Made by a program: the position numbers and the translations under genes. 64,000 nucleotides of DNA. Source: Desulfomonilia bacterium. Lineage in GTDB: Bacteria > Desulfobacterota > Desulfomonilia > UBA1062. Positions 1 to 64,000 of the stretch are shown in pieces; the first letter of the stretch is position 1, and the number at the start of each line of letters is the position of its first letter. The notes beneath the pieces were generated by a model. It worked only from the letters and a program-made list of their open reading frames with translations. It ran no database searches and was not told the origin of the DNA. The stretch spans positions 480,001 through 544,000 of the forward strand of contig CAXXDQ010000007.1 in NCBI GenBank assembly GCA_963664325.2, in the 5' to 3' direction.

Positions 1-98
1 TTTTCTTCATCCTGATAGATAACATCGGGGTTGTAGAGAATTGCACCATCTTCTCCCTCGTCCCGGAATGATATGTCAGGGGTCGCTTAATACTTCAA
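1..98 (-). pseudogene. 5' part of a disrupted PqqD/RRE-family gene, runs off the window
   Basis: Manual translation from TTG at 98 (overlapping the upstream stop): MKY*ATPDISFRDEGEDGAILYNPDVIYQDEE. TAA at 87-89. NPDVIYQDE is identical to the protein at 796..1083. Confidence 0.65.
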
Positions 99-346
99 AA
101 ACCACTCCCTACAGTAAGACAAGTCGTAGGGCTATTACCACTTGAATCACAATCGCCTATAGCGCCTATTCCATTGGCATAACAAGCTTGCATTGCTCCA
201 TTACCATTCGTAATGCAATCTTGAACATCCCCTGAACCAGCCCCAACACAATCACCCATAGATTTACGGGTGCCATCCAGCCTCATTACCTTCGGCGCTT
301 CGTAAACAGGCCTCACATCATTGACATTCTTTTTTTCTCTTGCCAT
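95..346 (-). CDS. Cys/Gly-rich RiPP precursor peptide (SynChlorMet ScmA-like), 83 aa
   Basis: ATG at 346 preceded by AAGGAGAGG. Leader carries YEAPKV (Y-x-x-P RRE-binding type). Core has five Cys spaced C-x10-C-x10-C-x10-C-x9-C, with C-x3-G repeats. PqqD genes on both sides. Confidence 0.8.
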   Translation of the reverse strand: MAREKKNVNDVRPVYEAPKVMRLDGTRKSMGDCVGAGSGDVQDCITNGNGAMQACYANGIGAIGDCDSSGNSPTTCLTVGSGF

Positions 347-392
347 TATCCTCTCCTTGTTTTTAACCAATAAGCAGGGTTCGCTTTATACC

Positions 393-641
393 TCAAAAAC
401 CACTCCCATCAGTAAGATAATTTACAGGGCTATTACCACTTGCTTCACAATCTCCTATAGCGCCTGATCCAGAAGCATGACAAATATCTATTGCACCATT
501 ACCATACGAAAGGCAATTTTGACCATCACCTTAACCCGCCGTACATTCCCCTAAAGATGTTCGGGTGCCGTCCAGTCTCATTACCTTTGGCGCTTCGTAA
601 ACAGGCCTCGCATCATCGAGATGCCTTTTTTCTTTTGCCAT
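393..641 (-). pseudogene. Second precursor peptide paralog with in-frame TAA
   Basis: Manual translation: MAKEKRHLDDARPVYEAPKVMRLDGTRTSLGECTAG*GDGQNCLSYGNGAIDICHASGSGAIGDCEASGNSPVNYLTDGSGF. TAA at 531-533 aligns with TCA (Ser) of the first copy. SD GGGAGGGG. Confidence 0.85.
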
Positions 642-795
642 TTTCCCCTCCCTTATCTTTATCCAATAAGAATGAGCAATATCTTATAATCTCAAAATTT
701 AAAAGGATGGGAAGTCAACATTCGTAGTACAGCAAACCATTACAATTTTAAAGATCTTCCAATCCGGCAACCGGCGGGCAAATTTGTCATAAGCA

Positions 796-1083
796 TCAAT
801 ACTCCACCTTATATCCGAAAAAACCGTTTGCCCTGAGGTTATCGATCAGTCCGGCAACATCATTATCAATATCATCAGGCACGCTTGAAAAGCTCTCTTT
901 TATAAGACCGATTATCTTTCCCACGCTTTTCCTACCGTCAGCCGCCTTCCAGATTGATTTGCCCGTACTGTTAACGGCAATCGAATTGCCAGTGTCCATA
1001 TTGACCAGAACGGCCCAGCCATCATCCTCATCCTGATAAATCACGTCCGGGTTCGGATACGGTATATACTCGTAATTTGACAT
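796..1083 (-). CDS. PqqD-family RiPP recognition element protein (ScmD-like)
   Basis: 95 aa with the PqqD pattern NPDV..E.DGWAVL...DTG....VN.TG..IWK..DG..SV..I....F..VP......V..LI..L...G. Confidence 0.85.
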   Translation of the reverse strand: MSNYEYIPYPNPDVIYQDEDDGWAVLVNMDTGNSIAVNSTGKSIWKAADGRKSVGKIIGLIKESFSSVPDDIDNDVAGLIDNLRANGFFGYKVEY

Positions 1084-1089
1084 ACCAAT

Positions 1090-1118
1090 AATCTATAAAA
1101 TTATTCTCAGACTGTAAA
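1090..1118 (-). promoter_or_regulatory. Candidate sigma70 promoter of the PqqD gene (possibly leaderless)
   Basis: TTTACA-17 bp-TAGATT, ending 6 nt before the ATG at 1083; no Shine-Dalgarno present. Confidence 0.4.
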
Positions 1119-1227
1119 ACAAAAAAACATCAACTTTATCATGGATTCATTTCATAATGCACAGTGAATAATAAACATATTTCCCGGACCAATCCTCGCC
1201 TCAAACCACACCTTAAATCTTTTCTTC

Positions 1228-2100
1228 TCATCTGGATTTTGAAAAGTCTCCGCGCAGATACGGGACAAGCGAACTTATGACAAACCAGGCAAAGGCCGCA
1301 AGGATTACTGTGGCGCCTGTAGCGGTATAGGCCCATTCCTGAGCGGAAATTATCAGGCCGGCTGCGGCCGACGTTATGCTTATCAGAACCGCCCACCAGA
1401 ACATGGCGCCGGCCGTGCGGGACAGATTCCTTGCCGCAGCAGCAGGTACAATGAGAAGGGCCGTTACAAGCAGAACCCCCACTGCCCTTACCGAAAAGAT
1501 CACCACGACTGAAAGCAGCGCGGCATACATGTACTGATAAAAAGCGACCTTTATCCGGTGCGCCCTGGCAAGTGCATGGTTGAGTCCGATATAAAACAGA
1601 CGGTTGTAGCTGAAACCCATAAAAACAATGATGATAAGGGCAAGGGCTGCAAGCCTTAATATATCGCCGGTGCTTATGGACAATATGTCGCCATACAAAA
1701 AGATCTGCATATCGCGGGCTACGCTGCGGTCGCGGCTGACTATCGCAATTCCGAATGCTACGACGGCGGAAAAGAAAACACCTACAACAGTATCCATGGA
1801 AAGCTTGCTTTTCCGCTGCATCACCGTAATGGAAAGTCCGACAATCAGGGCGAATACGACCATAGTAACTGAAGGGTTCATTGATGCCATCAATCCTATG
1901 GCGACTCCTGTAAAGGCCGAATGGCTTATTGCATCAGAGAAAAACGCCATCCTGAAATTTACGACCTGTATGCCCATGACAGCGGCCATCGGCGCCAGAA
2001 GCAAGAGCCCGACAAGCGCCTGCTGCATGAACCTTGCTTCCATACATTCGAAAGGAAGCGCCAGAGGTATGATACCGTAAACAGCTGACAGGTCAGGCAT
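1228..2100 (-). CDS. znuB: Zn/Mn ABC transporter permease
   Basis: Hydrophobic; DAISHSAFTG, LYGDIL and VGVLLVTALLIVPAAAAR motifs; start at MPDLS overlaps the znuC end. Confidence 0.9.
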   Translation of the reverse strand: MPDLSAVYGIIPLALPFECMEARFMQQALVGLLLLAPMAAVMGIQVVNFRMAFFSDAISHSAFTGVAIGLMASMNPSVTMVVFALIVGLSITVMQRKSKLSMDTVVGVFFSAVVAFGIAIVSRDRSVARDMQIFLYGDILSISTGDILRLAALALIIIVFMGFSYNRLFYIGLNHALARAHRIKVAFYQYMYAALLSVVVIFSVRAVGVLLVTALLIVPAAAARNLSRTAGAMFWWAVLISITSAAAGLIISAQEWAYTATGATVILAAFAWFVISSLVPYLRGDFSKSR

Positions 2101-2899
2101 TCGCAACACCCCCGCCATTTTCCTCATCACATTCTGTACAACCGTCCTTTATCGGCCTGAAGCTGAGCTCTCCGATATGAGGACCGAACATGTCAAGCAG
2201 TATGCCCTTGTTGAAAATGTCTTTCGGCGCACCTTCCGCAATCAATTTCCTATTGAGGCAAATCACATGGCTAGCATGGTAGGCCACCATTCCCAGATCA
2301 TGGCTGACCATAAGCTGGGTAAAGCCTTTTTCAATTCTGAGGTGCTCAAGGAGATGGCAGAAAACCTGGCCTCCTTTCATATCAACACCGGCGTCAGGTT
2401 CATCAAGAACAAGGATTTCCGGATCCCTCTGAATGGCAAGAGCCAGCAGAACCCTCTGCATCTCTCCGCCTGAAAGAGCACCGAGTCTTCTTCTCAAAAG
2501 GTGCTCGGCCTTTACCGAATAAAGCAGTTGAGAGGCAGTCTCCTGCATGCTTCTGTCTATTCCGAGCCAGAACGGTTTTTTCTGAACACCCATGGACAGG
2601 AATTCGATTACGGTTAAAGGAATACCCCTGTCAAAGGCGAACCGCTGCGGGACATAACCTATTCTGACTCCGCTCTTTGAATCATGTGAATAAATTCTAA
2701 TATCGCCTCTGTATTTTATCTCGCCGAGCAGAGCAAGCAGCAGCGTTGTTTTCCCGGCGCCGTTCGGGCCTATGATTGCCGTGCACTCTCCCTCAGGGAC
2801 ATCCGCATTTATATTCTCAAGGATCGACACCCCTCCCATTTCCACGCCTAAATTTTTAAATTGAATGGCTGACTTAACGGACAGATGTTCTTTTTCCAT
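2093..2899 (-). CDS. znuC: Zn/Mn ABC transporter ATP-binding protein
   Basis: GPNGAGKT, IGYVPQR, LSGGE, LVLDEP, VSHD. Confidence 0.92.
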   Translation of the reverse strand: MEKEHLSVKSAIQFKNLGVEMGGVSILENINADVPEGECTAIIGPNGAGKTTLLLALLGEIKYRGDIRIYSHDSKSGVRIGYVPQRFAFDRGIPLTVIEFLSMGVQKKPFWLGIDRSMQETASQLLYSVKAEHLLRRRLGALSGGEMQRVLLALAIQRDPEILVLDEPDAGVDMKGGQVFCHLLEHLRIEKGFTQLMVSHDLGMVAYHASHVICLNRKLIAEGAPKDIFNKGILLDMFGPHIGELSFRPIKDGCTECDEENGGGVANA

Positions 2900-2900
2900 T

Positions 2901-3854
2901 CTATTTCTTCCCCAGTGTCACTTTTAATGTCTCTATGTTTTTCATCATAACCATTTCATAATAGTTGAGGCCTGCATTTTCAGGGCCCGTGGCAACAGGG
3001 TCGAGTATTGCTGACGGTATGCCGGCCTCTTTTGCTATAACCTGCGGCACCTTTGATGAATACTGGGGTTCATAAAAAACGGCGCCCGCCTTATATCTCT
3101 TGACTTCCCTTATTATTGAAAGCATCTCCGATGCCGACGGTTCCTGGCCGGGATGCGACTCTATAACGGCAACTATATCAAGACCTGCATCGCGCGCCAG
3201 ATAATCGAACACCCCGTGCTGGGTAACGATATTCCTGTTTTTAAGCATCTTAACCGATGAAACGAAATTATCCGACAGGCGGTTCATTTTTGAAGCATAG
3301 GCCTTTGCATTCCTGTTGTAGGTTTCAGCCCCGCCGGGGTCGGCTTTTGAAAGAGCCGAGGCTATGTTCATGGCAAGCTGACCACACATACGGGGGCTTG
3401 CAAAAAGGTGCGGGTTTACACCTTCATGATGATGGTCCTTGACCTTGTCATGGCCCGTCAGAATCTGACCGCCATCCGCGTTTCCGAGAAGGTTTTTTAT
3501 GCCCGCCGAACTGTCAACAACCCTCAACCGGCTGTTCGCCTTCCCGAGAATCGTGTCCATGAACTCCTCCATCCCCAGACCGTTTATTATAAGGATATCC
3601 GCCCTGGAAATCTTTTGCATGTCCTTCGGCGTCAAGGAATAATCATGCGGGCACCCGGATGCCGGAGGCAGCATCAATTCGACTTTGACCGCAGCATTTC
3701 CCTGAACGACATTCCTGGTTATCTGATAAACGGGAAAAGTGCTGCAGAGGACTTCCATCTTTTTCCCTGACGAATAAACCTCGCCGGTCATCAGAAATGA
3801 CAATAGGAAAATACAGCTCATAATGATGGCCTTCATTTCACACTTTCCAATCAT
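2901..3854 (-). CDS. znuA: Zn ABC transporter substrate-binding protein
   Basis: Signal peptide, CPHDY, NGLGME, His-rich loop DHHHEGVNPH, VTQH. Confidence 0.9.
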   Translation of the reverse strand: MIGKCEMKAIIMSCIFLLSFLMTGEVYSSGKKMEVLCSTFPVYQITRNVVQGNAAVKVELMLPPASGCPHDYSLTPKDMQKISRADILIINGLGMEEFMDTILGKANSRLRVVDSSAGIKNLLGNADGGQILTGHDKVKDHHHEGVNPHLFASPRMCGQLAMNIASALSKADPGGAETYNRNAKAYASKMNRLSDNFVSSVKMLKNRNIVTQHGVFDYLARDAGLDIVAVIESHPGQEPSASEMLSIIREVKRYKAGAVFYEPQYSSKVPQVIAKEAGIPSAILDPVATGPENAGLNYYEMVMMKNIETLKVTLGKK

Positions 3855-3878
3855 TTACCGGCCCCTTTAAAATAGCTT

Positions 3879-3898
3879 ATTGCAAACTCATTTGCATT
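3879..3898. promoter_or_regulatory. Candidate Zur/Fur-family operator
   Basis: Palindrome TGCAAA-CTCA-TTTGCA (3881-3896) between the divergent znuA and Fur-family genes. Confidence 0.6.
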
Positions 3899-3973
3899 AT
3901 GATTATTAACAATAAACATGTCAATCGTTATTGGGATTTAGCTCATAACAATAAATTTCAAGAAGGTTTAGGA

Positions 3974-4351
3974 ATGTACAAGCGAAACACATCTCGAAGA
4001 AAACTGCTTGAGGAGATCATGTCATCAAGCGCAACCCCTTTAAGTGTTCAGGATATCTTATCCAAAGGAAGGGCGCGGATCAAGTCGCTAAACCAGGCCA
4101 CCGTTTACAGAAACCTGAAGATTCTCGTAGAAAACGAACGGCTGAAGGTCATCTCCCACCCGGCGCTGGGCCATCTCTATGAAATGAAGGAAAAGGACCA
4201 TCACCACCACTTTTATTGTCAGAAATGCGATAAGGTCTACCAGCTTGACGGCTGCCCGCTGAAGAAAACAGGTATTTCACCACCAGGATTTGTGCTTGAG
4301 GACCATGAAGTGTACCTCTCGGGCATCTGTGCAGACTGCAACAGAAGCTGA
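3974..4351 (+). CDS. zur: Fur-family transcriptional regulator, likely Zur
   Basis: ATVYRNL, HHHHFYCQKC and C-terminal CADC; divergent from znuABC; ATG 3974 after AGGA. Confidence 0.8.
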   Translation: MYKRNTSRRKLLEEIMSSSATPLSVQDILSKGRARIKSLNQATVYRNLKILVENERLKVISHPALGHLYEMKEKDHHHHFYCQKCDKVYQLDGCPLKKTGISPPGFVLEDHEVYLSGICADCNRS

Positions 4352-4354
4352 GGA

Positions 4355-5728
4355 CTATTCCGGCTGAGTTTTCTTTTTCCTTTCTTCAAGCTGCCTCCTT
4401 ACCTCTTCATGGCTTTCCTTTGTAATGGGCAGGAGCTTTACGAAGACACCGGAAATGATGAAAAATATCCCGGGACCGATGCCGATCATAACCCTTATGC
4501 AGGTAAGCGCTGCCTGAGGTTGTGGCAGCGTGCTGTTTTCCATATAGCCGAATATACCCATCAGCATGGATGCAGCCCATATCACAATTCCGGTAAGGAT
4601 GGTCAGCAGTGAGAATGTTACGCCGTAAAAGGCCCCTTCCCTCCTAACGCCGTTTGAGAGTTCGTCAAACTCGATGACGTCGGGCATCATGGAAAAAGGG
4701 ATCACCTGGGTAGCAGAAATACCGATGCCGGCAAGCCCGCAAAGGATGCCTGCGGCAGCGATATTCGATGGCGGCAGGAAAAGCGCGCTCAACATTACGA
4801 TAACCATATATGCCATTGCCAGGAAAAACGCCGTCTTCTTTCCCTTCTTCTCGCCGATGTAAACCCAGAGCGGAGCGGCGACAACCGCAGTGATCAGCGG
4901 CAGGCCCAGCAGTATGTAGGTCATGCTTTCAGGCATTTTCAGAACGTCCTTCAGATAGAACAGAAAAAGGCATTGTATGAGATTGAATCCCAAGAGGTTC
5001 ATTATGAACATGGTGATGGCTATCCTCGATTCCCTGAGCTTCATGATGGAGCCTATGATCCTGAACATGCCGCCTGTGACTTCGGCCTCTGACTTCACCC
5101 TTTCCTTTGTCCAGAAAAACGTTATCAGAAGAGAGACCAGGAAAACCGCTCCGCCGATCAGGCCCATGACGGGATAGCTTTCTCTGTAAAACTCCCTGCC
5201 CTTGTATATTTCGTCTACGATAAGGGCGACGCCTGCGGCGCCTATGAGATTTCCCACGAAAGTGAGCCCCATCCTTATCCCGGATATGCTGGTACGCTCG
5301 TCATAATTCATAGAAAGTTCCGGCATGAGAGAATTGTAAGGCAGCGCCACAAAGGTATAAATGGTGACATAGAGCACGTATACAACTGAAAAATATATGA
5401 TGTTGGACATATGACCGCTGAACGGGACGACCCATAAAAGCACGAACAGGACCGAAACCGGCAAAGAGCCGAAAATTATGAAGGGCCTTCTCCTGCCGAA
5501 CCTTGTCTCCGTCCTGTCGGATATCATCCCGACAATAAAGTTCAGCACGGCATTATAGATATTGACCGCCAGGAATATGCTTCCTGCAAGCTTGGCGGGC
5601 ACCCCTGTAACGTTGATGACGAAATACAAGAGATAAAAACTTACCGCGGTGAATACGACATTGATGCCGAAATCTCCTATGCCGTATGCGAACTTTTCCC
5701 AGAGCGGAACGACAAATCCCGGTTTCAT
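4355..5728 (-). CDS. MFS GPH (MelB-like) sugar:cation symporter
   Basis: YGIGDFG, SDRTETRFGRRRPF, PYNSLMPELS..YDERT, DVIEFDE..GVRREG. Confidence 0.88.
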   Translation of the reverse strand: MKPGFVVPLWEKFAYGIGDFGINVVFTAVSFYLLYFVINVTGVPAKLAGSIFLAVNIYNAVLNFIVGMISDRTETRFGRRRPFIIFGSLPVSVLFVLLWVVPFSGHMSNIIYFSVVYVLYVTIYTFVALPYNSLMPELSMNYDERTSISGIRMGLTFVGNLIGAAGVALIVDEIYKGREFYRESYPVMGLIGGAVFLVSLLITFFWTKERVKSEAEVTGGMFRIIGSIMKLRESRIAITMFIMNLLGFNLIQCLFLFYLKDVLKMPESMTYILLGLPLITAVVAAPLWVYIGEKKGKKTAFFLAMAYMVIVMLSALFLPPSNIAAAGILCGLAGIGISATQVIPFSMMPDVIEFDELSNGVRREGAFYGVTFSLLTILTGIVIWAASMLMGIFGYMENSTLPQPQAALTCIRVMIGIGPGIFFIISGVFVKLLPITKESHEEVRRQLEERKKKTQPE

Positions 5729-5934
5729 GCATACTCCCTTCTCAAAGGCAGACAGATCATGATTCATTATATTATTCCAGAAACATCATGAATTCAATTA
5801 TTCTGTTCCGGGTGCAAAATCATGCTTGCCCTTTCATAACTGTTGACCGCAGCCTAATGCAAATGTATGAATAACTGGCCTGATCAAAGGCATGATCAGA
5901 TAAAATAATATCAAGAAACTGGGGAGGTAGTATT

Positions 5935-7101
5935 ATGAAAGGATTAAGATTTCTGGCAGTTTTTCTCTTATGCGCATTGATTGCAGCACCAGCAACGGCG
6001 GCAAATAACGAACCCATCAAGATAGGGGCGATACTGGGAGTCACCGGACCTGCGGCCAACCTGGGAAAACCCGAGGCCAACACACTTGAAATGCTTACAG
6101 CCGATATCAACAAGAAGGGCGGCATCAACGGCCGCAAGATACAGCTCATAATCAAGGATTCGGCGGCAAGTCCCGAAAAGGCCATCTCTTTTGCAAAACA
6201 GCTCATAGATGAAGACAAGGTCGTTGCGATAATCGGCCCGTCGACCAGCGGCGAGTCCATGAAAATCAAAGGCATTGCAGAAGACGGCAAAACCATACTG
6301 ATGTCATGCGCCGCAGCTGAAGCGATTGTCGTTCCCGTCAAGAAATACATATTCAAGACGCCTCAGAACGACAGGTTCGCAGCCATGAAAATTTTCTATC
6401 AGATGAACAAGATGGGCATCAAACAGATAGCAATCCTCTCAAGCAATACCGGCTTCGGCAATGCGGGGAAACAGCAGCTTGAGAACATCGCACCCCAGTA
6501 CGGAATCTCTATCGTCGCAAACGAGGTCTATGACAAGGAAGCGACCGACCTTTCGGCAGTCATTACAAAAGTCAAGACCGCAGGGGCCCAGGCCATTGTC
6601 AACTGGTCGATAGAACCAGCGCAGTCCATAGTGATAAAGAACGCCAGGCAGGCGCTCGGGCCAAAATTCCCCATCTTTCAGAGTCATGGATTCGGCAACA
6701 TAAATTATGTCAAGGCGGCCGGGCCTGCTGCAGATGGCGTGATTTTCCCTGCAGGCAGACTCCTCATTGCCAACCTGCTGCCTAATACCAACAAGCAGAA
6801 ACCCGTCCTTTTGAAGTACAAGAAGGACTACGAAGCCAGCTACAAGGAAGAAGCCAGCACATTCGGCGGCCACGCATACGATGCCTTTACAATACTGGTT
6901 TCGGCGATCAGAAAGGCCGGAACAGACAATGAAAAACTCCGCACTGAAATAGAAAACATGAAAGGTCTTGTAGGGACTGCGGGTATTTTCAATTTCTCTC
7001 CCTCTGACCACAACGGCCTTAACATGGATTCTTTCGTAATGCTTACGGTAAAGAACGGCAAATTCGTCCCTCTACCGGACACCCCGGTAAAAACGAAATA
7101 G
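5935..7101 (+). CDS. Liv-type ABC substrate-binding protein
   Basis: Signal peptide, PIKIGAIL..TGPAA, INKKGGINGRKI; first gene of a HAAT operon. Confidence 0.9.
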   Translation: MKGLRFLAVFLLCALIAAPATAANNEPIKIGAILGVTGPAANLGKPEANTLEMLTADINKKGGINGRKIQLIIKDSAASPEKAISFAKQLIDEDKVVAIIGPSTSGESMKIKGIAEDGKTILMSCAAAEAIVVPVKKYIFKTPQNDRFAAMKIFYQMNKMGIKQIAILSSNTGFGNAGKQQLENIAPQYGISIVANEVYDKEATDLSAVITKVKTAGAQAIVNWSIEPAQSIVIKNARQALGPKFPIFQSHGFGNINYVKAAGPAADGVIFPAGRLLIANLLPNTNKQKPVLLKYKKDYEASYKEEASTFGGHAYDAFTILVSAIRKAGTDNEKLRTEIENMKGLVGTAGIFNFSPSDHNGLNMDSFVMLTVKNGKFVPLPDTPVKTK

Positions 7102-7113
7102 TTCCTAATAACC

Positions 7114-7141
7114 GGGATGAGGTTTATTCATGCCTCATCCC
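7114..7141 (+). other. Intercistronic stem-loop after the binding-protein gene
   Basis: GGGATGAGG-10 nt-CCTCATCCC followed by TTT. Confidence 0.55.
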
Positions 7142-7158
7142 TTTACCTAACCAAAGGC

Positions 7159-8049
7159 ATGGGCATAGAAACCTTTTTCCAGTATATAATAGCAGGAATC
7201 ACCTACGGTACGATCTACGCAATTGTAGCCATCGGCTTCAACATCATCTACAACGCCACAGGGATAATAAATTTCGCGCAGGGCGAATTTGTAATGCTGG
7301 GGGCAATGACGGCAGTTACGCTTAACGAATACATGCCTCTGCCTGCCGCAATAATCTGCGCCGTTATCATAACAATGATGATAGGGGCTCTCATCGAAAT
7401 CCTCTTCATACGCTGGCTCAAAAACCCGGCCGTTCTGAGGCTCACGATAATAACCATCGGACTTTCTATTCTGATAAGGGAGGCGGCCCTTCACATCTGG
7501 GGTGCGGGTGTCAGATCACTGCCCTATTTTACAGGCACCGCCGTCACCACGATATCCATTGGAGGCGTGCTTGTATCCCCGCAGATACTATGGGTGATTG
7601 GTGTCTCCGGGATAATGGTTCTGATCCTGAGCTTCTTTTTCAATTATACACTCGCAGGCAAGCAGATGAGGGCCTGCTCATCGAACAGCGATGCCGCAAG
7701 ACTGTGCGGAATCAATGCAAAAAACATGGTAAGCCTTTCCTTCATATTGAGCGCAGGTCTCGGGGCGCTTGCGGGGTGCGTCGTGTGCCCGATCACCTAT
7801 GTCCAGTATGACAGCGGAACCAGCCTGGCAATCAAGGGCTTCACGGTGGCGATCCTGGGCGGTCTCGGAAACAGTCCCGCCGCAATAGCCGCCGGAATGA
7901 TCCTGGGCATCATGGAATCGTTCTCCATATGCATAATGCCTACGGCGTACAAGGACGTCATAGCCATCACCCTGCTCCTTCTGATACTTTTCGTGAGGCC
8001 TTCAGGCCTGTTCGGAAACGCCGAAACCTCACGCCTGAAGGAGTTCTGA
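7159..8049 (+). CDS. livH: HAAT ABC permease
   Basis: GIINFAQGEFVMLGA, GKQMRA, AILGGLGN. Confidence 0.9.
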   Translation: MGIETFFQYIIAGITYGTIYAIVAIGFNIIYNATGIINFAQGEFVMLGAMTAVTLNEYMPLPAAIICAVIITMMIGALIEILFIRWLKNPAVLRLTIITIGLSILIREAALHIWGAGVRSLPYFTGTAVTTISIGGVLVSPQILWVIGVSGIMVLILSFFFNYTLAGKQMRACSSNSDAARLCGINAKNMVSLSFILSAGLGALAGCVVCPITYVQYDSGTSLAIKGFTVAILGGLGNSPAAIAAGMILGIMESFSICIMPTAYKDVIAITLLLLILFVRPSGLFGNAETSRLKEF

Positions 8050-9131
8050 TGTTCACAGGCAAGAATTATCAGATCGGTCTTCTGGTCTTCATTGTGATAG
8101 CGATACAGCTGCTGATTACTTTTGCGGGCAAAACGCCTTATCTGACCCAGCTTACCATGACCGGCTATTATTCCATGGTCATCATAGGACTTACCCTTCT
8201 GATGGGGTATACAGGTCAGATATCTTTGGGGCATGCCGGTTTCTTTGCTATAGGAGGCTACACTTCCGCCTTCCTGACAACATTCAATATGCTGCCATAC
8301 AAGGCAAAGTCTCTGGTGGCATTTCTTAACAACATAGGGTTGCTTACGCTCCGCAAGGACCTTTACGAAACGGACATACTCACAATGACTCCATGGGCGG
8401 CATGCATTGCCGCAGTCCTTCTGAGTGTCGTTATCGCCTGGATAATCGGCAGGCCGGTGCTCAAACTCAAGGGACACTACCTTGCCATGGCGACGCTCGG
8501 CTTCGGTACGATAATATACAAAATCGTGCTTGCAACCACTTTCCTGGGTGCTGCGGACGGAATTTCCGACATACCTGGCTTCTGTATTTTTCCGGGTCTG
8601 GAGGTAAGCGGAAAGTCGTCCCTTCGCATAGAGAATTATTATATAGCATGGGGTCTTGTAGTCATAAGCATGATTCTGCTTACGAACCTTATACATTCCA
8701 GGGTCGGCCGCGCGCTGCGATCCATACATGCGGCCGAGGACGCATCCAATGCCATGGGCGTGAACACCTCCCAGTACAAACTGAAGATATTTATCCTGAG
8801 CGCGGCGCTCGCCTCCCTGGGCGGCGTGTTCCTTACGCATTTCAACGGCGGCATAGGACCCTCGGAAGCCTCCATCATGAAGTCTGTCAGATATGTGGCT
8901 ATTGTGGCAATCGGAGGCATGGCAAACCTCTGGGGTGCATTGTTCATGGGTGTGCTGCTTAATTTCCTTTCCCTAAGGGGTTACCTGGGCTCATATGACG
9001 ATGCGGTCTTCGGTGCGATACTTATTGTTATAATGCTCTTTGCCCCTGACGGGCTTTTAAGAAAAGAACTGTTCACCGGCATACCGGATAAGCTGAAACA
9101 CATGGTTAAAAGAAAGGGGTCTTCGGCATGA
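8049..9131 (+). CDS. livM: HAAT ABC permease
   Basis: GYTGQISLGHAGF, LKGHYLAMATLGF, SRVGRALRSI; TGATG coupling at 8047-8051. Confidence 0.9.
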   Translation: MFTGKNYQIGLLVFIVIAIQLLITFAGKTPYLTQLTMTGYYSMVIIGLTLLMGYTGQISLGHAGFFAIGGYTSAFLTTFNMLPYKAKSLVAFLNNIGLLTLRKDLYETDILTMTPWAACIAAVLLSVVIAWIIGRPVLKLKGHYLAMATLGFGTIIYKIVLATTFLGAADGISDIPGFCIFPGLEVSGKSSLRIENYYIAWGLVVISMILLTNLIHSRVGRALRSIHAAEDASNAMGVNTSQYKLKIFILSAALASLGGVFLTHFNGGIGPSEASIMKSVRYVAIVAIGGMANLWGALFMGVLLNFLSLRGYLGSYDDAVFGAILIVIMLFAPDGLLRKELFTGIPDKLKHMVKRKGSSA

Positions 9132-9898
9132 TAATCCTCGAAGCCGGCAACCTCAATAAACGCTTCGGCGGTCTGCAGGCCGTAGGAGATGTCAGTTTCA
9201 CTGTCAGGGAGGGTACAATCAAGGCGCTTATCGGCCCGAACGGCGCAGGCAAAACCACGCTCTTCAACCTTCTTACCGGCGTGATCCCTCCCGATTCCGG
9301 CAGGATAGTGTTTAATGGACGAGAAATCCAGCGGGCCCATCCCTACATCGTGGCAGAGCTTGGAATGGCGCGTACATTCCAGCATATCAGGCTCTTTTCA
9401 GGAATGACCGCCATCGAGAACATCATGGTAGGTAGGCACACGCACAGCAGGTCTGGTTTTATCTCCTGCATGCTGGGCCTTCCCCCTACGGGAAAAGAAG
9501 AAAAATTCATAAAGGAAAAATCCTTTGAAATAATGAAATTCCTCGGCATCGAGGAACATGCGCATACCAATGCCGCAAGCCTTGCCTACGGCCAGCAGCG
9601 GATAGTTGAACTGGGCCGGGCGCTGGCATGCGAGCCGAAGCTTCTACTTCTTGATGAACCTGCCGCAGGGCTCAACATGAGAGAGACAGCAGAAATGGCA
9701 AAGCTCATCATGAAGATCAGGGATACGGGCATTACAGTGCTTATCGTCGAGCACGACATGAGTCTTGTCATGAACATCTCGGATGAGATACTCGTCTTGA
9801 GCTACGGCCAGAAGATAGCCGATGACATACCCTTGGCGATACAGAAGAATCCCGAAGTTATCAGGGTATACCTGGGGGAGGACGATGCTCAGGCTTAG
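9128..9898 (+). CDS. livG: HAAT ABC ATP-binding protein
   Basis: FGGLQAV, GPNGAGKT, ARTFQ, LAYGQQR, LLDEPAAG. Confidence 0.92.
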   Translation: MIILEAGNLNKRFGGLQAVGDVSFTVREGTIKALIGPNGAGKTTLFNLLTGVIPPDSGRIVFNGREIQRAHPYIVAELGMARTFQHIRLFSGMTAIENIMVGRHTHSRSGFISCMLGLPPTGKEEKFIKEKSFEIMKFLGIEEHAHTNAASLAYGQQRIVELGRALACEPKLLLLDEPAAGLNMRETAEMAKLIMKIRDTGITVLIVEHDMSLVMNISDEILVLSYGQKIADDIPLAIQKNPEVIRVYLGEDDAQA

Positions 9899-10623
9899 GA
9901 ACATGGAATCCGGCTATTCCGGACTTAAGGTGTTGAGGCGGTTGTCCATTCACGTCTCCCAGGGTGAAATCGTCACCATAATAGGCGCAAACGGTGCCGG
10001 GAAAACGACCCTTTTGAAGACAATTGCGGGGCTTATAAAGGCCTCTTCAGGCGAAATCCTTTTTGAGAATTCCGACATCTCGAAGCTTCCGCCAGAAAAG
10101 GTCGTCATGCTGGGATGTTCGCTCGTGCCTGAAGGAAGGCAGGTCTTCGCACCCATGACGGTCAGGGAAAACCTTCTGCTCGGGGCATACCCGCAGTATA
10201 GAAGAAGAAAAAAGCAAAGAAGTCGATGAAGACCTGCGGCGCATATTCACGCTGTTCCCGAGGCTTCTCGAGCGCGAAAAGCAGCTTGCGGGAACCCTCT
10301 CGGGAGGGGAGCAGCAGATGCTCGCCATGGGAAGGGCGCTTATGGCAAGGCCCAAGCTCATCATGATGGACGAGCCTTCAATGGGGCTTGCACCGCTGAT
10401 TGTGAAGGATATCTTTTCGATAATACGCCTTCTCAAGGATGAAGGTAACACTGTGCTTCTCGTCGAACAGAACGCAAAGATGGCCCTGTCCATTGCAGAC
10501 AGGGGCTACGTGCTGGAAACCGGCAGGATCATGCTTGAAGAAAAGGCCCAGGAACTCCTGTCCAACAAGGATGTCCAGAGGGCGTACCTAGGCAGGGACC
10601 TGGATTCGGAAGTCAGGATATAA
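9885..10623 (+). pseudogene. livF: HAAT ABC ATP-binding protein, frameshifted
   Basis: N-half GANGAGKT..VPEGRQVF..ENLLLG stops at 10229. The +1 frame reads [41 protein letters not shown]. The switch fits one extra A in the A6 run at 10208-10213. Confidence 0.85.
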
Positions 10624-10660
10624 GATATGAACCCGCCAATATCATTACCGGGAGGCAGAT

Positions 10661-11947
10661 ATGTATTTTGAACCTGAACAGGAACAGATGGACAGGGAAG
10701 AATTAAAGCAGCTCCAGCTCGAACAGCTTCAGGCTATATTGTCCAGGGTTTACATGCATGTCCCGTTTTACAGGAAAAAGTTCGATGAAATGAAAATCGA
10801 CCCTGACGACTTCAAAAACCTCGACGACCTGAAGAGCCTCCCCTTCACGACCAAAGAGGACATCTCGGACAACTACCCTTACGGCATGTTCGCGGTTCCC
10901 CTGCGTGAGGTTGTAAGGATTCATGCCTCATCCGACATGTCGGCTGTTGTCGGTTATACGAAGAACGACATCAAGACATGGTCGAACCTGGTTGCAAGAC
11001 TTCTCACTGCGGGCGGAGTGACAAAGGACGACGTCGTCCAGATTGCCTACGGCTACAGCCTTCTTACCGGCGGGTTCGGCCTGCACTACGGAGCGGAGAA
11101 GATAGGCGCGTCAGTCATTCCGATTTCAACAGGCAACACTGCGCGGCAGATAAAGATCATGAAGGATTTCAGGACTACGGCCCTTGTCTGCACCCCGGGC
11201 TATGCCATGCATATCGCCGAGACCATCCACAAGTCGGGGACAGGCCTGGGCAATCTGTCGCTCAAGTACGGGCTTTTCGGCGGCGAACCCTGGTCAGAGG
11301 CTACAAGAAAGGAAATCGAGGAAAAGCTCCATATCACGGCAACCGACAACTACGGTCTCAGCGAAGTGATAGGACCGGGTGTGGCATGCGAATGCCTTGA
11401 AAAGGACGGCCTTCATATTGAGGAGGACCATTTCCTTGTCGAAATAGTCGATCCTGTAACGCTTGCCCCTGTAAAACCGGGTGAATCAGGCGAAGTTGTC
11501 ATCACAACGCTCACTAAAGAAGCCTTCCCTGTAATAAGATACAGAACGCGCGACATCTCGAGGCTGCTTCCGGGCCAATGCAAATGCGGCCGGACGATGC
11601 AGAGAATGGCTCGCATCATGGGCCGGACCGACGACATGCTCATAATAAAGGGCGTCAATGTATTCCCGTCGCAGGTTGGGGCAGTGCTTTCCGAAGTGGA
11701 AGGGACCGAACCCAATTATCAGATAATCATCGAGAGAAAAGGCGCCATTGATGAAATGAAAATCAATGTCGAGGTCTCTGAAAGCAGTTTCTTTGACGAA
11801 ATCAAAAAGCATCAGGAACTGATTGAAGAAATCAAAGACAAGATTGCCTCATCCATCGGGATATCGACACTTGTCAGGCTGGTCGAGAAGAAATCGCTTG
11901 GCGAGGCGACCGGGGCAAGGGTAATTGACAAGAGAGGCATATATTGA
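10661..11947 (+). CDS. paaK: Phenylacetate-CoA ligase family protein
   Basis: LPFTTKED, YPYGMFAVP, DNYGLSEVIGPGVACEC, IRYRTRD, GRTDDMLIIKGVNVFPSQ; P-loop atypical. Confidence 0.88.
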   Translation: MYFEPEQEQMDREELKQLQLEQLQAILSRVYMHVPFYRKKFDEMKIDPDDFKNLDDLKSLPFTTKEDISDNYPYGMFAVPLREVVRIHASSDMSAVVGYTKNDIKTWSNLVARLLTAGGVTKDDVVQIAYGYSLLTGGFGLHYGAEKIGASVIPISTGNTARQIKIMKDFRTTALVCTPGYAMHIAETIHKSGTGLGNLSLKYGLFGGEPWSEATRKEIEEKLHITATDNYGLSEVIGPGVACECLEKDGLHIEEDHFLVEIVDPVTLAPVKPGESGEVVITTLTKEAFPVIRYRTRDISRLLPGQCKCGRTMQRMARIMGRTDDMLIIKGVNVFPSQVGAVLSEVEGTEPNYQIIIERKGAIDEMKINVEVSESSFFDEIKKHQELIEEIKDKIASSIGISTLVRLVEKKSLGEATGARVIDKRGIY

Positions 11948-11974
11948 ATAGTCTTCATCTTGAAAGGGGTGACG

Positions 11975-12427
11975 ATGGAAAATGAAACCGTAAACAAAAA
12001 ACGGAAAAAGATTATATTGACTGTCATATTTGCCGTGTTTGTAATTTCAGGAGTCAGCATCCAGTTCCCGAACCTGATCCACGACTACCGGGCAAAAAGC
12101 TTTGTCAAAAAATGGGTCCCGGTATTCACAAACTGCAGATCTCTAAACTGTATCTATACAACCTCCGGCATGAGCCCGGATTTTTTTTACAAAAGGACTT
12201 TTGAAAACGGCGAATGGGTAATTGCCATAAATGCCGATTCATGCAGTGGAGTGGGCGGCTTCAATACCTCCATATTCTACGGCAGTGACGGCGCCCTCTA
12301 TTACCAGACCGGATATAAATACTGCGGCCAGGCCGTTTTCACGAAAGAACTGAACAGCATCAGGGAAAGCGAACTTACTCGATTCTATGACAAGCTCCCC
12401 TACAGGCTTCATCAATGGAAAGGGTAA
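11975..12427 (+). CDS. Hypothetical membrane-anchored protein
   Basis: Basic N-terminus, one hydrophobic helix, then a Cys-containing domain; SD GGGGTG. Confidence 0.7.
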   Translation: MENETVNKKRKKIILTVIFAVFVISGVSIQFPNLIHDYRAKSFVKKWVPVFTNCRSLNCIYTTSGMSPDFFYKRTFENGEWVIAINADSCSGVGGFNTSIFYGSDGALYYQTGYKYCGQAVFTKELNSIRESELTRFYDKLPYRLHQWKG

Positions 12428-12457
12428 GATATAAGCTGGGGCCGGTTAAAAATATTA

Positions 12458-12489
12458 ACGGAGGAACAGGGCTGGCCCCGTTCCTCCGT
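12458..12489. terminator. Stem-loop between convergent genes
   Basis: ACGGAGGAAC...GTTCCTCCGT arms followed by a T-rich tract. Confidence 0.7.
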
Positions 12490-12506
12490 CTTTAATACTC
12501 TTTTAA

Positions 12507-14225
12507 TTATGGAACCTGTACACTCATGCCGCCTTCATTGGCACGTACAAAATCAAGCAGGCGGCCGAAAACCTGGTTGGGTCTGCGGTATGGCCGGTCC
12601 GCCGCGGCAAAGAGCACATCAAGATGGTTGTATCCCTGAAGAAGGGGATCCGTGCGAACCGGAAAATTGATGATCGGGAAGGTGTTCAGGATATCCCCAT
12701 GAAGAAAGTTGAGCCCGTAATTCTTGTTGAATGAAGCTGCCGCAGCCTGCGAATCCAGGCTGATGCGGTTGGTGAAGTACCATTCCATGAAGTTCGACGG
12801 TCCCCGGTACTGGGCAAGTGAAAAGTCCTTGATATCGGTGACTTCTTCCTGCCAGGTGGTATAGGTGAGCTTTCCGGTGGTGTCTCTGTAATCAGGATGG
12901 TCGGCATTGCCGACCTGGTCGAATGGCACCCAGGAATAAAGCGGCCCCGTTCCAAGGGCATCAGCGGGACCAGCATTCCAGGCAATGAATTCGCCGTCCT
13001 TTTTTATAACACTGCCCAGGCCGAGCAGGTCTGCCAGAGAACCTGGAAAATCCTTCTTAACAACGGCCCCGCCCTGGAGGAACCCCAGGCTGGCCTGGAG
13101 GAAGGTGACCGGCTGGAAGTTGTCATCGAGGAAGACACCCAGGAGGGCCTCGTTGGTATAGCGGAAATCATTAAGCGACGGGCTGCCGGACAGATAATGG
13201 CAAAGGCTGCGTGAATGCAGCAGCTTGATCAGGTTCTTTGTTGCCTGTGAATAGTTGACTGTCCTGAAAGTTGTGGCTTCCTCGTCCGGGTGCATATAAG
13301 CGTTCATGGCGAGGATTTCCAGCAGGGCCATGGCCTCTGGCGTCACTCCGGTAAATAGGTTGAGCCGCTTCGCCTCGCCGGTACGGATCTGGTTCAGGGT
13401 ATCGAAGTAGGTTTGCTCGTCCATGGTGCTTGTGCGGGGACCGACATTGCCGTCCAGGCCTATCAGACCTGCGCAGTTCATATAACCCGCATCATTGAGT
13501 GTGGCCGGATTGGCGTCGAAGTCCCATCCGGCAAAGAAGGATGTAAACGTCCCCCCCATGGAATGTCCGCCTATGAAGACGCACTGCCTGCGTGCTTCGG
13601 GTTCCGGAATCTTGGTGGTGATGACAGTCCAGACATCTTTCATCAGGAGTTCGAGACCGAATTCGGAAAGCACGGCCAGGTCGGCATCGCTGTGGAAACC
13701 CTTAAAGGATTCACCGTCAACAGTACCGCCATTGAAGTAGTAGTCGACCGCGATCTGCGGGTCTGAATTATCCTCGGCTGCATTCATGCCCGTTAGATCC
13801 TCCATGCAGTTGCCCCGACGCTCCATGGCCCACACCTCCACGCTGCCCAGGGTATCATCAGCTTCGGCCATGGAAACGATCTGCCGGCCCAGATAATCAA
13901 AGCTGTTGGCCCCTCCCATGTAGCCAGGAATGAGCACAATGACAGCCTTGACGGGCTTGGGCTGAGCTTCCCCTTCCCCGGTCGCAGGACGATAGCGCAG
14001 GAAACGGATATAATCGCAGTCCCAGTCGCACTTGAATTCTGTCGGCACCGAACCGTTGGTGCGTGGATAAGGTGCATAAATCATCTCTTCCTGGACAATG
14101 ACTTTCTGTTCGACGGGTACTATGATCGCAGTTTCTACAGGAGCCTCGGGAACCGGCCCGCCTGGCAGATAACATGACGCGGCAAACAGGAGCACGATAC
14201 ACAAGGTCAATACTATACGTTTCAT
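12507..14225 (-). CDS. Lipoprotein, alpha/beta-hydrolase fold
   Basis: Lipobox-like AASC, IPGYMGG oxyanion loop, GGHSMGG nucleophile elbow, C-terminal YNHLD. Confidence 0.8.
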   Translation of the reverse strand: MKRIVLTLCIVLLFAASCYLPGGPVPEAPVETAIIVPVEQKVIVQEEMIYAPYPRTNGSVPTEFKCDWDCDYIRFLRYRPATGEGEAQPKPVKAVIVLIPGYMGGANSFDYLGRQIVSMAEADDTLGSVEVWAMERRGNCMEDLTGMNAAEDNSDPQIAVDYYFNGGTVDGESFKGFHSDADLAVLSEFGLELLMKDVWTVITTKIPEPEARRQCVFIGGHSMGGTFTSFFAGWDFDANPATLNDAGYMNCAGLIGLDGNVGPRTSTMDEQTYFDTLNQIRTGEAKRLNLFTGVTPEAMALLEILAMNAYMHPDEEATTFRTVNYSQATKNLIKLLHSRSLCHYLSGSPSLNDFRYTNEALLGVFLDDNFQPVTFLQASLGFLQGGAVVKKDFPGSLADLLGLGSVIKKDGEFIAWNAGPADALGTGPLYSWVPFDQVGNADHPDYRDTTGKLTYTTWQEEVTDIKDFSLAQYRGPSNFMEWYFTNRISLDSQAAAASFNKNYGLNFLHGDILNTFPIINFPVRTDPLLQGYNHLDVLFAAADRPYRRPNQVFGRLLDFVRANEGGMSVQVP

Positions 14226-14342
14226 AAGAAACCTCCCTGTTTTGTAATCAAACACTTACAAAGTCATAAAAATAAACTATTGTAATAGTAATAATAGCAT
14301 AGTCTGATGTCAACCTGTTAAGGATTCCCTGGATTTGACGCG

Positions 14343-14371
14343 TTGACAGCAAAGCGATTTAATTATAGTAT
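14343..14371 (+). promoter_or_regulatory. Candidate sigma70 promoter
   Basis: TTGACA-17 bp-TAGTAT upstream of the nucleotidase gene. Confidence 0.5.
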
Positions 14372-14535
14372 AAATCATATTTTGATTTCTGTAATGCACA
14401 TATATTCAAACAGAATGAGGCTCTCAAGGCGTTTTCATTTTTATGTGGAAGTTGACTGGAGTTTTAAGTGTGCATTACGGGTATCAAGCATAAAATCAGC
14501 CTAGGAGGTATGATATGTTCAGTGGGAATTGTATT

Positions 14536-16437
14536 ATGAGGAAACTGTTTATCCTTGCCGTGATCATCATCTGCATCTCTGTTGTACCGGGATGCAAAAA
14601 AGACGGCATCAACGGCAAGCTGACCATTCTGAGCACAAACGACAGCCATTCACATCTTCTAGGGGACCCGGCCGAACAGTATGATCCGGGCGTTACAGGC
14701 GATGGAACCGTCGGCGGCGCATCCAGGGTTGCCGCCGTCATCGATTCGGAACGGCTTGCAAACCCCGATCTGATGGCTTTTTCCGCCGGCGACTTTATCG
14801 ACGGGACCATCATGATCACAGGGGAAACCGGCGCAGCAGACCTCAATATGCTGAAAGACATGGGCTTTACCGCCGCATGTCTGGGCAATCACGAGATGGG
14901 CATGGGCCCCGAAGGACTGGCCGGAATGATCCTTAATGCAAAGAAGCCAATGCTCCCGCTTTTATGCTCCAATTTCAGCTTCAGCCAGGCCGACACCCCC
15001 GAGGGGCATTCCGACGACCTCCTGGAGTCGCTGCATTCAGAAACAGAGCAGCCGGACAAATATGTTTTTGACTACATCGTCCGCCAAACCCCGTCCGGGA
15101 TAAAGGTGGGCATCTTCGGGCTCATAGGCAAGAATGTGCTGATGCCTGACGCCCTGCCCGTGAAATTCAAAATCGATAACCTGAAGATACAGTCCCTGGT
15201 TAACAAGCTGCGCAACACGGAGAAGGTCGACGTTGTCGTATGCCTCATGCATGCTGATTTCTCGGTAGATGGAACCGGAACCGCCAGCGGAGAGGTAGCC
15301 GACCTGGCCAAGAACGTGAGGGGCATCGACATAATCTGCTCCGGCCACTCTCACACACTCGGGACAGCCAATGTGAAATACTGGCTGCCCTGGTGCACCT
15401 GGACCACCACCATTATTGAGGCCAAAGACAATTTCAAATATGTCCATGCAGCAAACCTCTTTGTTGAAAAAGGAGATGTCAACCCAGCCCTCACAGAAAC
15501 ACATATCATAAATGTCGATGATACGATATTAGGGTCCCCGGCGGTCATTGACCGGGAAAACAGCCTTATCGAGGATATCCAGGCGAATTACCTGAGCCGG
15601 TTCCCTGCACTTGGCGACGGCTCTGTCTTTGCCGCGCTGGCGCATTCGGATTTTGCCTTCTCCCGTTTAAATTCCATGAATCTGGTAACGGATGCCATGC
15701 GGAGCATAGCAGGCACCGACGTCGCAGTCTGTACCCCGGGAGTCGATACGGCCTTCATCCAGACGCCTCCAGACGGAACAATCAGCGTATATGAAGCATT
15801 CGCAGCCATGCCCCACAGCATGGGCAGGGACAGCATGCCGGGAGGAGCACTCTATGCCTATAATCTTAAAGGCTCTGAACTCCTGTCTCTCTTCGAGCTG
15901 GGGACTTGCCTGCTGGGCCAGCTGACCAGCGATTTCTTTGTGGTTCCCTCGGGAATGAAGATCGTTTTTGATACCAAGGCGCTTCTGGGCAAACGCGTAC
16001 TTCAGATGTATGCCATTTCAGCCGATGAAGGCACAGAGACGCTCCTGTACGACAGTAAAGACCCCAAATACATTCTAAGGGGCGGGTGGATAGCAGATCC
16101 GCAGAAAAGCTACTCCGTAAGTTCAAGTCTTCTCGTCCTGCAGGGAGTCAGGTACGTATCCAACCTCCTGCCGCTTGTTGATATATGGCCACGGGATGCT
16201 TCTGGGAAACAGGTCAGATGGGAGGTCGTCTCAGACCTGGACCAGTTTGTAGTTCATGGCATCAACCCCTTAACCGAAGAAACCTATGAGGTAAAGGCCT
16301 GGTACGGCCTGTCCCAATGGCTCCTGAATTTGACCGGCGGAGAGATTCCGGCGCGCTTCAATGACGATACGACGATCAACCCCGTCGGGCCGTCCTGGCG
16401 CCGGGTATGGGACGTACAAAAATACGGCCAGCCTTAA
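14536..16437 (+). CDS. 5'-nucleotidase/UshA-like metallophosphoesterase lipoprotein
   Basis: VPGC lipobox; NDSHSH, AGD, GNHE, MH, GHSH metal motifs; divergent C-terminal domain. Confidence 0.82.
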   Translation: MRKLFILAVIIICISVVPGCKKDGINGKLTILSTNDSHSHLLGDPAEQYDPGVTGDGTVGGASRVAAVIDSERLANPDLMAFSAGDFIDGTIMITGETGAADLNMLKDMGFTAACLGNHEMGMGPEGLAGMILNAKKPMLPLLCSNFSFSQADTPEGHSDDLLESLHSETEQPDKYVFDYIVRQTPSGIKVGIFGLIGKNVLMPDALPVKFKIDNLKIQSLVNKLRNTEKVDVVVCLMHADFSVDGTGTASGEVADLAKNVRGIDIICSGHSHTLGTANVKYWLPWCTWTTTIIEAKDNFKYVHAANLFVEKGDVNPALTETHIINVDDTILGSPAVIDRENSLIEDIQANYLSRFPALGDGSVFAALAHSDFAFSRLNSMNLVTDAMRSIAGTDVAVCTPGVDTAFIQTPPDGTISVYEAFAAMPHSMGRDSMPGGALYAYNLKGSELLSLFELGTCLLGQLTSDFFVVPSGMKIVFDTKALLGKRVLQMYAISADEGTETLLYDSKDPKYILRGGWIADPQKSYSVSSSLLVLQGVRYVSNLLPLVDIWPRDASGKQVRWEVVSDLDQFVVHGINPLTEETYEVKAWYGLSQWLLNLTGGEIPARFNDDTTINPVGPSWRRVWDVQKYGQP

Positions 16438-16496
16438 TAGTACGAAACTTCTTCCGGAGGGCAGGAACCGGCTGAGAAACGGCTTCTGCCTTCCAA

Positions 16497-16521
16497 TGTC
16501 TCCTGACTCCTGTCTCCTGAT
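16497..16521. repeat. Tandem heptamer repeat (TCCTGWY)x3
   Basis: TGTC TCCTGAC TCCTGTC TCCTGAT in the intergenic gap. Confidence 0.7.
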
Positions 16522-16525
16522 TTCA

Positions 16526-17470
16526 TCACTTGTCAAATAGCTTCAGGTATTCTCCATACCCCTGCTTTTCCATCTCCTCCCTGGGGATGAATTTCAGTGA
16601 AGCCGAGTTTATGCAGTATCTGAGGCCAGTCGGAGCCGGCCCGTCTTTGAAAACATGTCCCAGATGGGAATCGGCGCCTTTGCTTCTGACCTCTGTCCTG
16701 GCCATAAATCCTTGTTCTTTCTTTTCCACAATATTTTTCTTTTCAACAGGCCTGGTAAAACTCGGCCAGCCAGTGCCCGAATCAAATTTGTCTCTTGAGC
16801 CGAAAAGCACCTCTCCCGAAACTATGTCGACATAGATGCCGTCTTTCCTGTTGTCCCAGTATTCATTCCTGAACGGAGGCTCGGTGCCGCACTGCTGTGT
16901 GACATTATACTGCATCGGGCTGAGCTTGTTCTTCAGATTATCCTTGTTCCAAATCCTGTCTAGCCATGAGTTCCTTCCGGAACCTTCCCTGTACAGCCTG
17001 TACCTGACAGGACATTTTTTCGAATAGCCCTGATGATAGTCTTCCGCCCTGTAAAAGGACGACGCTGGAAGTATCTTCGTTGCAACAGGTTTACCAAGTA
17101 TTCCCATGTTGTTAAGACGTTTCTTTGATTCTTCGGCAAGCTTCTTTTGATTCTCATCCTTATAGAAAACAGCCGTCTGATACTGCTGTCCCCTGTCAGT
17201 AAACTGTCCTGCGGAATCTGTCGGATCAATGTTCCTCCAGAATATATCCAGTAGTCTCTCATAGGTAGTCACTGAAGGGTCAAAAACCACCTCAACCGCC
17301 TCGTAATGGCCTGTAGAACCTGAGCACACCTGTTCATAGGTGGGGTTTGCGACAGACCCTCCTGTGTATCCCGAGACGACCTTTAAAACACCCTTTTCCC
17401 TGCTGAAAGCAGATTCTGTACACCAGAAACAGCCCCCAGCAAAAACTGCTGTTTCAGGATTTTTTTTCAT
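16526..17470 (-). CDS. msrAB: Peptide methionine sulfoxide reductase MsrA/MsrB fusion
   Basis: AGGCFWC, AEDYHQ, GTGWPSF, SHLGHVF, RYCINS. Confidence 0.95.
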
Positions 17471-17625
17471 CCCGGTTATTTCCTTTCCCTCATTTTAGGA
17501 ACAGGCTGCAATAAAAGTAATTGCAGCAGCAATGAGGATTGCTTTATTCACATTTATTCAGTAGGGATTGGAGTTAGAAATCTCAAGGGCTCGGATTACA
17601 GATTCTATTTTCAAGGGTGTTGCTG

Positions 17626-18483
17626 ATGCAGAACAACATTAATCCCAAGGCATTATCGGCCGGCATAGGAGATGCTGAGATATCTTACCTCGACTACGAA
17701 GGCAGCGGGGAGACCATAATCTTTCTGCATGCAACAGGATTCATGCCATGGATATGGCATCCGATTGCAAGAAAGTTTGCCGGAAAATACAAGGTGTTAG
17801 CACCTTATTTCTGCGACCACCGTTCGGCTGACCCTTATGAAGGAGGCCTCGACTGGCTTCAGCTAGCAGATGATTTTACGAAGTTCTGCAATGTACTGAA
17901 TATAAAAAAGCCCTGTCTGGTCGGCCACTCCATGGGTGCAACCGTCATAACGATTGCCTCTGCAGTTTCCGGGCTCGAATCTTCGGGAATGGTGCTGATC
18001 GAGCCTATATTCCTTCCTGATGCCATTTACAAAATGGACTTGAGCGTTGAACAGCACCCCCTTGCCTCAAAATCCATCAAACGCCGCGACGGCTGGGCGG
18101 ATTCTGAAGAGGCTTTTGCCTATCTTAAATCAAGGCCTCTATTCACTAGGTGGGATGATGAAATGCTGCACCTTTATCTCAAGCACGGTATGAAGCCTGA
18201 CGAGGAAGGGCTCAAGCTCACCTGTTCGCCTGTCAAAGAAGCCTCCCTCTTTATGGGCGGCACACATTTCAACCCATGGCCCGTACTTCCCGAAGTCACC
18301 TGCCCTGTTCTCGTCATCGAAGGGGCATTGAGCGAAAACAGAGGCTTTATAGAATATGAAAAGGCGACCAGCCTTTTCCCCAAGGGCAGGTATCTGCTGG
18401 TTGAAGACGCAGGACACTTGATACCTATGGAAAAACCCGACTTGATCGCGGAGAAGATTCAATCCTTTTTCTCTGAAAAATAG
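17626..18483 (+). CDS. Alpha/beta hydrolase
   Basis: FLHATGF, VGHSMG, AGHLIPME. Confidence 0.88.
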   Translation: MQNNINPKALSAGIGDAEISYLDYEGSGETIIFLHATGFMPWIWHPIARKFAGKYKVLAPYFCDHRSADPYEGGLDWLQLADDFTKFCNVLNIKKPCLVGHSMGATVITIASAVSGLESSGMVLIEPIFLPDAIYKMDLSVEQHPLASKSIKRRDGWADSEEAFAYLKSRPLFTRWDDEMLHLYLKHGMKPDEEGLKLTCSPVKEASLFMGGTHFNPWPVLPEVTCPVLVIEGALSENRGFIEYEKATSLFPKGRYLLVEDAGHLIPMEKPDLIAEKIQSFFSEK

Positions 18484-18510
18484 AAGGGATATCTGAAAGG
18501 GGGATTTAAG

Positions 18511-19593
18511 ATGAAGGCCATACCAGTTGACCGTAATCGGATCAGGGGTGCCTGGGAGGGCAGGATTTCCGGCTGTCAGCTTGGCAGGCCTGTTGAAATC
18601 ATGGCCAATATGCTGGGCCTTGAAGCGATGCAGACCTATCTGAAAGAGACCGGCGCACTGCCTCTCAGGGATTACATCCCGTATGCAAATAACCCGCTTG
18701 TTGACCTTATGGGAAAACTGTCCTGCAAAGATTTCATCACACGCAGCGAGCCGGATGATGACATAAATTATACGGTACTGGCTCTCATGATGCTGGAAGA
18801 ATACGGGCTTGATCTTACAACGCAAGATGTCGCCCTCTCATGGCTTCGCTATCTGCCGGCAGGCAGAACCTTCACGGCTGAAAAGGCAGCCTATAGAACA
18901 CTCCTCTCACTCACGGATGATGTTTCGGCGACTTTCGGGCTTCCTCCCGGATTCGACCTTTCGTCATGTTCCGAGAATGATTTCTCAGACTGGATAGGCG
19001 CACAGATCCGGGCCGACATATACGGCTGGGTCTGTCCAGGCCGTCCGGGGCTGGCCGCAGACCTGGCACGGAAGGATGCAGTTCTGTCTCACCGGGGTGA
19101 TGGCGTTGAGGGCGCCGCGTTTATAGCGGCCCTCGGTGCGGCGATCCCCGCTTCGAAGTCCGTTGAAGATGCAGTGGAAGAAGCTCTGAAGGAAATCCCC
19201 GCTGGCGGCAGGGCCTTCGAGGCTGTCAGGTTCGGATGTGACATTGCAGGGAAAAGCGATGCCGTCACTTTGCTGCATGAAAAATATAAAGGGATGCCCG
19301 CTGTTCACGTGATCAATAATCTCGCCCTTGTCGTATGGGCCATCCTGTCGTACGGGAACGACTTCTCCGCCGCCATCGGTGAAGCGGTCGCGGCCGGACT
19401 CGACACCGACTGCAACGGGGCAACTGTCGGAGGGCTCTGGGGCCTTTCAGGGAAGCCCATACCCGGACACTGGGTAAAACCATGGAATAAACGCGTGGCT
19501 GTAGATCTAGCCGGCATTGGAGAACTGAATTTGGAGAGCCTGATTGACAGGACAATTGAGGTTGCTGATCGAATACATCCTGCCTCGGATTAA
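18511..19593 (+). CDS. ADP-ribosylglycohydrolase family protein
   Basis: PDDDINY, WIGAQIRAD..G, LSH, GLDTDCNGATVG. Confidence 0.88.
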   Translation: MKAIPVDRNRIRGAWEGRISGCQLGRPVEIMANMLGLEAMQTYLKETGALPLRDYIPYANNPLVDLMGKLSCKDFITRSEPDDDINYTVLALMMLEEYGLDLTTQDVALSWLRYLPAGRTFTAEKAAYRTLLSLTDDVSATFGLPPGFDLSSCSENDFSDWIGAQIRADIYGWVCPGRPGLAADLARKDAVLSHRGDGVEGAAFIAALGAAIPASKSVEDAVEEALKEIPAGGRAFEAVRFGCDIAGKSDAVTLLHEKYKGMPAVHVINNLALVVWAILSYGNDFSAAIGEAVAAGLDTDCNGATVGGLWGLSGKPIPGHWVKPWNKRVAVDLAGIGELNLESLIDRTIEVADRIHPASD

Positions 19594-19604
19594 GATAACT
19601 CCTG

Positions 19605-20849
19605 ATGATACGGATTATTACTGCAGTTGTGATATCTGTTTTTATTATCGGCTCTCAGGCGCTCTTCGGTAGCAGCATGGGCAAGCCGGTTGATATTTCC
19701 AGCAAAATTCCGGCCGATAAACATTTGATAGACACGGACAATCCAGAAGCATCTGCCGATGATACAACCAGCGCCGGTGGAATTACCGTAATCAACCCCT
19801 ACCCTTTTAAAGTCAACAGCTCTTATCCCGCAAATGTGGCTGTCAGAAGGCTTGATAACGGCGGTTTCTTCACCGCCTGTGAGGAAAAGCTATCAAATGG
19901 CAAGTTTGCGGGAGTTGCTGCATTATATACGGAGAACATGCAGGAAAAGTGGATGAGGGTTTGTTATACGGACCAGAAGAGTGATTTTTTCATAAAGAAC
20001 AACTCGGTTGCCACGTTTTCGGACGGAAACGTAATTATCGCTTACGTGGATGGAAAGGATTCCAGGGCAAGGTTTGTAATATTTAACCCCGAGATGAAAA
20101 TAATAAGGGATCCCGTTTTAATCCAAGCCTCTGCAGCCGAGTGCATTTCAGTAACGAGGCTGGCCGGAGGCATGACTGCAATGATAGCCTTTTATGCGCC
20201 TTTTGGAACAACTGGTATTGGCAGGTTCATTATCGTCAATTCATCAGGCGATATTCTGGGTTCGCCTGCTGCTTTCTCAAAGGATGGTTTCATAAGCGGC
20301 ATATCGGCAGCTACGCTGTCCAACGGTCTGATATTCATTGCATATAACAGCGGGTTTGGCAGAAGCGTGGTCATTGATCAGAATGGAAATGTCATCAGGC
20401 CCATGAGCGCTTGTTACACCAAATACTCTTCAAGGATTACGGCAATCCCGCTCGATAACGGCAATGTAATGGTTACTTTCAGGGATGAACAGGAAAGGCC
20501 GAGGTTCACAATCATTGACCAGCAGGGCGGGACCGCCGACAGTCCCGGTTATCTGTTCAACGGTGCGGCAGATGACGTGGTACCTGTAAAAATGAACAAC
20601 GGCAATGTCATGGCAGCCTTTACCCCCCTTGCAAATGGTTATCCGGCGGCCCTCTGCCTGACAGTCATCAATCAGACAGGACTGTCTGTGAAGAAACCTA
20701 AAGTAATAATCAGTGACATGCGGATTGCATCCGGGAATTATCAGATCGCTGCAGTTAAAAATGATATGGCGCTGATACTCTTCAGCGGATTTGAGGAGAT
20801 CAGGGGCGGACAGGGTACTTATAAATACGGTTTTCTTCTGGTTAAGTAG
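19605..20849 (+). CDS. Secreted repeat protein, probable beta-propeller
   Basis: Signal peptide; seven repeats about 45-55 aa apart of the type LSNG-x-hydrophobic-AY. Confidence 0.7.
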   Translation: MIRIITAVVISVFIIGSQALFGSSMGKPVDISSKIPADKHLIDTDNPEASADDTTSAGGITVINPYPFKVNSSYPANVAVRRLDNGGFFTACEEKLSNGKFAGVAALYTENMQEKWMRVCYTDQKSDFFIKNNSVATFSDGNVIIAYVDGKDSRARFVIFNPEMKIIRDPVLIQASAAECISVTRLAGGMTAMIAFYAPFGTTGIGRFIIVNSSGDILGSPAAFSKDGFISGISAATLSNGLIFIAYNSGFGRSVVIDQNGNVIRPMSACYTKYSSRITAIPLDNGNVMVTFRDEQERPRFTIIDQQGGTADSPGYLFNGAADDVVPVKMNNGNVMAAFTPLANGYPAALCLTVINQTGLSVKKPKVIISDMRIASGNYQIAAVKNDMALILFSGFEEIRGGQGTYKYGFLLVK

Positions 20850-21054
20850 GAAGAAAGCTCAAATAAAGTTCAATACAATGAAACGATGACAAATCCGCTA
20901 CAAAGCCTGAGCCTTCCCAGATCACAACTGTCATAAAATCCTTTTAATCAAGTTTTATTACAGATATATCTCGATCGCCATTGACTGATTCGTTTTTTTT
21001 TGAGCATAAGTTCTTACATTAATGAACAGCCATTCATTTTCTAAAGGGGACAAT

Positions 21055-22605
21055 ATGAGCAACATTATCAGCAGGGACACCATCGGTGATATCACAAGGA
21101 AAGCTGCCACCAAATACGGCGACAAGACGGCCATCATCTTCAGGGATATAAAACTTTCTTATTACGACCTCGAAAAAGAGGCCCGGCGTTTTGCCAACCT
21201 GATGACAAGCTACGGGATCAAGAAAGGCGACAGGGTCGCCATTTACTCCTATAACTCGCACTATTATCCTATAAGCATGATAGGCTTATCGAAGATCGGA
21301 GCAATACAGGTGCCCATAAACTATATGCTCAATGCAGATGAAATCGCCTATATAGTCAATCATTCCGGGTCCAAGATTTTCATTGTTGAAGATGCGCTCT
21401 ATCCAATCATTGCCAAGGCTCAGGACAGGTTCACATCGGTTGAGAAATGGGGATTCCTGCCCCTGTCGGATACCGATATCCCGGGCGGTTTCTTCAACCT
21501 GATCAAGGAAATGGAATTGATGAATTATGATGAGTCCTATGTCGAGGTCAATGCCGAAGACATTGCCCAGATACCCTATACAAGCGGTACGGAATCAAAA
21601 CCCAAAGGCGCCATGCTGTCCCACCGCGCACTGATGTCCGAATATTACAGCTGCATATTCGATGGCCAGTATGACACATATGATGTCAGTCTCAATGCCC
21701 TGCCGCTTTTCCACTGCGCCCAGCTGCACTGCTTTCTTATGCCTTACCTCTATGTAGGTGCAACCAATATAATCATGCACAAGGCCGACGCGCTGGAGAT
21801 GATAAAGTGCATCGAGAAATACCAGATAACGCACACATTCGCCCCGCCAACAGTCTGGATCGGCATACTCAACCACCCGGAATTCAAGAACCATAACCAC
21901 GGCAGCCTCAAGAAGGCGGCCTACGGCGCAAGCATCATGCCGGTTGAGATAATCAAGCAGCTTTCTGTGGCCTTCCGGGGTCTCAAACTGTGGAATTACT
22001 ACGGCCAGACCGAAATGGGTCCGGTTGCTACCATACTGAAACCGGAAGACCAGCTTTTAAAACCAGGCTCGGCAGGCCAGCCGGTGCTCAATGTCGAGAC
22101 CAGGTTGATGGATTTCGAGGGCAACTTCGTGCCTAACGGTGAAGTCGGCGAGATCGTCCACCGTTCGGGCCAGGTCATGACCGGGTATCTGAACGATCCA
22201 GAAAAAACGACTGAAGCCTTCGAATACGGTTGGTTCCACAGTGGAGACCTGGGCCGTTTCGATGAAGACGGATATCTGTATGTGGTTGACCGCAAGAAGG
22301 ACATGATCAAGACAGGCGGGGAAAACGTTGCCTCTCGAGAGGTCGAGGAGGTCCTTTACAAGCATCCCGGCATCGAGGAAGTCGCTGTCATAGGCCTTCC
22401 GGACCCCAAATGGATCGAGATTGTCGCCGCTGTTATAGTGCCGAAAAAAGGCACTGTATTATCCGAGAAAGACATAATTTCGTTCTGCAAAGAAAATCTT
22501 GCCGGGTTCAAGTGCCCTAAGAAACTTCACATCGTGGACAGGCTTCCCAAAAATCCTTCGGGCAAGATACTGAAACGAGAGCTCAAAGAAGAGTTGGGAA
22601 AGTAA
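21055..22605 (+). CDS. Acyl-CoA synthetase (AMP-forming)
   Basis: YTSGTESKPKG, YYGQTE, FHSGDLG, DRKKDMIKTGGENV, PKNPSGKI. Confidence 0.93.
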   Translation: MSNIISRDTIGDITRKAATKYGDKTAIIFRDIKLSYYDLEKEARRFANLMTSYGIKKGDRVAIYSYNSHYYPISMIGLSKIGAIQVPINYMLNADEIAYIVNHSGSKIFIVEDALYPIIAKAQDRFTSVEKWGFLPLSDTDIPGGFFNLIKEMELMNYDESYVEVNAEDIAQIPYTSGTESKPKGAMLSHRALMSEYYSCIFDGQYDTYDVSLNALPLFHCAQLHCFLMPYLYVGATNIIMHKADALEMIKCIEKYQITHTFAPPTVWIGILNHPEFKNHNHGSLKKAAYGASIMPVEIIKQLSVAFRGLKLWNYYGQTEMGPVATILKPEDQLLKPGSAGQPVLNVETRLMDFEGNFVPNGEVGEIVHRSGQVMTGYLNDPEKTTEAFEYGWFHSGDLGRFDEDGYLYVVDRKKDMIKTGGENVASREVEEVLYKHPGIEEVAVIGLPDPKWIEIVAAVIVPKKGTVLSEKDIISFCKENLAGFKCPKKLHIVDRLPKNPSGKILKRELKEELGK

Positions 22606-22606
22606 A

Positions 22607-22996
22607 ATGATAAGAAAGATCAAGTTGCCGCCGCCCTGTTTTGATTTTCTTCACGCGGAACTTTTGAGCGCGGAAAACGGCAGGGCGGTTGTCAGGTTCG
22701 TACCGACAGAACAGATGGAAAACCCCTATGGAACGATACAGGGCGGCATCATAGCGGGCATGCTGGACAACGTATTCGGCCCGGCGGTGGTTTCCGCTGC
22801 CCCTTCAAACAGGAGCACAACTGTTCAGATGTCGGTCAATTACCTGAGATCCGTGAAGGCGGGCGAACCTATTATCGGCACGGCCGAGGTCGTCAAGCTC
22901 GGACGTACCCAGGTGCTGATCGAGGCCAGAATGGAGCGGGAATCGGACGGAGAACTCCTGGTAAGGGCTACAGCGACCAATCTTATAAGGGAATAG
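22607..22996 (+). CDS. PaaI-family hotdog thioesterase
   Basis: NPYGTIQGG..AGMLD, SVNYLR. Confidence 0.88.
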   Translation: MIRKIKLPPPCFDFLHAELLSAENGRAVVRFVPTEQMENPYGTIQGGIIAGMLDNVFGPAVVSAAPSNRSTTVQMSVNYLRSVKAGEPIIGTAEVVKLGRTQVLIEARMERESDGELLVRATATNLIRE

Positions 22997-23106
22997 CAAA
23001 GACTCTCTTCAATGAAACTCTATTTGACATTTCTGCTTGTTGCCTTGTAGAGCAGATGAATATTTTTCAGCTTCATAATATATTCGACCGACGAAGAGGA
23101 GACGAT

Positions 23107-24039
23107 ATGACTGCAAGAACCGGAGCGTCGCATATTTCAGACTGGATTTCTGCAATGAGAATACCTTTTGCCACGGTTGCAATAGTACCTTTCGGTGTCG
23201 GTGTTTTCCTGGCTTTTGTTAACGGCGCCCAGGTTTCATGGCCTGCTTCAATTTCCGGTATCGTAGCAGTAATGCTGATATGCACGGGCTGCCACCTTAT
23301 CGGTGAAGTCTCCGATCAGGCGGAAGACAGGAAAACCCTTGATATCGGAAGGACAAAGTTTTCGGGCGGCACCCTTTCCGTCGTGGAAGGCAGGCTCAAT
23401 GAAAAATCCGTAATGAAAGGCGCGATAGCCTGTTTTGCAGTTTCGGCTCTTCTTGGCGGCTATATCTTTTATATCCAAAGGTCATTCTGGCTTATAGGAC
23501 TCGGGATTTTCGGCGCCACGGTTGCAATACTCTATTCCCTGCCTCCTGTCAGGCTGGCGAAACAGGGAGTGGGAGAGCTGTTTATCGGCATATGCTACGG
23601 ATGGCTGACAATCGTTACAGGCTATGCTACCGCATCAGGCATGATGCCGCCCGATTCATACATCTGGTGCTGGCCGGTGGCCCTTACGGTATTCAACATC
23701 ATACTGATAAATGAATTTCCGGATTTCATCCCGGATTCTTCGACAGGCAAAAAAACCCTTGTAGTCAGGATAGGAATGGAGAAAAGCCAGTGGATATATG
23801 CAAGTGCATCGATGCTTACCGGAATCTCAATACTGGGCCTCTGGTTCAGATACAGACCGTTTGAGATGCTCTTCCTGGCCGCGGTTCTGCCGGGAATTTT
23901 ACTCTCCTTTGTGCTGGCATACCTCGTTGCTGTTAAAAAAGTCTGGAAATCCAACAGCACGATCGAGCCCGTATGCGCATTTACGATAATATTAAACCAC
24001 ATTTCATCCCTAACGGTCGCCCTGCTGGTAAGATGGTAA
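23107..24039 (+). CDS. UbiA-superfamily prenyltransferase, MenA-like
   Basis: Multi-TM; EVSD...D, FSGGT, YSLPP.RL...G.GE, INEFPD...D...GKKTLVVR.G. Confidence 0.85.
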   Translation: MTARTGASHISDWISAMRIPFATVAIVPFGVGVFLAFVNGAQVSWPASISGIVAVMLICTGCHLIGEVSDQAEDRKTLDIGRTKFSGGTLSVVEGRLNEKSVMKGAIACFAVSALLGGYIFYIQRSFWLIGLGIFGATVAILYSLPPVRLAKQGVGELFIGICYGWLTIVTGYATASGMMPPDSYIWCWPVALTVFNIILINEFPDFIPDSSTGKKTLVVRIGMEKSQWIYASASMLTGISILGLWFRYRPFEMLFLAAVLPGILLSFVLAYLVAVKKVWKSNSTIEPVCAFTIILNHISSLTVALLVRW

Positions 24040-25298
24040 TAGCCCCTTATCTATCCGTCCATAACCTCATAAGGCAGTTTGCTTCATCGCTTCTGCTCAT
24101 GAAGACCGCCAGGTGGAAACACTTCCCCCTGTGGCTGAGCAGAAACGCCTGGAAGTCCATACCGGTTGCAGGCGGCGCCGTCGGCATGGGCTGTATCGGG
24201 TTCGGATATCATGCAGTCTGGGAAGTCACAGAAGCCTGCAACCTCAGATGTCTGCACTGCCACGCCACAAGCAGTGTGGCATCATCCGATGAACTCGATA
24301 CCAAGGAGGGTTTCAGACTGCTAGAACAGATACACAGACTGAAGGGATTCCAGATGCTCGCATACTCGGGCGGTGAACCTCTTGTGAGGAAAGACATCGA
24401 CGATCTGCTTGCATACGGGAAAAAGCTGGGTCTGGTTAATGTAATCGCAACAAACGGCACGCTTATAGATTATCCACGGGCCCGGGAACTGAAAAAACTC
24501 GGCGTTAAAGGCGTCGCCGTAAGTTTCGATTCCACGGACCCTGATATACACAACAGCATCAGGCAGAGCCCGACCGCCTTCGATCGCGCGATACGCGGGA
24601 TAGAGGCCTGCAAAAAGGCGGGCATTATAGTTCAGCTGAACTATACGGCAATGAAGGAAAATATCGGGACCCTGGCTGAAGTGGTGAAGTTCGCCCATGA
24701 TATCAATGCAGCCATCATGCTCTGCTATCAGCTAGTACCCATGGGCAGGGGCGGCGCAATTGCATGTTCTGCCCTCTCCCCTGAAGACAACAGGCTTCTG
24801 ATGAACAGTGCAAGGAAACTCCAGGCTGATGCGGTAACCATTGTCGAGCCTGTTGCAGGACCCCAATACTGGGCGCATCTTCTACGAAGGGACAACAGGA
24901 ATCCGAAGCGCCTTATAAGGCACAGCCCATTCCATGGCTGTGCAGCAGGATGGGGACTTGTTTACATAAAGCCCAACGGCGAAGTATGGCCCTGCCCTTT
25001 TGTCCCTGTAAGCGGTGGAAATGTCCGCTCAAGCAGTCTTTCCGACATTCATAAGAAAAGCGACATATTCAGAAAACTCTCGGACAGGAATAACCTTAAG
25101 GGAAAATGCGGCGAGTGTGAGAACAGGCATGTCTGCGGAGGCTGCCGTGGAAAGGCCTATGCCGCCTGCGGTGATGCCCTCGAAACCGATCCCACCTGTT
25201 ATATACACTTTACTGAAATGCCGGAATATCTGAAATGGGCTTCAAATACAGCTGTCGCCGGTGATGCGCCGGGAGGAGGCACGGGAAGCTGCGGTTGA
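24033..25298 (+). CDS. Radical SAM/SPASM protein (NirJ/AhbD-like)
   Basis: WEVTEACNLRCLHC, SGGEPL, ATNG; SPASM GCAAG..PCP..CGEC...CGGC..C; start overlaps the prenyltransferase stop. Confidence 0.9.
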   Translation: MVIAPYLSVHNLIRQFASSLLLMKTARWKHFPLWLSRNAWKSIPVAGGAVGMGCIGFGYHAVWEVTEACNLRCLHCHATSSVASSDELDTKEGFRLLEQIHRLKGFQMLAYSGGEPLVRKDIDDLLAYGKKLGLVNVIATNGTLIDYPRARELKKLGVKGVAVSFDSTDPDIHNSIRQSPTAFDRAIRGIEACKKAGIIVQLNYTAMKENIGTLAEVVKFAHDINAAIMLCYQLVPMGRGGAIACSALSPEDNRLLMNSARKLQADAVTIVEPVAGPQYWAHLLRRDNRNPKRLIRHSPFHGCAAGWGLVYIKPNGEVWPCPFVPVSGGNVRSSSLSDIHKKSDIFRKLSDRNNLKGKCGECENRHVCGGCRGKAYAACGDALETDPTCYIHFTEMPEYLKWASNTAVAGDAPGGGTGSCG

Positions 25299-25354
25299 GC
25301 TGAGAGGAGCCGGTCATTGATCTCTAAGGCTTCCAGGCATGCCGACTGCTCATA

Positions 25355-26476
25355 TCACTTGTACATATCGGGCAGATCCTTTTCAAAAACGGTAACAGGA
25401 TCATTATAAAACTTGATGAAATCCTCGGCTGACGGGTCTCCTGGATATGGTCCGAAATGATGCGATTCATTGGCGTTCCGCCAGAAAAGCACGTATGCAA
25501 TCTTGTCCGTCTTAAGGCACATTTTGATCGGATTCAGGAAAAGGCTCCACCAGTTGGTGAGCGGCACGCCTTCACTGCCTGATTCCGTGAGAGCCGGGAT
25601 CTTGCCGAAGGCCCGGGCCATCTCGACAAGCTGGCTTAAACGCATCATACCGCACAGGGAGGTTCCGTAGGTGAAATCACCGTAGTTGTCGTGTCCCATG
25701 ATATCGACCCATTCATTTCCCGGATAACGGTTAAGATAGCCGTCATATCCCCAGAACCTGTCCGGAGAATATGCATATAGAAGATTGTGGACATGGCGGT
25801 TGTCGCGCAGATAGGAGACCGTGAAGCGCCAGAGCGCCTTGAATTCTTCAGGCGTGCAGGAGGCTGAGCCCCACCAGAACCATGTGCCGTTATTTTCATG
25901 AAAGGGCCTGAAGATAATCGGTATAAACTCGCCGTTTGAACCTTTGAGGCTCATAAAATAATCTGCCAGCGCATCCAGTTCGGCTGTGTAAATTTCATGC
26001 CTGTCTCCGCCGGGTAAAATGCGGTTTATGTCGGCAGTTGTATCCCAGGCTGTCCCCCCATTGGGTATGTTGTGCAGGTGCCAGCTGAAGGTGTTGATGC
26101 CGCCGCGTTCATAAGAGCTGAAGATCAGTTCTCGCATACGGGCGAAACTGACACCGTCGATATTTGTCGGGCCGCTGACTCCTTCCGCGTCCCAGCCGTA
26201 TACAGCAGGGAAATCACCGCAAACCTTTTTTATGTCCGATGTCTCTTCAGCAGCCGGATCATCCCACCAGCCCACGCCATAGGCGGTTGTTTCCTGATGG
26301 CCGATGAGAATTTTATCGCCCGCGGCACTTATATCCATGAGATTATTATATAGCGCCTTTGTTTCAGCCGTAGCCTCATTGTCCACCAGACCTTCATGTA
26401 AAGGGTAGCCGCTCGGATCGAACTTGCAGCTGACAAGAACTGCAAGTGCAAGACATACTATTGAAAAGCGTTTCAT
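25355..26476 (-). CDS. GH26 beta-mannanase-like lipoprotein
   Basis: LVSC lipobox; GDFPAVYGWD, SWH, RPFHE, WFWWG, YPG..WVDIMG.D.Y, LTESG, FWRN. Confidence 0.9.
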   Translation of the reverse strand: MKRFSIVCLALAVLVSCKFDPSGYPLHEGLVDNEATAETKALYNNLMDISAAGDKILIGHQETTAYGVGWWDDPAAEETSDIKKVCGDFPAVYGWDAEGVSGPTNIDGVSFARMRELIFSSYERGGINTFSWHLHNIPNGGTAWDTTADINRILPGGDRHEIYTAELDALADYFMSLKGSNGEFIPIIFRPFHENNGTWFWWGSASCTPEEFKALWRFTVSYLRDNRHVHNLLYAYSPDRFWGYDGYLNRYPGNEWVDIMGHDNYGDFTYGTSLCGMMRLSQLVEMARAFGKIPALTESGSEGVPLTNWWSLFLNPIKMCLKTDKIAYVLFWRNANESHHFGPYPGDPSAEDFIKFYNDPVTVFEKDLPDMYK

Positions 26477-26588
26477 AATATAACCTCCAGTCTTTCAGGA
26501 AGGGAATGCTTTCAGGAATTTCTTCCCTTCCGGGATTTTATATGAGCATAGGGGTATTGCCAATCCTTTCAAAATCAGGCCGTAACAA

Positions 26589-28856
26589 TCACCTGAACAG
26601 ACTTGCCGTTCCTCCTATCTCGATTGCTGCCGCACCGCTCAAATTAACCTTCATGAGCTTTGAGGCGTCATCATAAGTGAAGTCAATGCCCTCTGTAATG
26701 ATCTCGCCGTTCCTTTTAACCCGTTTAAAGCCGTTCAGGTAAATCTCGGCAACTCCTGCAACGCCTGTATCCTCTATACTTATTCTGATGGTGTTGTCCT
26801 CTGTTGATGATAGGATCCTGCATACGCCGTTGTCCGTGAAATAATCAAATGAAGAGCTTCCAGACGCAGCCGGGAACACCTCTATTCTCAGGCTGGCTTT
26901 CCAGTCGGGCGTCCAGCTGTTATTGCTCTTGAGTATGTCGCCGCGGGGTATTATGGCCCCCTCTTTTGCAAAGACCGGGATTACTCCTAGCGGTGCATCC
27001 TCATTTATCACAGATGGGCCTTGATGAATCTCATACCTGTTGTTGTAGTTCAGCCATTTGCCTTCAGGCAGGTAGATGTCACGGCTCCTGATGTTTTTCA
27101 CTGCCACAGGGGCAACCAGCAGCTCGCTGCCGTACATGTATTCATCCCAGATATCATGAACGCTGCAGTCACCGGGATATGCTATCACGAGCGCCCGCAT
27201 GACGGGCATGCCCGTTTTTGCGGCCTGATGCATCATTGAACGCGTATAGGGTATGAGATCATGGTGCATTGCCGTAGTATCGCGCGCTATCTCGAGCAGT
27301 TCATCGTCGAAATTATTGAATATGGTCCTGTACCATATGGTGCGGTTCGGCCCTATCAGCACTTCCATCATGGGCGAATATGCCCCGAATTCGAGCCACC
27401 TTGCGAAAAGCTCCTTTGTAAAAATCAGTCCTCCGATATAACCCCCGACATCCGAGCCCCAGAACGGAAAGTTTATCATGCCGCTCCTGAGCCCGTTTTT
27501 GATGGACATCCTCAAGCTTGAAAACGTCGCATCGGTGTCTCCGTTCCAGACCCCGACAAACTGCCTCGACCTGTCAAACGCGCTGCGTGCGAACATAAGC
27601 CAGTCGCTGCCGTTTTTCGCGGCAAGGCCTTCCGCGCTCAGCTTGTGGAAATTGTATGTGACTTCGTTCTGTGCTGAAAGCGGCATTTCGCCTTCTTCCC
27701 CCCGGTCTATCTTGTATCCCTTTATGCCCATGCCGACAAACGTATCCAGCTTCGATCTGAACCAGTCATATACCTCCGGCCTCCTGACGTCAGATGCAGG
27801 CCATTCACCGCCATAGCCGTAGAAAAGATAGCCCAGCGGATCGCCTTCTGTGTAAAGGCCGTTGATGCAGCGGTTGGTTATCCAGAGGAGCAGGTTATAT
27901 CCGTCGGCCTTAAGGCTGGAGATCATGAACCCCGGGTCCGGGAATGATGAGTCAAAATCCATGTTGCCCCAGCCCATGTTCCCCGTGCCGTAAGGCCTGT
28001 CGATCCATATCGCCGATGCCCTGATCCTGTTGTCCTTGAGTTTCGATGCCGTCTGAAGCACATTTTCCTGGGCGTTCGCAACCCCTTCATTGAAACCCGT
28101 ATGGTCGTCGTCGCGCCACCATATGGAATCGAACGCCCAGAGAGGGGGCATGACCGGAGGCCCGGCAATATCATTGTATGCCTTGAGCATGTCTGCATAT
28201 GATGGACCATAGAGAATATGGTACTTGAGTTCAGGGGCTTCGAAGGAAAAAGAGGTCTTTCCAAGACATGCGATTGTGTATTGGCCCTTCGCAAATGTTT
28301 CGGCGTATATGGCGTATTTTTTCGACGTCATGTAAAATGGGGCCCGGGCGTTGCAGAAATTAGCATCATGCTTCTTCTGGAAGCCCAGCATCTGGGCGGA
28401 AGCGCCCCGGTTGTCCAGTGCTCCGGCGGGCGGGTATTCCCAGAGCCCGTAATAATGTTCGCCCAGATCAGCAAAGGTTTGAGTTATCTGTCCTGCATCA
28501 GGCGCATTGAACGCCAGTTCAATATGAGCCGGGCCCCTGAAATCGAATCTTACAAAAGCCCTGACTGAACCGTCCGCCACAAGATTTGCCTCAAGAAAAT
28601 CCCGGCCGGTTTTCAGATCGCTTACATCCGTGGCTTCAAACGAGTCCTGAAAGGCAAATGTGCTGAGCGTGTTTCTGAGTAACACTTCACCGCTTGCCTT
28701 TTCCCTGATCTCGTACGAGAAGGGATGCGAGAATACATTCAGCGTTAACAATTCACTTTCAACTGATCCGATCAATTCCAGATTTTCTTTGCATCCCTGG
28801 AGAAAAATTAGAAGTGCAACCGCTATCAAAATTACAGATGACAGTCTTTTCTTCAT
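26589..28856 (-). CDS. GH31 glycoside hydrolase lipoprotein
   Basis: LQGC lipobox; MPPLWA, KGYKIDRGE, WNGD, WGSDVGGY, ELFARW, EYMYGSELLVAPV. Confidence 0.9.
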   Translation of the reverse strand: MKKRLSSVILIAVALLIFLQGCKENLELIGSVESELLTLNVFSHPFSYEIREKASGEVLLRNTLSTFAFQDSFEATDVSDLKTGRDFLEANLVADGSVRAFVRFDFRGPAHIELAFNAPDAGQITQTFADLGEHYYGLWEYPPAGALDNRGASAQMLGFQKKHDANFCNARAPFYMTSKKYAIYAETFAKGQYTIACLGKTSFSFEAPELKYHILYGPSYADMLKAYNDIAGPPVMPPLWAFDSIWWRDDDHTGFNEGVANAQENVLQTASKLKDNRIRASAIWIDRPYGTGNMGWGNMDFDSSFPDPGFMISSLKADGYNLLLWITNRCINGLYTEGDPLGYLFYGYGGEWPASDVRRPEVYDWFRSKLDTFVGMGIKGYKIDRGEEGEMPLSAQNEVTYNFHKLSAEGLAAKNGSDWLMFARSAFDRSRQFVGVWNGDTDATFSSLRMSIKNGLRSGMINFPFWGSDVGGYIGGLIFTKELFARWLEFGAYSPMMEVLIGPNRTIWYRTIFNNFDDELLEIARDTTAMHHDLIPYTRSMMHQAAKTGMPVMRALVIAYPGDCSVHDIWDEYMYGSELLVAPVAVKNIRSRDIYLPEGKWLNYNNRYEIHQGPSVINEDAPLGVIPVFAKEGAIIPRGDILKSNNSWTPDWKASLRIEVFPAASGSSSFDYFTDNGVCRILSSTEDNTIRISIEDTGVAGVAEIYLNGFKRVKRNGEIITEGIDFTYDDASKLMKVNLSGAAAIEIGGTASLFR

Positions 28857-29142
28857 GTTGAACCTCCCCAATGCAAAATACAGCATCTAATATTATCTAT
28901 ATAACACTTCAACAATTCAAGTTTATTCTTTTCAGGCGCGGGGCATTGCAATCAGTACTGTTGAGAATGACAACCGGGCTTTTATCGTTCGAGCCTGGTC
29001 TATACCAGGAACGCCACCGGCTCTGAGAGTTATTAAAGACGCAATGCTTGAAAGACAGAGGCCTGGTTACTATTCACATATTTGCAGGCGGGACCGTCAT
29101 TGTGATTGCAGTTGCCGGTGTGCAAGCTTGACAAGCCTGCTT

Positions 29143-30678
29143 TTACTCCCACTCGATTGTGCTGGGCGGTTTTGAGCTGATGTCGTAAACAACGCGGTTA
29201 ACGCCTTTAACTTCATTGATTATGCGCGTGGAGATTCTCGCCAGTATATCATATGGAATTTTCACCCAGTCCGCAGTCATGGCGTCCATACTGTGAACGG
29301 CACGGATAGCAATGGCGTTGGCATAGGTACGCTCGTCGCCCATTACACCTACGCTTTTTACAGGAAGCAATACTGCAAAACCCTGCCAGATGTCTTTATA
29401 ACCTTCCCACTTCTCAAGCTCCTCCTGCACCCGCAGGTCGGCCTGACGAAGCACATCAAGCTGTTCCCTTGTTATATCTCCAAGAAGCCTGACGGCAAGA
29501 CCCGGACCCGGAAACGGCTGACGCTTAAGAAGCTTATCCGGAAGCCCCAGCTCATGGCCAAGCACCCTCACCTCATCCTTGAACAGTTCCTTCAGGGGTT
29601 CGATCAGTTCAAACTTCAGGTCTTTAGGCAGGCCCCCGACATTGTGGTGGCTCTTGATGGTTACTGAAGGACCACCTTTGGCCGAACGGCTTTCTATGAT
29701 GTCAGGGTAGAGCGTGCCCTGTGCCAGGAACTTGGCGCCGCCTATTCTGTCGGCCTCGCCATAGAACACATCGATGAAAGTCTTACCTATTATCTTGCGT
29801 TTTTTCTCAGGATCGGAGACGCCTTTCAATGCTTCAAGAAAACACTCGCTTGCATCTACTATATCAAGGTTCAAAGGATAATCATGCGTGAACATTTGCC
29901 TGATCTCATCGACCTCATTGGCTCGCAGCAGTCCGTTATCAACAAAGATGGCTGTCATTTGTCTGCCGATTGCTTTATGTATGAGCGCAGCGGCGACCGA
30001 TGAATCAACGCCGCCTGAAAGCCCGCAAATAAGATTATCTTTCCCTACGGCAGCGCGTATCTTTGCGACAGTCTCCTCAATGAAACTCGCCATTGTCCAT
30101 TCGCCCCTGCATCGCGCAATCCTGAACAGGAAATTCCTGAGCACTTCCATTCCGCGCGGTGTATGAACAACTTCGGGATGAAACTGCACCCCGAATATTT
30201 TCCTTTTAAAATCGCCCATTGATGCAATGCAGGACGTCGTATGGGCAAGGACTTCAAATCCTTTTGGGGGCACCTTTACATGGTCACCGTGGCTCATCCA
30301 TACATCTATTCCAAGGCCGAAACCATCAAACAGCCCTGTATGCGAATCAATCTCAATCGATGCAGGACCATACTCACGGCTTTTTCCTGCGTCTACCGTA
30401 CCGCCGGAAACTTTTGCAATAAGCTGCATCCCATAGCATATACCAAGAAATGGAATCCCGCTCTCAAGAAGTGCGGCGTCCATACCGGGGTGATTATCTT
30501 CAAGTACCGAGGAGGGACCGCCAGAGAGCACTGCCGCTTTCACTCCCATTTCTCTCAGTTCATCGGCGGTTACATCGTGCCTGAGAATTTCGCAGTAAAC
30601 GCCAAGCTCTCTGATACGTCTGGCAATAAGCTGTGCATACTGGCTGCCGAAATCAAGAACAGCTACCATTTCTCTCAT
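29143..30678 (-). CDS. guaA: GMP synthase (glutamine-hydrolysing)
   Basis: LDFGSQY, GICYGMQ, QFHPEV, SGGVDS, KSHHNVGGL, KPPSTIEWE. Confidence 0.98.
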   Translation of the reverse strand: MREMVAVLDFGSQYAQLIARRIRELGVYCEILRHDVTADELREMGVKAAVLSGGPSSVLEDNHPGMDAALLESGIPFLGICYGMQLIAKVSGGTVDAGKSREYGPASIEIDSHTGLFDGFGLGIDVWMSHGDHVKVPPKGFEVLAHTTSCIASMGDFKRKIFGVQFHPEVVHTPRGMEVLRNFLFRIARCRGEWTMASFIEETVAKIRAAVGKDNLICGLSGGVDSSVAAALIHKAIGRQMTAIFVDNGLLRANEVDEIRQMFTHDYPLNLDIVDASECFLEALKGVSDPEKKRKIIGKTFIDVFYGEADRIGGAKFLAQGTLYPDIIESRSAKGGPSVTIKSHHNVGGLPKDLKFELIEPLKELFKDEVRVLGHELGLPDKLLKRQPFPGPGLAVRLLGDITREQLDVLRQADLRVQEELEKWEGYKDIWQGFAVLLPVKSVGVMGDERTYANAIAIRAVHSMDAMTADWVKIPYDILARISTRIINEVKGVNRVVYDISSKPPSTIEWE

Positions 30679-30705
30679 GTTTAACCTCTTAATTAAGTAA
30701 TCAGT

Positions 30706-30735
30706 AGACAGGAGTCAGGAGGAAGGAGACGGGAG
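30706..30735. repeat. Tandem heptamer repeat, inverse of the 16.5 kb copy
   Basis: GACAGGA GTCAGGA GGAAGGA GACGGGA. Confidence 0.65.
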
Positions 30736-30795
30736 AAAAACCAAACTGTTTTTCATTCTGTCTTCCTTATCCCTGCTTTTGCATCCTATTTTCAA

Positions 30796-32226
30796 TTAAT
30801 CCGGGCCTTCCATGCAGTCGCATCCTGAAAATGCAAACTTGTCATAATCCGACGGCTTTGCAGTCGGATATTTTCCTGTAAAGCACGCCGTACAGAAATC
30901 TGTAGGGTTCACTACGGTTGCGAGCATGCCGTCGACACTGAGATACTTCAGGCTGTCAGCCTCAATAAACTCGCAAATCTCCTCTACAGTTTTGGCTGCC
31001 CCTATAAGTTCTCCCTTGCTCGATATATCAATGCCGTAAAAGCAGGGGCATTTAACCGGCGGAGAACTTATCCTGACGTGAACCTCTTTCGCCCCGCCTT
31101 CCCTGATAAGCTTCACCAGTTTTTTCATTGTAGTGCCTCTGACAATCGAATCGTCGACCACCACAACCCGCCTGTCCTGGAGCACCCCGCCGACAGGATT
31201 GAATTTTATCTTCACACTGTCCTGCCTTGATTTCTGATATGGTGAGATAAAAGTCCGTCCCACATAATGGTTTCTGATAAGGCCTATCTCAAAACGTTTT
31301 CCCGATGCCTGGGCATATCCGAGCGCCGCAGTATTTGCCGAGTCGGGAATAGGTATAACGATATCGGCCTCTGCAGGCGACTCATTGGCAAGCTGTTTGC
31401 CCAGTCTTCTGCGGATTTTGTCAACCTTTTCACCGAATATCCAGCTGTCAGGCCTGCTGAAATAGATGAATTCGAAAATGCACTGCGCCTTTCTGCTTGA
31501 TGGCGGAAGCATAAGCGATTTAAGCCCTGACGAATCTATGACAATCACCTCTCCGGGTTCAACCGAGCGTATGTACTCGGCCCCTACAATGTCAAATGCA
31601 CAAGTCTCCGAAGCTACCATATATCCGCAAGATGTCTTTCCGAGACTGAGGGGTCTGTTTCCCATCGGGTCTCTTGCCGCTATCACTTTATCAGAGGTTA
31701 AGAAGACATAGCAGTATGCGCCCACCATTTGTGACAGTGCGTCTATGATCTGCTCCTCGATTGTTTCTTTCTGTGACCTTGCAATGAGGTGCAGGACGAT
31801 CTCGCTGTCCGATGTAGTCTGGAATATAGAGCCCGAGCATTCCATTTCATGCCTGAGGCGGGGGGCATTAACCATGTTACCGTTATGTGCGGCGGCCAGC
31901 TGGCCCGACTTGCACTGAATGACTAGCGGCTGGGCATTTGCAATATTAGTCCCGCCCCTTGTCGAATATCGGTTATGTCCTATGGCCAGATAACCGTGCA
32001 GTTTGGGCATTATCCTTGAATCCGAAAATACCGATCTTACCAGCCCCAGGCCTTTGTGATATCTGATGTCATGACCGTCTGACGCTGCAATTCCAGCGCT
32101 TTCCTGGCCTCGATGCTGAAGGGCGTAAAGCCCCAGATAAACCTTCTCAGAGGCATCCTCATCGCCATAAATACCTACTACTCCACAGTATTCCTTCAGT
32201 ATATCGTCCTCAATTATTGTATCCAT
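30796..32226 (-). CDS. purF: Amidophosphoribosyltransferase
   Basis: Propeptide then CGVVG, LQHRGQESAG, HNRYST, VDDSIVRGTT, PCFYGID, FCTACF. Confidence 0.97.
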   Translation of the reverse strand: MDTIIEDDILKEYCGVVGIYGDEDASEKVYLGLYALQHRGQESAGIAASDGHDIRYHKGLGLVRSVFSDSRIMPKLHGYLAIGHNRYSTRGGTNIANAQPLVIQCKSGQLAAAHNGNMVNAPRLRHEMECSGSIFQTTSDSEIVLHLIARSQKETIEEQIIDALSQMVGAYCYVFLTSDKVIAARDPMGNRPLSLGKTSCGYMVASETCAFDIVGAEYIRSVEPGEVIVIDSSGLKSLMLPPSSRKAQCIFEFIYFSRPDSWIFGEKVDKIRRRLGKQLANESPAEADIVIPIPDSANTAALGYAQASGKRFEIGLIRNHYVGRTFISPYQKSRQDSVKIKFNPVGGVLQDRRVVVVDDSIVRGTTMKKLVKLIREGGAKEVHVRISSPPVKCPCFYGIDISSKGELIGAAKTVEEICEFIEADSLKYLSVDGMLATVVNPTDFCTACFTGKYPTAKPSDYDKFAFSGCDCMEGPD

Positions 32227-32227
32227 T

Positions 32228-33043
32228 TTACAGCCGGATTTCTCCTTTGAATGTGACATCCACGGCCCCTATCAGCCATACATCCGAGAATGAACCGTCT
32301 CTTAATGTAAAGTCTACCATCAGCTCTCCACCGGGAACAATTACCTTTACAGGCCTGCCAGACACCCCCTGCATGGCAGCACTTATAAGGGCTGAAGCCG
32401 TCGCCCCTGTCCCGCAAGCAAGAGTTTCATCTTCGACTCCGCGCTCATAGGTTCGAACCCTGATAGTTCCTTTATCTATTACCTGAACGAAATTTACATT
32501 TGTTCCGGCAGGTTTGAAGGTTTCATGATAGCGTATTGCGCTTCCGAACATCTTTACCGAGACAGATTCGACATCATCCGTGAAGAGAACGGCATGCGGT
32601 ACGCCTGTATTTATGAACTGCATAATGTATTCCATGCCCTTGATGTTGACCGGGATATCATTTTTCATGCCGGTAGGATCAGTGAGTTTAATTGCAGCAC
32701 CGTCCTCGAACAGTTTTGCCTCGATTATTCCGGCAAGTGTCCTGAACTTCATTTCCCTGCCGGTAATACCCTGGGCTGCTGCAAAGCGGGCGGCGCATCT
32801 CGAACCGTTGCCGCACATCTCGGCTTCACTGCCGTCAGAGTTGAAAATACGCATTGTAAAATCTGCGTCTGTTGCCGGCTCGACAAGGATTATGCCGTCA
32901 GCACCGATCCCGAATTGTCTGTGACACAGCCTCAATGCAAGTCCGCTCAGGTCGGTTTTCAGGCCGAGGTCCATGTTATTTATCAGGACAAAATCGTTGC
33001 CGGTGCCAGACATTTTCACAAAGGGAAGCCAGTTATCACTCAT
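32228..33043 (-). CDS. dapF: Diaminopimelate epimerase
   Basis: KMSGTGNDF, GIGADG, EMCGNG, GVPH, ERGVEDETLACGTG. Confidence 0.97.
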   Translation of the reverse strand: MSDNWLPFVKMSGTGNDFVLINNMDLGLKTDLSGLALRLCHRQFGIGADGIILVEPATDADFTMRIFNSDGSEAEMCGNGSRCAARFAAAQGITGREMKFRTLAGIIEAKLFEDGAAIKLTDPTGMKNDIPVNIKGMEYIMQFINTGVPHAVLFTDDVESVSVKMFGSAIRYHETFKPAGTNVNFVQVIDKGTIRVRTYERGVEDETLACGTGATASALISAAMQGVSGRPVKVIVPGGELMVDFTLRDGSFSDVWLIGAVDVTFKGEIRL

Positions 33044-33199
33044 ATTAAACTCCTTGCCTGCACAATGAAGCGTTTAAAAGAATGGGCCGTGGTGATAGTT
33101 TCGATTAACAGACCATTATATTCCGGTCAAGTGACAGTTATGTGCCAAGCGAGAGTTTAACAACGCTGTTAAAATCTGTCCGGATTAAAGCTATGTTTA

Positions 33200-34204
33200 T
33201 TAAAAACAGTACCCTCTTGTTATGAAAAAATTGATCTTGTCATAAAAGAATATAATGCGGTTGTTCAGTTCAAGTGTGGAATATATCTCAAGGGGGGAAG
33301 AAAGTATCCGTTTCTTTATGACGAAAAGCCATATTGATTTCCTGCTGAGAGCGAGCGCAGTCAGGATTTCCGGAAGCAGTTCGGTTTCCCTTTTAATATC
33401 CTTTCCAAATTCAATATACTTTCTGTAATTAATCTCGCCACCCTTTAGCCAAGACCTTACATCGCATAAAGCCATGTTATTCAGCTTGATCAGTACTTCT
33501 CTCAAGCGCTTCATCTCAGGCATGTTATCCATAACCTTGTTTATCCATTCACGGGATATTCCATCCATGTTCATATCAATCAGTTTTACCAGCAGGTTTG
33601 AAAGAAAGGCACTTGAGTCTTCTGCACTCATCGTAACATCTTCAATATTGGCTGTTTCAGGAAAAAGATGCCTGAAAGAATCCATCATTGCCCATGTATC
33701 CTTGTAAATATTCTCAAAAATCTCCACAGCCTTGTCGTTAGAAGACCAGGCAAGTTCCGGGAGGCCTTTTATGGGAAAGTATGCTGCATCGGTTGCGTCA
33801 TCACCTGGTGTGAGCATACCGCCTGTAATCTTGACCTCATATGTGACAATAGCCAGACTTCCATAAAAATAATTCTCGATCGTATCAACATCAATAAGTC
33901 TTACGATCTCTCCCCTAAGCCCTGTTTCCTCATATAATTCCCTCAAGGCCGCCTGGCTCACCTCTTCACCGGACTCTGCAAATCCTATCGGCAGGCACCA
34001 CATGTCTTTATAAGGGACTTTTTTCCTTTTAACGAGAAGCACTTCGCGGTTCTCATTTGCGACAATGCAGCAGGCCACAGGCAGTGGATTTTCATAAAAT
34101 ATCGTTTTACAGCTTTTGCAATAATCCCTTGGCCTGTTTTCAAAAAGCTTTCTCGTTACTGTCTTACCGCAATAGCAACAGTATTTTTTATGCTTTTTCA
34201 TCAT
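33200..34204 (-). CDS. Zn-ribbon NUDIX hydrolase with C-terminal helical domain
   Basis: CCYC..CKSC ribbon, YENP, Nudix box G-FAESG-E-EVSQAAL-RELYEETG, about 160 aa extension. Confidence 0.85.
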   Translation of the reverse strand: MMKKHKKYCCYCGKTVTRKLFENRPRDYCKSCKTIFYENPLPVACCIVANENREVLLVKRKKVPYKDMWCLPIGFAESGEEVSQAALRELYEETGLRGEIVRLIDVDTIENYFYGSLAIVTYEVKITGGMLTPGDDATDAAYFPIKGLPELAWSSNDKAVEIFENIYKDTWAMMDSFRHLFPETANIEDVTMSAEDSSAFLSNLLVKLIDMNMDGISREWINKVMDNMPEMKRLREVLIKLNNMALCDVRSWLKGGEINYRKYIEFGKDIKRETELLPEILTALALSRKSIWLFVIKKRILSSPLEIYSTLELNNRIIFFYDKINFFITRGYCF

Positions 34205-34262
34205 CCTCACCAATTTAAATTCTACCGATAATTTTGCATGATCTCAACTTTCGCACCCTCTT

Positions 34263-35387
34263 TTAAAGTCCCAGTCTGCTTTCAAGGTCAACAACCCCTG
34301 TCCCTCTGTCATAAGTTATTTCGGTTCCAAAGGGTTGGGATATTTCATGCAGATGCTTTATTATCTCTTCCGCTCGTTTATTTCTGGCGCAAGCCGGCCT
34401 GAACGTTACTTCATAATTATCAACAATAAGGGGATATATCCTGATGCCTGATATCCTGTTTTCTTTCAGAACTACCCTGGCTGCAAAGCTTACAGGTGTT
34501 TTTCTGCTGTAAGATCCGAATGCATAATTGCCAAGACTGTAGAAAACTGGCTTGCCTTTATAGATCTCAATTGGCTGTGGAACATGAGGATGATGTCCGA
34601 ACACCATATCCGCACCTGAATCTATTGCAGCGTGTGCCATTTTAATCTGGTATGGCTTTGGTGCATCAGCCAGTTCCGCGCCCCAGTGGAAGCTTACTAT
34701 TACTACATCGGCTTCTTTTCTGGTCTTCTGAACATCATCAATCACCGAATTTTCTTCCCCGTATGCAGCGCCTGCAGTGTCTGATGTTGCCCAGAATTCT
34801 TTAGGATAGGTCATGGAATAAGAAAGCAGTCCATAGGTAATACCGTTTCTTTTCAGGATAGCGGCCTTGCGGGCATGCGTAATGTCTGTACCTGCACCGG
34901 AACACGCCATGCCTGATTTCTTACAGTAATCAATGGTTGAATATAACCCGGGCTCATTATAGTCCATGATATGATTGTTGGCCAGTGAGAGCATATCGAA
35001 TCCGGCTTTCCTTAGAGCCTTGATCGATGCCGGGTCACCCCTGAATACGAACTTCTTGTTTTTGCATGCCGTCCCTGTTTTCGTCACCGGACATTCCAGA
35101 TTTGCAAATGACAGGTCGGCGTTCTTAATAAGTTTTGAAAGCACAGGGTCTTCGAACGAATAGCCATAACCTTTTTTTCTTAAAAGAGGTTTTGCGCTCC
35201 CGGATAGCATTATGTCTCCGACAGCAACAACTGTATGAATTTCCATGTCATCATTCTTGTGGGATGTTTCAGCGTTGTTGAAAATCGCCAAAACAAAACC
35301 GGCTGTGAGAAATATGAGCCTTTTTAATAATCGGTTCCAGCCGGTCTTGTTTTCATTTAAAAAGAAAATTTCGGATATTATCTTCAC
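34263..35387 (-). CDS. CapA (PGA_cap) family metallophosphatase-like protein
   Basis: VGDIML, ANLE, SLANNH..D, SFHWG.E, GHHPHV.Q, YSLGN. Confidence 0.9.
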   Translation of the reverse strand: MKIISEIFFLNENKTGWNRLLKRLIFLTAGFVLAIFNNAETSHKNDDMEIHTVVAVGDIMLSGSAKPLLRKKGYGYSFEDPVLSKLIKNADLSFANLECPVTKTGTACKNKKFVFRGDPASIKALRKAGFDMLSLANNHIMDYNEPGLYSTIDYCKKSGMACSGAGTDITHARKAAILKRNGITYGLLSYSMTYPKEFWATSDTAGAAYGEENSVIDDVQKTRKEADVVIVSFHWGAELADAPKPYQIKMAHAAIDSGADMVFGHHPHVPQPIEIYKGKPVFYSLGNYAFGSYSRKTPVSFAARVVLKENRISGIRIYPLIVDNYEVTFRPACARNKRAEEIIKHLHEISQPFGTEITYDRGTGVVDLESRLGL

Positions 35388-36793
35388 CTGCTGTAGGCAA
35401 CAGTCGTTTTTGGATGATGCCTTGCATTTGCCTGGTAATGGGATTTTTTTCTGAGTTTGTGAGAAGAGTATTTCTTTGATTTTTCATTTCTTAAAGTTTT
35501 ATTCAATGTAAGCGGATTTACATATGCCCCTGATTTCATAACCCTCAAGTCAAGGTGGGGTCCGGTAGACATTCCAGATGAACCGACATAACCGATTATC
35601 TCCCCGCGTTTAACCGCTTTACCCTCTGTTATCTTTTTGGCAAAACGGCTGAGGTGAGCGTACTGAGATACATACCCGTCATAATGCCTGACCTGTACAG
35701 TCTCCCCGTATCCGTTTCGCCATCCGGTAAATATCACCTTTCCATACCCTATTGATTTCACCGGTGTGCCATAGGCTGCAGCATAATCCACCCCGGTATG
35801 ATGCTCGGGATTGCCCGTAACCGGATTTACTCTCCATGCAAATTTCGAAGTTATTTTCTTGTATGCCAGAGGAGCCTTCAGGAACTCACGCTTTGCAGCA
35901 AGTTTCGCTCTCAATAGCATCAGTTTTTGCCTGTACATAAGATTTCTGAATTTGTTTTTTATAGACTGAGGAGCATTGAATATTGAAGAATTGTTTAAGC
36001 CTTCATCATAGCTTTTGTCGGATACCTCCCAGGGTACCATTCCTGGTATAAAATCCAGGTCCGATGCCATCAGTTGAGCCGGCCCTGGAACAGTATTATT
36101 TACGGGTATATCTGTTTTTGTCTGAAGTTGATCTGCCATTTGTCCTTTCCGGACAGATGACACCTTCTGATTTAGGACCATTTCCAAAGCGACAGGCTTC
36201 GGTTTGAATGTTTCTATAACAGATGTTTTTTGCTCATTCCCGGTAAATTTTTCAACCCCTTGGGGAGTGTTTCTTGTGACTGATGCTTGTTTGACCGCAG
36301 CTACAGGCAGACCTTTTCCCGAGTATAAAATCCTTCTCTTCTCTTTTTTGAACGTATACCCAATCTCTGTTATTGCCGCTCCGTCTTTACTGTAAGTAAA
36401 GTCTAGTTGTCCTCCAGGTTTAATTTTCCTAAGCATCCTCCGGCCTATCTTCTTGGTAGCGGTAAGGGCATTACCTTCTGACACATTATACGTTTTCAAT
36501 ATGGAAATCAGAACATCTCCGTTCCTGATCTCATATACAGTTCTTCCGTATTCCGGCCGGGCTGATTCTGTATTTAAAAGACTCAACTGCCCCTTTTGGG
36601 GATATTCAGACAGCTTTTCTATGCTTGCCTGTGCTATCGAATTAATTAAAATAATAATTGTTGTTAATACTGTTATATTAAACCATTTTACTGATGGAAA
36701 TTCATCACTGCCCACTAATAACCTCCGCAACCTTTCTTTTAAAACATATATACCATTACTCAAGATTGCTTTGATTTTACAAACCATATACAC
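35384..36793 (-). CDS. M23 family peptidoglycan endopeptidase
   Basis: HTGVD, GYG..V...H, YAHLS, TGPHL; N-terminal TM; start codon uncertain. Confidence 0.88.
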   Translation of the reverse strand: MYMVCKIKAILSNGIYVLKERLRRLLVGSDEFPSVKWFNITVLTTIIILINSIAQASIEKLSEYPQKGQLSLLNTESARPEYGRTVYEIRNGDVLISILKTYNVSEGNALTATKKIGRRMLRKIKPGGQLDFTYSKDGAAITEIGYTFKKEKRRILYSGKGLPVAAVKQASVTRNTPQGVEKFTGNEQKTSVIETFKPKPVALEMVLNQKVSSVRKGQMADQLQTKTDIPVNNTVPGPAQLMASDLDFIPGMVPWEVSDKSYDEGLNNSSIFNAPQSIKNKFRNLMYRQKLMLLRAKLAAKREFLKAPLAYKKITSKFAWRVNPVTGNPEHHTGVDYAAAYGTPVKSIGYGKVIFTGWRNGYGETVQVRHYDGYVSQYAHLSRFAKKITEGKAVKRGEIIGYVGSSGMSTGPHLDLRVMKSGAYVNPLTLNKTLRNEKSKKYSSHKLRKKSHYQANARHHPKTTVAYSR

Positions 36794-36900
36794 TACTCAA
36801 AATTAACAAGTCAAACAAGGACGGTTTTGATTCATATAATCAATAAGTTAGCATATTTATTTACTTGATGTGTTTTATAAATTATCCTATGGAATATGAG

Positions 36901-38370
36901 ATGAAAATGGGCACGGAAATCATCTACCTGGATCACGCCGCGACTACGCCTGTGCATCCTGACGCGCTTGCGGCAATGCTGCCATGTTTCGGTTATCATT
37001 ATGGCAATCCAAGCAGTTTATATACTCTTGGGAAAAAAGCCGGGTCTCTTATTGATGAAGCAAGGGCGCAAACAGCAGCCCTGATAGGTGCAGAACCGGA
37101 AGAAATCATATTCACCTCCGGCGGGACAGAGGCCGACAATCTGGCAATCAGGGGAACGGCCTTTGCCCATGGGGAAAAAGGCAAGCATATTATAACCTGT
37201 GCAAGCGAACACCATGCCGTCCTTAATGCCTGCGAATGGCTTGAAGGCAGAGGATATACAGTCACATACCTTCCTGTTGACTCATATGGCGTCATCAATC
37301 CGGACGATATAAGAAGGGCCATTAAAAAAGACACAATACTGATCTCCGTTATGCATGCCAACAACGAGACCGGGACAGTGCAGCCGATTGAAGAGATCGG
37401 GAAAATAGCCAGGCAAAAAGGTGTTGTATTCCACACCGATGCCGTTCAGAGCACGGGTAAAATCCCGGTTGATGTAACCGGCCTTAATGTAGACCTTCTG
37501 AGCCTGTCATCACATAAAATATACGGCCCAAAAGGTGTCGGGGCTCTGTATGTAAGAAAAAGAACTGTTATTTCTCCTCTCTTTTCAGGTGGAGGTCAGG
37601 AAAAGGGCCTCAGATCAGGAACGGAAAATGTTACCGGAATAGTAGGCTTCGGACGCGCATGCAAGGCCGCACTGAACGATCTCCACCGTAATATTTCACA
37701 AGTCAAGGCTTTGAAGGATGGCCTTGAACAGATGCTGCTTGATAAACTGCCGGATGCCAGGATTAACGGCCATCCGACAGAGAGGCTGCCCCACATACTG
37801 AGCATTTCATTTGATGGAATTGAGGCCGAAAGCATAGTAGCGGCCCTGGATGCGCACGGGATATGCGCCTCTGCCGGAGCGGCCTGCACTTCAAAATCCG
37901 TAGAGCCCTCGCATGTGCTCACAGCAATGCGCGTACCGCCTCAGATGCTGTATGGGACAGTCAGGCTCAGCCCCGGCTGGGAAAATACAGAGGAACAGAT
38001 TTTGAAAACGGTTAATGTAATAGATACTGCTGTAAACGAATTCAGGGTTTTTTCCGACAAGGCCAGCGCCGATACATCTTACCTGTTGTTCCCTGACACC
38101 GTTACTGCTTATCAGGCTAAACTGGCAGTCAGTAAAGCAGGGATTGACTGTGTTTTCGCAGTTGTCCCGCCTCAGTTCAGATATCCATCCGCCAGCAACA
38201 CGGCTGTTGCTATTCCACGTTCAGGAAAAGCGATTTCATTAAAGACTTTATCAGGCATATCGCATGAGCCCGTGGCTGTTCATGATATCCAGGGTATTGG
38301 AAGGTATTCAAGGAATTCCCACCTGTCGAAGAAGGAGCATTCCTTCTGGGAGAATATTACCGGGTCTTGA
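36901..38370 (+). CDS. iscS: Cysteine desulfurase (group I) with extra C-terminal domain
   Basis: YLDHAATT, GNPSS, HTDAVQ, SSHKIYGPKG, SAGAACTS. Confidence 0.9.
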   Translation: MKMGTEIIYLDHAATTPVHPDALAAMLPCFGYHYGNPSSLYTLGKKAGSLIDEARAQTAALIGAEPEEIIFTSGGTEADNLAIRGTAFAHGEKGKHIITCASEHHAVLNACEWLEGRGYTVTYLPVDSYGVINPDDIRRAIKKDTILISVMHANNETGTVQPIEEIGKIARQKGVVFHTDAVQSTGKIPVDVTGLNVDLLSLSSHKIYGPKGVGALYVRKRTVISPLFSGGGQEKGLRSGTENVTGIVGFGRACKAALNDLHRNISQVKALKDGLEQMLLDKLPDARINGHPTERLPHILSISFDGIEAESIVAALDAHGICASAGAACTSKSVEPSHVLTAMRVPPQMLYGTVRLSPGWENTEEQILKTVNVIDTAVNEFRVFSDKASADTSYLLFPDTVTAYQAKLAVSKAGIDCVFAVVPPQFRYPSASNTAVAIPRSGKAISLKTLSGISHEPVAVHDIQGIGRYSRNSHLSKKEHSFWENITGS

Positions 38371-38430
38371 CTTGGTAACGGTTATACGGGTAATAGTTTT
38401 GCAAGGTTATACTATCGCCAAGGAGATATT

Positions 38431-39057
38431 ATGAAATTCAGATTTTTACCTAAGGGCTTTGATTTCTTTACACTTTTTGAAAAACAGGCAAATTATGCAG
38501 TTGATGCCGCCAAGCTGTTTACAGAACTGGTTTTAAGAGGGGTTTTCGACAGTGAATCCGTACAGCGCATGCGTGAAATAGAGCATCAGGCTGACGAAGT
38601 CACGCACGACATTATGAAAAACCTTAACCAGACATTTATTACACCTTTTGACCGCGAAGACATTCATGCCCTGGCAAGTGAAATGGACAGTGTTATAGAC
38701 ATGATGTATACAATCGTAAACAGGATGAGCGTTTATAAAATCTCAGGTGTCAACCAGGACCTCGTTCAGTTTTCAAATGTGATCGAGCGTTCTGTCAGAA
38801 CCCTTGCAATGGCGGTAAAGAGTCTTAATAAGACAAAAAATTACGAGTCCACCCTTGAGGCCTGCATTGAAGTAAACAGGCTGGAAAATATCGGCGACAC
38901 GATGAGAGACACCATTATAGGCAAACTTTTCGAAACCTCCACAGATACTATATACATTGTAAAATGGAAGGAAATTTACCAGTTTGCCGAAAGCGTTCTT
39001 GATATATGCGAAGATGTTGCAAATGTGGTTGAATCAATAGTCGTAAAGCAGGCCTAG
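38431..39057 (+). CDS. DUF47 / PhoU-like phosphate transport regulator
   Basis: EHQAD, TFITPFDREDI, NRLEN.GD, D.CEDVAN. Confidence 0.9.
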   Translation: MKFRFLPKGFDFFTLFEKQANYAVDAAKLFTELVLRGVFDSESVQRMREIEHQADEVTHDIMKNLNQTFITPFDREDIHALASEMDSVIDMMYTIVNRMSVYKISGVNQDLVQFSNVIERSVRTLAMAVKSLNKTKNYESTLEACIEVNRLENIGDTMRDTIIGKLFETSTDTIYIVKWKEIYQFAESVLDICEDVANVVESIVVKQA

Positions 39058-39116
39058 CATCTGCATCGATCAGTGTCTGATTCAACCGGTTTTGCACAGA
39101 TTTGATACTGTCTTAG

Positions 39117-42100
39117 ATGAACATAAAAGAATACACCCTTTCTAAGAAAGATGCCGAATCTCTTCGTGAGAGGGTTATAACCCTGGAAAATTCAATCAAG
39201 GAACTTGAAGATATCAGGCTGAAGTATGAATGCCTCTTCGACAGGTCTATAGAAAGTATTTATATCCACGATCTGAAAGGCAGGATGCTTGATATAAACA
39301 GGGCGGGTCTTGATCTTACAGGTTATGCAAAAGAAGAAATTCCAGGGATGAACTTGTCCGACTTCTTGAATGATAACCAGGTTAAGCAGGCCATTGACCT
39401 CATTGACGATGTAATCAATGAAGACAGCCCCATTCATCCTGTCGAGTTCAAGATCAGAAGAAAAGATGACTCCTGGCTGGTTGTCGAAGTATTTCCATCA
39501 CCTGTTTTTAAAAACGGAAAGCCTGTTGCAGTAATTGGTGTGTGCAGGGATGTAACCGACAGAAAGAATTATGAGGAGGCTATCCAGGAAAGTGAAAAGA
39601 ACTTCAGGGCCATCGCAGAAAACGCAGGGGCCGGAATACTTGTCATAACCGGTGAGGACGGCAGGTTTTCCTATGTAAACAGAATGTTTGCAGCCCTTTC
39701 AGGTTACAGCCTTCACGAACTCAGGTATAAGACAATAAAAGACCTGTCCCCGGCCGAAAATATAACCTCTCTTTTGGCAAGGCACAGTGCCATCCTCAAA
39801 GGCGGAACTTTTAAAAAAATTATCGAGGCCGAGCTTCTGCGAAAAGACGGAACTGTCATACCTGTAGAAATGATCGGCGCACGCACATCATGGAAAGGTG
39901 AGCATGCAGACCTTGTTCTGATATATGATATCTCGGCAAGAAGAAAAGATGCAGATTTATCCATCATTGACCATGAGGATCTTTATAAACTTGCTCTGGA
40001 AGCGGGCAAATTGAGATTCTGGGAATGGAATTCAAAAACAAATGAATTCCATACCCCTTCAGGAAGTCCAGATCATTCCGAATGGGGGTTCAAGGGCAGC
40101 GTCGAGGATTTTTTTAATTATATACCCGCCGAAGACAGAGAAATTATCAATCAGATCTACGATGAGGTCAGGAACGGCAAAGACCACTTTTCTTTCAAAG
40201 TCAGATTTTTCAGGGACAACATAAAGACAATATGGGGACAGATCGAGGGGAAAGTATACAGAGACAGCTCTGGCACAGCGGAAAGGGTTATCGGGATCGC
40301 GAAAGATGTTACCGAACAGGTTAGTGCGGAAGCAGAAAAAGCTGAGATGATACGTGAAAAGACCGAAATCCTGGATGCCATGGAAGAAGGGCTCATATCA
40401 TTCGATCTGAGCGGTAAAATCATTGAGGCAAACCCTGCCTACCTTAAAATGATCGGTTTTAAAAGAGAAGAACTCATCGGCATGTCCGGGCTCGAGATGA
40501 TATCAGAAACAGTCGAACATGAAGATGCTGAACGAATATTCGAACTTTTTCCTGATGCTGCATCCGGGAAAATGCTGCCTAGTTTCGACATTACTGTTTT
40601 AAGCAGAGATGGCAGGAAAACACCCGTTCATCTCACCATGTCGTATCTAAGAGACAGCACAGGCAAACCCCGAGGCATAGTGTTCTTTATAACGGACATC
40701 ACCTACCAGAAGAAAGCATGGGATCTTGTCAAATTCTCCCGTGATGAGCTCGAGTTCAGACTCAACGATGCCAATATCGAGCTGAAAGATACGATTGAAA
40801 TGCTTGATGAACAGATAAACAACAAAACCAGGCTGGAAGAACTAATCAAGCAGCAGCGTGACCTTGCCATAAGGCTTAGCGCGACCACAGATTATGATGA
40901 CCTGATCACCCATACCATGTCTATGGCAATGGGCATTCCCGGCATTGATTGTGCTGCAATCCATATAATCAACAGGGAAACAGGCGACCTGGAAATAAAG
41001 GCGCATGAGGGATTGTCAGAGGGATTTATAAATACCATTTCAAACTTCGGCCCGGACAGTTCGCAAATGAAGCTGGTCATGAAGGGGCTTCCCGTATATG
41101 GGCTTTATCCTCTTTTATTCCCAAACGTCTCAAAAGTGCGAAGGATGGAAGGAGTGAGGGGCTATGCCGTCATACCCGCCGTTTATGAAAAAAAGGCGAT
41201 CGCGGTCCTTACCATTGCTTCACGTACACTGGATGAGGTGCCCCTCTACGCAAGGGAGTTTTTTGAGACAATTGCGACGCAGGCCGGTGCCGCCCTGTTC
41301 AGGATGTGGACTGAAGACGACCTCAGAAAAAAGCACACCGAGCTCCTTGAAAGTGAGGAGAAATACAGGTCACTGGTTGAAAGCATGAATGAGGTCTTTT
41401 TCATTATAAACACTGAAGGGCTGATTACTTATCTGAGCCCTTCTGCTGGCAAGATAGTGGGTTATTCGAGAGACGAGATCATAGGCATGCATTTTCTTGA
41501 TTTTCTGCCCCCGGAGGACAGGAACAAAACCGAAAATCTTTTTTTGGATGCACTTTCAGGAAACTTCGATGAACGTGAATACAGGATACTCGACAAATGG
41601 GGAAATATCCGCTGGGTCCAGGTCTCAGTAAAGAAGTCTTACATCAAGAATCAGCTGGCCGGTCTTCAGGGCATTATCGCTGACATAACTCAACAGAAGC
41701 TTTTACAGCAGAGACTTGTCCTTTCTGAACGTATGGCGGCAACAGGCCAGCTCGCAGCATCCGTTGCCCATGAAATTAATTCCCCTTTACAGGCAATAAC
41801 CATAACGCTTTCATCCATGAAAAAGATGGCAAAAAGCACCCCCGATCTTTCGGAAGGCATAGACCTTTTAAAGGGTGCATTTGCAAGCATCAGCAGCACG
41901 GTTAAAAATCTGCTTGACCTTAACAGGCCTGGAATGGATGAAAAAAAGTTGTCAGACATTAACGATATCCTCACCAAGACGGCCTCTCTGGTAAATTCTC
42001 AATTAAAGCAAAACAAGGTCCGGGTTATAATGGAACTTGGAAAAGATCTGCCTTTGATAAATGTTTCCACTCAGCATGTGGGACAGGTATTTTTAAACAT

Positions 42101-42434
42101 CATCAACAATGCAATCGATGCAATAACCGGCGAAGCCAGAAGCAATGTGGATTACAACCGTGATACGGAAGGCGGGATCATTAAAATCAGTTCTTCGATG
42201 GAAAACGGCATGGTGACGGTCAAGATCGAAGATACAGGTTCCGGTATTGAGGAAAATGATATTGAGCGTATTTTCAAACCTTTCTTTTCAACCAAGAAAG
42301 GCACCGGTATGGGAATCGGGCTCCCCATATGCAGGACAATTATTGAAGAAAACGGAGGGACCCTGACGGCATCCAATTCCTCGCAATACAAAGGCGCTGT
42401 TTTTACTGTAAAACTACAGCCTCATAAGGATTGA
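39117..42434 (+). CDS. Cytoplasmic multi-PAS/GAF sensor histidine kinase
   Basis: Several PAS-PAC repeats, a GAF domain, AHEINSPL, NAIDA, DTGSG, PFFSTK, GMGIGL. Confidence 0.92.
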   Translation: MNIKEYTLSKKDAESLRERVITLENSIKELEDIRLKYECLFDRSIESIYIHDLKGRMLDINRAGLDLTGYAKEEIPGMNLSDFLNDNQVKQAIDLIDDVINEDSPIHPVEFKIRRKDDSWLVVEVFPSPVFKNGKPVAVIGVCRDVTDRKNYEEAIQESEKNFRAIAENAGAGILVITGEDGRFSYVNRMFAALSGYSLHELRYKTIKDLSPAENITSLLARHSAILKGGTFKKIIEAELLRKDGTVIPVEMIGARTSWKGEHADLVLIYDISARRKDADLSIIDHEDLYKLALEAGKLRFWEWNSKTNEFHTPSGSPDHSEWGFKGSVEDFFNYIPAEDREIINQIYDEVRNGKDHFSFKVRFFRDNIKTIWGQIEGKVYRDSSGTAERVIGIAKDVTEQVSAEAEKAEMIREKTEILDAMEEGLISFDLSGKIIEANPAYLKMIGFKREELIGMSGLEMISETVEHEDAERIFELFPDAASGKMLPSFDITVLSRDGRKTPVHLTMSYLRDSTGKPRGIVFFITDITYQKKAWDLVKFSRDELEFRLNDANIELKDTIEMLDEQINNKTRLEELIKQQRDLAIRLSATTDYDDLITHTMSMAMGIPGIDCAAIHIINRETGDLEIKAHEGLSEGFINTISNFGPDSSQMKLVMKGLPVYGLYPLLFPNVSKVRRMEGVRGYAVIPAVYEKKAIAVLTIASRTLDEVPLYAREFFETIATQAGAALFRMWTEDDLRKKHTELLESEEKYRSLVESMNEVFFIINTEGLITYLSPSAGKIVGYSRDEIIGMHFLDFLPPEDRNKTENLFLDALSGNFDEREYRILDKWGNIRWVQVSVKKSYIKNQLAGLQGIIADITQQKLLQQRLVLSERMAATGQLAASVAHEINSPLQAITITLSSMKKMAKSTPDLSEGIDLLKGAFASISSTVKNLLDLNRPGMDEKKLSDINDILTKTASLVNSQLKQNKVRVIMELGKDLPLINVSTQHVGQVFLNIINNAIDAITGEARSNVDYNRDTEGGIIKISSSMENGMVTVKIEDTGSGIEENDIERIFKPFFSTKKGTGMGIGLPICRTIIEENGGTLTASNSSQYKGAVFTVKLQPHKD

Positions 42435-42437
42435 ACC

Positions 42438-43016
42438 ATGATGAAGCATGAGCTCCTCATTGTTGATGATGACGACAATATCAGAAAGGCAATAGGGATA
42501 AGCCTTGCATCAGAAGAGAGGAATATAACACTGGCTGCAAGTGCGGAAGATGCAATCGAACTGATCAAGACTAAGAAATTCGATCTTGTCATAACCGACC
42601 TCATAATGGGAAGACTCGGCGGCATTGATGTTTTGAGGGAGGCAAAGACAATTTCCCCTGACACAATGGTGATAGTCCTTACAGGTTATGGTGATCTTTC
42701 ATCGGCGATCGATGCGTTGAGACTTCATGCAGATGATTATCTCCTGAAGCCTTGCGAGGATGAGGAAATGTCCGAACGGGTGGAGAAATGCCTGAAAACG
42801 GCTGACATGAAAAACCGCCTGAAAATCTATGAAAACATGCTGGCCGTATGCTGCAACTGCAAAAAAATAAGGGACGATGAAGGTTTTGAAAAAGGTGATG
42901 GCAACTGGATGAGTGTCGAAGAATATATGTTCAAAAAAGTCAAGCTTATGCCGACAAGCACCTATTGCCCGGTTTGCGCCGGGAAGGCCAGTGCTGAACT
43001 GGATAAAAAGAAATAA
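42438..43016 (+). CDS. Response regulator with Cys-rich C-terminal domain
   Basis: IVDDD, ITD, LTG, LKP; then CCNCKKIRDD..W..VEEY..YCPVC. Confidence 0.9.
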   Translation: MMKHELLIVDDDDNIRKAIGISLASEERNITLAASAEDAIELIKTKKFDLVITDLIMGRLGGIDVLREAKTISPDTMVIVLTGYGDLSSAIDALRLHADDYLLKPCEDEEMSERVEKCLKTADMKNRLKIYENMLAVCCNCKKIRDDEGFEKGDGNWMSVEEYMFKKVKLMPTSTYCPVCAGKASAELDKKK

Positions 43017-43047
43017 GAAACAGAGTCGGCCTTAAGAAAATCCGGCC

Positions 43048-44700
43048 TTACATATACCTTTTTTCAAGCCTGCTGAGCGTATATGTTTCTATGCCACTGA
43101 CAATATCATTTCTGAGCCTTAAAAGCCTGGTATCCCCCTTTAAATATTCATCAAGGAAGCCCATTCTTTTTTCGGGGCTTACGGTCCCGTAAAATGATGC
43201 ATTCAGATAACTGAGATTTTTAATTATATTGTTCGGCGTTAAGAATCGTTTGAACCTGAGCCTGTCGAGATCGATCAGATAAATATTTCCGTTCTCATCA
43301 CAAAGAATGTTCTCGCCCTTTAAATCCACATGAAAAACCCCTGTTTCATGCATTCTTCTCATGTATGCAGCAGTGACTTCCGTCAGCCTATCGGAACAGG
43401 AACCGCCTGAAACTATTTCCACAAGGTTCCTTGCATTCACGGCCTCTGTTGCAATAAACGATACCGCAAGAATGCCAAGGACTCTCTTTTCACATGCGAA
43501 TATCACCCCCGGCGTATTGAGACCGGTTGATTCGAGCATCAGTGCCGCTTCCATTGCCTTGAGCGCCCTGCTCTTCCTGAATAGATTCTTGATGGAATCC
43601 TTTATACCCTTATAATTGTAGCGTTTAAGAAAGATCCTTCCTCCTTCGAAATCCCCGTTTTTGACAAATGTGGTCTTTGAACGGTTGATCACCAGAGGCA
43701 GGCTTCCCATTATTTCGACAGGGTTTTTATCAGGAAATTTTCCTCCTTGAGGAATAAACCATTTGAACCCGTATTGCCTTTTAACCGAATAGACGGGTTT
43801 GTTCTTTTCCAGTCCGAAACCCCGGGGCATCCCTGAAATAAGCCAAAGAAAGACGGAAATCGAACGGATCATCCTCTTCCTGTGTTTATCAATGAAACAA
43901 AGAGGCAGGTTAGTCAGCGCTTCAACAACTGATTTGATCAGCGTCAGTATTATAAAAAAATCTGCCCTGACATCACCCCCATGCTTGAGAAAAAACCGGT
44001 GCATTGAACGGACAAATTCGATTGTCCGGGCTATGTCTGTTTTTTTTGCAGAGACGCCCTGATTGTGGACCAGCTTCAACCCTGGAAGGTGCCATACCTC
44101 AAACCCGGAAGCTTTTGCACGTTTGCACAAATCGGTTTCTTCCAGGTAAAAGAAAAAACCCTCGTCAAGAAGGCCTGTCTTCTCAAGCATTGAACGCCTG
44201 AGCATCATGAACGCGCCTATGACCGAAGGAACTTCAACAGGTCCGGCATATCCGGAACGCTTGCCTGGATAGGTCTTGGGAAACAATATTTTCAGCAGGG
44301 ATTTATTGATAAACTGGTTGGCCAGATTGGGTATAATATCGAAAGAGTTCTGCAGTCTGGCGTCGGGGAATATAAGCTGTATGCCGCATATACCTGCCTT
44401 TTCATTACTGATCATAAAATCCACGACTGGACTGATCACATCTGAATTAAATCTGGTATCGGGATTCAAAAGCAGTATCCACTCGCCTCCGGCTGCTTCA
44501 ATCCCCCTGTTGACTGCCCTTGCAAAACCAAGATTGCGGCTGTTTTCAATCGTTTTATCTGCCAACAAAGCTCCCAGTGGTTCCTTGGAATTGTTGACGA
44601 TAATTATTTCATGGTCTTTTCTGCAGTGTTGTCTGATTGAGTCCAGGCACCGGGTCAGTTCCATATCGACACCCATTGTAACGATTATTATGCTGACCAC
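43048..44700 (-). CDS. GT2 glycosyltransferase fused to a Kdo/WaaP-like LPS kinase
   Basis: N-half NLGFARAVN, LLLNPD, LDEGFFFYLEETDLC; C-half FLKRY, HVDLKGENIL, LIDLD. Confidence 0.85.
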   Translation of the reverse strand: MVSIIIVTMGVDMELTRCLDSIRQHCRKDHEIIIVNNSKEPLGALLADKTIENSRNLGFARAVNRGIEAAGGEWILLLNPDTRFNSDVISPVVDFMISNEKAGICGIQLIFPDARLQNSFDIIPNLANQFINKSLLKILFPKTYPGKRSGYAGPVEVPSVIGAFMMLRRSMLEKTGLLDEGFFFYLEETDLCKRAKASGFEVWHLPGLKLVHNQGVSAKKTDIARTIEFVRSMHRFFLKHGGDVRADFFIILTLIKSVVEALTNLPLCFIDKHRKRMIRSISVFLWLISGMPRGFGLEKNKPVYSVKRQYGFKWFIPQGGKFPDKNPVEIMGSLPLVINRSKTTFVKNGDFEGGRIFLKRYNYKGIKDSIKNLFRKSRALKAMEAALMLESTGLNTPGVIFACEKRVLGILAVSFIATEAVNARNLVEIVSGGSCSDRLTEVTAAYMRRMHETGVFHVDLKGENILCDENGNIYLIDLDRLRFKRFLTPNNIIKNLSYLNASFYGTVSPEKRMGFLDEYLKGDTRLLRLRNDIVSGIETYTLSRLEKRYM

Positions 44701-45653
44701 ACAGCCTCCATACGCTCTAAGACATCACGGGGCGATATGTCGCGCATGCACCTGGGATCATCACAATTGCGTTTGTTGCAGGGCGCACAGTCTTGTGATT
44801 TCCGGATTACCTCACCATACAAGGGTCCGGTCCTACCCGGATCGGATGGTCCAAACAGGGCTATAACCGGCCGGCCGAGAGCTACCGCGAGATGCATCGG
44901 GCCCGTGTCGCAGGAAACGACCAATTCGGCGCCTGCAATGATCTCCTTCAATTCGGGAATTGTTGTCTTTCCGGCAAGATTGATTACACAATCCCCGGAT
45001 TTTTCAGCAATGGACTCAGAAGAGATCACATCTTCCCTGCCGCCTGTGATTATGCTCCTGATTCCGAAGTGGGATGTGATCATTTCCGCCAGTTCCGAAA
45101 AATATTTTTCAGGCCACAAGTTTGCCTTTTTTGTGGCACCGATATTCAGCACCACATATTTTTCTGGCAAATTAAAAGGAATAATGCCCGAAACGGGTAT
45201 GTCCCAATTTATCACGGGATCGTATACTCCCAGGTATCTGGCAAAATCGAGGTACTGGACTGCCATATGCCTGCCCGCATCAGCCCTGGGTATCCTTTCG
45301 AAGGGGAACATCCATGTCGATTCCTTGCACCTGCCTTTATCGAACCCTATACGCCGTGAACTTCTTGTTGCCATTGAAAAGTAGGCGGACTTTAATATCC
45401 TCTGGAGGTCCAGAGTAATATCAAAACATTCACTCCTTAGCTCACTTAATACATAAGGAAGGGCCCTCCTCCAGTTTTTCCTCTCGAAAAGAATTACCCT
45501 GTCCACACTCGGATGCCCGTTAACTATTGGGAAACTGAGAGGCTCCACCAGCCAGGTAATACAGGCATCAATGTTTTTTTTCAGGCTGACGGCAAGCGGC
45601 AGTGTATTTATCACATCACCAAGAGCCCCGAGTTTGACAAACAGAATTTTCAT
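44688..45653 (-). CDS. GT9 heptosyltransferase family protein
   Basis: KLGALGDV, DLQ, VSCDTGPMHLA.A.G...IALFGP. Confidence 0.92.
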   Translation of the reverse strand: MKILFVKLGALGDVINTLPLAVSLKKNIDACITWLVEPLSFPIVNGHPSVDRVILFERKNWRRALPYVLSELRSECFDITLDLQRILKSAYFSMATRSSRRIGFDKGRCKESTWMFPFERIPRADAGRHMAVQYLDFARYLGVYDPVINWDIPVSGIIPFNLPEKYVVLNIGATKKANLWPEKYFSELAEMITSHFGIRSIITGGREDVISSESIAEKSGDCVINLAGKTTIPELKEIIAGAELVVSCDTGPMHLAVALGRPVIALFGPSDPGRTGPLYGEVIRKSQDCAPCNKRNCDDPRCMRDISPRDVLERMEAVWSA

Positions 45654-45843
45654 CAGGTCTTGATATTTCATAATTATTAGTTTGGCAAGCACCTGAAATT
45701 TGCAGGTTGTTTATGGGGAGCGCCGAGTAAAGAATATTACGCTGGGGCACAGGCCTAAAAAATTTCACGGAGTTTATTTATAGGATAAATTAAGTAATTT
45801 TTTTCTGGCAGCCGAGGTATGTTTTCCTATAACTGGTTACTTC

Positions 45844-46485
45844 ATGTTCAAGGCCATTTTCTGGGATAACGACGGGGTGCTAGTCGACACCGAAGAACTC
45901 TATTTCGAGGCAAACAGAGATATTCTGGCCGGAGCAGGAATTGAACTGACCAGACAGGATTTTCTTGAACTCAGTCTTGTAAAGGGAAAAGGAGTCTGGG
46001 GGCTGGTAGAGCAGAACGGCATAGCTGATCATGAAATTGAACTGCTGAAAGAGAAAAGGAACCTGTTATACAACAAAAACCTCGAATCCGGGATTCTCAT
46101 TATCGACGGCGTCAGAGAGGTACTCGATACATTCAATGGAAAATATATCATGGGGATTGTAACCAGCGCTTACAGACATGATTTTGAAATAATCCACAGG
46201 TCAACAGGGATTCTGAAATATTTCAACTTTGTCCTTGCCGGCGGTGAATATGAAAAGTACAAACCGCATCCCGCCCCTTACCTTAAGGCCATTGAATTGT
46301 CCGGTTGCAGACCTGAGGAATGCGTCGCCATTGAGGATTCGCCGCGCGGAGTCGAATCGGCGATTACAGCAGGAATCAGATGCATAGCCATACCCAGGGG
46401 TATTTCTGAAGGGCTCGACTTTACCGGAGCATGGAAAGTCCTTTCCGACATATCTCAAGTGCCGTCAGCCCTGCTGTCTGATTAA
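45844..46485 (+). CDS. HAD-family phosphatase
   Basis: DNDGVLVDTE, VTS, KPHP, IEDS..G. Confidence 0.92.
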   Translation: MFKAIFWDNDGVLVDTEELYFEANRDILAGAGIELTRQDFLELSLVKGKGVWGLVEQNGIADHEIELLKEKRNLLYNKNLESGILIIDGVREVLDTFNGKYIMGIVTSAYRHDFEIIHRSTGILKYFNFVLAGGEYEKYKPHPAPYLKAIELSGCRPEECVAIEDSPRGVESAITAGIRCIAIPRGISEGLDFTGAWKVLSDISQVPSALLSD

Positions 46486-46488
46486 CAG

Positions 46489-47328
46489 TTAAGTTTTAAC
46501 AAGGCCCATTTCAATAAGGACTTCCAGTGCAGTCGTGAAATCAAAGTCTGCTATGAGTTTTCTAAAGCGCCCCTCTGTTTTCGACAGGTTGACATAGGTC
46601 CTGAATAAGGAAAGTGCTGACAGCCCGTTTACTCTTTGAGTGTCCGGATTGAACTCCCAGGGATGAATATAAAAAACAAAGGGATTCCCTTCCCTTTCAA
46701 CGGACTCTAATCCTCGTTTTGTAAGCATATACGGCAACAGCCTGAAATAACCGCCGCCTGCAATCGGGAAATTCAGTTTACAGAACCTTAACGTTGAAAT
46801 GGGAAACTCTGCCAGATTTTTACCCTCAATCCTGTAAGGGAACCGCTTTGCCGACGGAATCCCGTAATTGTCGTGATGGACGGGGAATATACTTGAATCA
46901 TAGGCAAAGCCGAGTTCTTCCAGGATATCAAGGGCCCACAATGTCTTTTCTGTTATAGAATAAGTGGGGGCTCTGTAACCGAAAACAGGCCCGCCAGTAA
47001 TATCTTCAATTATTTTTTTTGATTTTGACACATCATCCCTGAAAACTTGAGGGGTCTGGGAACAAATAACCTGATGGCTATAGCCATGACTTGCTATCTC
47101 GTGACCGCATTCGGATATGCGTCTGATCAGAGGTTTGTTCCTTTCCGCAATCCATCCGAGACAGAAAAAGGTTGCCTTTATATTGCTCTGCTTCAGCAAA
47201 TCAAGAATAATCGATGTGTTTGACTCTACGCCAGGGACAAATCCGTCCCAATCCTGAACTTTTATGACGTTTGAAAGGGCATGCACCTGATAAAAATCTT
47301 CAACGTCAATGGTAAGCGCATTTTTCAT
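46489..47328 (-). CDS. Polysaccharide deacetylase (XrtA/PEP-CTERM-associated type)
   Basis: TIDVED, ATFF.LGW, HEIASHG, GYRAP, YDSSIFP, GGGYFRL, HPWE. Confidence 0.9.
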   Translation of the reverse strand: MKNALTIDVEDFYQVHALSNVIKVQDWDGFVPGVESNTSIILDLLKQSNIKATFFCLGWIAERNKPLIRRISECGHEIASHGYSHQVICSQTPQVFRDDVSKSKKIIEDITGGPVFGYRAPTYSITEKTLWALDILEELGFAYDSSIFPVHHDNYGIPSAKRFPYRIEGKNLAEFPISTLRFCKLNFPIAGGGYFRLLPYMLTKRGLESVEREGNPFVFYIHPWEFNPDTQRVNGLSALSLFRTYVNLSKTEGRFRKLIADFDFTTALEVLIEMGLVKT

Positions 47329-47443
47329 GTAAAATCTATCGGATGAACACAGTATAATAATTAGAGGTGAAATATCTTGAGCTTTGCGGCTCTTTGATGT
47401 AAGCCGGAATCGCTTTAATACAGAGTTATCGACGGAGGTTACG

Positions 47444-49255
47444 ATGAACTATTCCGAATCGACGATTGCAGGGATATTCCTGAACAGGGCTGAAAAATAC
47501 CAGTATGGAACCTGCATCCGACACAAGGAAGACGGCAAGTACAAAGATATAAGCTGGACCGAAATGAAGAGGAGCGTTATAAACCTCGGTCTGGGACTTA
47601 TCTCGATTGGAGTCAAAAAGGGAGATATTGTTGCAATTTTCTCGGAGAACAGGTGGGAATGGCTTGTTTCAGACCTTGCAATCCTATCCATAGGTGCAGT
47701 CGACGCACCTGTATATTCAACAAATTCTGGTGAAGAGGCGGCATACATAATCAATGATTCGGGTTCGAAAATTGTATTTGTTTCAGACAGGGATCATCTT
47801 GAAAGGCTTATAAGCATTAAATCAAAGATTAAGGGGGTAAAGAAATTCATATGTTTTGAACCTGCGGCGGCAAAGGGAAAAAATATAACCTCTTTTGATG
47901 AAATTATTGAAGCGGGAATTCAGGCAAAGGACAGAAAGGCGTTCGATGCGCGCCTTAATGAAATCGAACCGGGAGACCTGGCCACACTCATTTATACATC
48001 AGGGACAACAGGCCATCAGAAAGGGGTTATGCTTGCACATGATAATCTTGTGACCAATGTCCATCAGAGCTATGCCTCCCATCCCATGCTCAGCCATAAT
48101 GACGAAACGCTATCGCTCCTTCCCTGGAGCCATTCACTTGGCCGCAATATAGGCGTCTATCTCATGTATCATATCGGCGCCGTTATATCACTTTCGGAAA
48201 GCTTCGCGACAGTCTTGACCAACCTCGTTGAAACCAGACCCACCTTGCTTATCAGTGTACCGCGCCTGTTCGAAAAAATGTATTCCGAGATACTCTCAAA
48301 AGCTGAAAAGGCGCCGCCACTCAAGCAGAAACTGTTTAAATGGGCAAAAGAAGTGGCGGACAGGTCGGTTGATTATATAGTGCAGAAAAAGAAGATGCCT
48401 TTCGGGCTCGGTATACAATATGACCTTGCCGAAAAACTTGTATTTTCAAGCATCAGGTCAACGCTCGGCCTCAACAGGCTCATCGTATCGGTAAACGGAG
48501 GCGGTCCTATAGCAGGTGATATTGAAAGGTTTTTCAATGCAATCGGTATAGCCCTTCATAACGGCTACGGACTGACTGAAACTTCAACGGTTACTAATAC
48601 CAACACATTTGATGCTTTTGAGTTCGGTTCAGTAGGCAGACCCGTCGCTGACACTAAAGTCAGGCTTGCCGATGACGGTGAAATCCTTATCAAGGGCCCG
48701 CAGGTAATGAAAGGCTATTGGGGCAGGCCTGACGATACAAAAGCCGTGTTCAATGATGATGGATGGCTCATGACCGGCGATATCGGCAGGATCGATGAAA
48801 AGGGCTGCCTTTATATCACAGACAGGAAGAAAGATATTATCATTACTTCAGGCGGTAAAGGCATCTCTCCGCAGAATATAGAAAATACACTTATAACTGA
48901 TAAATATATCGAGCAGGCCGTTCTGATAGGCGATGGCAGAAAATACCTCAGCGCTCTTATTGTCCCCAATTTTGTCGAACTTTCTTCATGGGCCAGGTCT
49001 GAAGGATTGGCGTTTGATTCGAACGATGAATTGATTTCAAGGCCCGATGTGATAAAATTTTTCGAAACCAGAATAGAAAACTCCATGAAAGATTACGCCC
49101 GTGTTGAACAGATAAGGAAGTTCAGGCTGCTGCCCGATAATTTCAGTATTGACGGCGGTGAACTCACCCCGACATTGAAGCTCAAACGCATGCAAATTTA
49201 TCAGAAATATTCAAATACCATTGAAAGCCTGTACCCCGGTGAGGAAAGAGAGTAG
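47444..49255 (+). CDS. Long-chain fatty acid-CoA ligase
   Basis: IYTSGTTG..KG, SVPRLFEK, GYGLTE, TGDIG, TDRKKD, ELTPTLKLKR. Confidence 0.92.
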   Translation: MNYSESTIAGIFLNRAEKYQYGTCIRHKEDGKYKDISWTEMKRSVINLGLGLISIGVKKGDIVAIFSENRWEWLVSDLAILSIGAVDAPVYSTNSGEEAAYIINDSGSKIVFVSDRDHLERLISIKSKIKGVKKFICFEPAAAKGKNITSFDEIIEAGIQAKDRKAFDARLNEIEPGDLATLIYTSGTTGHQKGVMLAHDNLVTNVHQSYASHPMLSHNDETLSLLPWSHSLGRNIGVYLMYHIGAVISLSESFATVLTNLVETRPTLLISVPRLFEKMYSEILSKAEKAPPLKQKLFKWAKEVADRSVDYIVQKKKMPFGLGIQYDLAEKLVFSSIRSTLGLNRLIVSVNGGGPIAGDIERFFNAIGIALHNGYGLTETSTVTNTNTFDAFEFGSVGRPVADTKVRLADDGEILIKGPQVMKGYWGRPDDTKAVFNDDGWLMTGDIGRIDEKGCLYITDRKKDIIITSGGKGISPQNIENTLITDKYIEQAVLIGDGRKYLSALIVPNFVELSSWARSEGLAFDSNDELISRPDVIKFFETRIENSMKDYARVEQIRKFRLLPDNFSIDGGELTPTLKLKRMQIYQKYSNTIESLYPGEERE

Positions 49256-49404
49256 TCTTTCCTCCTTTAATAATTTCAAAAACATCTCAGAAAACAGTGG
49301 ATTGCATACCATCTTTATCATCCTTGAATTCTTTCAGAGTCCCTTAAAAAAATATTTTGAAATATTTTTATTTTTTTCTAAATATTCTTGTAAGCCCTGC
49401 CGAA

Positions 49405-49452
49405 ACACTATATATGGTTGATATTCTCGGCCATCGACACTATATATAGCGC
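49405..49452 (+). promoter_or_regulatory. Tandem NrdR boxes
   Basis: ACACTATATATGGTTG (49405) and ACACTATATATAGCGC (49437), 32 bp apart, immediately before nrdD. Confidence 0.88.
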
Positions 49453-49463
49453 AGGAGGATGTA

Positions 49464-51680
49464 ATGTTCGATAAGATCAGGAAGAGGGATGGAAGAGAGG
49501 TGACCTTCGATGCATCAAAGATCACCGAGGCTATAGCCAAGGCCGGAGGCGCAACTGGAGAATTCGGTGATGATGTAGCCGGAAGGCTTACTTTGCAGGC
49601 ATTAAGTTTCGCGCAGCAGACCATCAAAGGGGTGCCCACTGTTGAAGGGATACAGGATATCGTAGAGTATGTCCTGACCACCTCCCCTTTCAAGGCTACT
49701 GCGAAGTCATATATCATTTACCGGGATCAGCATGCCAAGATCAGGGAAATAAAGGCAGGCATCGGCGTTGATCTCATTGATCAATATCTTCAACAGCTTG
49801 ACTGGCAGGTAAACGAGAACAGCAATATGGCTTTCTCTCTGCAGGGACTGAACAATTACATATCATCCGAAATCAGCAAGATATACTGGCTTAACAAGAT
49901 ATACCCTCCGGAGGTAAGGAACGCCCATTCGGAAGGCGATTTTCACCTTCACGATCTGAATATACTTTCGGTTTACTGTGTCGGATGGGATCTTTACAAC
50001 CTACTGCTGCAGGGATTCAAAGGGGCTGCGGGCAAGGTGGAAAGCAAACCGGCAAAGCATTTCAGAACAGCGCTCGGACAGATCGTAAATTTCTTCTATA
50101 CGCTTCAGGGAGAGGCGGCCGGTGCACAGGCGTTTTCCAATTTTGATACGCTCCTGGCGCCTTTTATCCGGTATGACGGCCTCGATTACAGTCAGGTCAA
50201 ACAGGCCCTTCAGGAATTTATCTTCAACATTAATGTGCCGACCCGTGTGGGCTTCCAGACCCCCTTCACCAATGTCACACTGGACCTCAAAGTGCCATCA
50301 TTCTATAAAAAGCAGGGAGTGGTCATAGGCGGAAAGATAAAGGACGCCGTATACGGTGATTTCCAGAATGAAATGGACATGTTCAACAAGGCATTCGTGG
50401 AGGTCATGACCGAAGGCGATGCAATGGGAAGGGTCTTCACATTCCCCATCCCCACCTACAACATCACTTCCGACTTCGAGTGGGACAATCCCGATCTCGA
50501 TGGCCTGTGGAAGATGACCGCCAAATACGGCGTGCCATATTTTTCCAACTTCATAAACTCGGATATGAAGCCTGATGATGCGAGGAGCATGTGCTGCAGG
50601 CTCAGGATAGACAACCGGGAACTCCAGAAAAGGGGCGGCGGTCTTTTCGGTTCGAACCCGCTCACAGGCTCAATAGGCGTCGTAACCATAAACCTGCCTC
50701 GCCTAGGCTATCTGAGCAAGGACAAGGAGGAATTCAAGGTGCGCCTTGAAAAGCTCATCGAAACTGCCAGCGTCAGCCTTGAGATGAAACGGAAGATCCT
50801 CGAGATGTACACTGACGGCAACCTCTACCCCTACACCAAGTTTTATCTCAATGACATAAAGGAGAGGTTCGGGGAATACTGGAAGAACCATTTTTCGACA
50901 ATAGGCATCCTCGGCATGAACGAAGCCTGCCTCAACCTTGTCGGCAGTGACATTGCCAGCAAGGAAGGAATGGCCTTTGCCCTTGAGATATCCGATTTCA
51001 TAAGAAACAAACTGGTTACATTACAGGAAACAACCGGCAGCAATTACAACTTCGAGGCAACCCCGGCGGAAGGCACTTCATACCGGCTGGCAAAGATGGA
51101 CAAGAAAAAATTTCCCGACATCATCTGTGCAAACGAGGAAGCATACAAAAACGGACATGAACCATTCTATACCAATTCGACGCAGCTTCCGGTCAATTAT
51201 ACGGATGACATTTTTGAGGCGTTTGATCTGCAGGACGATATCCAGACTAAATATACCGGCGGTACGGTGCTTCACATATACGCGGGAGAGCAGGTAAACG
51301 AGCCAGTCGTGATCAAAGAGCTTATTAAAAAACTGTGTTCGACCTACCACCTGCCCTATTTTACATTCAGCCCCACCTTCAGTGTATGCCAATCGCACGG
51401 TTATCTGTCCGGACAGCAGACGGAATGCCCGCACTGCCATTCGCAGACCGAGGTATATTCGCGTGTCACGGGTTACCTCAGGCCGATTCAGCAGTGGAAT
51501 AACGGCAAAAAGGAAGAGTTCAAGCTCAGGAAACCCTTCGAGGTCGAGAAGAATTCATTTTCCGAACACATCGCTCCGGCCAAGTCATTAAGAAAAGAAA
51601 CAAAGACGGTTTCAGCATATACGAGCGTCCTTGATAAAATGAAGGGTTTGTCAGCCGGCTGCTCAATGATAGTAGTATGA
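49464..51680 (+). CDS. nrdD: Class III anaerobic ribonucleoside-triphosphate reductase
   Basis: ATP cone IRKRDGR, HLHDL, SMCCRL, EATPAEG, Zn site, glycyl-radical motif YSRVTGYLRP. Confidence 0.97.
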   Translation: MFDKIRKRDGREVTFDASKITEAIAKAGGATGEFGDDVAGRLTLQALSFAQQTIKGVPTVEGIQDIVEYVLTTSPFKATAKSYIIYRDQHAKIREIKAGIGVDLIDQYLQQLDWQVNENSNMAFSLQGLNNYISSEISKIYWLNKIYPPEVRNAHSEGDFHLHDLNILSVYCVGWDLYNLLLQGFKGAAGKVESKPAKHFRTALGQIVNFFYTLQGEAAGAQAFSNFDTLLAPFIRYDGLDYSQVKQALQEFIFNINVPTRVGFQTPFTNVTLDLKVPSFYKKQGVVIGGKIKDAVYGDFQNEMDMFNKAFVEVMTEGDAMGRVFTFPIPTYNITSDFEWDNPDLDGLWKMTAKYGVPYFSNFINSDMKPDDARSMCCRLRIDNRELQKRGGGLFGSNPLTGSIGVVTINLPRLGYLSKDKEEFKVRLEKLIETASVSLEMKRKILEMYTDGNLYPYTKFYLNDIKERFGEYWKNHFSTIGILGMNEACLNLVGSDIASKEGMAFALEISDFIRNKLVTLQETTGSNYNFEATPAEGTSYRLAKMDKKKFPDIICANEEAYKNGHEPFYTNSTQLPVNYTDDIFEAFDLQDDIQTKYTGGTVLHIYAGEQVNEPVVIKELIKKLCSTYHLPYFTFSPTFSVCQSHGYLSGQQTECPHCHSQTEVYSRVTGYLRPIQQWNNGKKEEFKLRKPFEVEKNSFSEHIAPAKSLRKETKTVSAYTSVLDKMKGLSAGCSMIVV

Positions 51681-51681
51681 A

Positions 51682-51700
51682 GGGCAGGCTGAACCTGCCC
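51682..51700 (+). other. Stem-loop after nrdD
   Basis: GGGCAGG-CTGAA-CCTGCCC; weak U tract. Confidence 0.5.
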
Positions 51701-51818
51701 CTTGAGAGCCGTTAAGTTGAAGCAGGAGCAAGTTATAAGAAGTCAGTAAAGATGATATTTTTCAAAAGGTCTTTATGTCGGCTACTGTTAACTGTCTCCT
51801 GACTGCCGGTTAATTAAG

Positions 51819-52508
51819 ATGAGAATCGCCCATCTGCAAAAAACCTCATTGATTGAATATCCGGGAAAGATATCGGCAGTCATATTCACTCAGGGCTGCA
51901 ATCTAAGATGTCCCTATTGCCATAACCCCGAACTTGTGAAACCGGAGTTGTTCACAACCCCTGTTCCCGAGAATGAAATCCTGACATTCCTTAATAAAAG
52001 AATGGGAAAACTCGATGGAGTCGTGATAACCGGCGGTGAACCTGCAATACAGAAAGGTCTGACTGATTTCATGCGCCAGGTCAAAGATATAGGTTTCCTT
52101 GTCAAGCTTGATACAAACGGGACAATTAACGGTGTCCTTGAAAATATTATCGAACAAAAGCTTGCCGATTACATAGCCATGGACATAAAAGGCCCGGCCG
52201 GCAAGTACTCCAGAATCGCCGGTGGATCTGTTGATATGGATGCGATATTAAAGAGCATCCGGCTGATAATGGATTCAGGCATCGATTATGAGTTCAGAAC
52301 GACCTGGGCAATGGAGCAGCTGACTGCAGAAGATATCATCGGATGCGCCATGCTGATTAAAAACGCAAAACGGTTTGTCATTCAGCGCTTCAATCCTTCA
52401 AAACATCTTGATCCTGACATGTTGAACTTCCATCCGCCTGCGGACAGCGCTGTCAGACAGGCTGCTAGTTCCGCCGGAGAACTGGTCAGAGAATGCATTA
52501 TCAGGTAG
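51819..52508 (+). CDS. nrdG: Anaerobic RNR activating enzyme
   Basis: GCNLRCPYCHNP, TGGEP, KLDTNG, YEFRTT; follows nrdD. Confidence 0.95.
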   Translation: MRIAHLQKTSLIEYPGKISAVIFTQGCNLRCPYCHNPELVKPELFTTPVPENEILTFLNKRMGKLDGVVITGGEPAIQKGLTDFMRQVKDIGFLVKLDTNGTINGVLENIIEQKLADYIAMDIKGPAGKYSRIAGGSVDMDAILKSIRLIMDSGIDYEFRTTWAMEQLTAEDIIGCAMLIKNAKRFVIQRFNPSKHLDPDMLNFHPPADSAVRQAASSAGELVRECIIR

Positions 52509-52613
52509 CCGCAGATCTGCCGGTTATTTTTAACACTTGTAAAAATATTGTGTTCTCAGGCCTATGCTCAAAATAAATCTTGAAATGGCCTTTTAAACAA
52601 TAGATAAAAGGAC

Positions 52614-53996
52614 ATGGACCCATTCATACACACGCTTTTATCACTTATCAACAACGTCGCAGTTATCGTTGTCATTGCCTATTTCCTGACCCGAAGCCAG
52701 CTTTTTATAAGGGCCATCGATAACAAAATGACATTGCAGGACAACCTGCTGATCATGCTTATATTCGGTCTGTTCTCCATATACGGTACATTGGGGGGCA
52801 TCTGGATTCTCGGGGGCATCGCCAACATCCGCGATCTCGGGCCGGCTATCGCCGGTCTTATGGCAGGCCCTGTTGTCGGTCTGGGCGCAGGCATAATAGG
52901 CGGCATACACCGCTATCTGCAGGGCGGATTCACAGCCGCAGCCTGTTCCATAGCGCCGTTTGCGGCAGGTCTTTTCGGAGGAATCCTGTTCCTGATTAAC
53001 CGCAGCAGATTCCCCGGCATGCTTCAGGCCGTTTTGTTGATGATCGCGATCGAATTGTTCCACATGGGACTCGCCCTCCTTATCAGTGCTCCCAGAGAGC
53101 AGGCAATACAGCTGGTCAAGAGCATAATAGTCCCCATGATATCAGCCAATGCTCTGGGCATGTGGTTTTACGCTTATATTATGGAAAATCTGCAAAGGGA
53201 GCATTCTCTGGAGAAGATCAGGCTCATGATGGAGGGAGAGCTTCGAGTGGCCCGGGATATCCAGATGAGCCTTGTGCCCAAGACCTTCCCGCCTGTACCC
53301 GTGAGGGATGAATTTTCTCTCTATGCCATACTGGAGCCGGCAAAAGAGGTTGGCGGAGACCTGTATGATTTTTATTTCACAGGGGAAGACCGCTTGTTTT
53401 TCATGATAGGCGATGTCTCCGGAAAAGGCATCCCGGCAGCGCTCTTCATGGCCGTCACAAGAACGGTCATGAAAGCCAAGATGAACCCGGACATGTGGCC
53501 CGGGCTGGTTGTAACCGAGGTCAATCAGGAATTGTGTGAGGGCAACGAGGCTACGATGTTCGTCACTGCATTCTGCGGTTTTCTGGATCTTAAAACCGGG
53601 GATGTTACATATATCAATGCAGGCCATAACCCTCCGGCCATTGTTAAAGCCGACGGTTCAGTTTCCTTCCTCAAGGTTATAACGGACCCTCCTTTGGGCA
53701 TCAGAGACGACATCAGCTACTCTGAAGGCATCTTACATCTGGAAATCGGCGACACTCTTATTCTCTACACTGATGGAGTGACCGAGGCCCTGAACAGGCA
53801 AGGCGGCTTTTTTTCCGAAGACAGCCTCATGAACGCTCTTAAGGGGACAGCCGGAATGCCGGTGCAGGACATCGTCAGCAGGATCAGGAATGCTGTTCAT
53901 ATCTTCATCGCCGGAAATGATCCTGCCGATGACATCACCCTTCTGGCTCTGAAATTAAAATCCCTCAAGGCCGTCAAACATATCCCTGAAGAATAG
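52614..53996 (+). CDS. 5TMR-LYT membrane sensor fused to SpoIIE/RsbU PP2C phosphatase
   Basis: FGLFSIYGT, ANIRD, GGIHRY; then VGGDLYD, GDVSGKG, NAGH, YTDG, DDITL. Confidence 0.9.
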   Translation: MDPFIHTLLSLINNVAVIVVIAYFLTRSQLFIRAIDNKMTLQDNLLIMLIFGLFSIYGTLGGIWILGGIANIRDLGPAIAGLMAGPVVGLGAGIIGGIHRYLQGGFTAAACSIAPFAAGLFGGILFLINRSRFPGMLQAVLLMIAIELFHMGLALLISAPREQAIQLVKSIIVPMISANALGMWFYAYIMENLQREHSLEKIRLMMEGELRVARDIQMSLVPKTFPPVPVRDEFSLYAILEPAKEVGGDLYDFYFTGEDRLFFMIGDVSGKGIPAALFMAVTRTVMKAKMNPDMWPGLVVTEVNQELCEGNEATMFVTAFCGFLDLKTGDVTYINAGHNPPAIVKADGSVSFLKVITDPPLGIRDDISYSEGILHLEIGDTLILYTDGVTEALNRQGGFFSEDSLMNALKGTAGMPVQDIVSRIRNAVHIFIAGNDPADDITLLALKLKSLKAVKHIPEE

Positions 53997-54021
53997 AACC
54001 GGGCCGTTAAAGGATCAGACG

Positions 54022-55509
54022 CTAATCAGCCATCACGGTCTCAAGGCCGGTGATCGTATAGACAAATCTGACAGTCGTCTTCTCCTTTGGTTTCAGGCTT
54101 ATCTCCCAGTTGAGCATGCCATCATCGTCAGCCTTCGCAGCAGGGCTTGATTCTTTCAAATCTACTTTTATGCCCACTTCATCAGATACCGGAATCTGAT
54201 CCTTAAGCTTGAGCTCAACCTTTTTGTCCCTTGTATTTTCAATTGTTGTTATTATGGTCTTCGTTGATTTGTTTTTTCCCGTCAGTGTCTTTTCCTTGAA
54301 TGACTTTTCATTACGGTCGATCCTTATTCCTTCATCCCTGCCCAGATCGATCGAGATTTTCTCTCCGGGCTCAATAGTTTTCAGGTAGCCCTTGCCACAG
54401 TACTCCCCGTCTACAAAAGCCGTATAGTCACCCGCCATAAGCGGTGCACCGCCCTGCCAGACACCCGCGGCTCTCAGGTATGCAGCCTTGGATATTTTCG
54501 GCACGGCGGCTCTTGAAAATCCCGAGTCGATACGCTGTTTCATGAGGCTTACAACCCTTTGGCTTCCATCCCCCGGGATCGTTACATTCTTTGCAGCGCC
54601 GATAACATAGGAAGTCTCAGCCACTTTGATTGGAGGCGCATATTCCCTCTCTGTTCCGCCATCCATTTCAACAGCCGCCGGTGCTGAAACCTCGGCTTTC
54701 AGCATGTTTCTTTGAGGTCTTACCGGCGCAATATGCCATGGTGAAAGCTCTGGGGCCTGAATCCCGTATGAGGGCGAGCCTGTAGAGACAAGGACATCGT
54801 CGGCAGTTATGTCTGTTCCAGTCGACTGCCATATCCTTGCCTGGATTTCAATCAGAAGCACCTCTTTTGAGGGCCATGCCTGTACGGTGTATTCCGGCTT
54901 CCATCCCATATTTCTCACTGCGTAGGATATGTCTGCCGAACCGTTTGTTTCAATAATGATCCGGTATCCCTGGCGTTTTGAGACACCGCTTAACTGTGCC
55001 TCAAGTTCCCTGATCCGGGCTTTAAGGGCCATACGCTCATTTCCGAGTTTTATATGTTTTGAATTAAGCGCACCCACCTTATCATCAATGAAGGCAATTG
55101 ATTCGTTAAGGCGCGACCTCGGGAATGCCGCCTCTTTTTTCATCTCACCCGCAGTATCGTAGATAATTTCAATCTCTTTTTCTATGGTTTCCTGCTGGCG
55201 CTTTTTTAAAGACTGTTGAGTTTGCAGCAGGTCGATCTGATCCTGCATATCTCTGGCCTTGCCGGTAAGGCCGCTTCCCGGTCTGACTTCTATCGAGCGG
55301 ATTGTGCCGTTTCTTTGCGCAGGTTCTGCAATTATGGATTCCTGGACCAGCCCCTCAGGTACATCAATGGTTATAATGCCTGAGGCGGCCTCCTTCTGGA
55401 CTGTGATATATCCCGCGTCACGGTACAGGACAAGACGTTTCACACCTTCTGCCTCTGCAGAAGAATAAATTCCGAGAACAAAGATCGTCAGGATCATAAT
55501 TTTTTTCAT
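54022..55509 (-). CDS. DUF4140/DUF4139 (MuiA-like) secreted protein
   Basis: Signal peptide, coiled coil, W.P.Y, Q.TG.D, IPGDG, DQIPVS. Confidence 0.8.
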   Translation of the reverse strand: MKKIMILTIFVLGIYSSAEAEGVKRLVLYRDAGYITVQKEAASGIITIDVPEGLVQESIIAEPAQRNGTIRSIEVRPGSGLTGKARDMQDQIDLLQTQQSLKKRQQETIEKEIEIIYDTAGEMKKEAAFPRSRLNESIAFIDDKVGALNSKHIKLGNERMALKARIRELEAQLSGVSKRQGYRIIIETNGSADISYAVRNMGWKPEYTVQAWPSKEVLLIEIQARIWQSTGTDITADDVLVSTGSPSYGIQAPELSPWHIAPVRPQRNMLKAEVSAPAAVEMDGGTEREYAPPIKVAETSYVIGAAKNVTIPGDGSQRVVSLMKQRIDSGFSRAAVPKISKAAYLRAAGVWQGGAPLMAGDYTAFVDGEYCGKGYLKTIEPGEKISIDLGRDEGIRIDRNEKSFKEKTLTGKNKSTKTIITTIENTRDKKVELKLKDQIPVSDEVGIKVDLKESSPAAKADDDGMLNWEISLKPKEKTTVRFVYTITGLETVMAD

Positions 55510-55577
55510 AACTTCCTCCCTGATGAATATTATCCAATATCAATCGCTTTGAAAACTACACGAGACTTACACAAAAA

Positions 55578-56483
55578 TCAAAGGCTCTGGATAATTTCAA
55601 GATTCGCCCTGAATTTTTCATACGGAATTCTTTCTATCGCAGTGCCTTTCCTCAATCTGGTAAAATCAGCCCTGTTCAAGCCTAAAAGCTCTCCACGGGA
55701 CAGTGAAGAGAGGCCGTTTTTATTCAGGAAGGCCGGCTCTCTTGCAAAAAAGGCATCCTTGTTCCATGGACAGGCTTCCTGGCAGATATCGCAGCCATAT
55801 GCAGTATGAGAATAATCTGCAGTTCTTTCAAACGGAATCCTGAAATCCTTATCCTCAATTGTCCAATATGATATGCATTTGCAGGCATTGATTGTCCTGT
55901 CATTATTGATGGCCTTGGTGGGACAGGCGTCAATGCATTCTGTGCAGTTTCCACACATGTCGCTGACCGGCTCATCGGGCTCAAATTCCATGTTGATTAT
56001 CAGCTCACCCAAAAAGAACCATGAGCCCAGGTCTGCATTTATCAAAAGCGAGTTCTTTCCGATCCATCCTGCTCCGGCGCCGGCAGCAATGGATTTTTCC
56101 GCAATGACCGATGAATCGACACAGGCCTTTGCACTTATTGCCGGGTTGCTTTCTTTTAAAAATGTCTTAATCCGTTCAAGTTTTTCTTTCAGGACATGGT
56201 GATAATCCTTCCCTGAGACATGCCTTGACATGAATCCCGATGGTATTCCCGTATTATAGCTTACTCCGATTGAAATCACCGTTTTTGCGCCGTCAAGCAT
56301 AAGGGCCGGATTAAACCGTTTGCCGATGCTGTGCTCAAGCCACTTCATTCCTGCATTGCAACCGTCCGCCATCCATTTTTTAAAACGGGTTTTTTCTTTT
56401 TCAAGTTCTTTGACATCGGAAAAACGTATCAAATCGATATTCAGTGATGATGCAAAATCTATTGTCTCCTGTTTCAGGCTCAT
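55578..56483 (-). CDS. queG: Epoxyqueuosine reductase
   Basis: DYH, CVD....EK..A..AG.GWIGKN, GSWFFLG, CGNCTECIDACPT, CISY, GCDICQEACPWN. Confidence 0.93.
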   Translation of the reverse strand: MSLKQETIDFASSLNIDLIRFSDVKELEKEKTRFKKWMADGCNAGMKWLEHSIGKRFNPALMLDGAKTVISIGVSYNTGIPSGFMSRHVSGKDYHHVLKEKLERIKTFLKESNPAISAKACVDSSVIAEKSIAAGAGAGWIGKNSLLINADLGSWFFLGELIINMEFEPDEPVSDMCGNCTECIDACPTKAINNDRTINACKCISYWTIEDKDFRIPFERTADYSHTAYGCDICQEACPWNKDAFFAREPAFLNKNGLSSLSRGELLGLNRADFTRLRKGTAIERIPYEKFRANLEIIQSL

Positions 56484-56577
56484 CAGGCTTTACCTTTTCG
56501 GAAAAACAATCCACCTTTCACAACCATTCAGGGCCGGCCTAATCTTGAACCGTCGTAAAACTATGGTGTATTCATTT

Positions 56578-57537
56578 TTACTGATTCGACAGCCGCTCCG
56601 TTTCTTCTTTGCCAGGCTTTTCTTTTCCGGCGATATCAGCATAACGTCCCTGTGGAAGCGGTGAAACACTTTTATCTGAAAGGGCTGCATCTGTGCTCTT
56701 GAAACTGAAGTACGTCGTCGCGGCAGGCTGTACCATAAATCCCTTGCATGAATAGACAGCCCTGTTAAAACCGGAAAGCATTGCGACCGTATCCATGACA
56801 ACGCTCGGAAAGAGCGCCTTTACAATTGGAGGCATAAAGACGGTCCAGGGTTTGCCAATGATTTTCCTGTTCTTTAAAACGCCGCTTACAACTGCATCAG
56901 CCATAGCTTCAGGTTTAAGGCCCGGCTGCCAGAAAGGCGTTCTCATGCCCTCAAACATGCCGGTTTTAATAAGATACGGACATACAACGGTTGTCCTGAC
57001 CTTTGAATTGTTGTTCCTGAGTTCGTTCCTGAGCGCTTCATTCAGTCCCATCAGCGCATGCTTCGTGGCACTGTACATCCCCATGCCAGGTATCGCCAGA
57101 AGGCCTGCCGAGGATGCTATGTTAACGATATGCCCTTCATTTCTTTTAACCATATCAGGGGCAAAGGCCTTAATCATCCACAGCGTTCCCATAAGGTTTA
57201 TTTCGACCTGCTTTATATGCATTTCATCAGGGATACTCAGGATCTCTCCTGTAAAAACCACTCCTGCATTGTTAATCAGGATATCAATTAATCCAGCTTC
57301 GCTTATTATTTCTTCAGCTGATGTATAAACAGCCTGCCTGTCCGAGATATCAAAGGCTCTGTCAAAAACAGCCGTTCCTTTTTGCCTGATCTCATCGGCT
57401 GTCCTTTCAAGTCCTGCCGCGTTCACATCGCAGATCACCAGTCTTGCGCCGAGTGCTGCAATCTTTTCGGCCATTAGCTTTCCTATTCCATGTGCGGCGC
57501 CAGTAATCAGGACTGTTTTATTTTTTAAATCGGTCAT
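56578..57537 (-). CDS. Short-chain dehydrogenase/reductase
   Basis: ITGAAHGIG, NNAG, ASSAG, YSATK. Confidence 0.92.
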   Translation of the reverse strand: MTDLKNKTVLITGAAHGIGKLMAEKIAALGARLVICDVNAAGLERTADEIRQKGTAVFDRAFDISDRQAVYTSAEEIISEAGLIDILINNAGVVFTGEILSIPDEMHIKQVEINLMGTLWMIKAFAPDMVKRNEGHIVNIASSAGLLAIPGMGMYSATKHALMGLNEALRNELRNNNSKVRTTVVCPYLIKTGMFEGMRTPFWQPGLKPEAMADAVVSGVLKNRKIIGKPWTVFMPPIVKALFPSVVMDTVAMLSGFNRAVYSCKGFMVQPAATTYFSFKSTDAALSDKSVSPLPQGRYADIAGKEKPGKEETERLSNQ

Positions 57538-57619
57538 GTTACCCCCCCTAAAATAAAAAGCACTGTAAACTATAACAATTTTTTAAAGCGTTATCCACAC
57601 TTTTGTAAATCATTAAGTA

Positions 57620-59494
57620 TCAGCTGAATATTTTTGAAAGCACCCTGGTGAGTTCATGCACAGTGAACGGTTTGTTCAGGCTGCCTATGACGAGAGGATT
57701 TGAGGTGATCTCATTCAGTTCGTCACTTGCATGGAATCCTGTCGAAACAATAACCTTTTTATCGATCTTTTTGGTGTCCATCTCGGCCAGGGTGTGAAAA
57801 CCGTCAAGACCGGGCATTATCATGTCCAGGATTATAACATCGTATTTATTCCCATCCTGCAGAAGTAATTCAAGGCATTCGGTCCCGTTGCTGGCAGTGG
57901 TCACGTTATGGCCTATTGTTTCGAGAATTTCCCTTCCGATTTCCCTGATCATGGGTTCATCGTCGACAAGGAGAATACTGATTGCATTCGTTTTTTCTAT
58001 TGATGATTTCTCTTCACCTGCGTTTTCAGGAATTTCATCAGATGCGGGCAGGATTATGGTAAAGCGGGAGCCCTTCCCTTTTTCTGAGCTCACCTTAATA
58101 TTTCCTCCTGCATTTTTTACAACCGTATAGGTTATTGACAGACCGAGACCGGATCCCTCTTTTCTGTCTTTTGTGGTGAAGAACGGGTCGAATATGTTAC
58201 CGATAATCTCCTTCTCGATCCCGCATCCGTTATCCATGACATCAATCCTGATATAGCTTCCTGACTTCTGAAGCATATTGCGGCGTTTGGCCTGTTCGTC
58301 AACCCATACGTTCTGCGCATTAATGGTGATAAGACCGTCCTGCTTTTTTCCGATTGCATCACGGGCATTGATAATCAGGTTAAGCATCACCTGCGTAAAC
58401 TGGGTGAAATCCATCTTGAGGACCATATCATCCTGCGGGATTTCGAGCTCCAAACTGATGCTTTTCGGGATTGACCTTGAGGTTATATCGATTACTTCTT
58501 TAAGCGCCTTCCTGAGAGAAAAGCTCTGTGGATTCCCCCCTTTGTCGCTTGAGAGCATTAGAATCTGGGATATAAGGTCTTTCGCACGGTTTGTAATCTG
58601 ATCCATATTGTCGAGATATTTCTTTTTTTTCGATTCGTCGGACGACAGCCTCATCATGGCAATGTTGCCCACAATGCCAGTCAGGATATTATTGAAATCA
58701 TGTGCGAAGCCGCTCGCAAGAAGTCCGATGGTTTCCATTTTCTGGGCATGGATAAGTTCGGCCTGCATTTTCTTCTTTTCGGTTATATTGACAGCGGTTA
58801 TGGCCACCCCTCCCTTAGGGCTTGCCACAAGCGGATAAATTATAAGGTTGTATATATTACTGTCGGGAAAAATCTCGTCAATTAGATATTTCGAAGCCTT
58901 GTTTTCCAATGCCCAGTTTATCGCATCATTAAATTTCTCCATGAAAGGACAGACATCGATCAATCTCCTTCCTTCAAGCTCGCTTAACGGCACCTGCAGG
59001 ATACCCTCGGTAACCGGATTTGTAACCTCGACAAACCCGGAACTGTCCAGGCAGATTATCATGTTGGGACTTGATTCGATAATGCTCTTCAAATGGTTTT
59101 TCAGATCTAAAATGGTCTCCTGTGCTATTTTGAGATCGGTAATCAGCTGGGCGTTATACTGGATCTCGAGTATTTCCTCGCCCTCCCTTATTACGCTTCC
59201 GCTGGCAAGAAGATACCCGGTCTCACCTGTTTTACCAGTAACTGAAAGCTCATGCCTCGTTGTCTGACCGGTTAAAAGCTCTCTCCAGAAACTGAAAAAA
59301 TCATTCCTGCTCTCTGGTGAAGCAATCACAAGAATGCTTTTCCCGATCAACTCTTCCCTTGCGTAGCTCGAGACCTCCTCAACTTTCCTGTTAAGCTTTG
59401 TGATTATCCCGTTTTTATCGGTAGTAATGATAAGCTCATTGGCATTTTCGAAAAGCGCCTCATATCTTTGGATTCTCTGGTCAATATCATCCAT
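57620..59494 (-). CDS. PAS hybrid histidine kinase (CckA-like)
   Basis: Two PAS domains, AHDFNNIL, NARDA, DNGCG, PFFTTK, receiver VDDE..LDMIMP. Confidence 0.93.
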   Translation of the reverse strand: MDDIDQRIQRYEALFENANELIITTDKNGIITKLNRKVEEVSSYAREELIGKSILVIASPESRNDFFSFWRELLTGQTTRHELSVTGKTGETGYLLASGSVIREGEEILEIQYNAQLITDLKIAQETILDLKNHLKSIIESSPNMIICLDSSGFVEVTNPVTEGILQVPLSELEGRRLIDVCPFMEKFNDAINWALENKASKYLIDEIFPDSNIYNLIIYPLVASPKGGVAITAVNITEKKKMQAELIHAQKMETIGLLASGFAHDFNNILTGIVGNIAMMRLSSDESKKKKYLDNMDQITNRAKDLISQILMLSSDKGGNPQSFSLRKALKEVIDITSRSIPKSISLELEIPQDDMVLKMDFTQFTQVMLNLIINARDAIGKKQDGLITINAQNVWVDEQAKRRNMLQKSGSYIRIDVMDNGCGIEKEIIGNIFDPFFTTKDRKEGSGLGLSITYTVVKNAGGNIKVSSEKGKGSRFTIILPASDEIPENAGEEKSSIEKTNAISILLVDDEPMIREIGREILETIGHNVTTASNGTECLELLLQDGNKYDVIILDMIMPGLDGFHTLAEMDTKKIDKKVIVSTGFHASDELNEITSNPLVIGSLNKPFTVHELTRVLSKIFS

Positions 59495-59720
59495 AAGTAA
59501 TTCATATCGGTGAATAATGACCAATACTTGAAATATTTCTGAATATTTTTTTTAAAAACTGCATGTTGCCCGAAAAAGCCATGAGAATATAAAAGTCAAA
59601 ACATTGAAATTAGTTTCTCCTGCCCAAGCCTTCATTCACGGCTCGGTTTTTGGACTTTGCGCCATTTTTTTACTCAAGATAAATCCAATTAATAACGATA
59701 CGTTTTTCTGGAGGGGCTGT

Positions 59721-60632
59721 TTGTCAGCAAAGGGAATACAGGAAATAACGGAACAGATGCAGAATATAATCCTGGGACAGGGCGATGTCGTCAGATATAT
59801 TCTTTGCGCCCTCTTTGCCGGGGGCAACGTCCTGCTCGAAGGGGTGCCCGGTGTCGGCAAAACGCTTATAGGACTGGCTCTTTCAAGGCTTCTCGATCTC
59901 AGTTTCAGGCGCATACAGTTCACAAACGACCTTCTGCCTTCAGACATAATGGGCTTTCATGATTTCAGGAAAGGCATCGGAGAACCAGAACTGGTCAAGG
60001 GTCCTGTTTTCGCAAGTATTGTTCTTGTGGATGAAATCAACCGTACTTCCCCCAAAACACAGTCGGCACTGCTTGAGGCAATGGAAGAGAGGCAGGTGAC
60101 AATCGACGGCATATCATATCCGCTGCCTGAACCCTTCATGGTTATAGCCACGCAAAATCCTGTTGAGGTTGCTGGCACGTTTCCTCTCCCTGAAAGCCAG
60201 CTTGACAGGTTCCTTTTAAAAATAAAGGTCGGCTACCCTCCGCTTGAACACGAAAAACAGATACTGCTCAGATCGATAGACCATAAAAAAGCCCTCAATT
60301 TGAAACCTGTTATCAGTACGGACTTGATTTCAGACATGATCATGCAGGCAGCCGGCATAAAGGTACATGACGATGTCCTGGGCTATATTACATCGATCAT
60401 ACGTGCTACACGGGTTCATCCGAAAATAGAACTCGGTGCTTCTCCCAGGGGGGGGCTGGCCCTTAAAAGGGCTTCACAGGCCTTTGCATTCATTTCAGAC
60501 AGGGATTTTGTCACTCCCGCAGACGTCAGAAAGGTAAGTGTCCCTGTCCTTGCCCACAGGGTTCTGACCCGTAGTGCAAGCCCTGAAAATGCAATAGAGG
60601 ATATACTGCATGAGGTGGAAGCGCCTCTATAA
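59721..60632 (+). CDS. MoxR AAA+ ATPase
   Basis: GVPGVGKT, RIQFT.DLLPSD, DEINR, ATQNP, LDRF, SPR; TTG start after GGAGG. Confidence 0.93.
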   Translation: MSAKGIQEITEQMQNIILGQGDVVRYILCALFAGGNVLLEGVPGVGKTLIGLALSRLLDLSFRRIQFTNDLLPSDIMGFHDFRKGIGEPELVKGPVFASIVLVDEINRTSPKTQSALLEAMEERQVTIDGISYPLPEPFMVIATQNPVEVAGTFPLPESQLDRFLLKIKVGYPPLEHEKQILLRSIDHKKALNLKPVISTDLISDMIMQAAGIKVHDDVLGYITSIIRATRVHPKIELGASPRGGLALKRASQAFAFISDRDFVTPADVRKVSVPVLAHRVLTRSASPENAIEDILHEVEAPL

Positions 60633-61533
60633 ATTACTCAGACCGCCCAGGGGGTTCAGGCTTACCAAGGCCGGCAGGGTTTTTTTTGTTTTCATGTTCG
60701 CCATAATAGTCGTGGCAATGATAACCGGAAACAACCTTCTGTTTCTTATCCTCGCTTTCATGCTCGCCTTCATGATCGTCTCGGGTGTCGAATCCGAAAG
60801 GAATCTTCGCCATCTTGAAATTGAACGCGTCATACAGACTGAAATCTTTGCAGGCATACCGGCAAGGATGGGCTACCATATCAAAAACGCCAGAAACGCT
60901 TCTGTCCGGCTGATCATCAGCGAACTCGGGAAAATCAACGTGGAAACCCTGCCGAAAGGTGCAGGAGAAGTCGTCTTTACTGAATACACCTTTTTAAAAA
61001 GGGGAAAAACCGGACTTGGCGAGATCAGGATATTCACTTCTTTCCCCTATGGCCTCTTTGAAAAATCAATAAGGTTTGACGCAAATGAAGACATATTTGT
61101 TTTTCCCAAACCCGTTGCCGTAACAAGAGCCGCGAGCTCAGGACTGGAAGGGATCGGCGAAGGACGTGCGGCAGACAGCATATCCCACACAAGGCCTTAT
61201 GTCCCGGGTGACCCAGGCACCCTGATCATCTGGAAAAAACTGCATCTGGGACTTCTTTCAAGGGTCGTTGAAGGAGGCTCCGGACTTAAGGGTGTTGTAG
61301 TAATATCGCCGGGAGGCAATCTTGAAGAAAAGCTGTCAAAAGCGACCTATCTGATCAGCGAGCTTTTTCTGAAAGGCGTGCAGTTCGGCCTTGCTGCCGG
61401 TTCATACTACAGCGGCCTGGCCGTAAGCAGGACGCACAAGATCGATATCCTGAAAAGGCTGGCCGTGATCGAACGTATAGGAGAACCGCCTGATGAAAGC
61501 CTCTATGGCAATGCAGCGCGCATTTATATCTGA
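60610..61533 (+). CDS. DUF58 domain protein
   Basis: T.NNLL.L TM pair, RG, FPYGLF, RPY.PGD...I.WK; lies between MoxR and the transglutaminase. Confidence 0.85.
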   Translation: MRWKRLYKLLRPPRGFRLTKAGRVFFVFMFAIIVVAMITGNNLLFLILAFMLAFMIVSGVESERNLRHLEIERVIQTEIFAGIPARMGYHIKNARNASVRLIISELGKINVETLPKGAGEVVFTEYTFLKRGKTGLGEIRIFTSFPYGLFEKSIRFDANEDIFVFPKPVAVTRAASSGLEGIGEGRAADSISHTRPYVPGDPGTLIIWKKLHLGLLSRVVEGGSGLKGVVVISPGGNLEEKLSKATYLISELFLKGVQFGLAAGSYYSGLAVSRTHKIDILKRLAVIERIGEPPDESLYGNAARIYI

Positions 61534-63358
61534 CATTCCCCTGCTGACCACAACCGTATCCTTCTGCGGCGCTCTCTCACTGACACTTGCCGGCATGATG
61601 CCGTGGCCCATGCTGGCTGTTGTTGCAGCCATACATGTTGCCGCTTATCTCTGGCTGTTTGAAAGAGAGCTCCTGCCCTCGTATTTTTTCGGGATATTCA
61701 TGGCGGCCGTTTTTCTCGGGGAGTGCATCAGGATATTTTCGACTGGAAGCGAGGGCGTACTGCCTGCATTGCGAGACATGATCCTGATTCTGGCGGTGGG
61801 CAGGCTCATTCTGAAAAAAACCTCAAGGGAAATCTACCAGATACTCGGAATCAGCCTGGCCGAATGCATACTTGCAACGGTGTTTACAATAAGCCCCGTG
61901 TTTCTCATCGGACTGATGATAGATGCATTTCTCATACCTGTTGTCCTTTATCTCCTTGACGGTTATGAATTCGAGAAGAAAGAGCCTTCGTCGGCACCTC
62001 ATTACCGCCACTGGATATTGATTTTTGTCTCCATTATCGCGGTGAGCATTGTCATGTTCTTTCTAATACCGCGGCCTTCTTCGACTATTCTATCAATGAA
62101 CCTCATCAAAAAGCATCAGACAGGCTTTTCAGAAGAGGTCAACCTTTCAAGGGAAGGCGCCCTCGAACAGGACCGGGAAGTCGTCATGCGCCTGGTCTGG
62201 AAAAAAGGCCGTCCCGAAGATAAAATCTATCTCTCTGGTGCCAGACTGGAAATGCTTGATAAGACCGGCTTCAGGAAGGCTCCGGGCCCGGTTGAATACA
62301 TATATTTCAATAAAGGCTATTCGGACAGCCTTACGATTTATCCTACGGGAATTGAGTCGAAAAATGTTTTCTTTACATATTCCCTGGCCTCGGTGTTTCC
62401 GGAAAAAATATACAGGGAAGGGATTAATTTTTACTGGAGCAAGGAAGCGCCTCCCCTTTATGACGTTAATGTAAGCAGGCAAAACGATACTTCCGGAAAA
62501 CAGATTGCGGATGTTCCGGAAAGCCTTGTCAGGGTTGCCGATCTCGGGAAAGGGATTGCAGGAACCGGTCCGGCCGGAAGCAAGGCAAGAAGGATCATGG
62601 AATACCTCGGCTCACACTGTTCATACAGCCTTGAAGGCATGCAGGTGCCCAAGGACAAAACACCGGTAGAAGTCTTTCTGGAAAAAAGGAAGGGCGCCTG
62701 CGAACACTTTGCCAGCGCAATGGCCGTCATGCTCAGGGGAGCAGGCATACCATCAAGGGTAGTTACAGGGTTTCTGGTTACTGAATTCAACACAGCAGGC
62801 AATTATTATATAATCAGGTCAAGCGATGCGCACGCCTGGGTGGAGTACTGGGACAAGGCATGGATAATGGCTGACCCGACACCATCGGGAGGGATCCCGC
62901 CCAAAAAGGTCCAGACCAACTGGCTCGACGCAATGCGCTTCAGATGGATCCGCTGGGTTATAGAATATTCGCTGGATGACCAGATAAACTTTGCAAAATT
63001 CGTCAGGTTCAACGCGCCGAAAATCCCGAAGGCGGCCGCCACTCCGAAATGGCTGTCATTGTTAATCCCGGTACTTGTCCTGATATCTGCCGGACTTTTG
63101 TATGTCAGGCGCAGGAGAATGTCCCTTTATGAAAAAGCGATTTCAGCTCTAACACGAAAAGGGCTTAAACTCGATGAAGGAGCTGTTCATGAAATCCACC
63201 TCGAACAGGTCCGTGAACAGCGGCCCGAACTTTCAGCAGCGTTCGAGTCCTATCAGAATAAATACTTTTCCTGGCGTTTCGGAGACAGAAAGATCGACAT
63301 GAAGAAATTGACGGATGAGTTTATCATCCGCATCTCTGCCTGGAAAAACCAGCCATAA
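61493..63358 (+). CDS. Membrane transglutaminase-like protein (TgpA type)
   Basis: N-terminal TMs, PR..TGFS, GACEHFA, RVVTGF, HAWVE, DPTP. Confidence 0.9.
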   Translation: MKASMAMQRAFISDIPLLTTTVSFCGALSLTLAGMMPWPMLAVVAAIHVAAYLWLFERELLPSYFFGIFMAAVFLGECIRIFSTGSEGVLPALRDMILILAVGRLILKKTSREIYQILGISLAECILATVFTISPVFLIGLMIDAFLIPVVLYLLDGYEFEKKEPSSAPHYRHWILIFVSIIAVSIVMFFLIPRPSSTILSMNLIKKHQTGFSEEVNLSREGALEQDREVVMRLVWKKGRPEDKIYLSGARLEMLDKTGFRKAPGPVEYIYFNKGYSDSLTIYPTGIESKNVFFTYSLASVFPEKIYREGINFYWSKEAPPLYDVNVSRQNDTSGKQIADVPESLVRVADLGKGIAGTGPAGSKARRIMEYLGSHCSYSLEGMQVPKDKTPVEVFLEKRKGACEHFASAMAVMLRGAGIPSRVVTGFLVTEFNTAGNYYIIRSSDAHAWVEYWDKAWIMADPTPSGGIPPKKVQTNWLDAMRFRWIRWVIEYSLDDQINFAKFVRFNAPKIPKAAATPKWLSLLIPVLVLISAGLLYVRRRRMSLYEKAISALTRKGLKLDEGAVHEIHLEQVREQRPELSAAFESYQNKYFSWRFGDRKIDMKKLTDEFIIRISAWKNQP

Positions 63359-63498
63359 GTTTTTCTTCAAAATATCATAGTAAGTTTTCAAGGTTTTGTG
63401 CCTGGGCATTCACTTCCAGATTGGGGATTTCAGCAGATATAACTTTGAAGATGGTAACCAATCGCGAGGCCGCGGTCAACTGTGGCTTCGGCGGCGGA

Positions 63499-63738
63499 TT
63501 ATGCGCTTTTTTTATAATGTGATGCTTAACCGTCTACAACTTCCCTGATCATTTTCTGATAGGAAGTCTTATGAGTCTTTGCCTGCTCTTTGAAAAAGCT
63601 GATGCTGGACTTCTTAAGCGAAATGGTGACCTTCACATTATCTTCTTTCAGCACCAGCTGATCCGGGGGCGGCAGAAAGTCATTAACTACTTTCAGATCG
63701 CCTATGGGTTCATCAGTATACTTTGTTTTGCTTTTCAT
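63499..63738 (-). pseudogene. BrnA/CopG-like antitoxin with premature TAA
   Basis: MKSKTKYTDEP..DFLPPP..KVTISL..FFK..YQKMIR..DG*ASHYKKSA*; TAA at 63526-63528. Confidence 0.7.
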
Positions 63739-63802
63739 ATATTTTCCTCCCTTTTCTCCAGTAGCCTGCGCCATATATGCGAATTACGTTACCGAGGTAG
63801 GA
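63713..63802 (-). pseudogene. C-terminal remnant of a BrnT-like toxin
   Basis: SYLGNVIRIYGAGYWRKGRKIYEKQNKVY*, overlapping the antitoxin start; in-frame TAG at 63803-63805 and no start codon. Confidence 0.7.
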
Positions 63803-64000
63803 CTAGGGATTGCTAATGATAATATGATAACAAGTTTTTAGTCATTTTATCATCAGCGTCCCCCGGTTAGTTTCCTTGCATCCTTCAATGCAGATAGTTT
63901 TATATTCTGATCACCGCTGGTAAATGCTTGGCAATAACGTCGGTCATAAGAAAACCACTGATTAAGATAATGAAGAGAACAGTATTCAAAAGTTGTAATT

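Follow-up and report, generated by a model that had tools for sequence, protein, structure and literature searches.

We find that the cysteine-repeat peptides encoded at the left edge of the window (the whole stretch of 64,000 nucleotides that was analyzed) are supported, by comparison of sequences, as substrates of a radical SAM (rSAM) peptide-modifying operon, very probably a RiPP cassette of the SynChlorMet (SCM) kind. On its scores against curated protein models the cassette is a sister clade of SynChlorMet and not an equivalog of it, and for its RRE, kinase-like and peptidase parts the closest counterpart is the linear polyphosphorylated peptide (LPP) system, for which tests were published in 2026. 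We regard the overall explanation given here (the RiPP operon together with the mechanism proposed below) as likely to be right. SynChlorMet has curated database models, yet a literature search outside subscription journals and supplements found no paper on it, on TIGR04248-04251 or on a known product; the locus described here pins down its predicted substrates, which make up a very large family of peptides built on a simple module that can be counted, and ties the accessory genes to the LPP kinase, peptidase and RRE of 2026, the only relatives of theirs to have been tested.

Organization of the cassette

An operon of about 5.9 kb on the minus strand has its upstream end at positions 1-1083 of the window; its gene order is PqqD1, a pseudo-precursor (psiA2), precursor A1, a pseudo-PqqD (psiPqqD2), precursor A3, PqqD3, ScmE-like, ScmF-like and ScmC::S26 peptidase, the final four genes overlapping or lying 14 nt apart. 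The first-pass annotation had expected the maturases to lie left of position 1, and two radical SAM/SPASM genes are found there on the same strand. Its suggestion that this flank be read for ScmC-like, peptidase and exporter genes was borne out except for the exporter: outside the window, to the left, lie A3, PqqD3, the ScmE-like and ScmF-like rSAM/SPASM genes and ScmC (HprK-like P-loop) fused to a SipW/Sec11-type peptidase, so that a third precursor and a third PqqD were also recovered, and neither an exporter nor an NTP transferase was seen among the genes of C7:472448-481083 or the ORFs of window 1-6000.

Precursor peptides

Precursor A1 (window 95..346, minus strand; identified by its ORF, Shine-Dalgarno sequence and precursor profile, E 3.3e-23) is the intact 83-aa peptide with leader that had been described from the letters alone. 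Its ORF, at window 95-370, gives 91 aa from a TTG at 370 and 83 aa from an ATG at 346, with the Shine-Dalgarno sequence AAGGAGAGG 3 nt before the ATG. The leader reads K-x-x-x-x-R-P-V-Y-E-A-P-K-V-M-R-L and is followed by an S-M-G junction and by a core in which the C-x3-G-x-G module, 10 or 11 residues long, occurs five times. The near-perfect 11-residue period claimed for the five Cys also holds: in the 83-aa form they stand at 33, 44, 55, 66 and 76 (hand count on the translation), with gaps of 11, 11, 11 and 10. When five Cys are placed at random in a 52-residue core, all four gaps come out at 10 or 11 in 160 of 2,598,960 arrangements (hand count). Y15, P18, C33, G37, C44, G48 and C55 are invariant in a 14-row precursor alignment.

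The same-strand paralog seen earlier is real (psiA2, window 393..641, minus strand; translation, precursor profile and tblastn), but it is a pseudo-precursor. Full-length and 61.5% identical to A1 (tblastn), it is broken by one in-frame TAA (window 531-533), at the place where A1 has the Ser of A-G-S-G-D, and its last Cys is changed to Tyr; it matches the precursor profile with E 1.5e-18, the TAA lying inside the match. Elsewhere in the genome there are five more, orphan, precursors. Seven precursor genes are intact genome-wide, and eight precursor-profile matches stand against only one strong ScmE match.

A profile search extended the precursor family to 1780 representative proteins at E<=0.001 (38 at <=1e-10), whose members have in common the leader K-P-x-Y-E-x-P, a junction of the form [G/A]-x-G placed at a constant distance from the leader Tyr, and C-x2-3-G-[S/N]-x-A modules of 10 or 11 residues. 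Module statistics come from the top 150 profile matches, of which the 144 that are short proteins were counted. Of their 597 Cys-Cys gaps, 532 span 10 or 11 residues, indicating that the Cys periodicity is beyond chance at the family level. Within the 10-residue gaps Gly occupies +3 in 94% and Ala +6 in 66%, and within the 11-residue gaps Gly occupies +4 in 75% and Ala +7 in 58%; Gly is also found at Tyr+16 in 89-94%, whatever the spacing to the first Cys. The leader motif [YFW]xxP is present in 140 of the 144, and the tail past the last Cys measures 7 or 8 residues in 87. No acceptor residue is invariant within the modules (+4 and +5 are S, N or G), and a conserved Ser near the junction is confined to the close clade.

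The cassette occurs in the same order in 17 related loci across several phyla, 12 of which carry a look-alike precursor beside the ScmE/ScmF-like pair, and in a phylum sample of 121 genomes such a pair adjoins the precursor in eight of the nine precursor-positive genomes; the link between homologous peptides and maturases on which the first-pass annotation had staked its reading is thus present. An apparent mismatch in the phylum sample, in which only two genomes were positive for both precursor and ScmE (E<=1e-80), dissolved on inspection of the loci: in six of the seven 'ScmE-negative' precursor genomes the peptide adjoins an ScmE/F pair that has diverged further, and the seventh, L040, is a 6.7-kb contig.

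Maturation proteins

Two PqqD-type genes had been read in the window, of which PqqD1 (796..1083, minus strand; a stand-alone PqqD/RRE protein of 95 aa and the first gene of the cassette, identified with Pfam PF05402 and NCBIfam) is intact and the other, running leftward from about position 49, is a pseudogene. PqqD1 exceeds the PF05402 gathering score (50.2 bits versus 23.4, E 3.3e-13), as does PqqD3 (34.9 bits versus 23.4). The expected match to the ScmD model was obtained in part: TIGR04248 is the best NCBIfam match of both proteins, but their scores of 54.4 (PqqD1) and 21.7 bits (PqqD3) do not reach its cut-off of 100. The pseudogene, psiPqqD2, has its 5' end at window 1..49 (minus strand) and extends left to about C7:479779; tblastn and three-frame reading identify it as frameshifted, PqqD1 residues 11-55 and 46-95 matching it in two different frames, with no in-frame start ahead of the conserved N-P-D-V-I-Y-Q and with ORF pieces of only 38, 32 and 26 aa remaining. 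PqqD1 has orthologs in seven other loci, with 15 invariant columns, and both PqqD profiles find their best solved relative in LppB (9x8z; E 7.7e-7 for the PqqD1 profile). A complex prediction for PqqD1, PqqD3 and A1 scored 0.22 against a mark of 0.32 and gave no answer.

Both rSAM enzymes keep CX3CX2C and all seven SPASM Cys: in the ScmE-like protein C25/29/32 and C267, 285, 328, 331, 337, 341 and 360 are invariant in 15 of 15 sequences, and in the ScmF-like protein C41/45/48 and C275, 292, 338, 341, 347, 351 and 369 in 17 of 17. Pfam Radical_SAM matches both proteins and Pfam SPASM the ScmE-like one only. PqqE is the top solved relative of ScmE (E 6.8e-15), both ScmE and ScmF have SkfB among their best solved relatives, and anSME is among the solved relatives of the SPASM part of ScmE; the peptide-modifying enzymes in these match lists typically have the full seven-Cys SPASM domain. 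The closest solved relatives differ in reaction (C-C bonds for PqqE, a sactionine for SkfB, a Lys-Trp link for SuiB and Cys/Ser oxidation for anSME).

The ScmC domain is predicted to adopt the HprK/PEPCK fold, with an invariant Walker A and D-D pair; its invariant columns include G131, K132, T134, A135, S136, D148 and D149. In VIA-align the predicted model superimposes on HprK/P 1knx_E with Z 11.6 and rmsd 3.6 (128 residues over model 105-282), on 2qmh_A with Z 11.8 and on PEPCK with Z 12-12.8 (128-130 residues are aligned to HprK/P), and its top Foldseek matches are PEPCK (E 2.8e-6), the quality of this model being middling (mean pLDDT 68.7, pTM 0.53). In sequence the link between ScmC and HprK is insignificant (1knx, E 1.5), and no Pfam kinase family was matched. 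The S26 domain is of SipW/Sec11 type, with 60.6 bits against sigpep_I_arch (archaeal-type signal peptidase I; cut-off 51.85) and E 7.9e-15 for the peptidase profile against SEC11C. Its S312, H353, D368 and D374 are invariant, and it has no membrane segment (maximum Kyte-Doolittle(19) 1.02 versus 2.60 for ZnuB). The locus thus shares with the LPP type a SipW/Sec11-type peptidase that carries a Ser/His/Asp triad and is accompanied by a discrete RRE.

Comparison with known systems

The first-pass annotation had been reminded of SynChlorMet by the layout, and we compared the locus with the NCBIfam models of that system (cut-offs in bits): TIGR04248 ScmD (100), TIGR04249 ScmC (125), TIGR04250 ScmE (400), TIGR04251 ScmF (400) and TIGR04252 ScmA (35). 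The resemblance stood at the level of gene set and order, which agree (PqqD, two PqqE-like rSAM/SPASM enzymes, ScmC, a Cys-containing precursor and an S26 peptidase, with PqqD, both rSAM/SPASM genes, ScmC and precursor co-linear as in SCM), and each enzyme has an SCM model as its best NCBIfam match. ScmC passes its cut-off, with 153.7 bits (residues 81-272, model positions 99-292 of 292), but ScmD, ScmE and ScmF fall short of theirs. The ScmE-like protein matches over its full length with 391.7 bits (E 2.7e-117), where the closest relative, L002, has 402.4 and canonical loci have 550-626; the ScmF-like protein has 313.6, where sister-clade loci have 299-338 and canonical loci 504-585. The ScmA model misses the precursors: it gave no match genome-wide at E<=10 among 40 candidates scored, and it weakly matches four of 14 aligned relatives (best E 5.8e-4). 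Precursors of canonical loci such as L013 nonetheless align with those of the window. Unlike canonical SCM, the clade found here has two conserved PqqD paralogs, an ScmC-peptidase fusion (in eight of its loci) and longer precursors, mostly of five modules.

Sactipeptide and ranthipeptide pathways (SkfB, CteB, PapB/freyrasin) offer a second comparison, and the short repeated Cys modules here recall freyrasin, with its repeated C-x3-D. As in these pathways, and as in the Crp system of Methanococcus voltae, whose rSAM/SPASM enzymes are described as acting on Cys-rich ribosomal substrates (PMC13692751), rSAM/SPASM enzymes are here predicted to act on Cys-rich ribosomal peptides. Unlike sactipeptide and ranthipeptide pathways, the locus has two rSAM enzymes, stand-alone rather than fused RREs and the module C-x2-3-G-[S/N]-x-A. 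The PQQ system (PqqA/PqqD/PqqE) likewise sets a stand-alone PqqD alongside a PqqE-like SPASM enzyme, but the PqqE and PqqD equivalogs score far below their cut-offs (118 versus 381 and 32.1 versus 46) and the precursor is unrelated to PqqA.

The LPP system, LppA/B/K/S of Bacillota (Nat Commun 2026, PMC13381572), provides the tested counterpart of the RRE, kinase-like and peptidase parts. According to that article, LppK polyphosphorylates Ser3, and LppS cuts only with the RRE LppB, after the Tyr+15 residue of a YxxP leader (PMC13381572), one residue from the cut at Tyr+16 predicted here; LppB is, as noted above, the nearest solved relative of both PqqD profiles. Unlike the present locus, LPP clusters as described there have no radical SAM enzyme (the term is absent from that text) and have variable cores that are not Cys-periodic, and the NTP transferase and MsbA-like exporter that count among the LPP core genes (PMC13381572) are not among the genes scanned here.

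Proposed mechanism and rival readings

In the mechanism that we propose, the PqqD proteins would bind the leader Y-E-x-P-K-V-x-x-L and hand the peptide to the enzymes, and ScmE and ScmF would modify every module, each Cys forming one thioether with an acceptor in the next seven or so residues, which would give five small rings in A1. The ScmC domain would, by analogy with LppK, phosphorylate a Ser, and the fused soluble peptidase would cut the leader after the Gly at Tyr+16 (G31/D32 in A1), in an RRE-dependent manner like LppS. Probably one enzyme set would serve all seven intact precursor genes of the genome. These steps differ in how far we would trust them: for cleavage at G31 or within one residue of it we would put the chances a little above even, for phosphorylation by ScmC, which is argued by analogy, at about even, and for thioether chemistry (one per Cys being the favored form) somewhat below even. 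Bench predictions follow for where the leader is cut, for the change in mass per module, for a phosphate and for the pairing of RREs with enzymes. It is possible, though in our judgment rather unlikely, that the cassette represents an undescribed RiPP class, in which two SPASM enzymes make a small ring per module, an HprK-like kinase fused to a soluble signal-peptidase-type domain controls release, every block of enzymes has its own PqqD paralog, and at least seven scattered precursors are matured by one enzyme set; such a class, if real, would amount to a small natural peptide library from one enzyme set.

The product could instead be a thiol-rich peptide that acts inside the cell as a metal ligand or in the manner of a cofactor, such as a chelator related to zinc or Fe-S, with its Cys free and the rSAM enzymes modifying other residues as in PQQ/mycofactocin. 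The surroundings lend this some appeal, as znuA-znuC-znuB lies upstream of the cassette on the same strand across a 144-nt gap, with a Fur-family gene beyond, and DUF134 and NifX-like genes lie downstream here and in L002 and L003; PqqE being the best solved relative of ScmE, and the lack of an exporter in the flanks read, point the same way. The znu/zur adjacency, however, is shared by the two closest relatives, L002 and L003, only (none of 15 other related loci), the flanks of 12 distant loci show no recurrent metal-related family, and three of these loci (L008, L013 and L016) have an ABC exporter; we therefore reject a zinc link as a family trait. The strict 10/11 spacing and the conserved G-[S/N]-x-A that comes after each Cys, the final one too, also suit an enzyme recognition module better than a chelating site, and we consider a metal ligand quite unlikely.

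An LPP-type pathway, yielding a linear phosphorylated and perhaps glycosylated peptide on which the rSAM enzymes make non-crosslinking changes (epimerization, Cys oxidation), would account for the module of RRE, HprK-like and SipW-like domains, which is the one tested for LPPs (PMC13381572), for the NTP_transf_5 genes in two of the 12 distant loci (L010 and L013) and for anSME among the relatives of ScmE. Set against it are the radical SAM enzymes themselves, absent from LPP clusters as that source describes them (PMC13381572), the complete seven-Cys SPASM domains and the invariant, evenly spaced Cys that mark the cores here, and we hold it to be unlikely. That the small ORFs are chance frames in low-complexity DNA, the rSAM pair acting elsewhere, might be suspected because A1 and A3 are matched by no Pfam or NCBIfam model, because a word-indexed protein search with A1 returned only A1 itself (one of two candidates), and because P0011, a eukaryote-like repeat protein, also fits the precursor profile. 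A strong Shine-Dalgarno sequence at each precursor copy, Tyr, Pro, Cys and Gly invariant in a cross-phylum alignment, the near-universal leader motif of the short matches and the adjacency of peptides and enzymes in most loci make this extremely improbable. Our preferred reading remains that of modified, leader-bearing substrates of the SCM-like enzymes.

Expansion and decay of the precursor array

Three sequencing runs of a single sample, possibly the source, gave contigs with 0 differences over L001:12900-15200, indicating that the reading-frame breaks in the pseudo-precursor and the pseudo-PqqD are not single-assembly errors. Of the five gene copies that make up the expanded part, two are pseudogenes, and the array may therefore be decaying; together with the five orphan precursors, the tandem array offers a view of the expansion and decay of a substrate family. 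All that the ESM Atlas returned were clusters of unnamed 'hypothetical protein' entries, at 0.92-0.93. Rfam gave 0 matches in L001 and four orphan precursor loci, and a promoter/terminator scan gave counts at shuffle level (14 versus 10.9; 6 versus 5.9), its sole item of note being an 11-bp hairpin after A3.

The operon at the left edge of the window

All genes of the cassette lie on the minus strand, and the left edge of the window therefore cuts through an operon. Inside the window it comprises PqqD1 (796-1083; 95 aa, intact), a precursor paralog psi-A2 (393-641), the precursor A1 (95-346; 83 aa from its ATG) and the start of a second PqqD-type gene, psi-PqqD (1-49). The A1 ATG lies 3 nt downstream of AAGGAGAGG, and the reading frame stays open back to a TTG at window position 370. 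Two of these genes are broken: psi-A2 is full length with one in-frame TAA, at the position of a Ser in A1, and has its last Cys replaced by Tyr; psi-PqqD aligns to PqqD1 in two separate frames, and its conserved N-terminus has no in-frame start before it. Positions 12900-15200 of L001 (contig positions 466001-484000, in which window coordinates are raised by 14000) are letter-identical in contigs from three runs of one sample (possibly the assembly source; the runs are not independent samples), and the stop and frameshift are thus reproducible.

The first-pass annotation had proposed a RiPP locus here with its maturases to the left of the window or elsewhere in the genome, and we found them to the left: L001 continues with a third precursor gene, A3 (13417-13683), PqqD3 (12999-13277), an ScmE-like radical SAM/SPASM enzyme (11906-13012; 368 aa), an ScmF-like one (10743-11909; 388 aa) and a 509-aa protein in which an ScmC domain is fused to an S26 peptidase domain (ScmC::S26, 9199-10728), all on the minus strand. 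Overlaps of 14 nt (PqqD3/ScmE) and 4 nt (ScmE/ScmF) and a 14-nt gap between ScmF and ScmC fit translational coupling. The cassette is a real, conserved RiPP operon, and the earlier interpretation was right in its essentials. Between A3 and PqqD3 we noted a terminator-like hairpin (L001 13369-13398, minus strand; 11-bp stem with 6 G-C pairs, T-rich tail), which could increase the amount of precursor transcript relative to that of the enzymes.

The precursor family

Small genes resembling the precursors occur in 12 of the 17 related loci, either upstream or placed between the PqqD genes or between ScmF and ScmC. We found none in L005, L008, L014, L015 or L017; of these five, L005 ends inside ScmF and L017 soon after it. 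The leader Tyr and Pro, and the first three Cys and two Gly of the core, are invariant in an alignment of 14 precursors. The profile built from this alignment matches 1780 representative proteins among 1.84 billion at E<=0.001 (38 at E<=1e-10). From the best 150 of these 1780 we set aside six longer than 140 aa, including P0011, which proved to be an unrelated eukaryote-like repeat protein and not a precursor, and computed module statistics on the other 144. The leader motif [YFW]xxP is present in 140 of the 144; Cys number ranges from 3 to 9, most commonly 5 (72/144), and the spacing from one Cys to the next is 10 or 11 in 532 of 597 gaps, with the module consensus C-x2-3-G-[S/N/G]-x-A-x3. 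The first Cys falls mostly at Tyr+18 or +19, and irrespective of this distance a Gly is fixed at Tyr+16 (89-94%) with Gly or Ala at Tyr+14. In 87 of the 144 the peptide extends 7 or 8 residues past its last Cys, indicating that a G-[S/N]-x unit follows every Cys, the last included. No Pfam model matches A1 or A3; the NCBIfam ScmA model TIGR04252 finds nothing in the host genome and gives weak matches to just 4 of the 14 peptides in the alignment.

Relation to the SynChlorMet system

For each cassette enzyme the best NCBIfam model is that of the SynChlorMet system, with only ScmC passing its cut-off. Scores across the 17 related loci distinguish two clades: canonical SynChlorMet loci (L013, L014, L015 and L017), with ScmE at 550-626 bits, ScmF at 504-585 bits and one PqqD, and a second clade formed by the window and L002-L012, with ScmE at 365-402 bits and ScmF at 299-338 bits. 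Eight loci of the second clade carry two distinct PqqD paralogs upstream of ScmE, each with its own invariant residues, and in L008 two PqqD stretches are joined in one protein of 210 aa. ScmC and the peptidase are fused in eight loci and separate in L011 and L013. The contigs are titled as metagenome-assembled genomes of Desulfocapsaceae, Syntrophorhabdaceae, Chloroflexota, Anaerolineales, Cytophagia, Elusimicrobia, Verrucomicrobia and others. In the two closest loci (83-86% ScmE identity) the order is simply PqqD1, one precursor, PqqD3, which indicates that the psi-A2, A1, psi-PqqD, A3 array is a lineage-specific tandem expansion, already partly decayed. The cassette represents a variant clade within a system already catalogued in NCBIfam and is therefore not categorically new; our literature search found no paper on the SynChlorMet system. 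The value of the locus lies in a sharply defined substrate family and a testable link to processing of the linear polyphosphorylated peptide (LPP) type. One canonical locus, L014, holds two SynChlorMet cassettes on opposite strands within 15 kb (7001-9204, plus; 12093-14258, minus), both with ScmE above the cut-off.

Association of peptide and enzymes in the phylum

In a sample of 121 genomes of the phylum (cut-offs E<=1e-80 for ScmE and E<=1e-6 for the precursor profile), 7 were positive for ScmE and 9 for the precursor, and only 2 for both. This apparent evidence against a link between peptide and enzymes was resolved by inspecting the loci, where divergent ScmE/F genes stand beside the peptides: in 6 of the 7 'ScmE-negative' genomes an ScmF-like gene (35-40% identity) adjoins the peptide, and five of these six also have a more divergent ScmE-like gene (29-34%), the sixth locus, L036, breaking off within its ScmF-like gene. 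The remaining one of the seven, L040, is a contig of only 6.7 kb from a genome that is 62% complete. Among the five canonical genomes without a profile match, a filter for Cys-rich YxxP-type peptides near the cassette found one in L044 and L047 and none in L043, L045 and L046.

The profile match in L040 (G087:C108:5784-5984) has two internal TGA codons, and no cassette genes were seen on the short contig; the match may be to a dead gene, or TGA may encode an amino acid there. L035, L037, L038, L039 and L041 form a third, more divergent ScmE/F-like clade (29-34% ScmE identity) with Cys/Gly-rich YxxP precursors, two of them (85 and 114 aa) in L041.

Enzymes and proposed mechanism

The CX3CX2C motif and all seven SPASM Cys are kept in 15 of 15 ScmE and 17 of 17 ScmF sequences. 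Their best solved relatives (PqqE, SkfB, SuiB and anSME; E 1e-7 to 1e-15) place them among peptide-modifying SPASM or twitch enzymes, a placement from which the reaction cannot be read. A further radical SAM/SPASM-like open frame, unrelated to the cassette, lies at window 24222-25199 (plus strand; 453 aa, 100.5 bits to the ScmE model).

In a structure model of ScmC::S26 of middling confidence (mean pLDDT 68.7), residues 105-282 superpose on the HprK/P catalytic domain (1knx_E, Z 11.6, rmsd 3.6, 128 residues aligned; 2qmh_A, Z 11.8), and the whole N-terminal half on PEPCK (Z 12-12.8; Foldseek E 2.8e-6); the match of ScmC to HprK by sequence is not significant (E 1.5). Eight fusions share an invariant D-D pair, placed 16 residues after an equally invariant Walker A motif (G-x-x-G-K-[S/T]-T-A-S). 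Over its C-terminal half the protein matches signal peptidase I of the archaeal/eukaryal type (60.6 bits against an NCBIfam cut-off of 51.85; peptidase profile against SEC11C, E 7.9e-15), with Ser312, His353, Asp368 and Asp374 invariant. The protein has no hydrophobic segment (maximum KD(19) 1.02, versus 2.60 in ZnuB) and is a soluble enzyme, unlike the membrane-bound signal peptidases.

The best solved relative of both PqqD profiles is LppB (9x8z; E 7.7e-7 and 1.5e-4), with lasso B1 proteins and PqqD ranking lower. Our reading of the cassette is therefore that two SPASM enzymes are coupled to a module for recognition, phosphorylation and leader cleavage of the LPP kind. In the LPP system, the closest one with experimental tests (PMC13381572, published in 2026), LppK puts several phosphates on core Ser3, and LppS cuts a YxxP-type leader only with LppB present, after residue Tyr+15 of the published motif; the paper makes no mention of radical SAM enzymes. 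From the parts, their conservation and their co-location, which are observed, we infer the following steps. The leader would be bound by the RREs, and each PqqD paralog may serve one enzyme block. Each Cys would react with an acceptor among the next ~7 residues, and ScmC would pass phosphate to a Ser, the best conserved being the one that follows the initial G in module one (77% at Tyr+22). The peptidase would cut after the Gly at Tyr+16 (G31 in A1). This putative site keeps a constant distance from the RRE motif, has small residues at positions -1 and -3, and lies one residue away from the LPP site.

Orphan precursors and gene neighbourhood

The precursor profile matches the host genome in eight places. 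Three belong to the cassette; the other five are orphans, all intact, with two on C5 and single copies on C4, at C7:899786 and at C3:991408. With seven precursors and one strong ScmE match in the genome, one enzyme set probably serves all seven. Three orphans (L022-L024; C5:185890-186606 and C4:230174-230620) share ~130 nt of conserved DNA ahead of their start codons, in which Rfam finds no match, and a GT1-family glycosyltransferase gene adjoins the C5 pair.

Directly upstream of the cassette lie znuB, znuC and znuA (minus strand) and a divergent Fur-family gene (3899-4351), together spanning window 1228-4351; apart from this locus, only the two closest relatives, L002 and L003, retain such a neighbourhood. 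A scan of 51 proteins flanking 12 distant loci found no recurring metal genes; ABC exporters occur in 3 of these loci, NTP_transf_5 in 2 and extra PqqD genes in 3. Downstream of ScmC::S26, L010 (3962-7960) carries two NTP_transf_5 genes and a third gene whose product combines amidotransferase and Asn-synthase domains, reminiscent of the tailoring genes of lasso peptides and LPPs.
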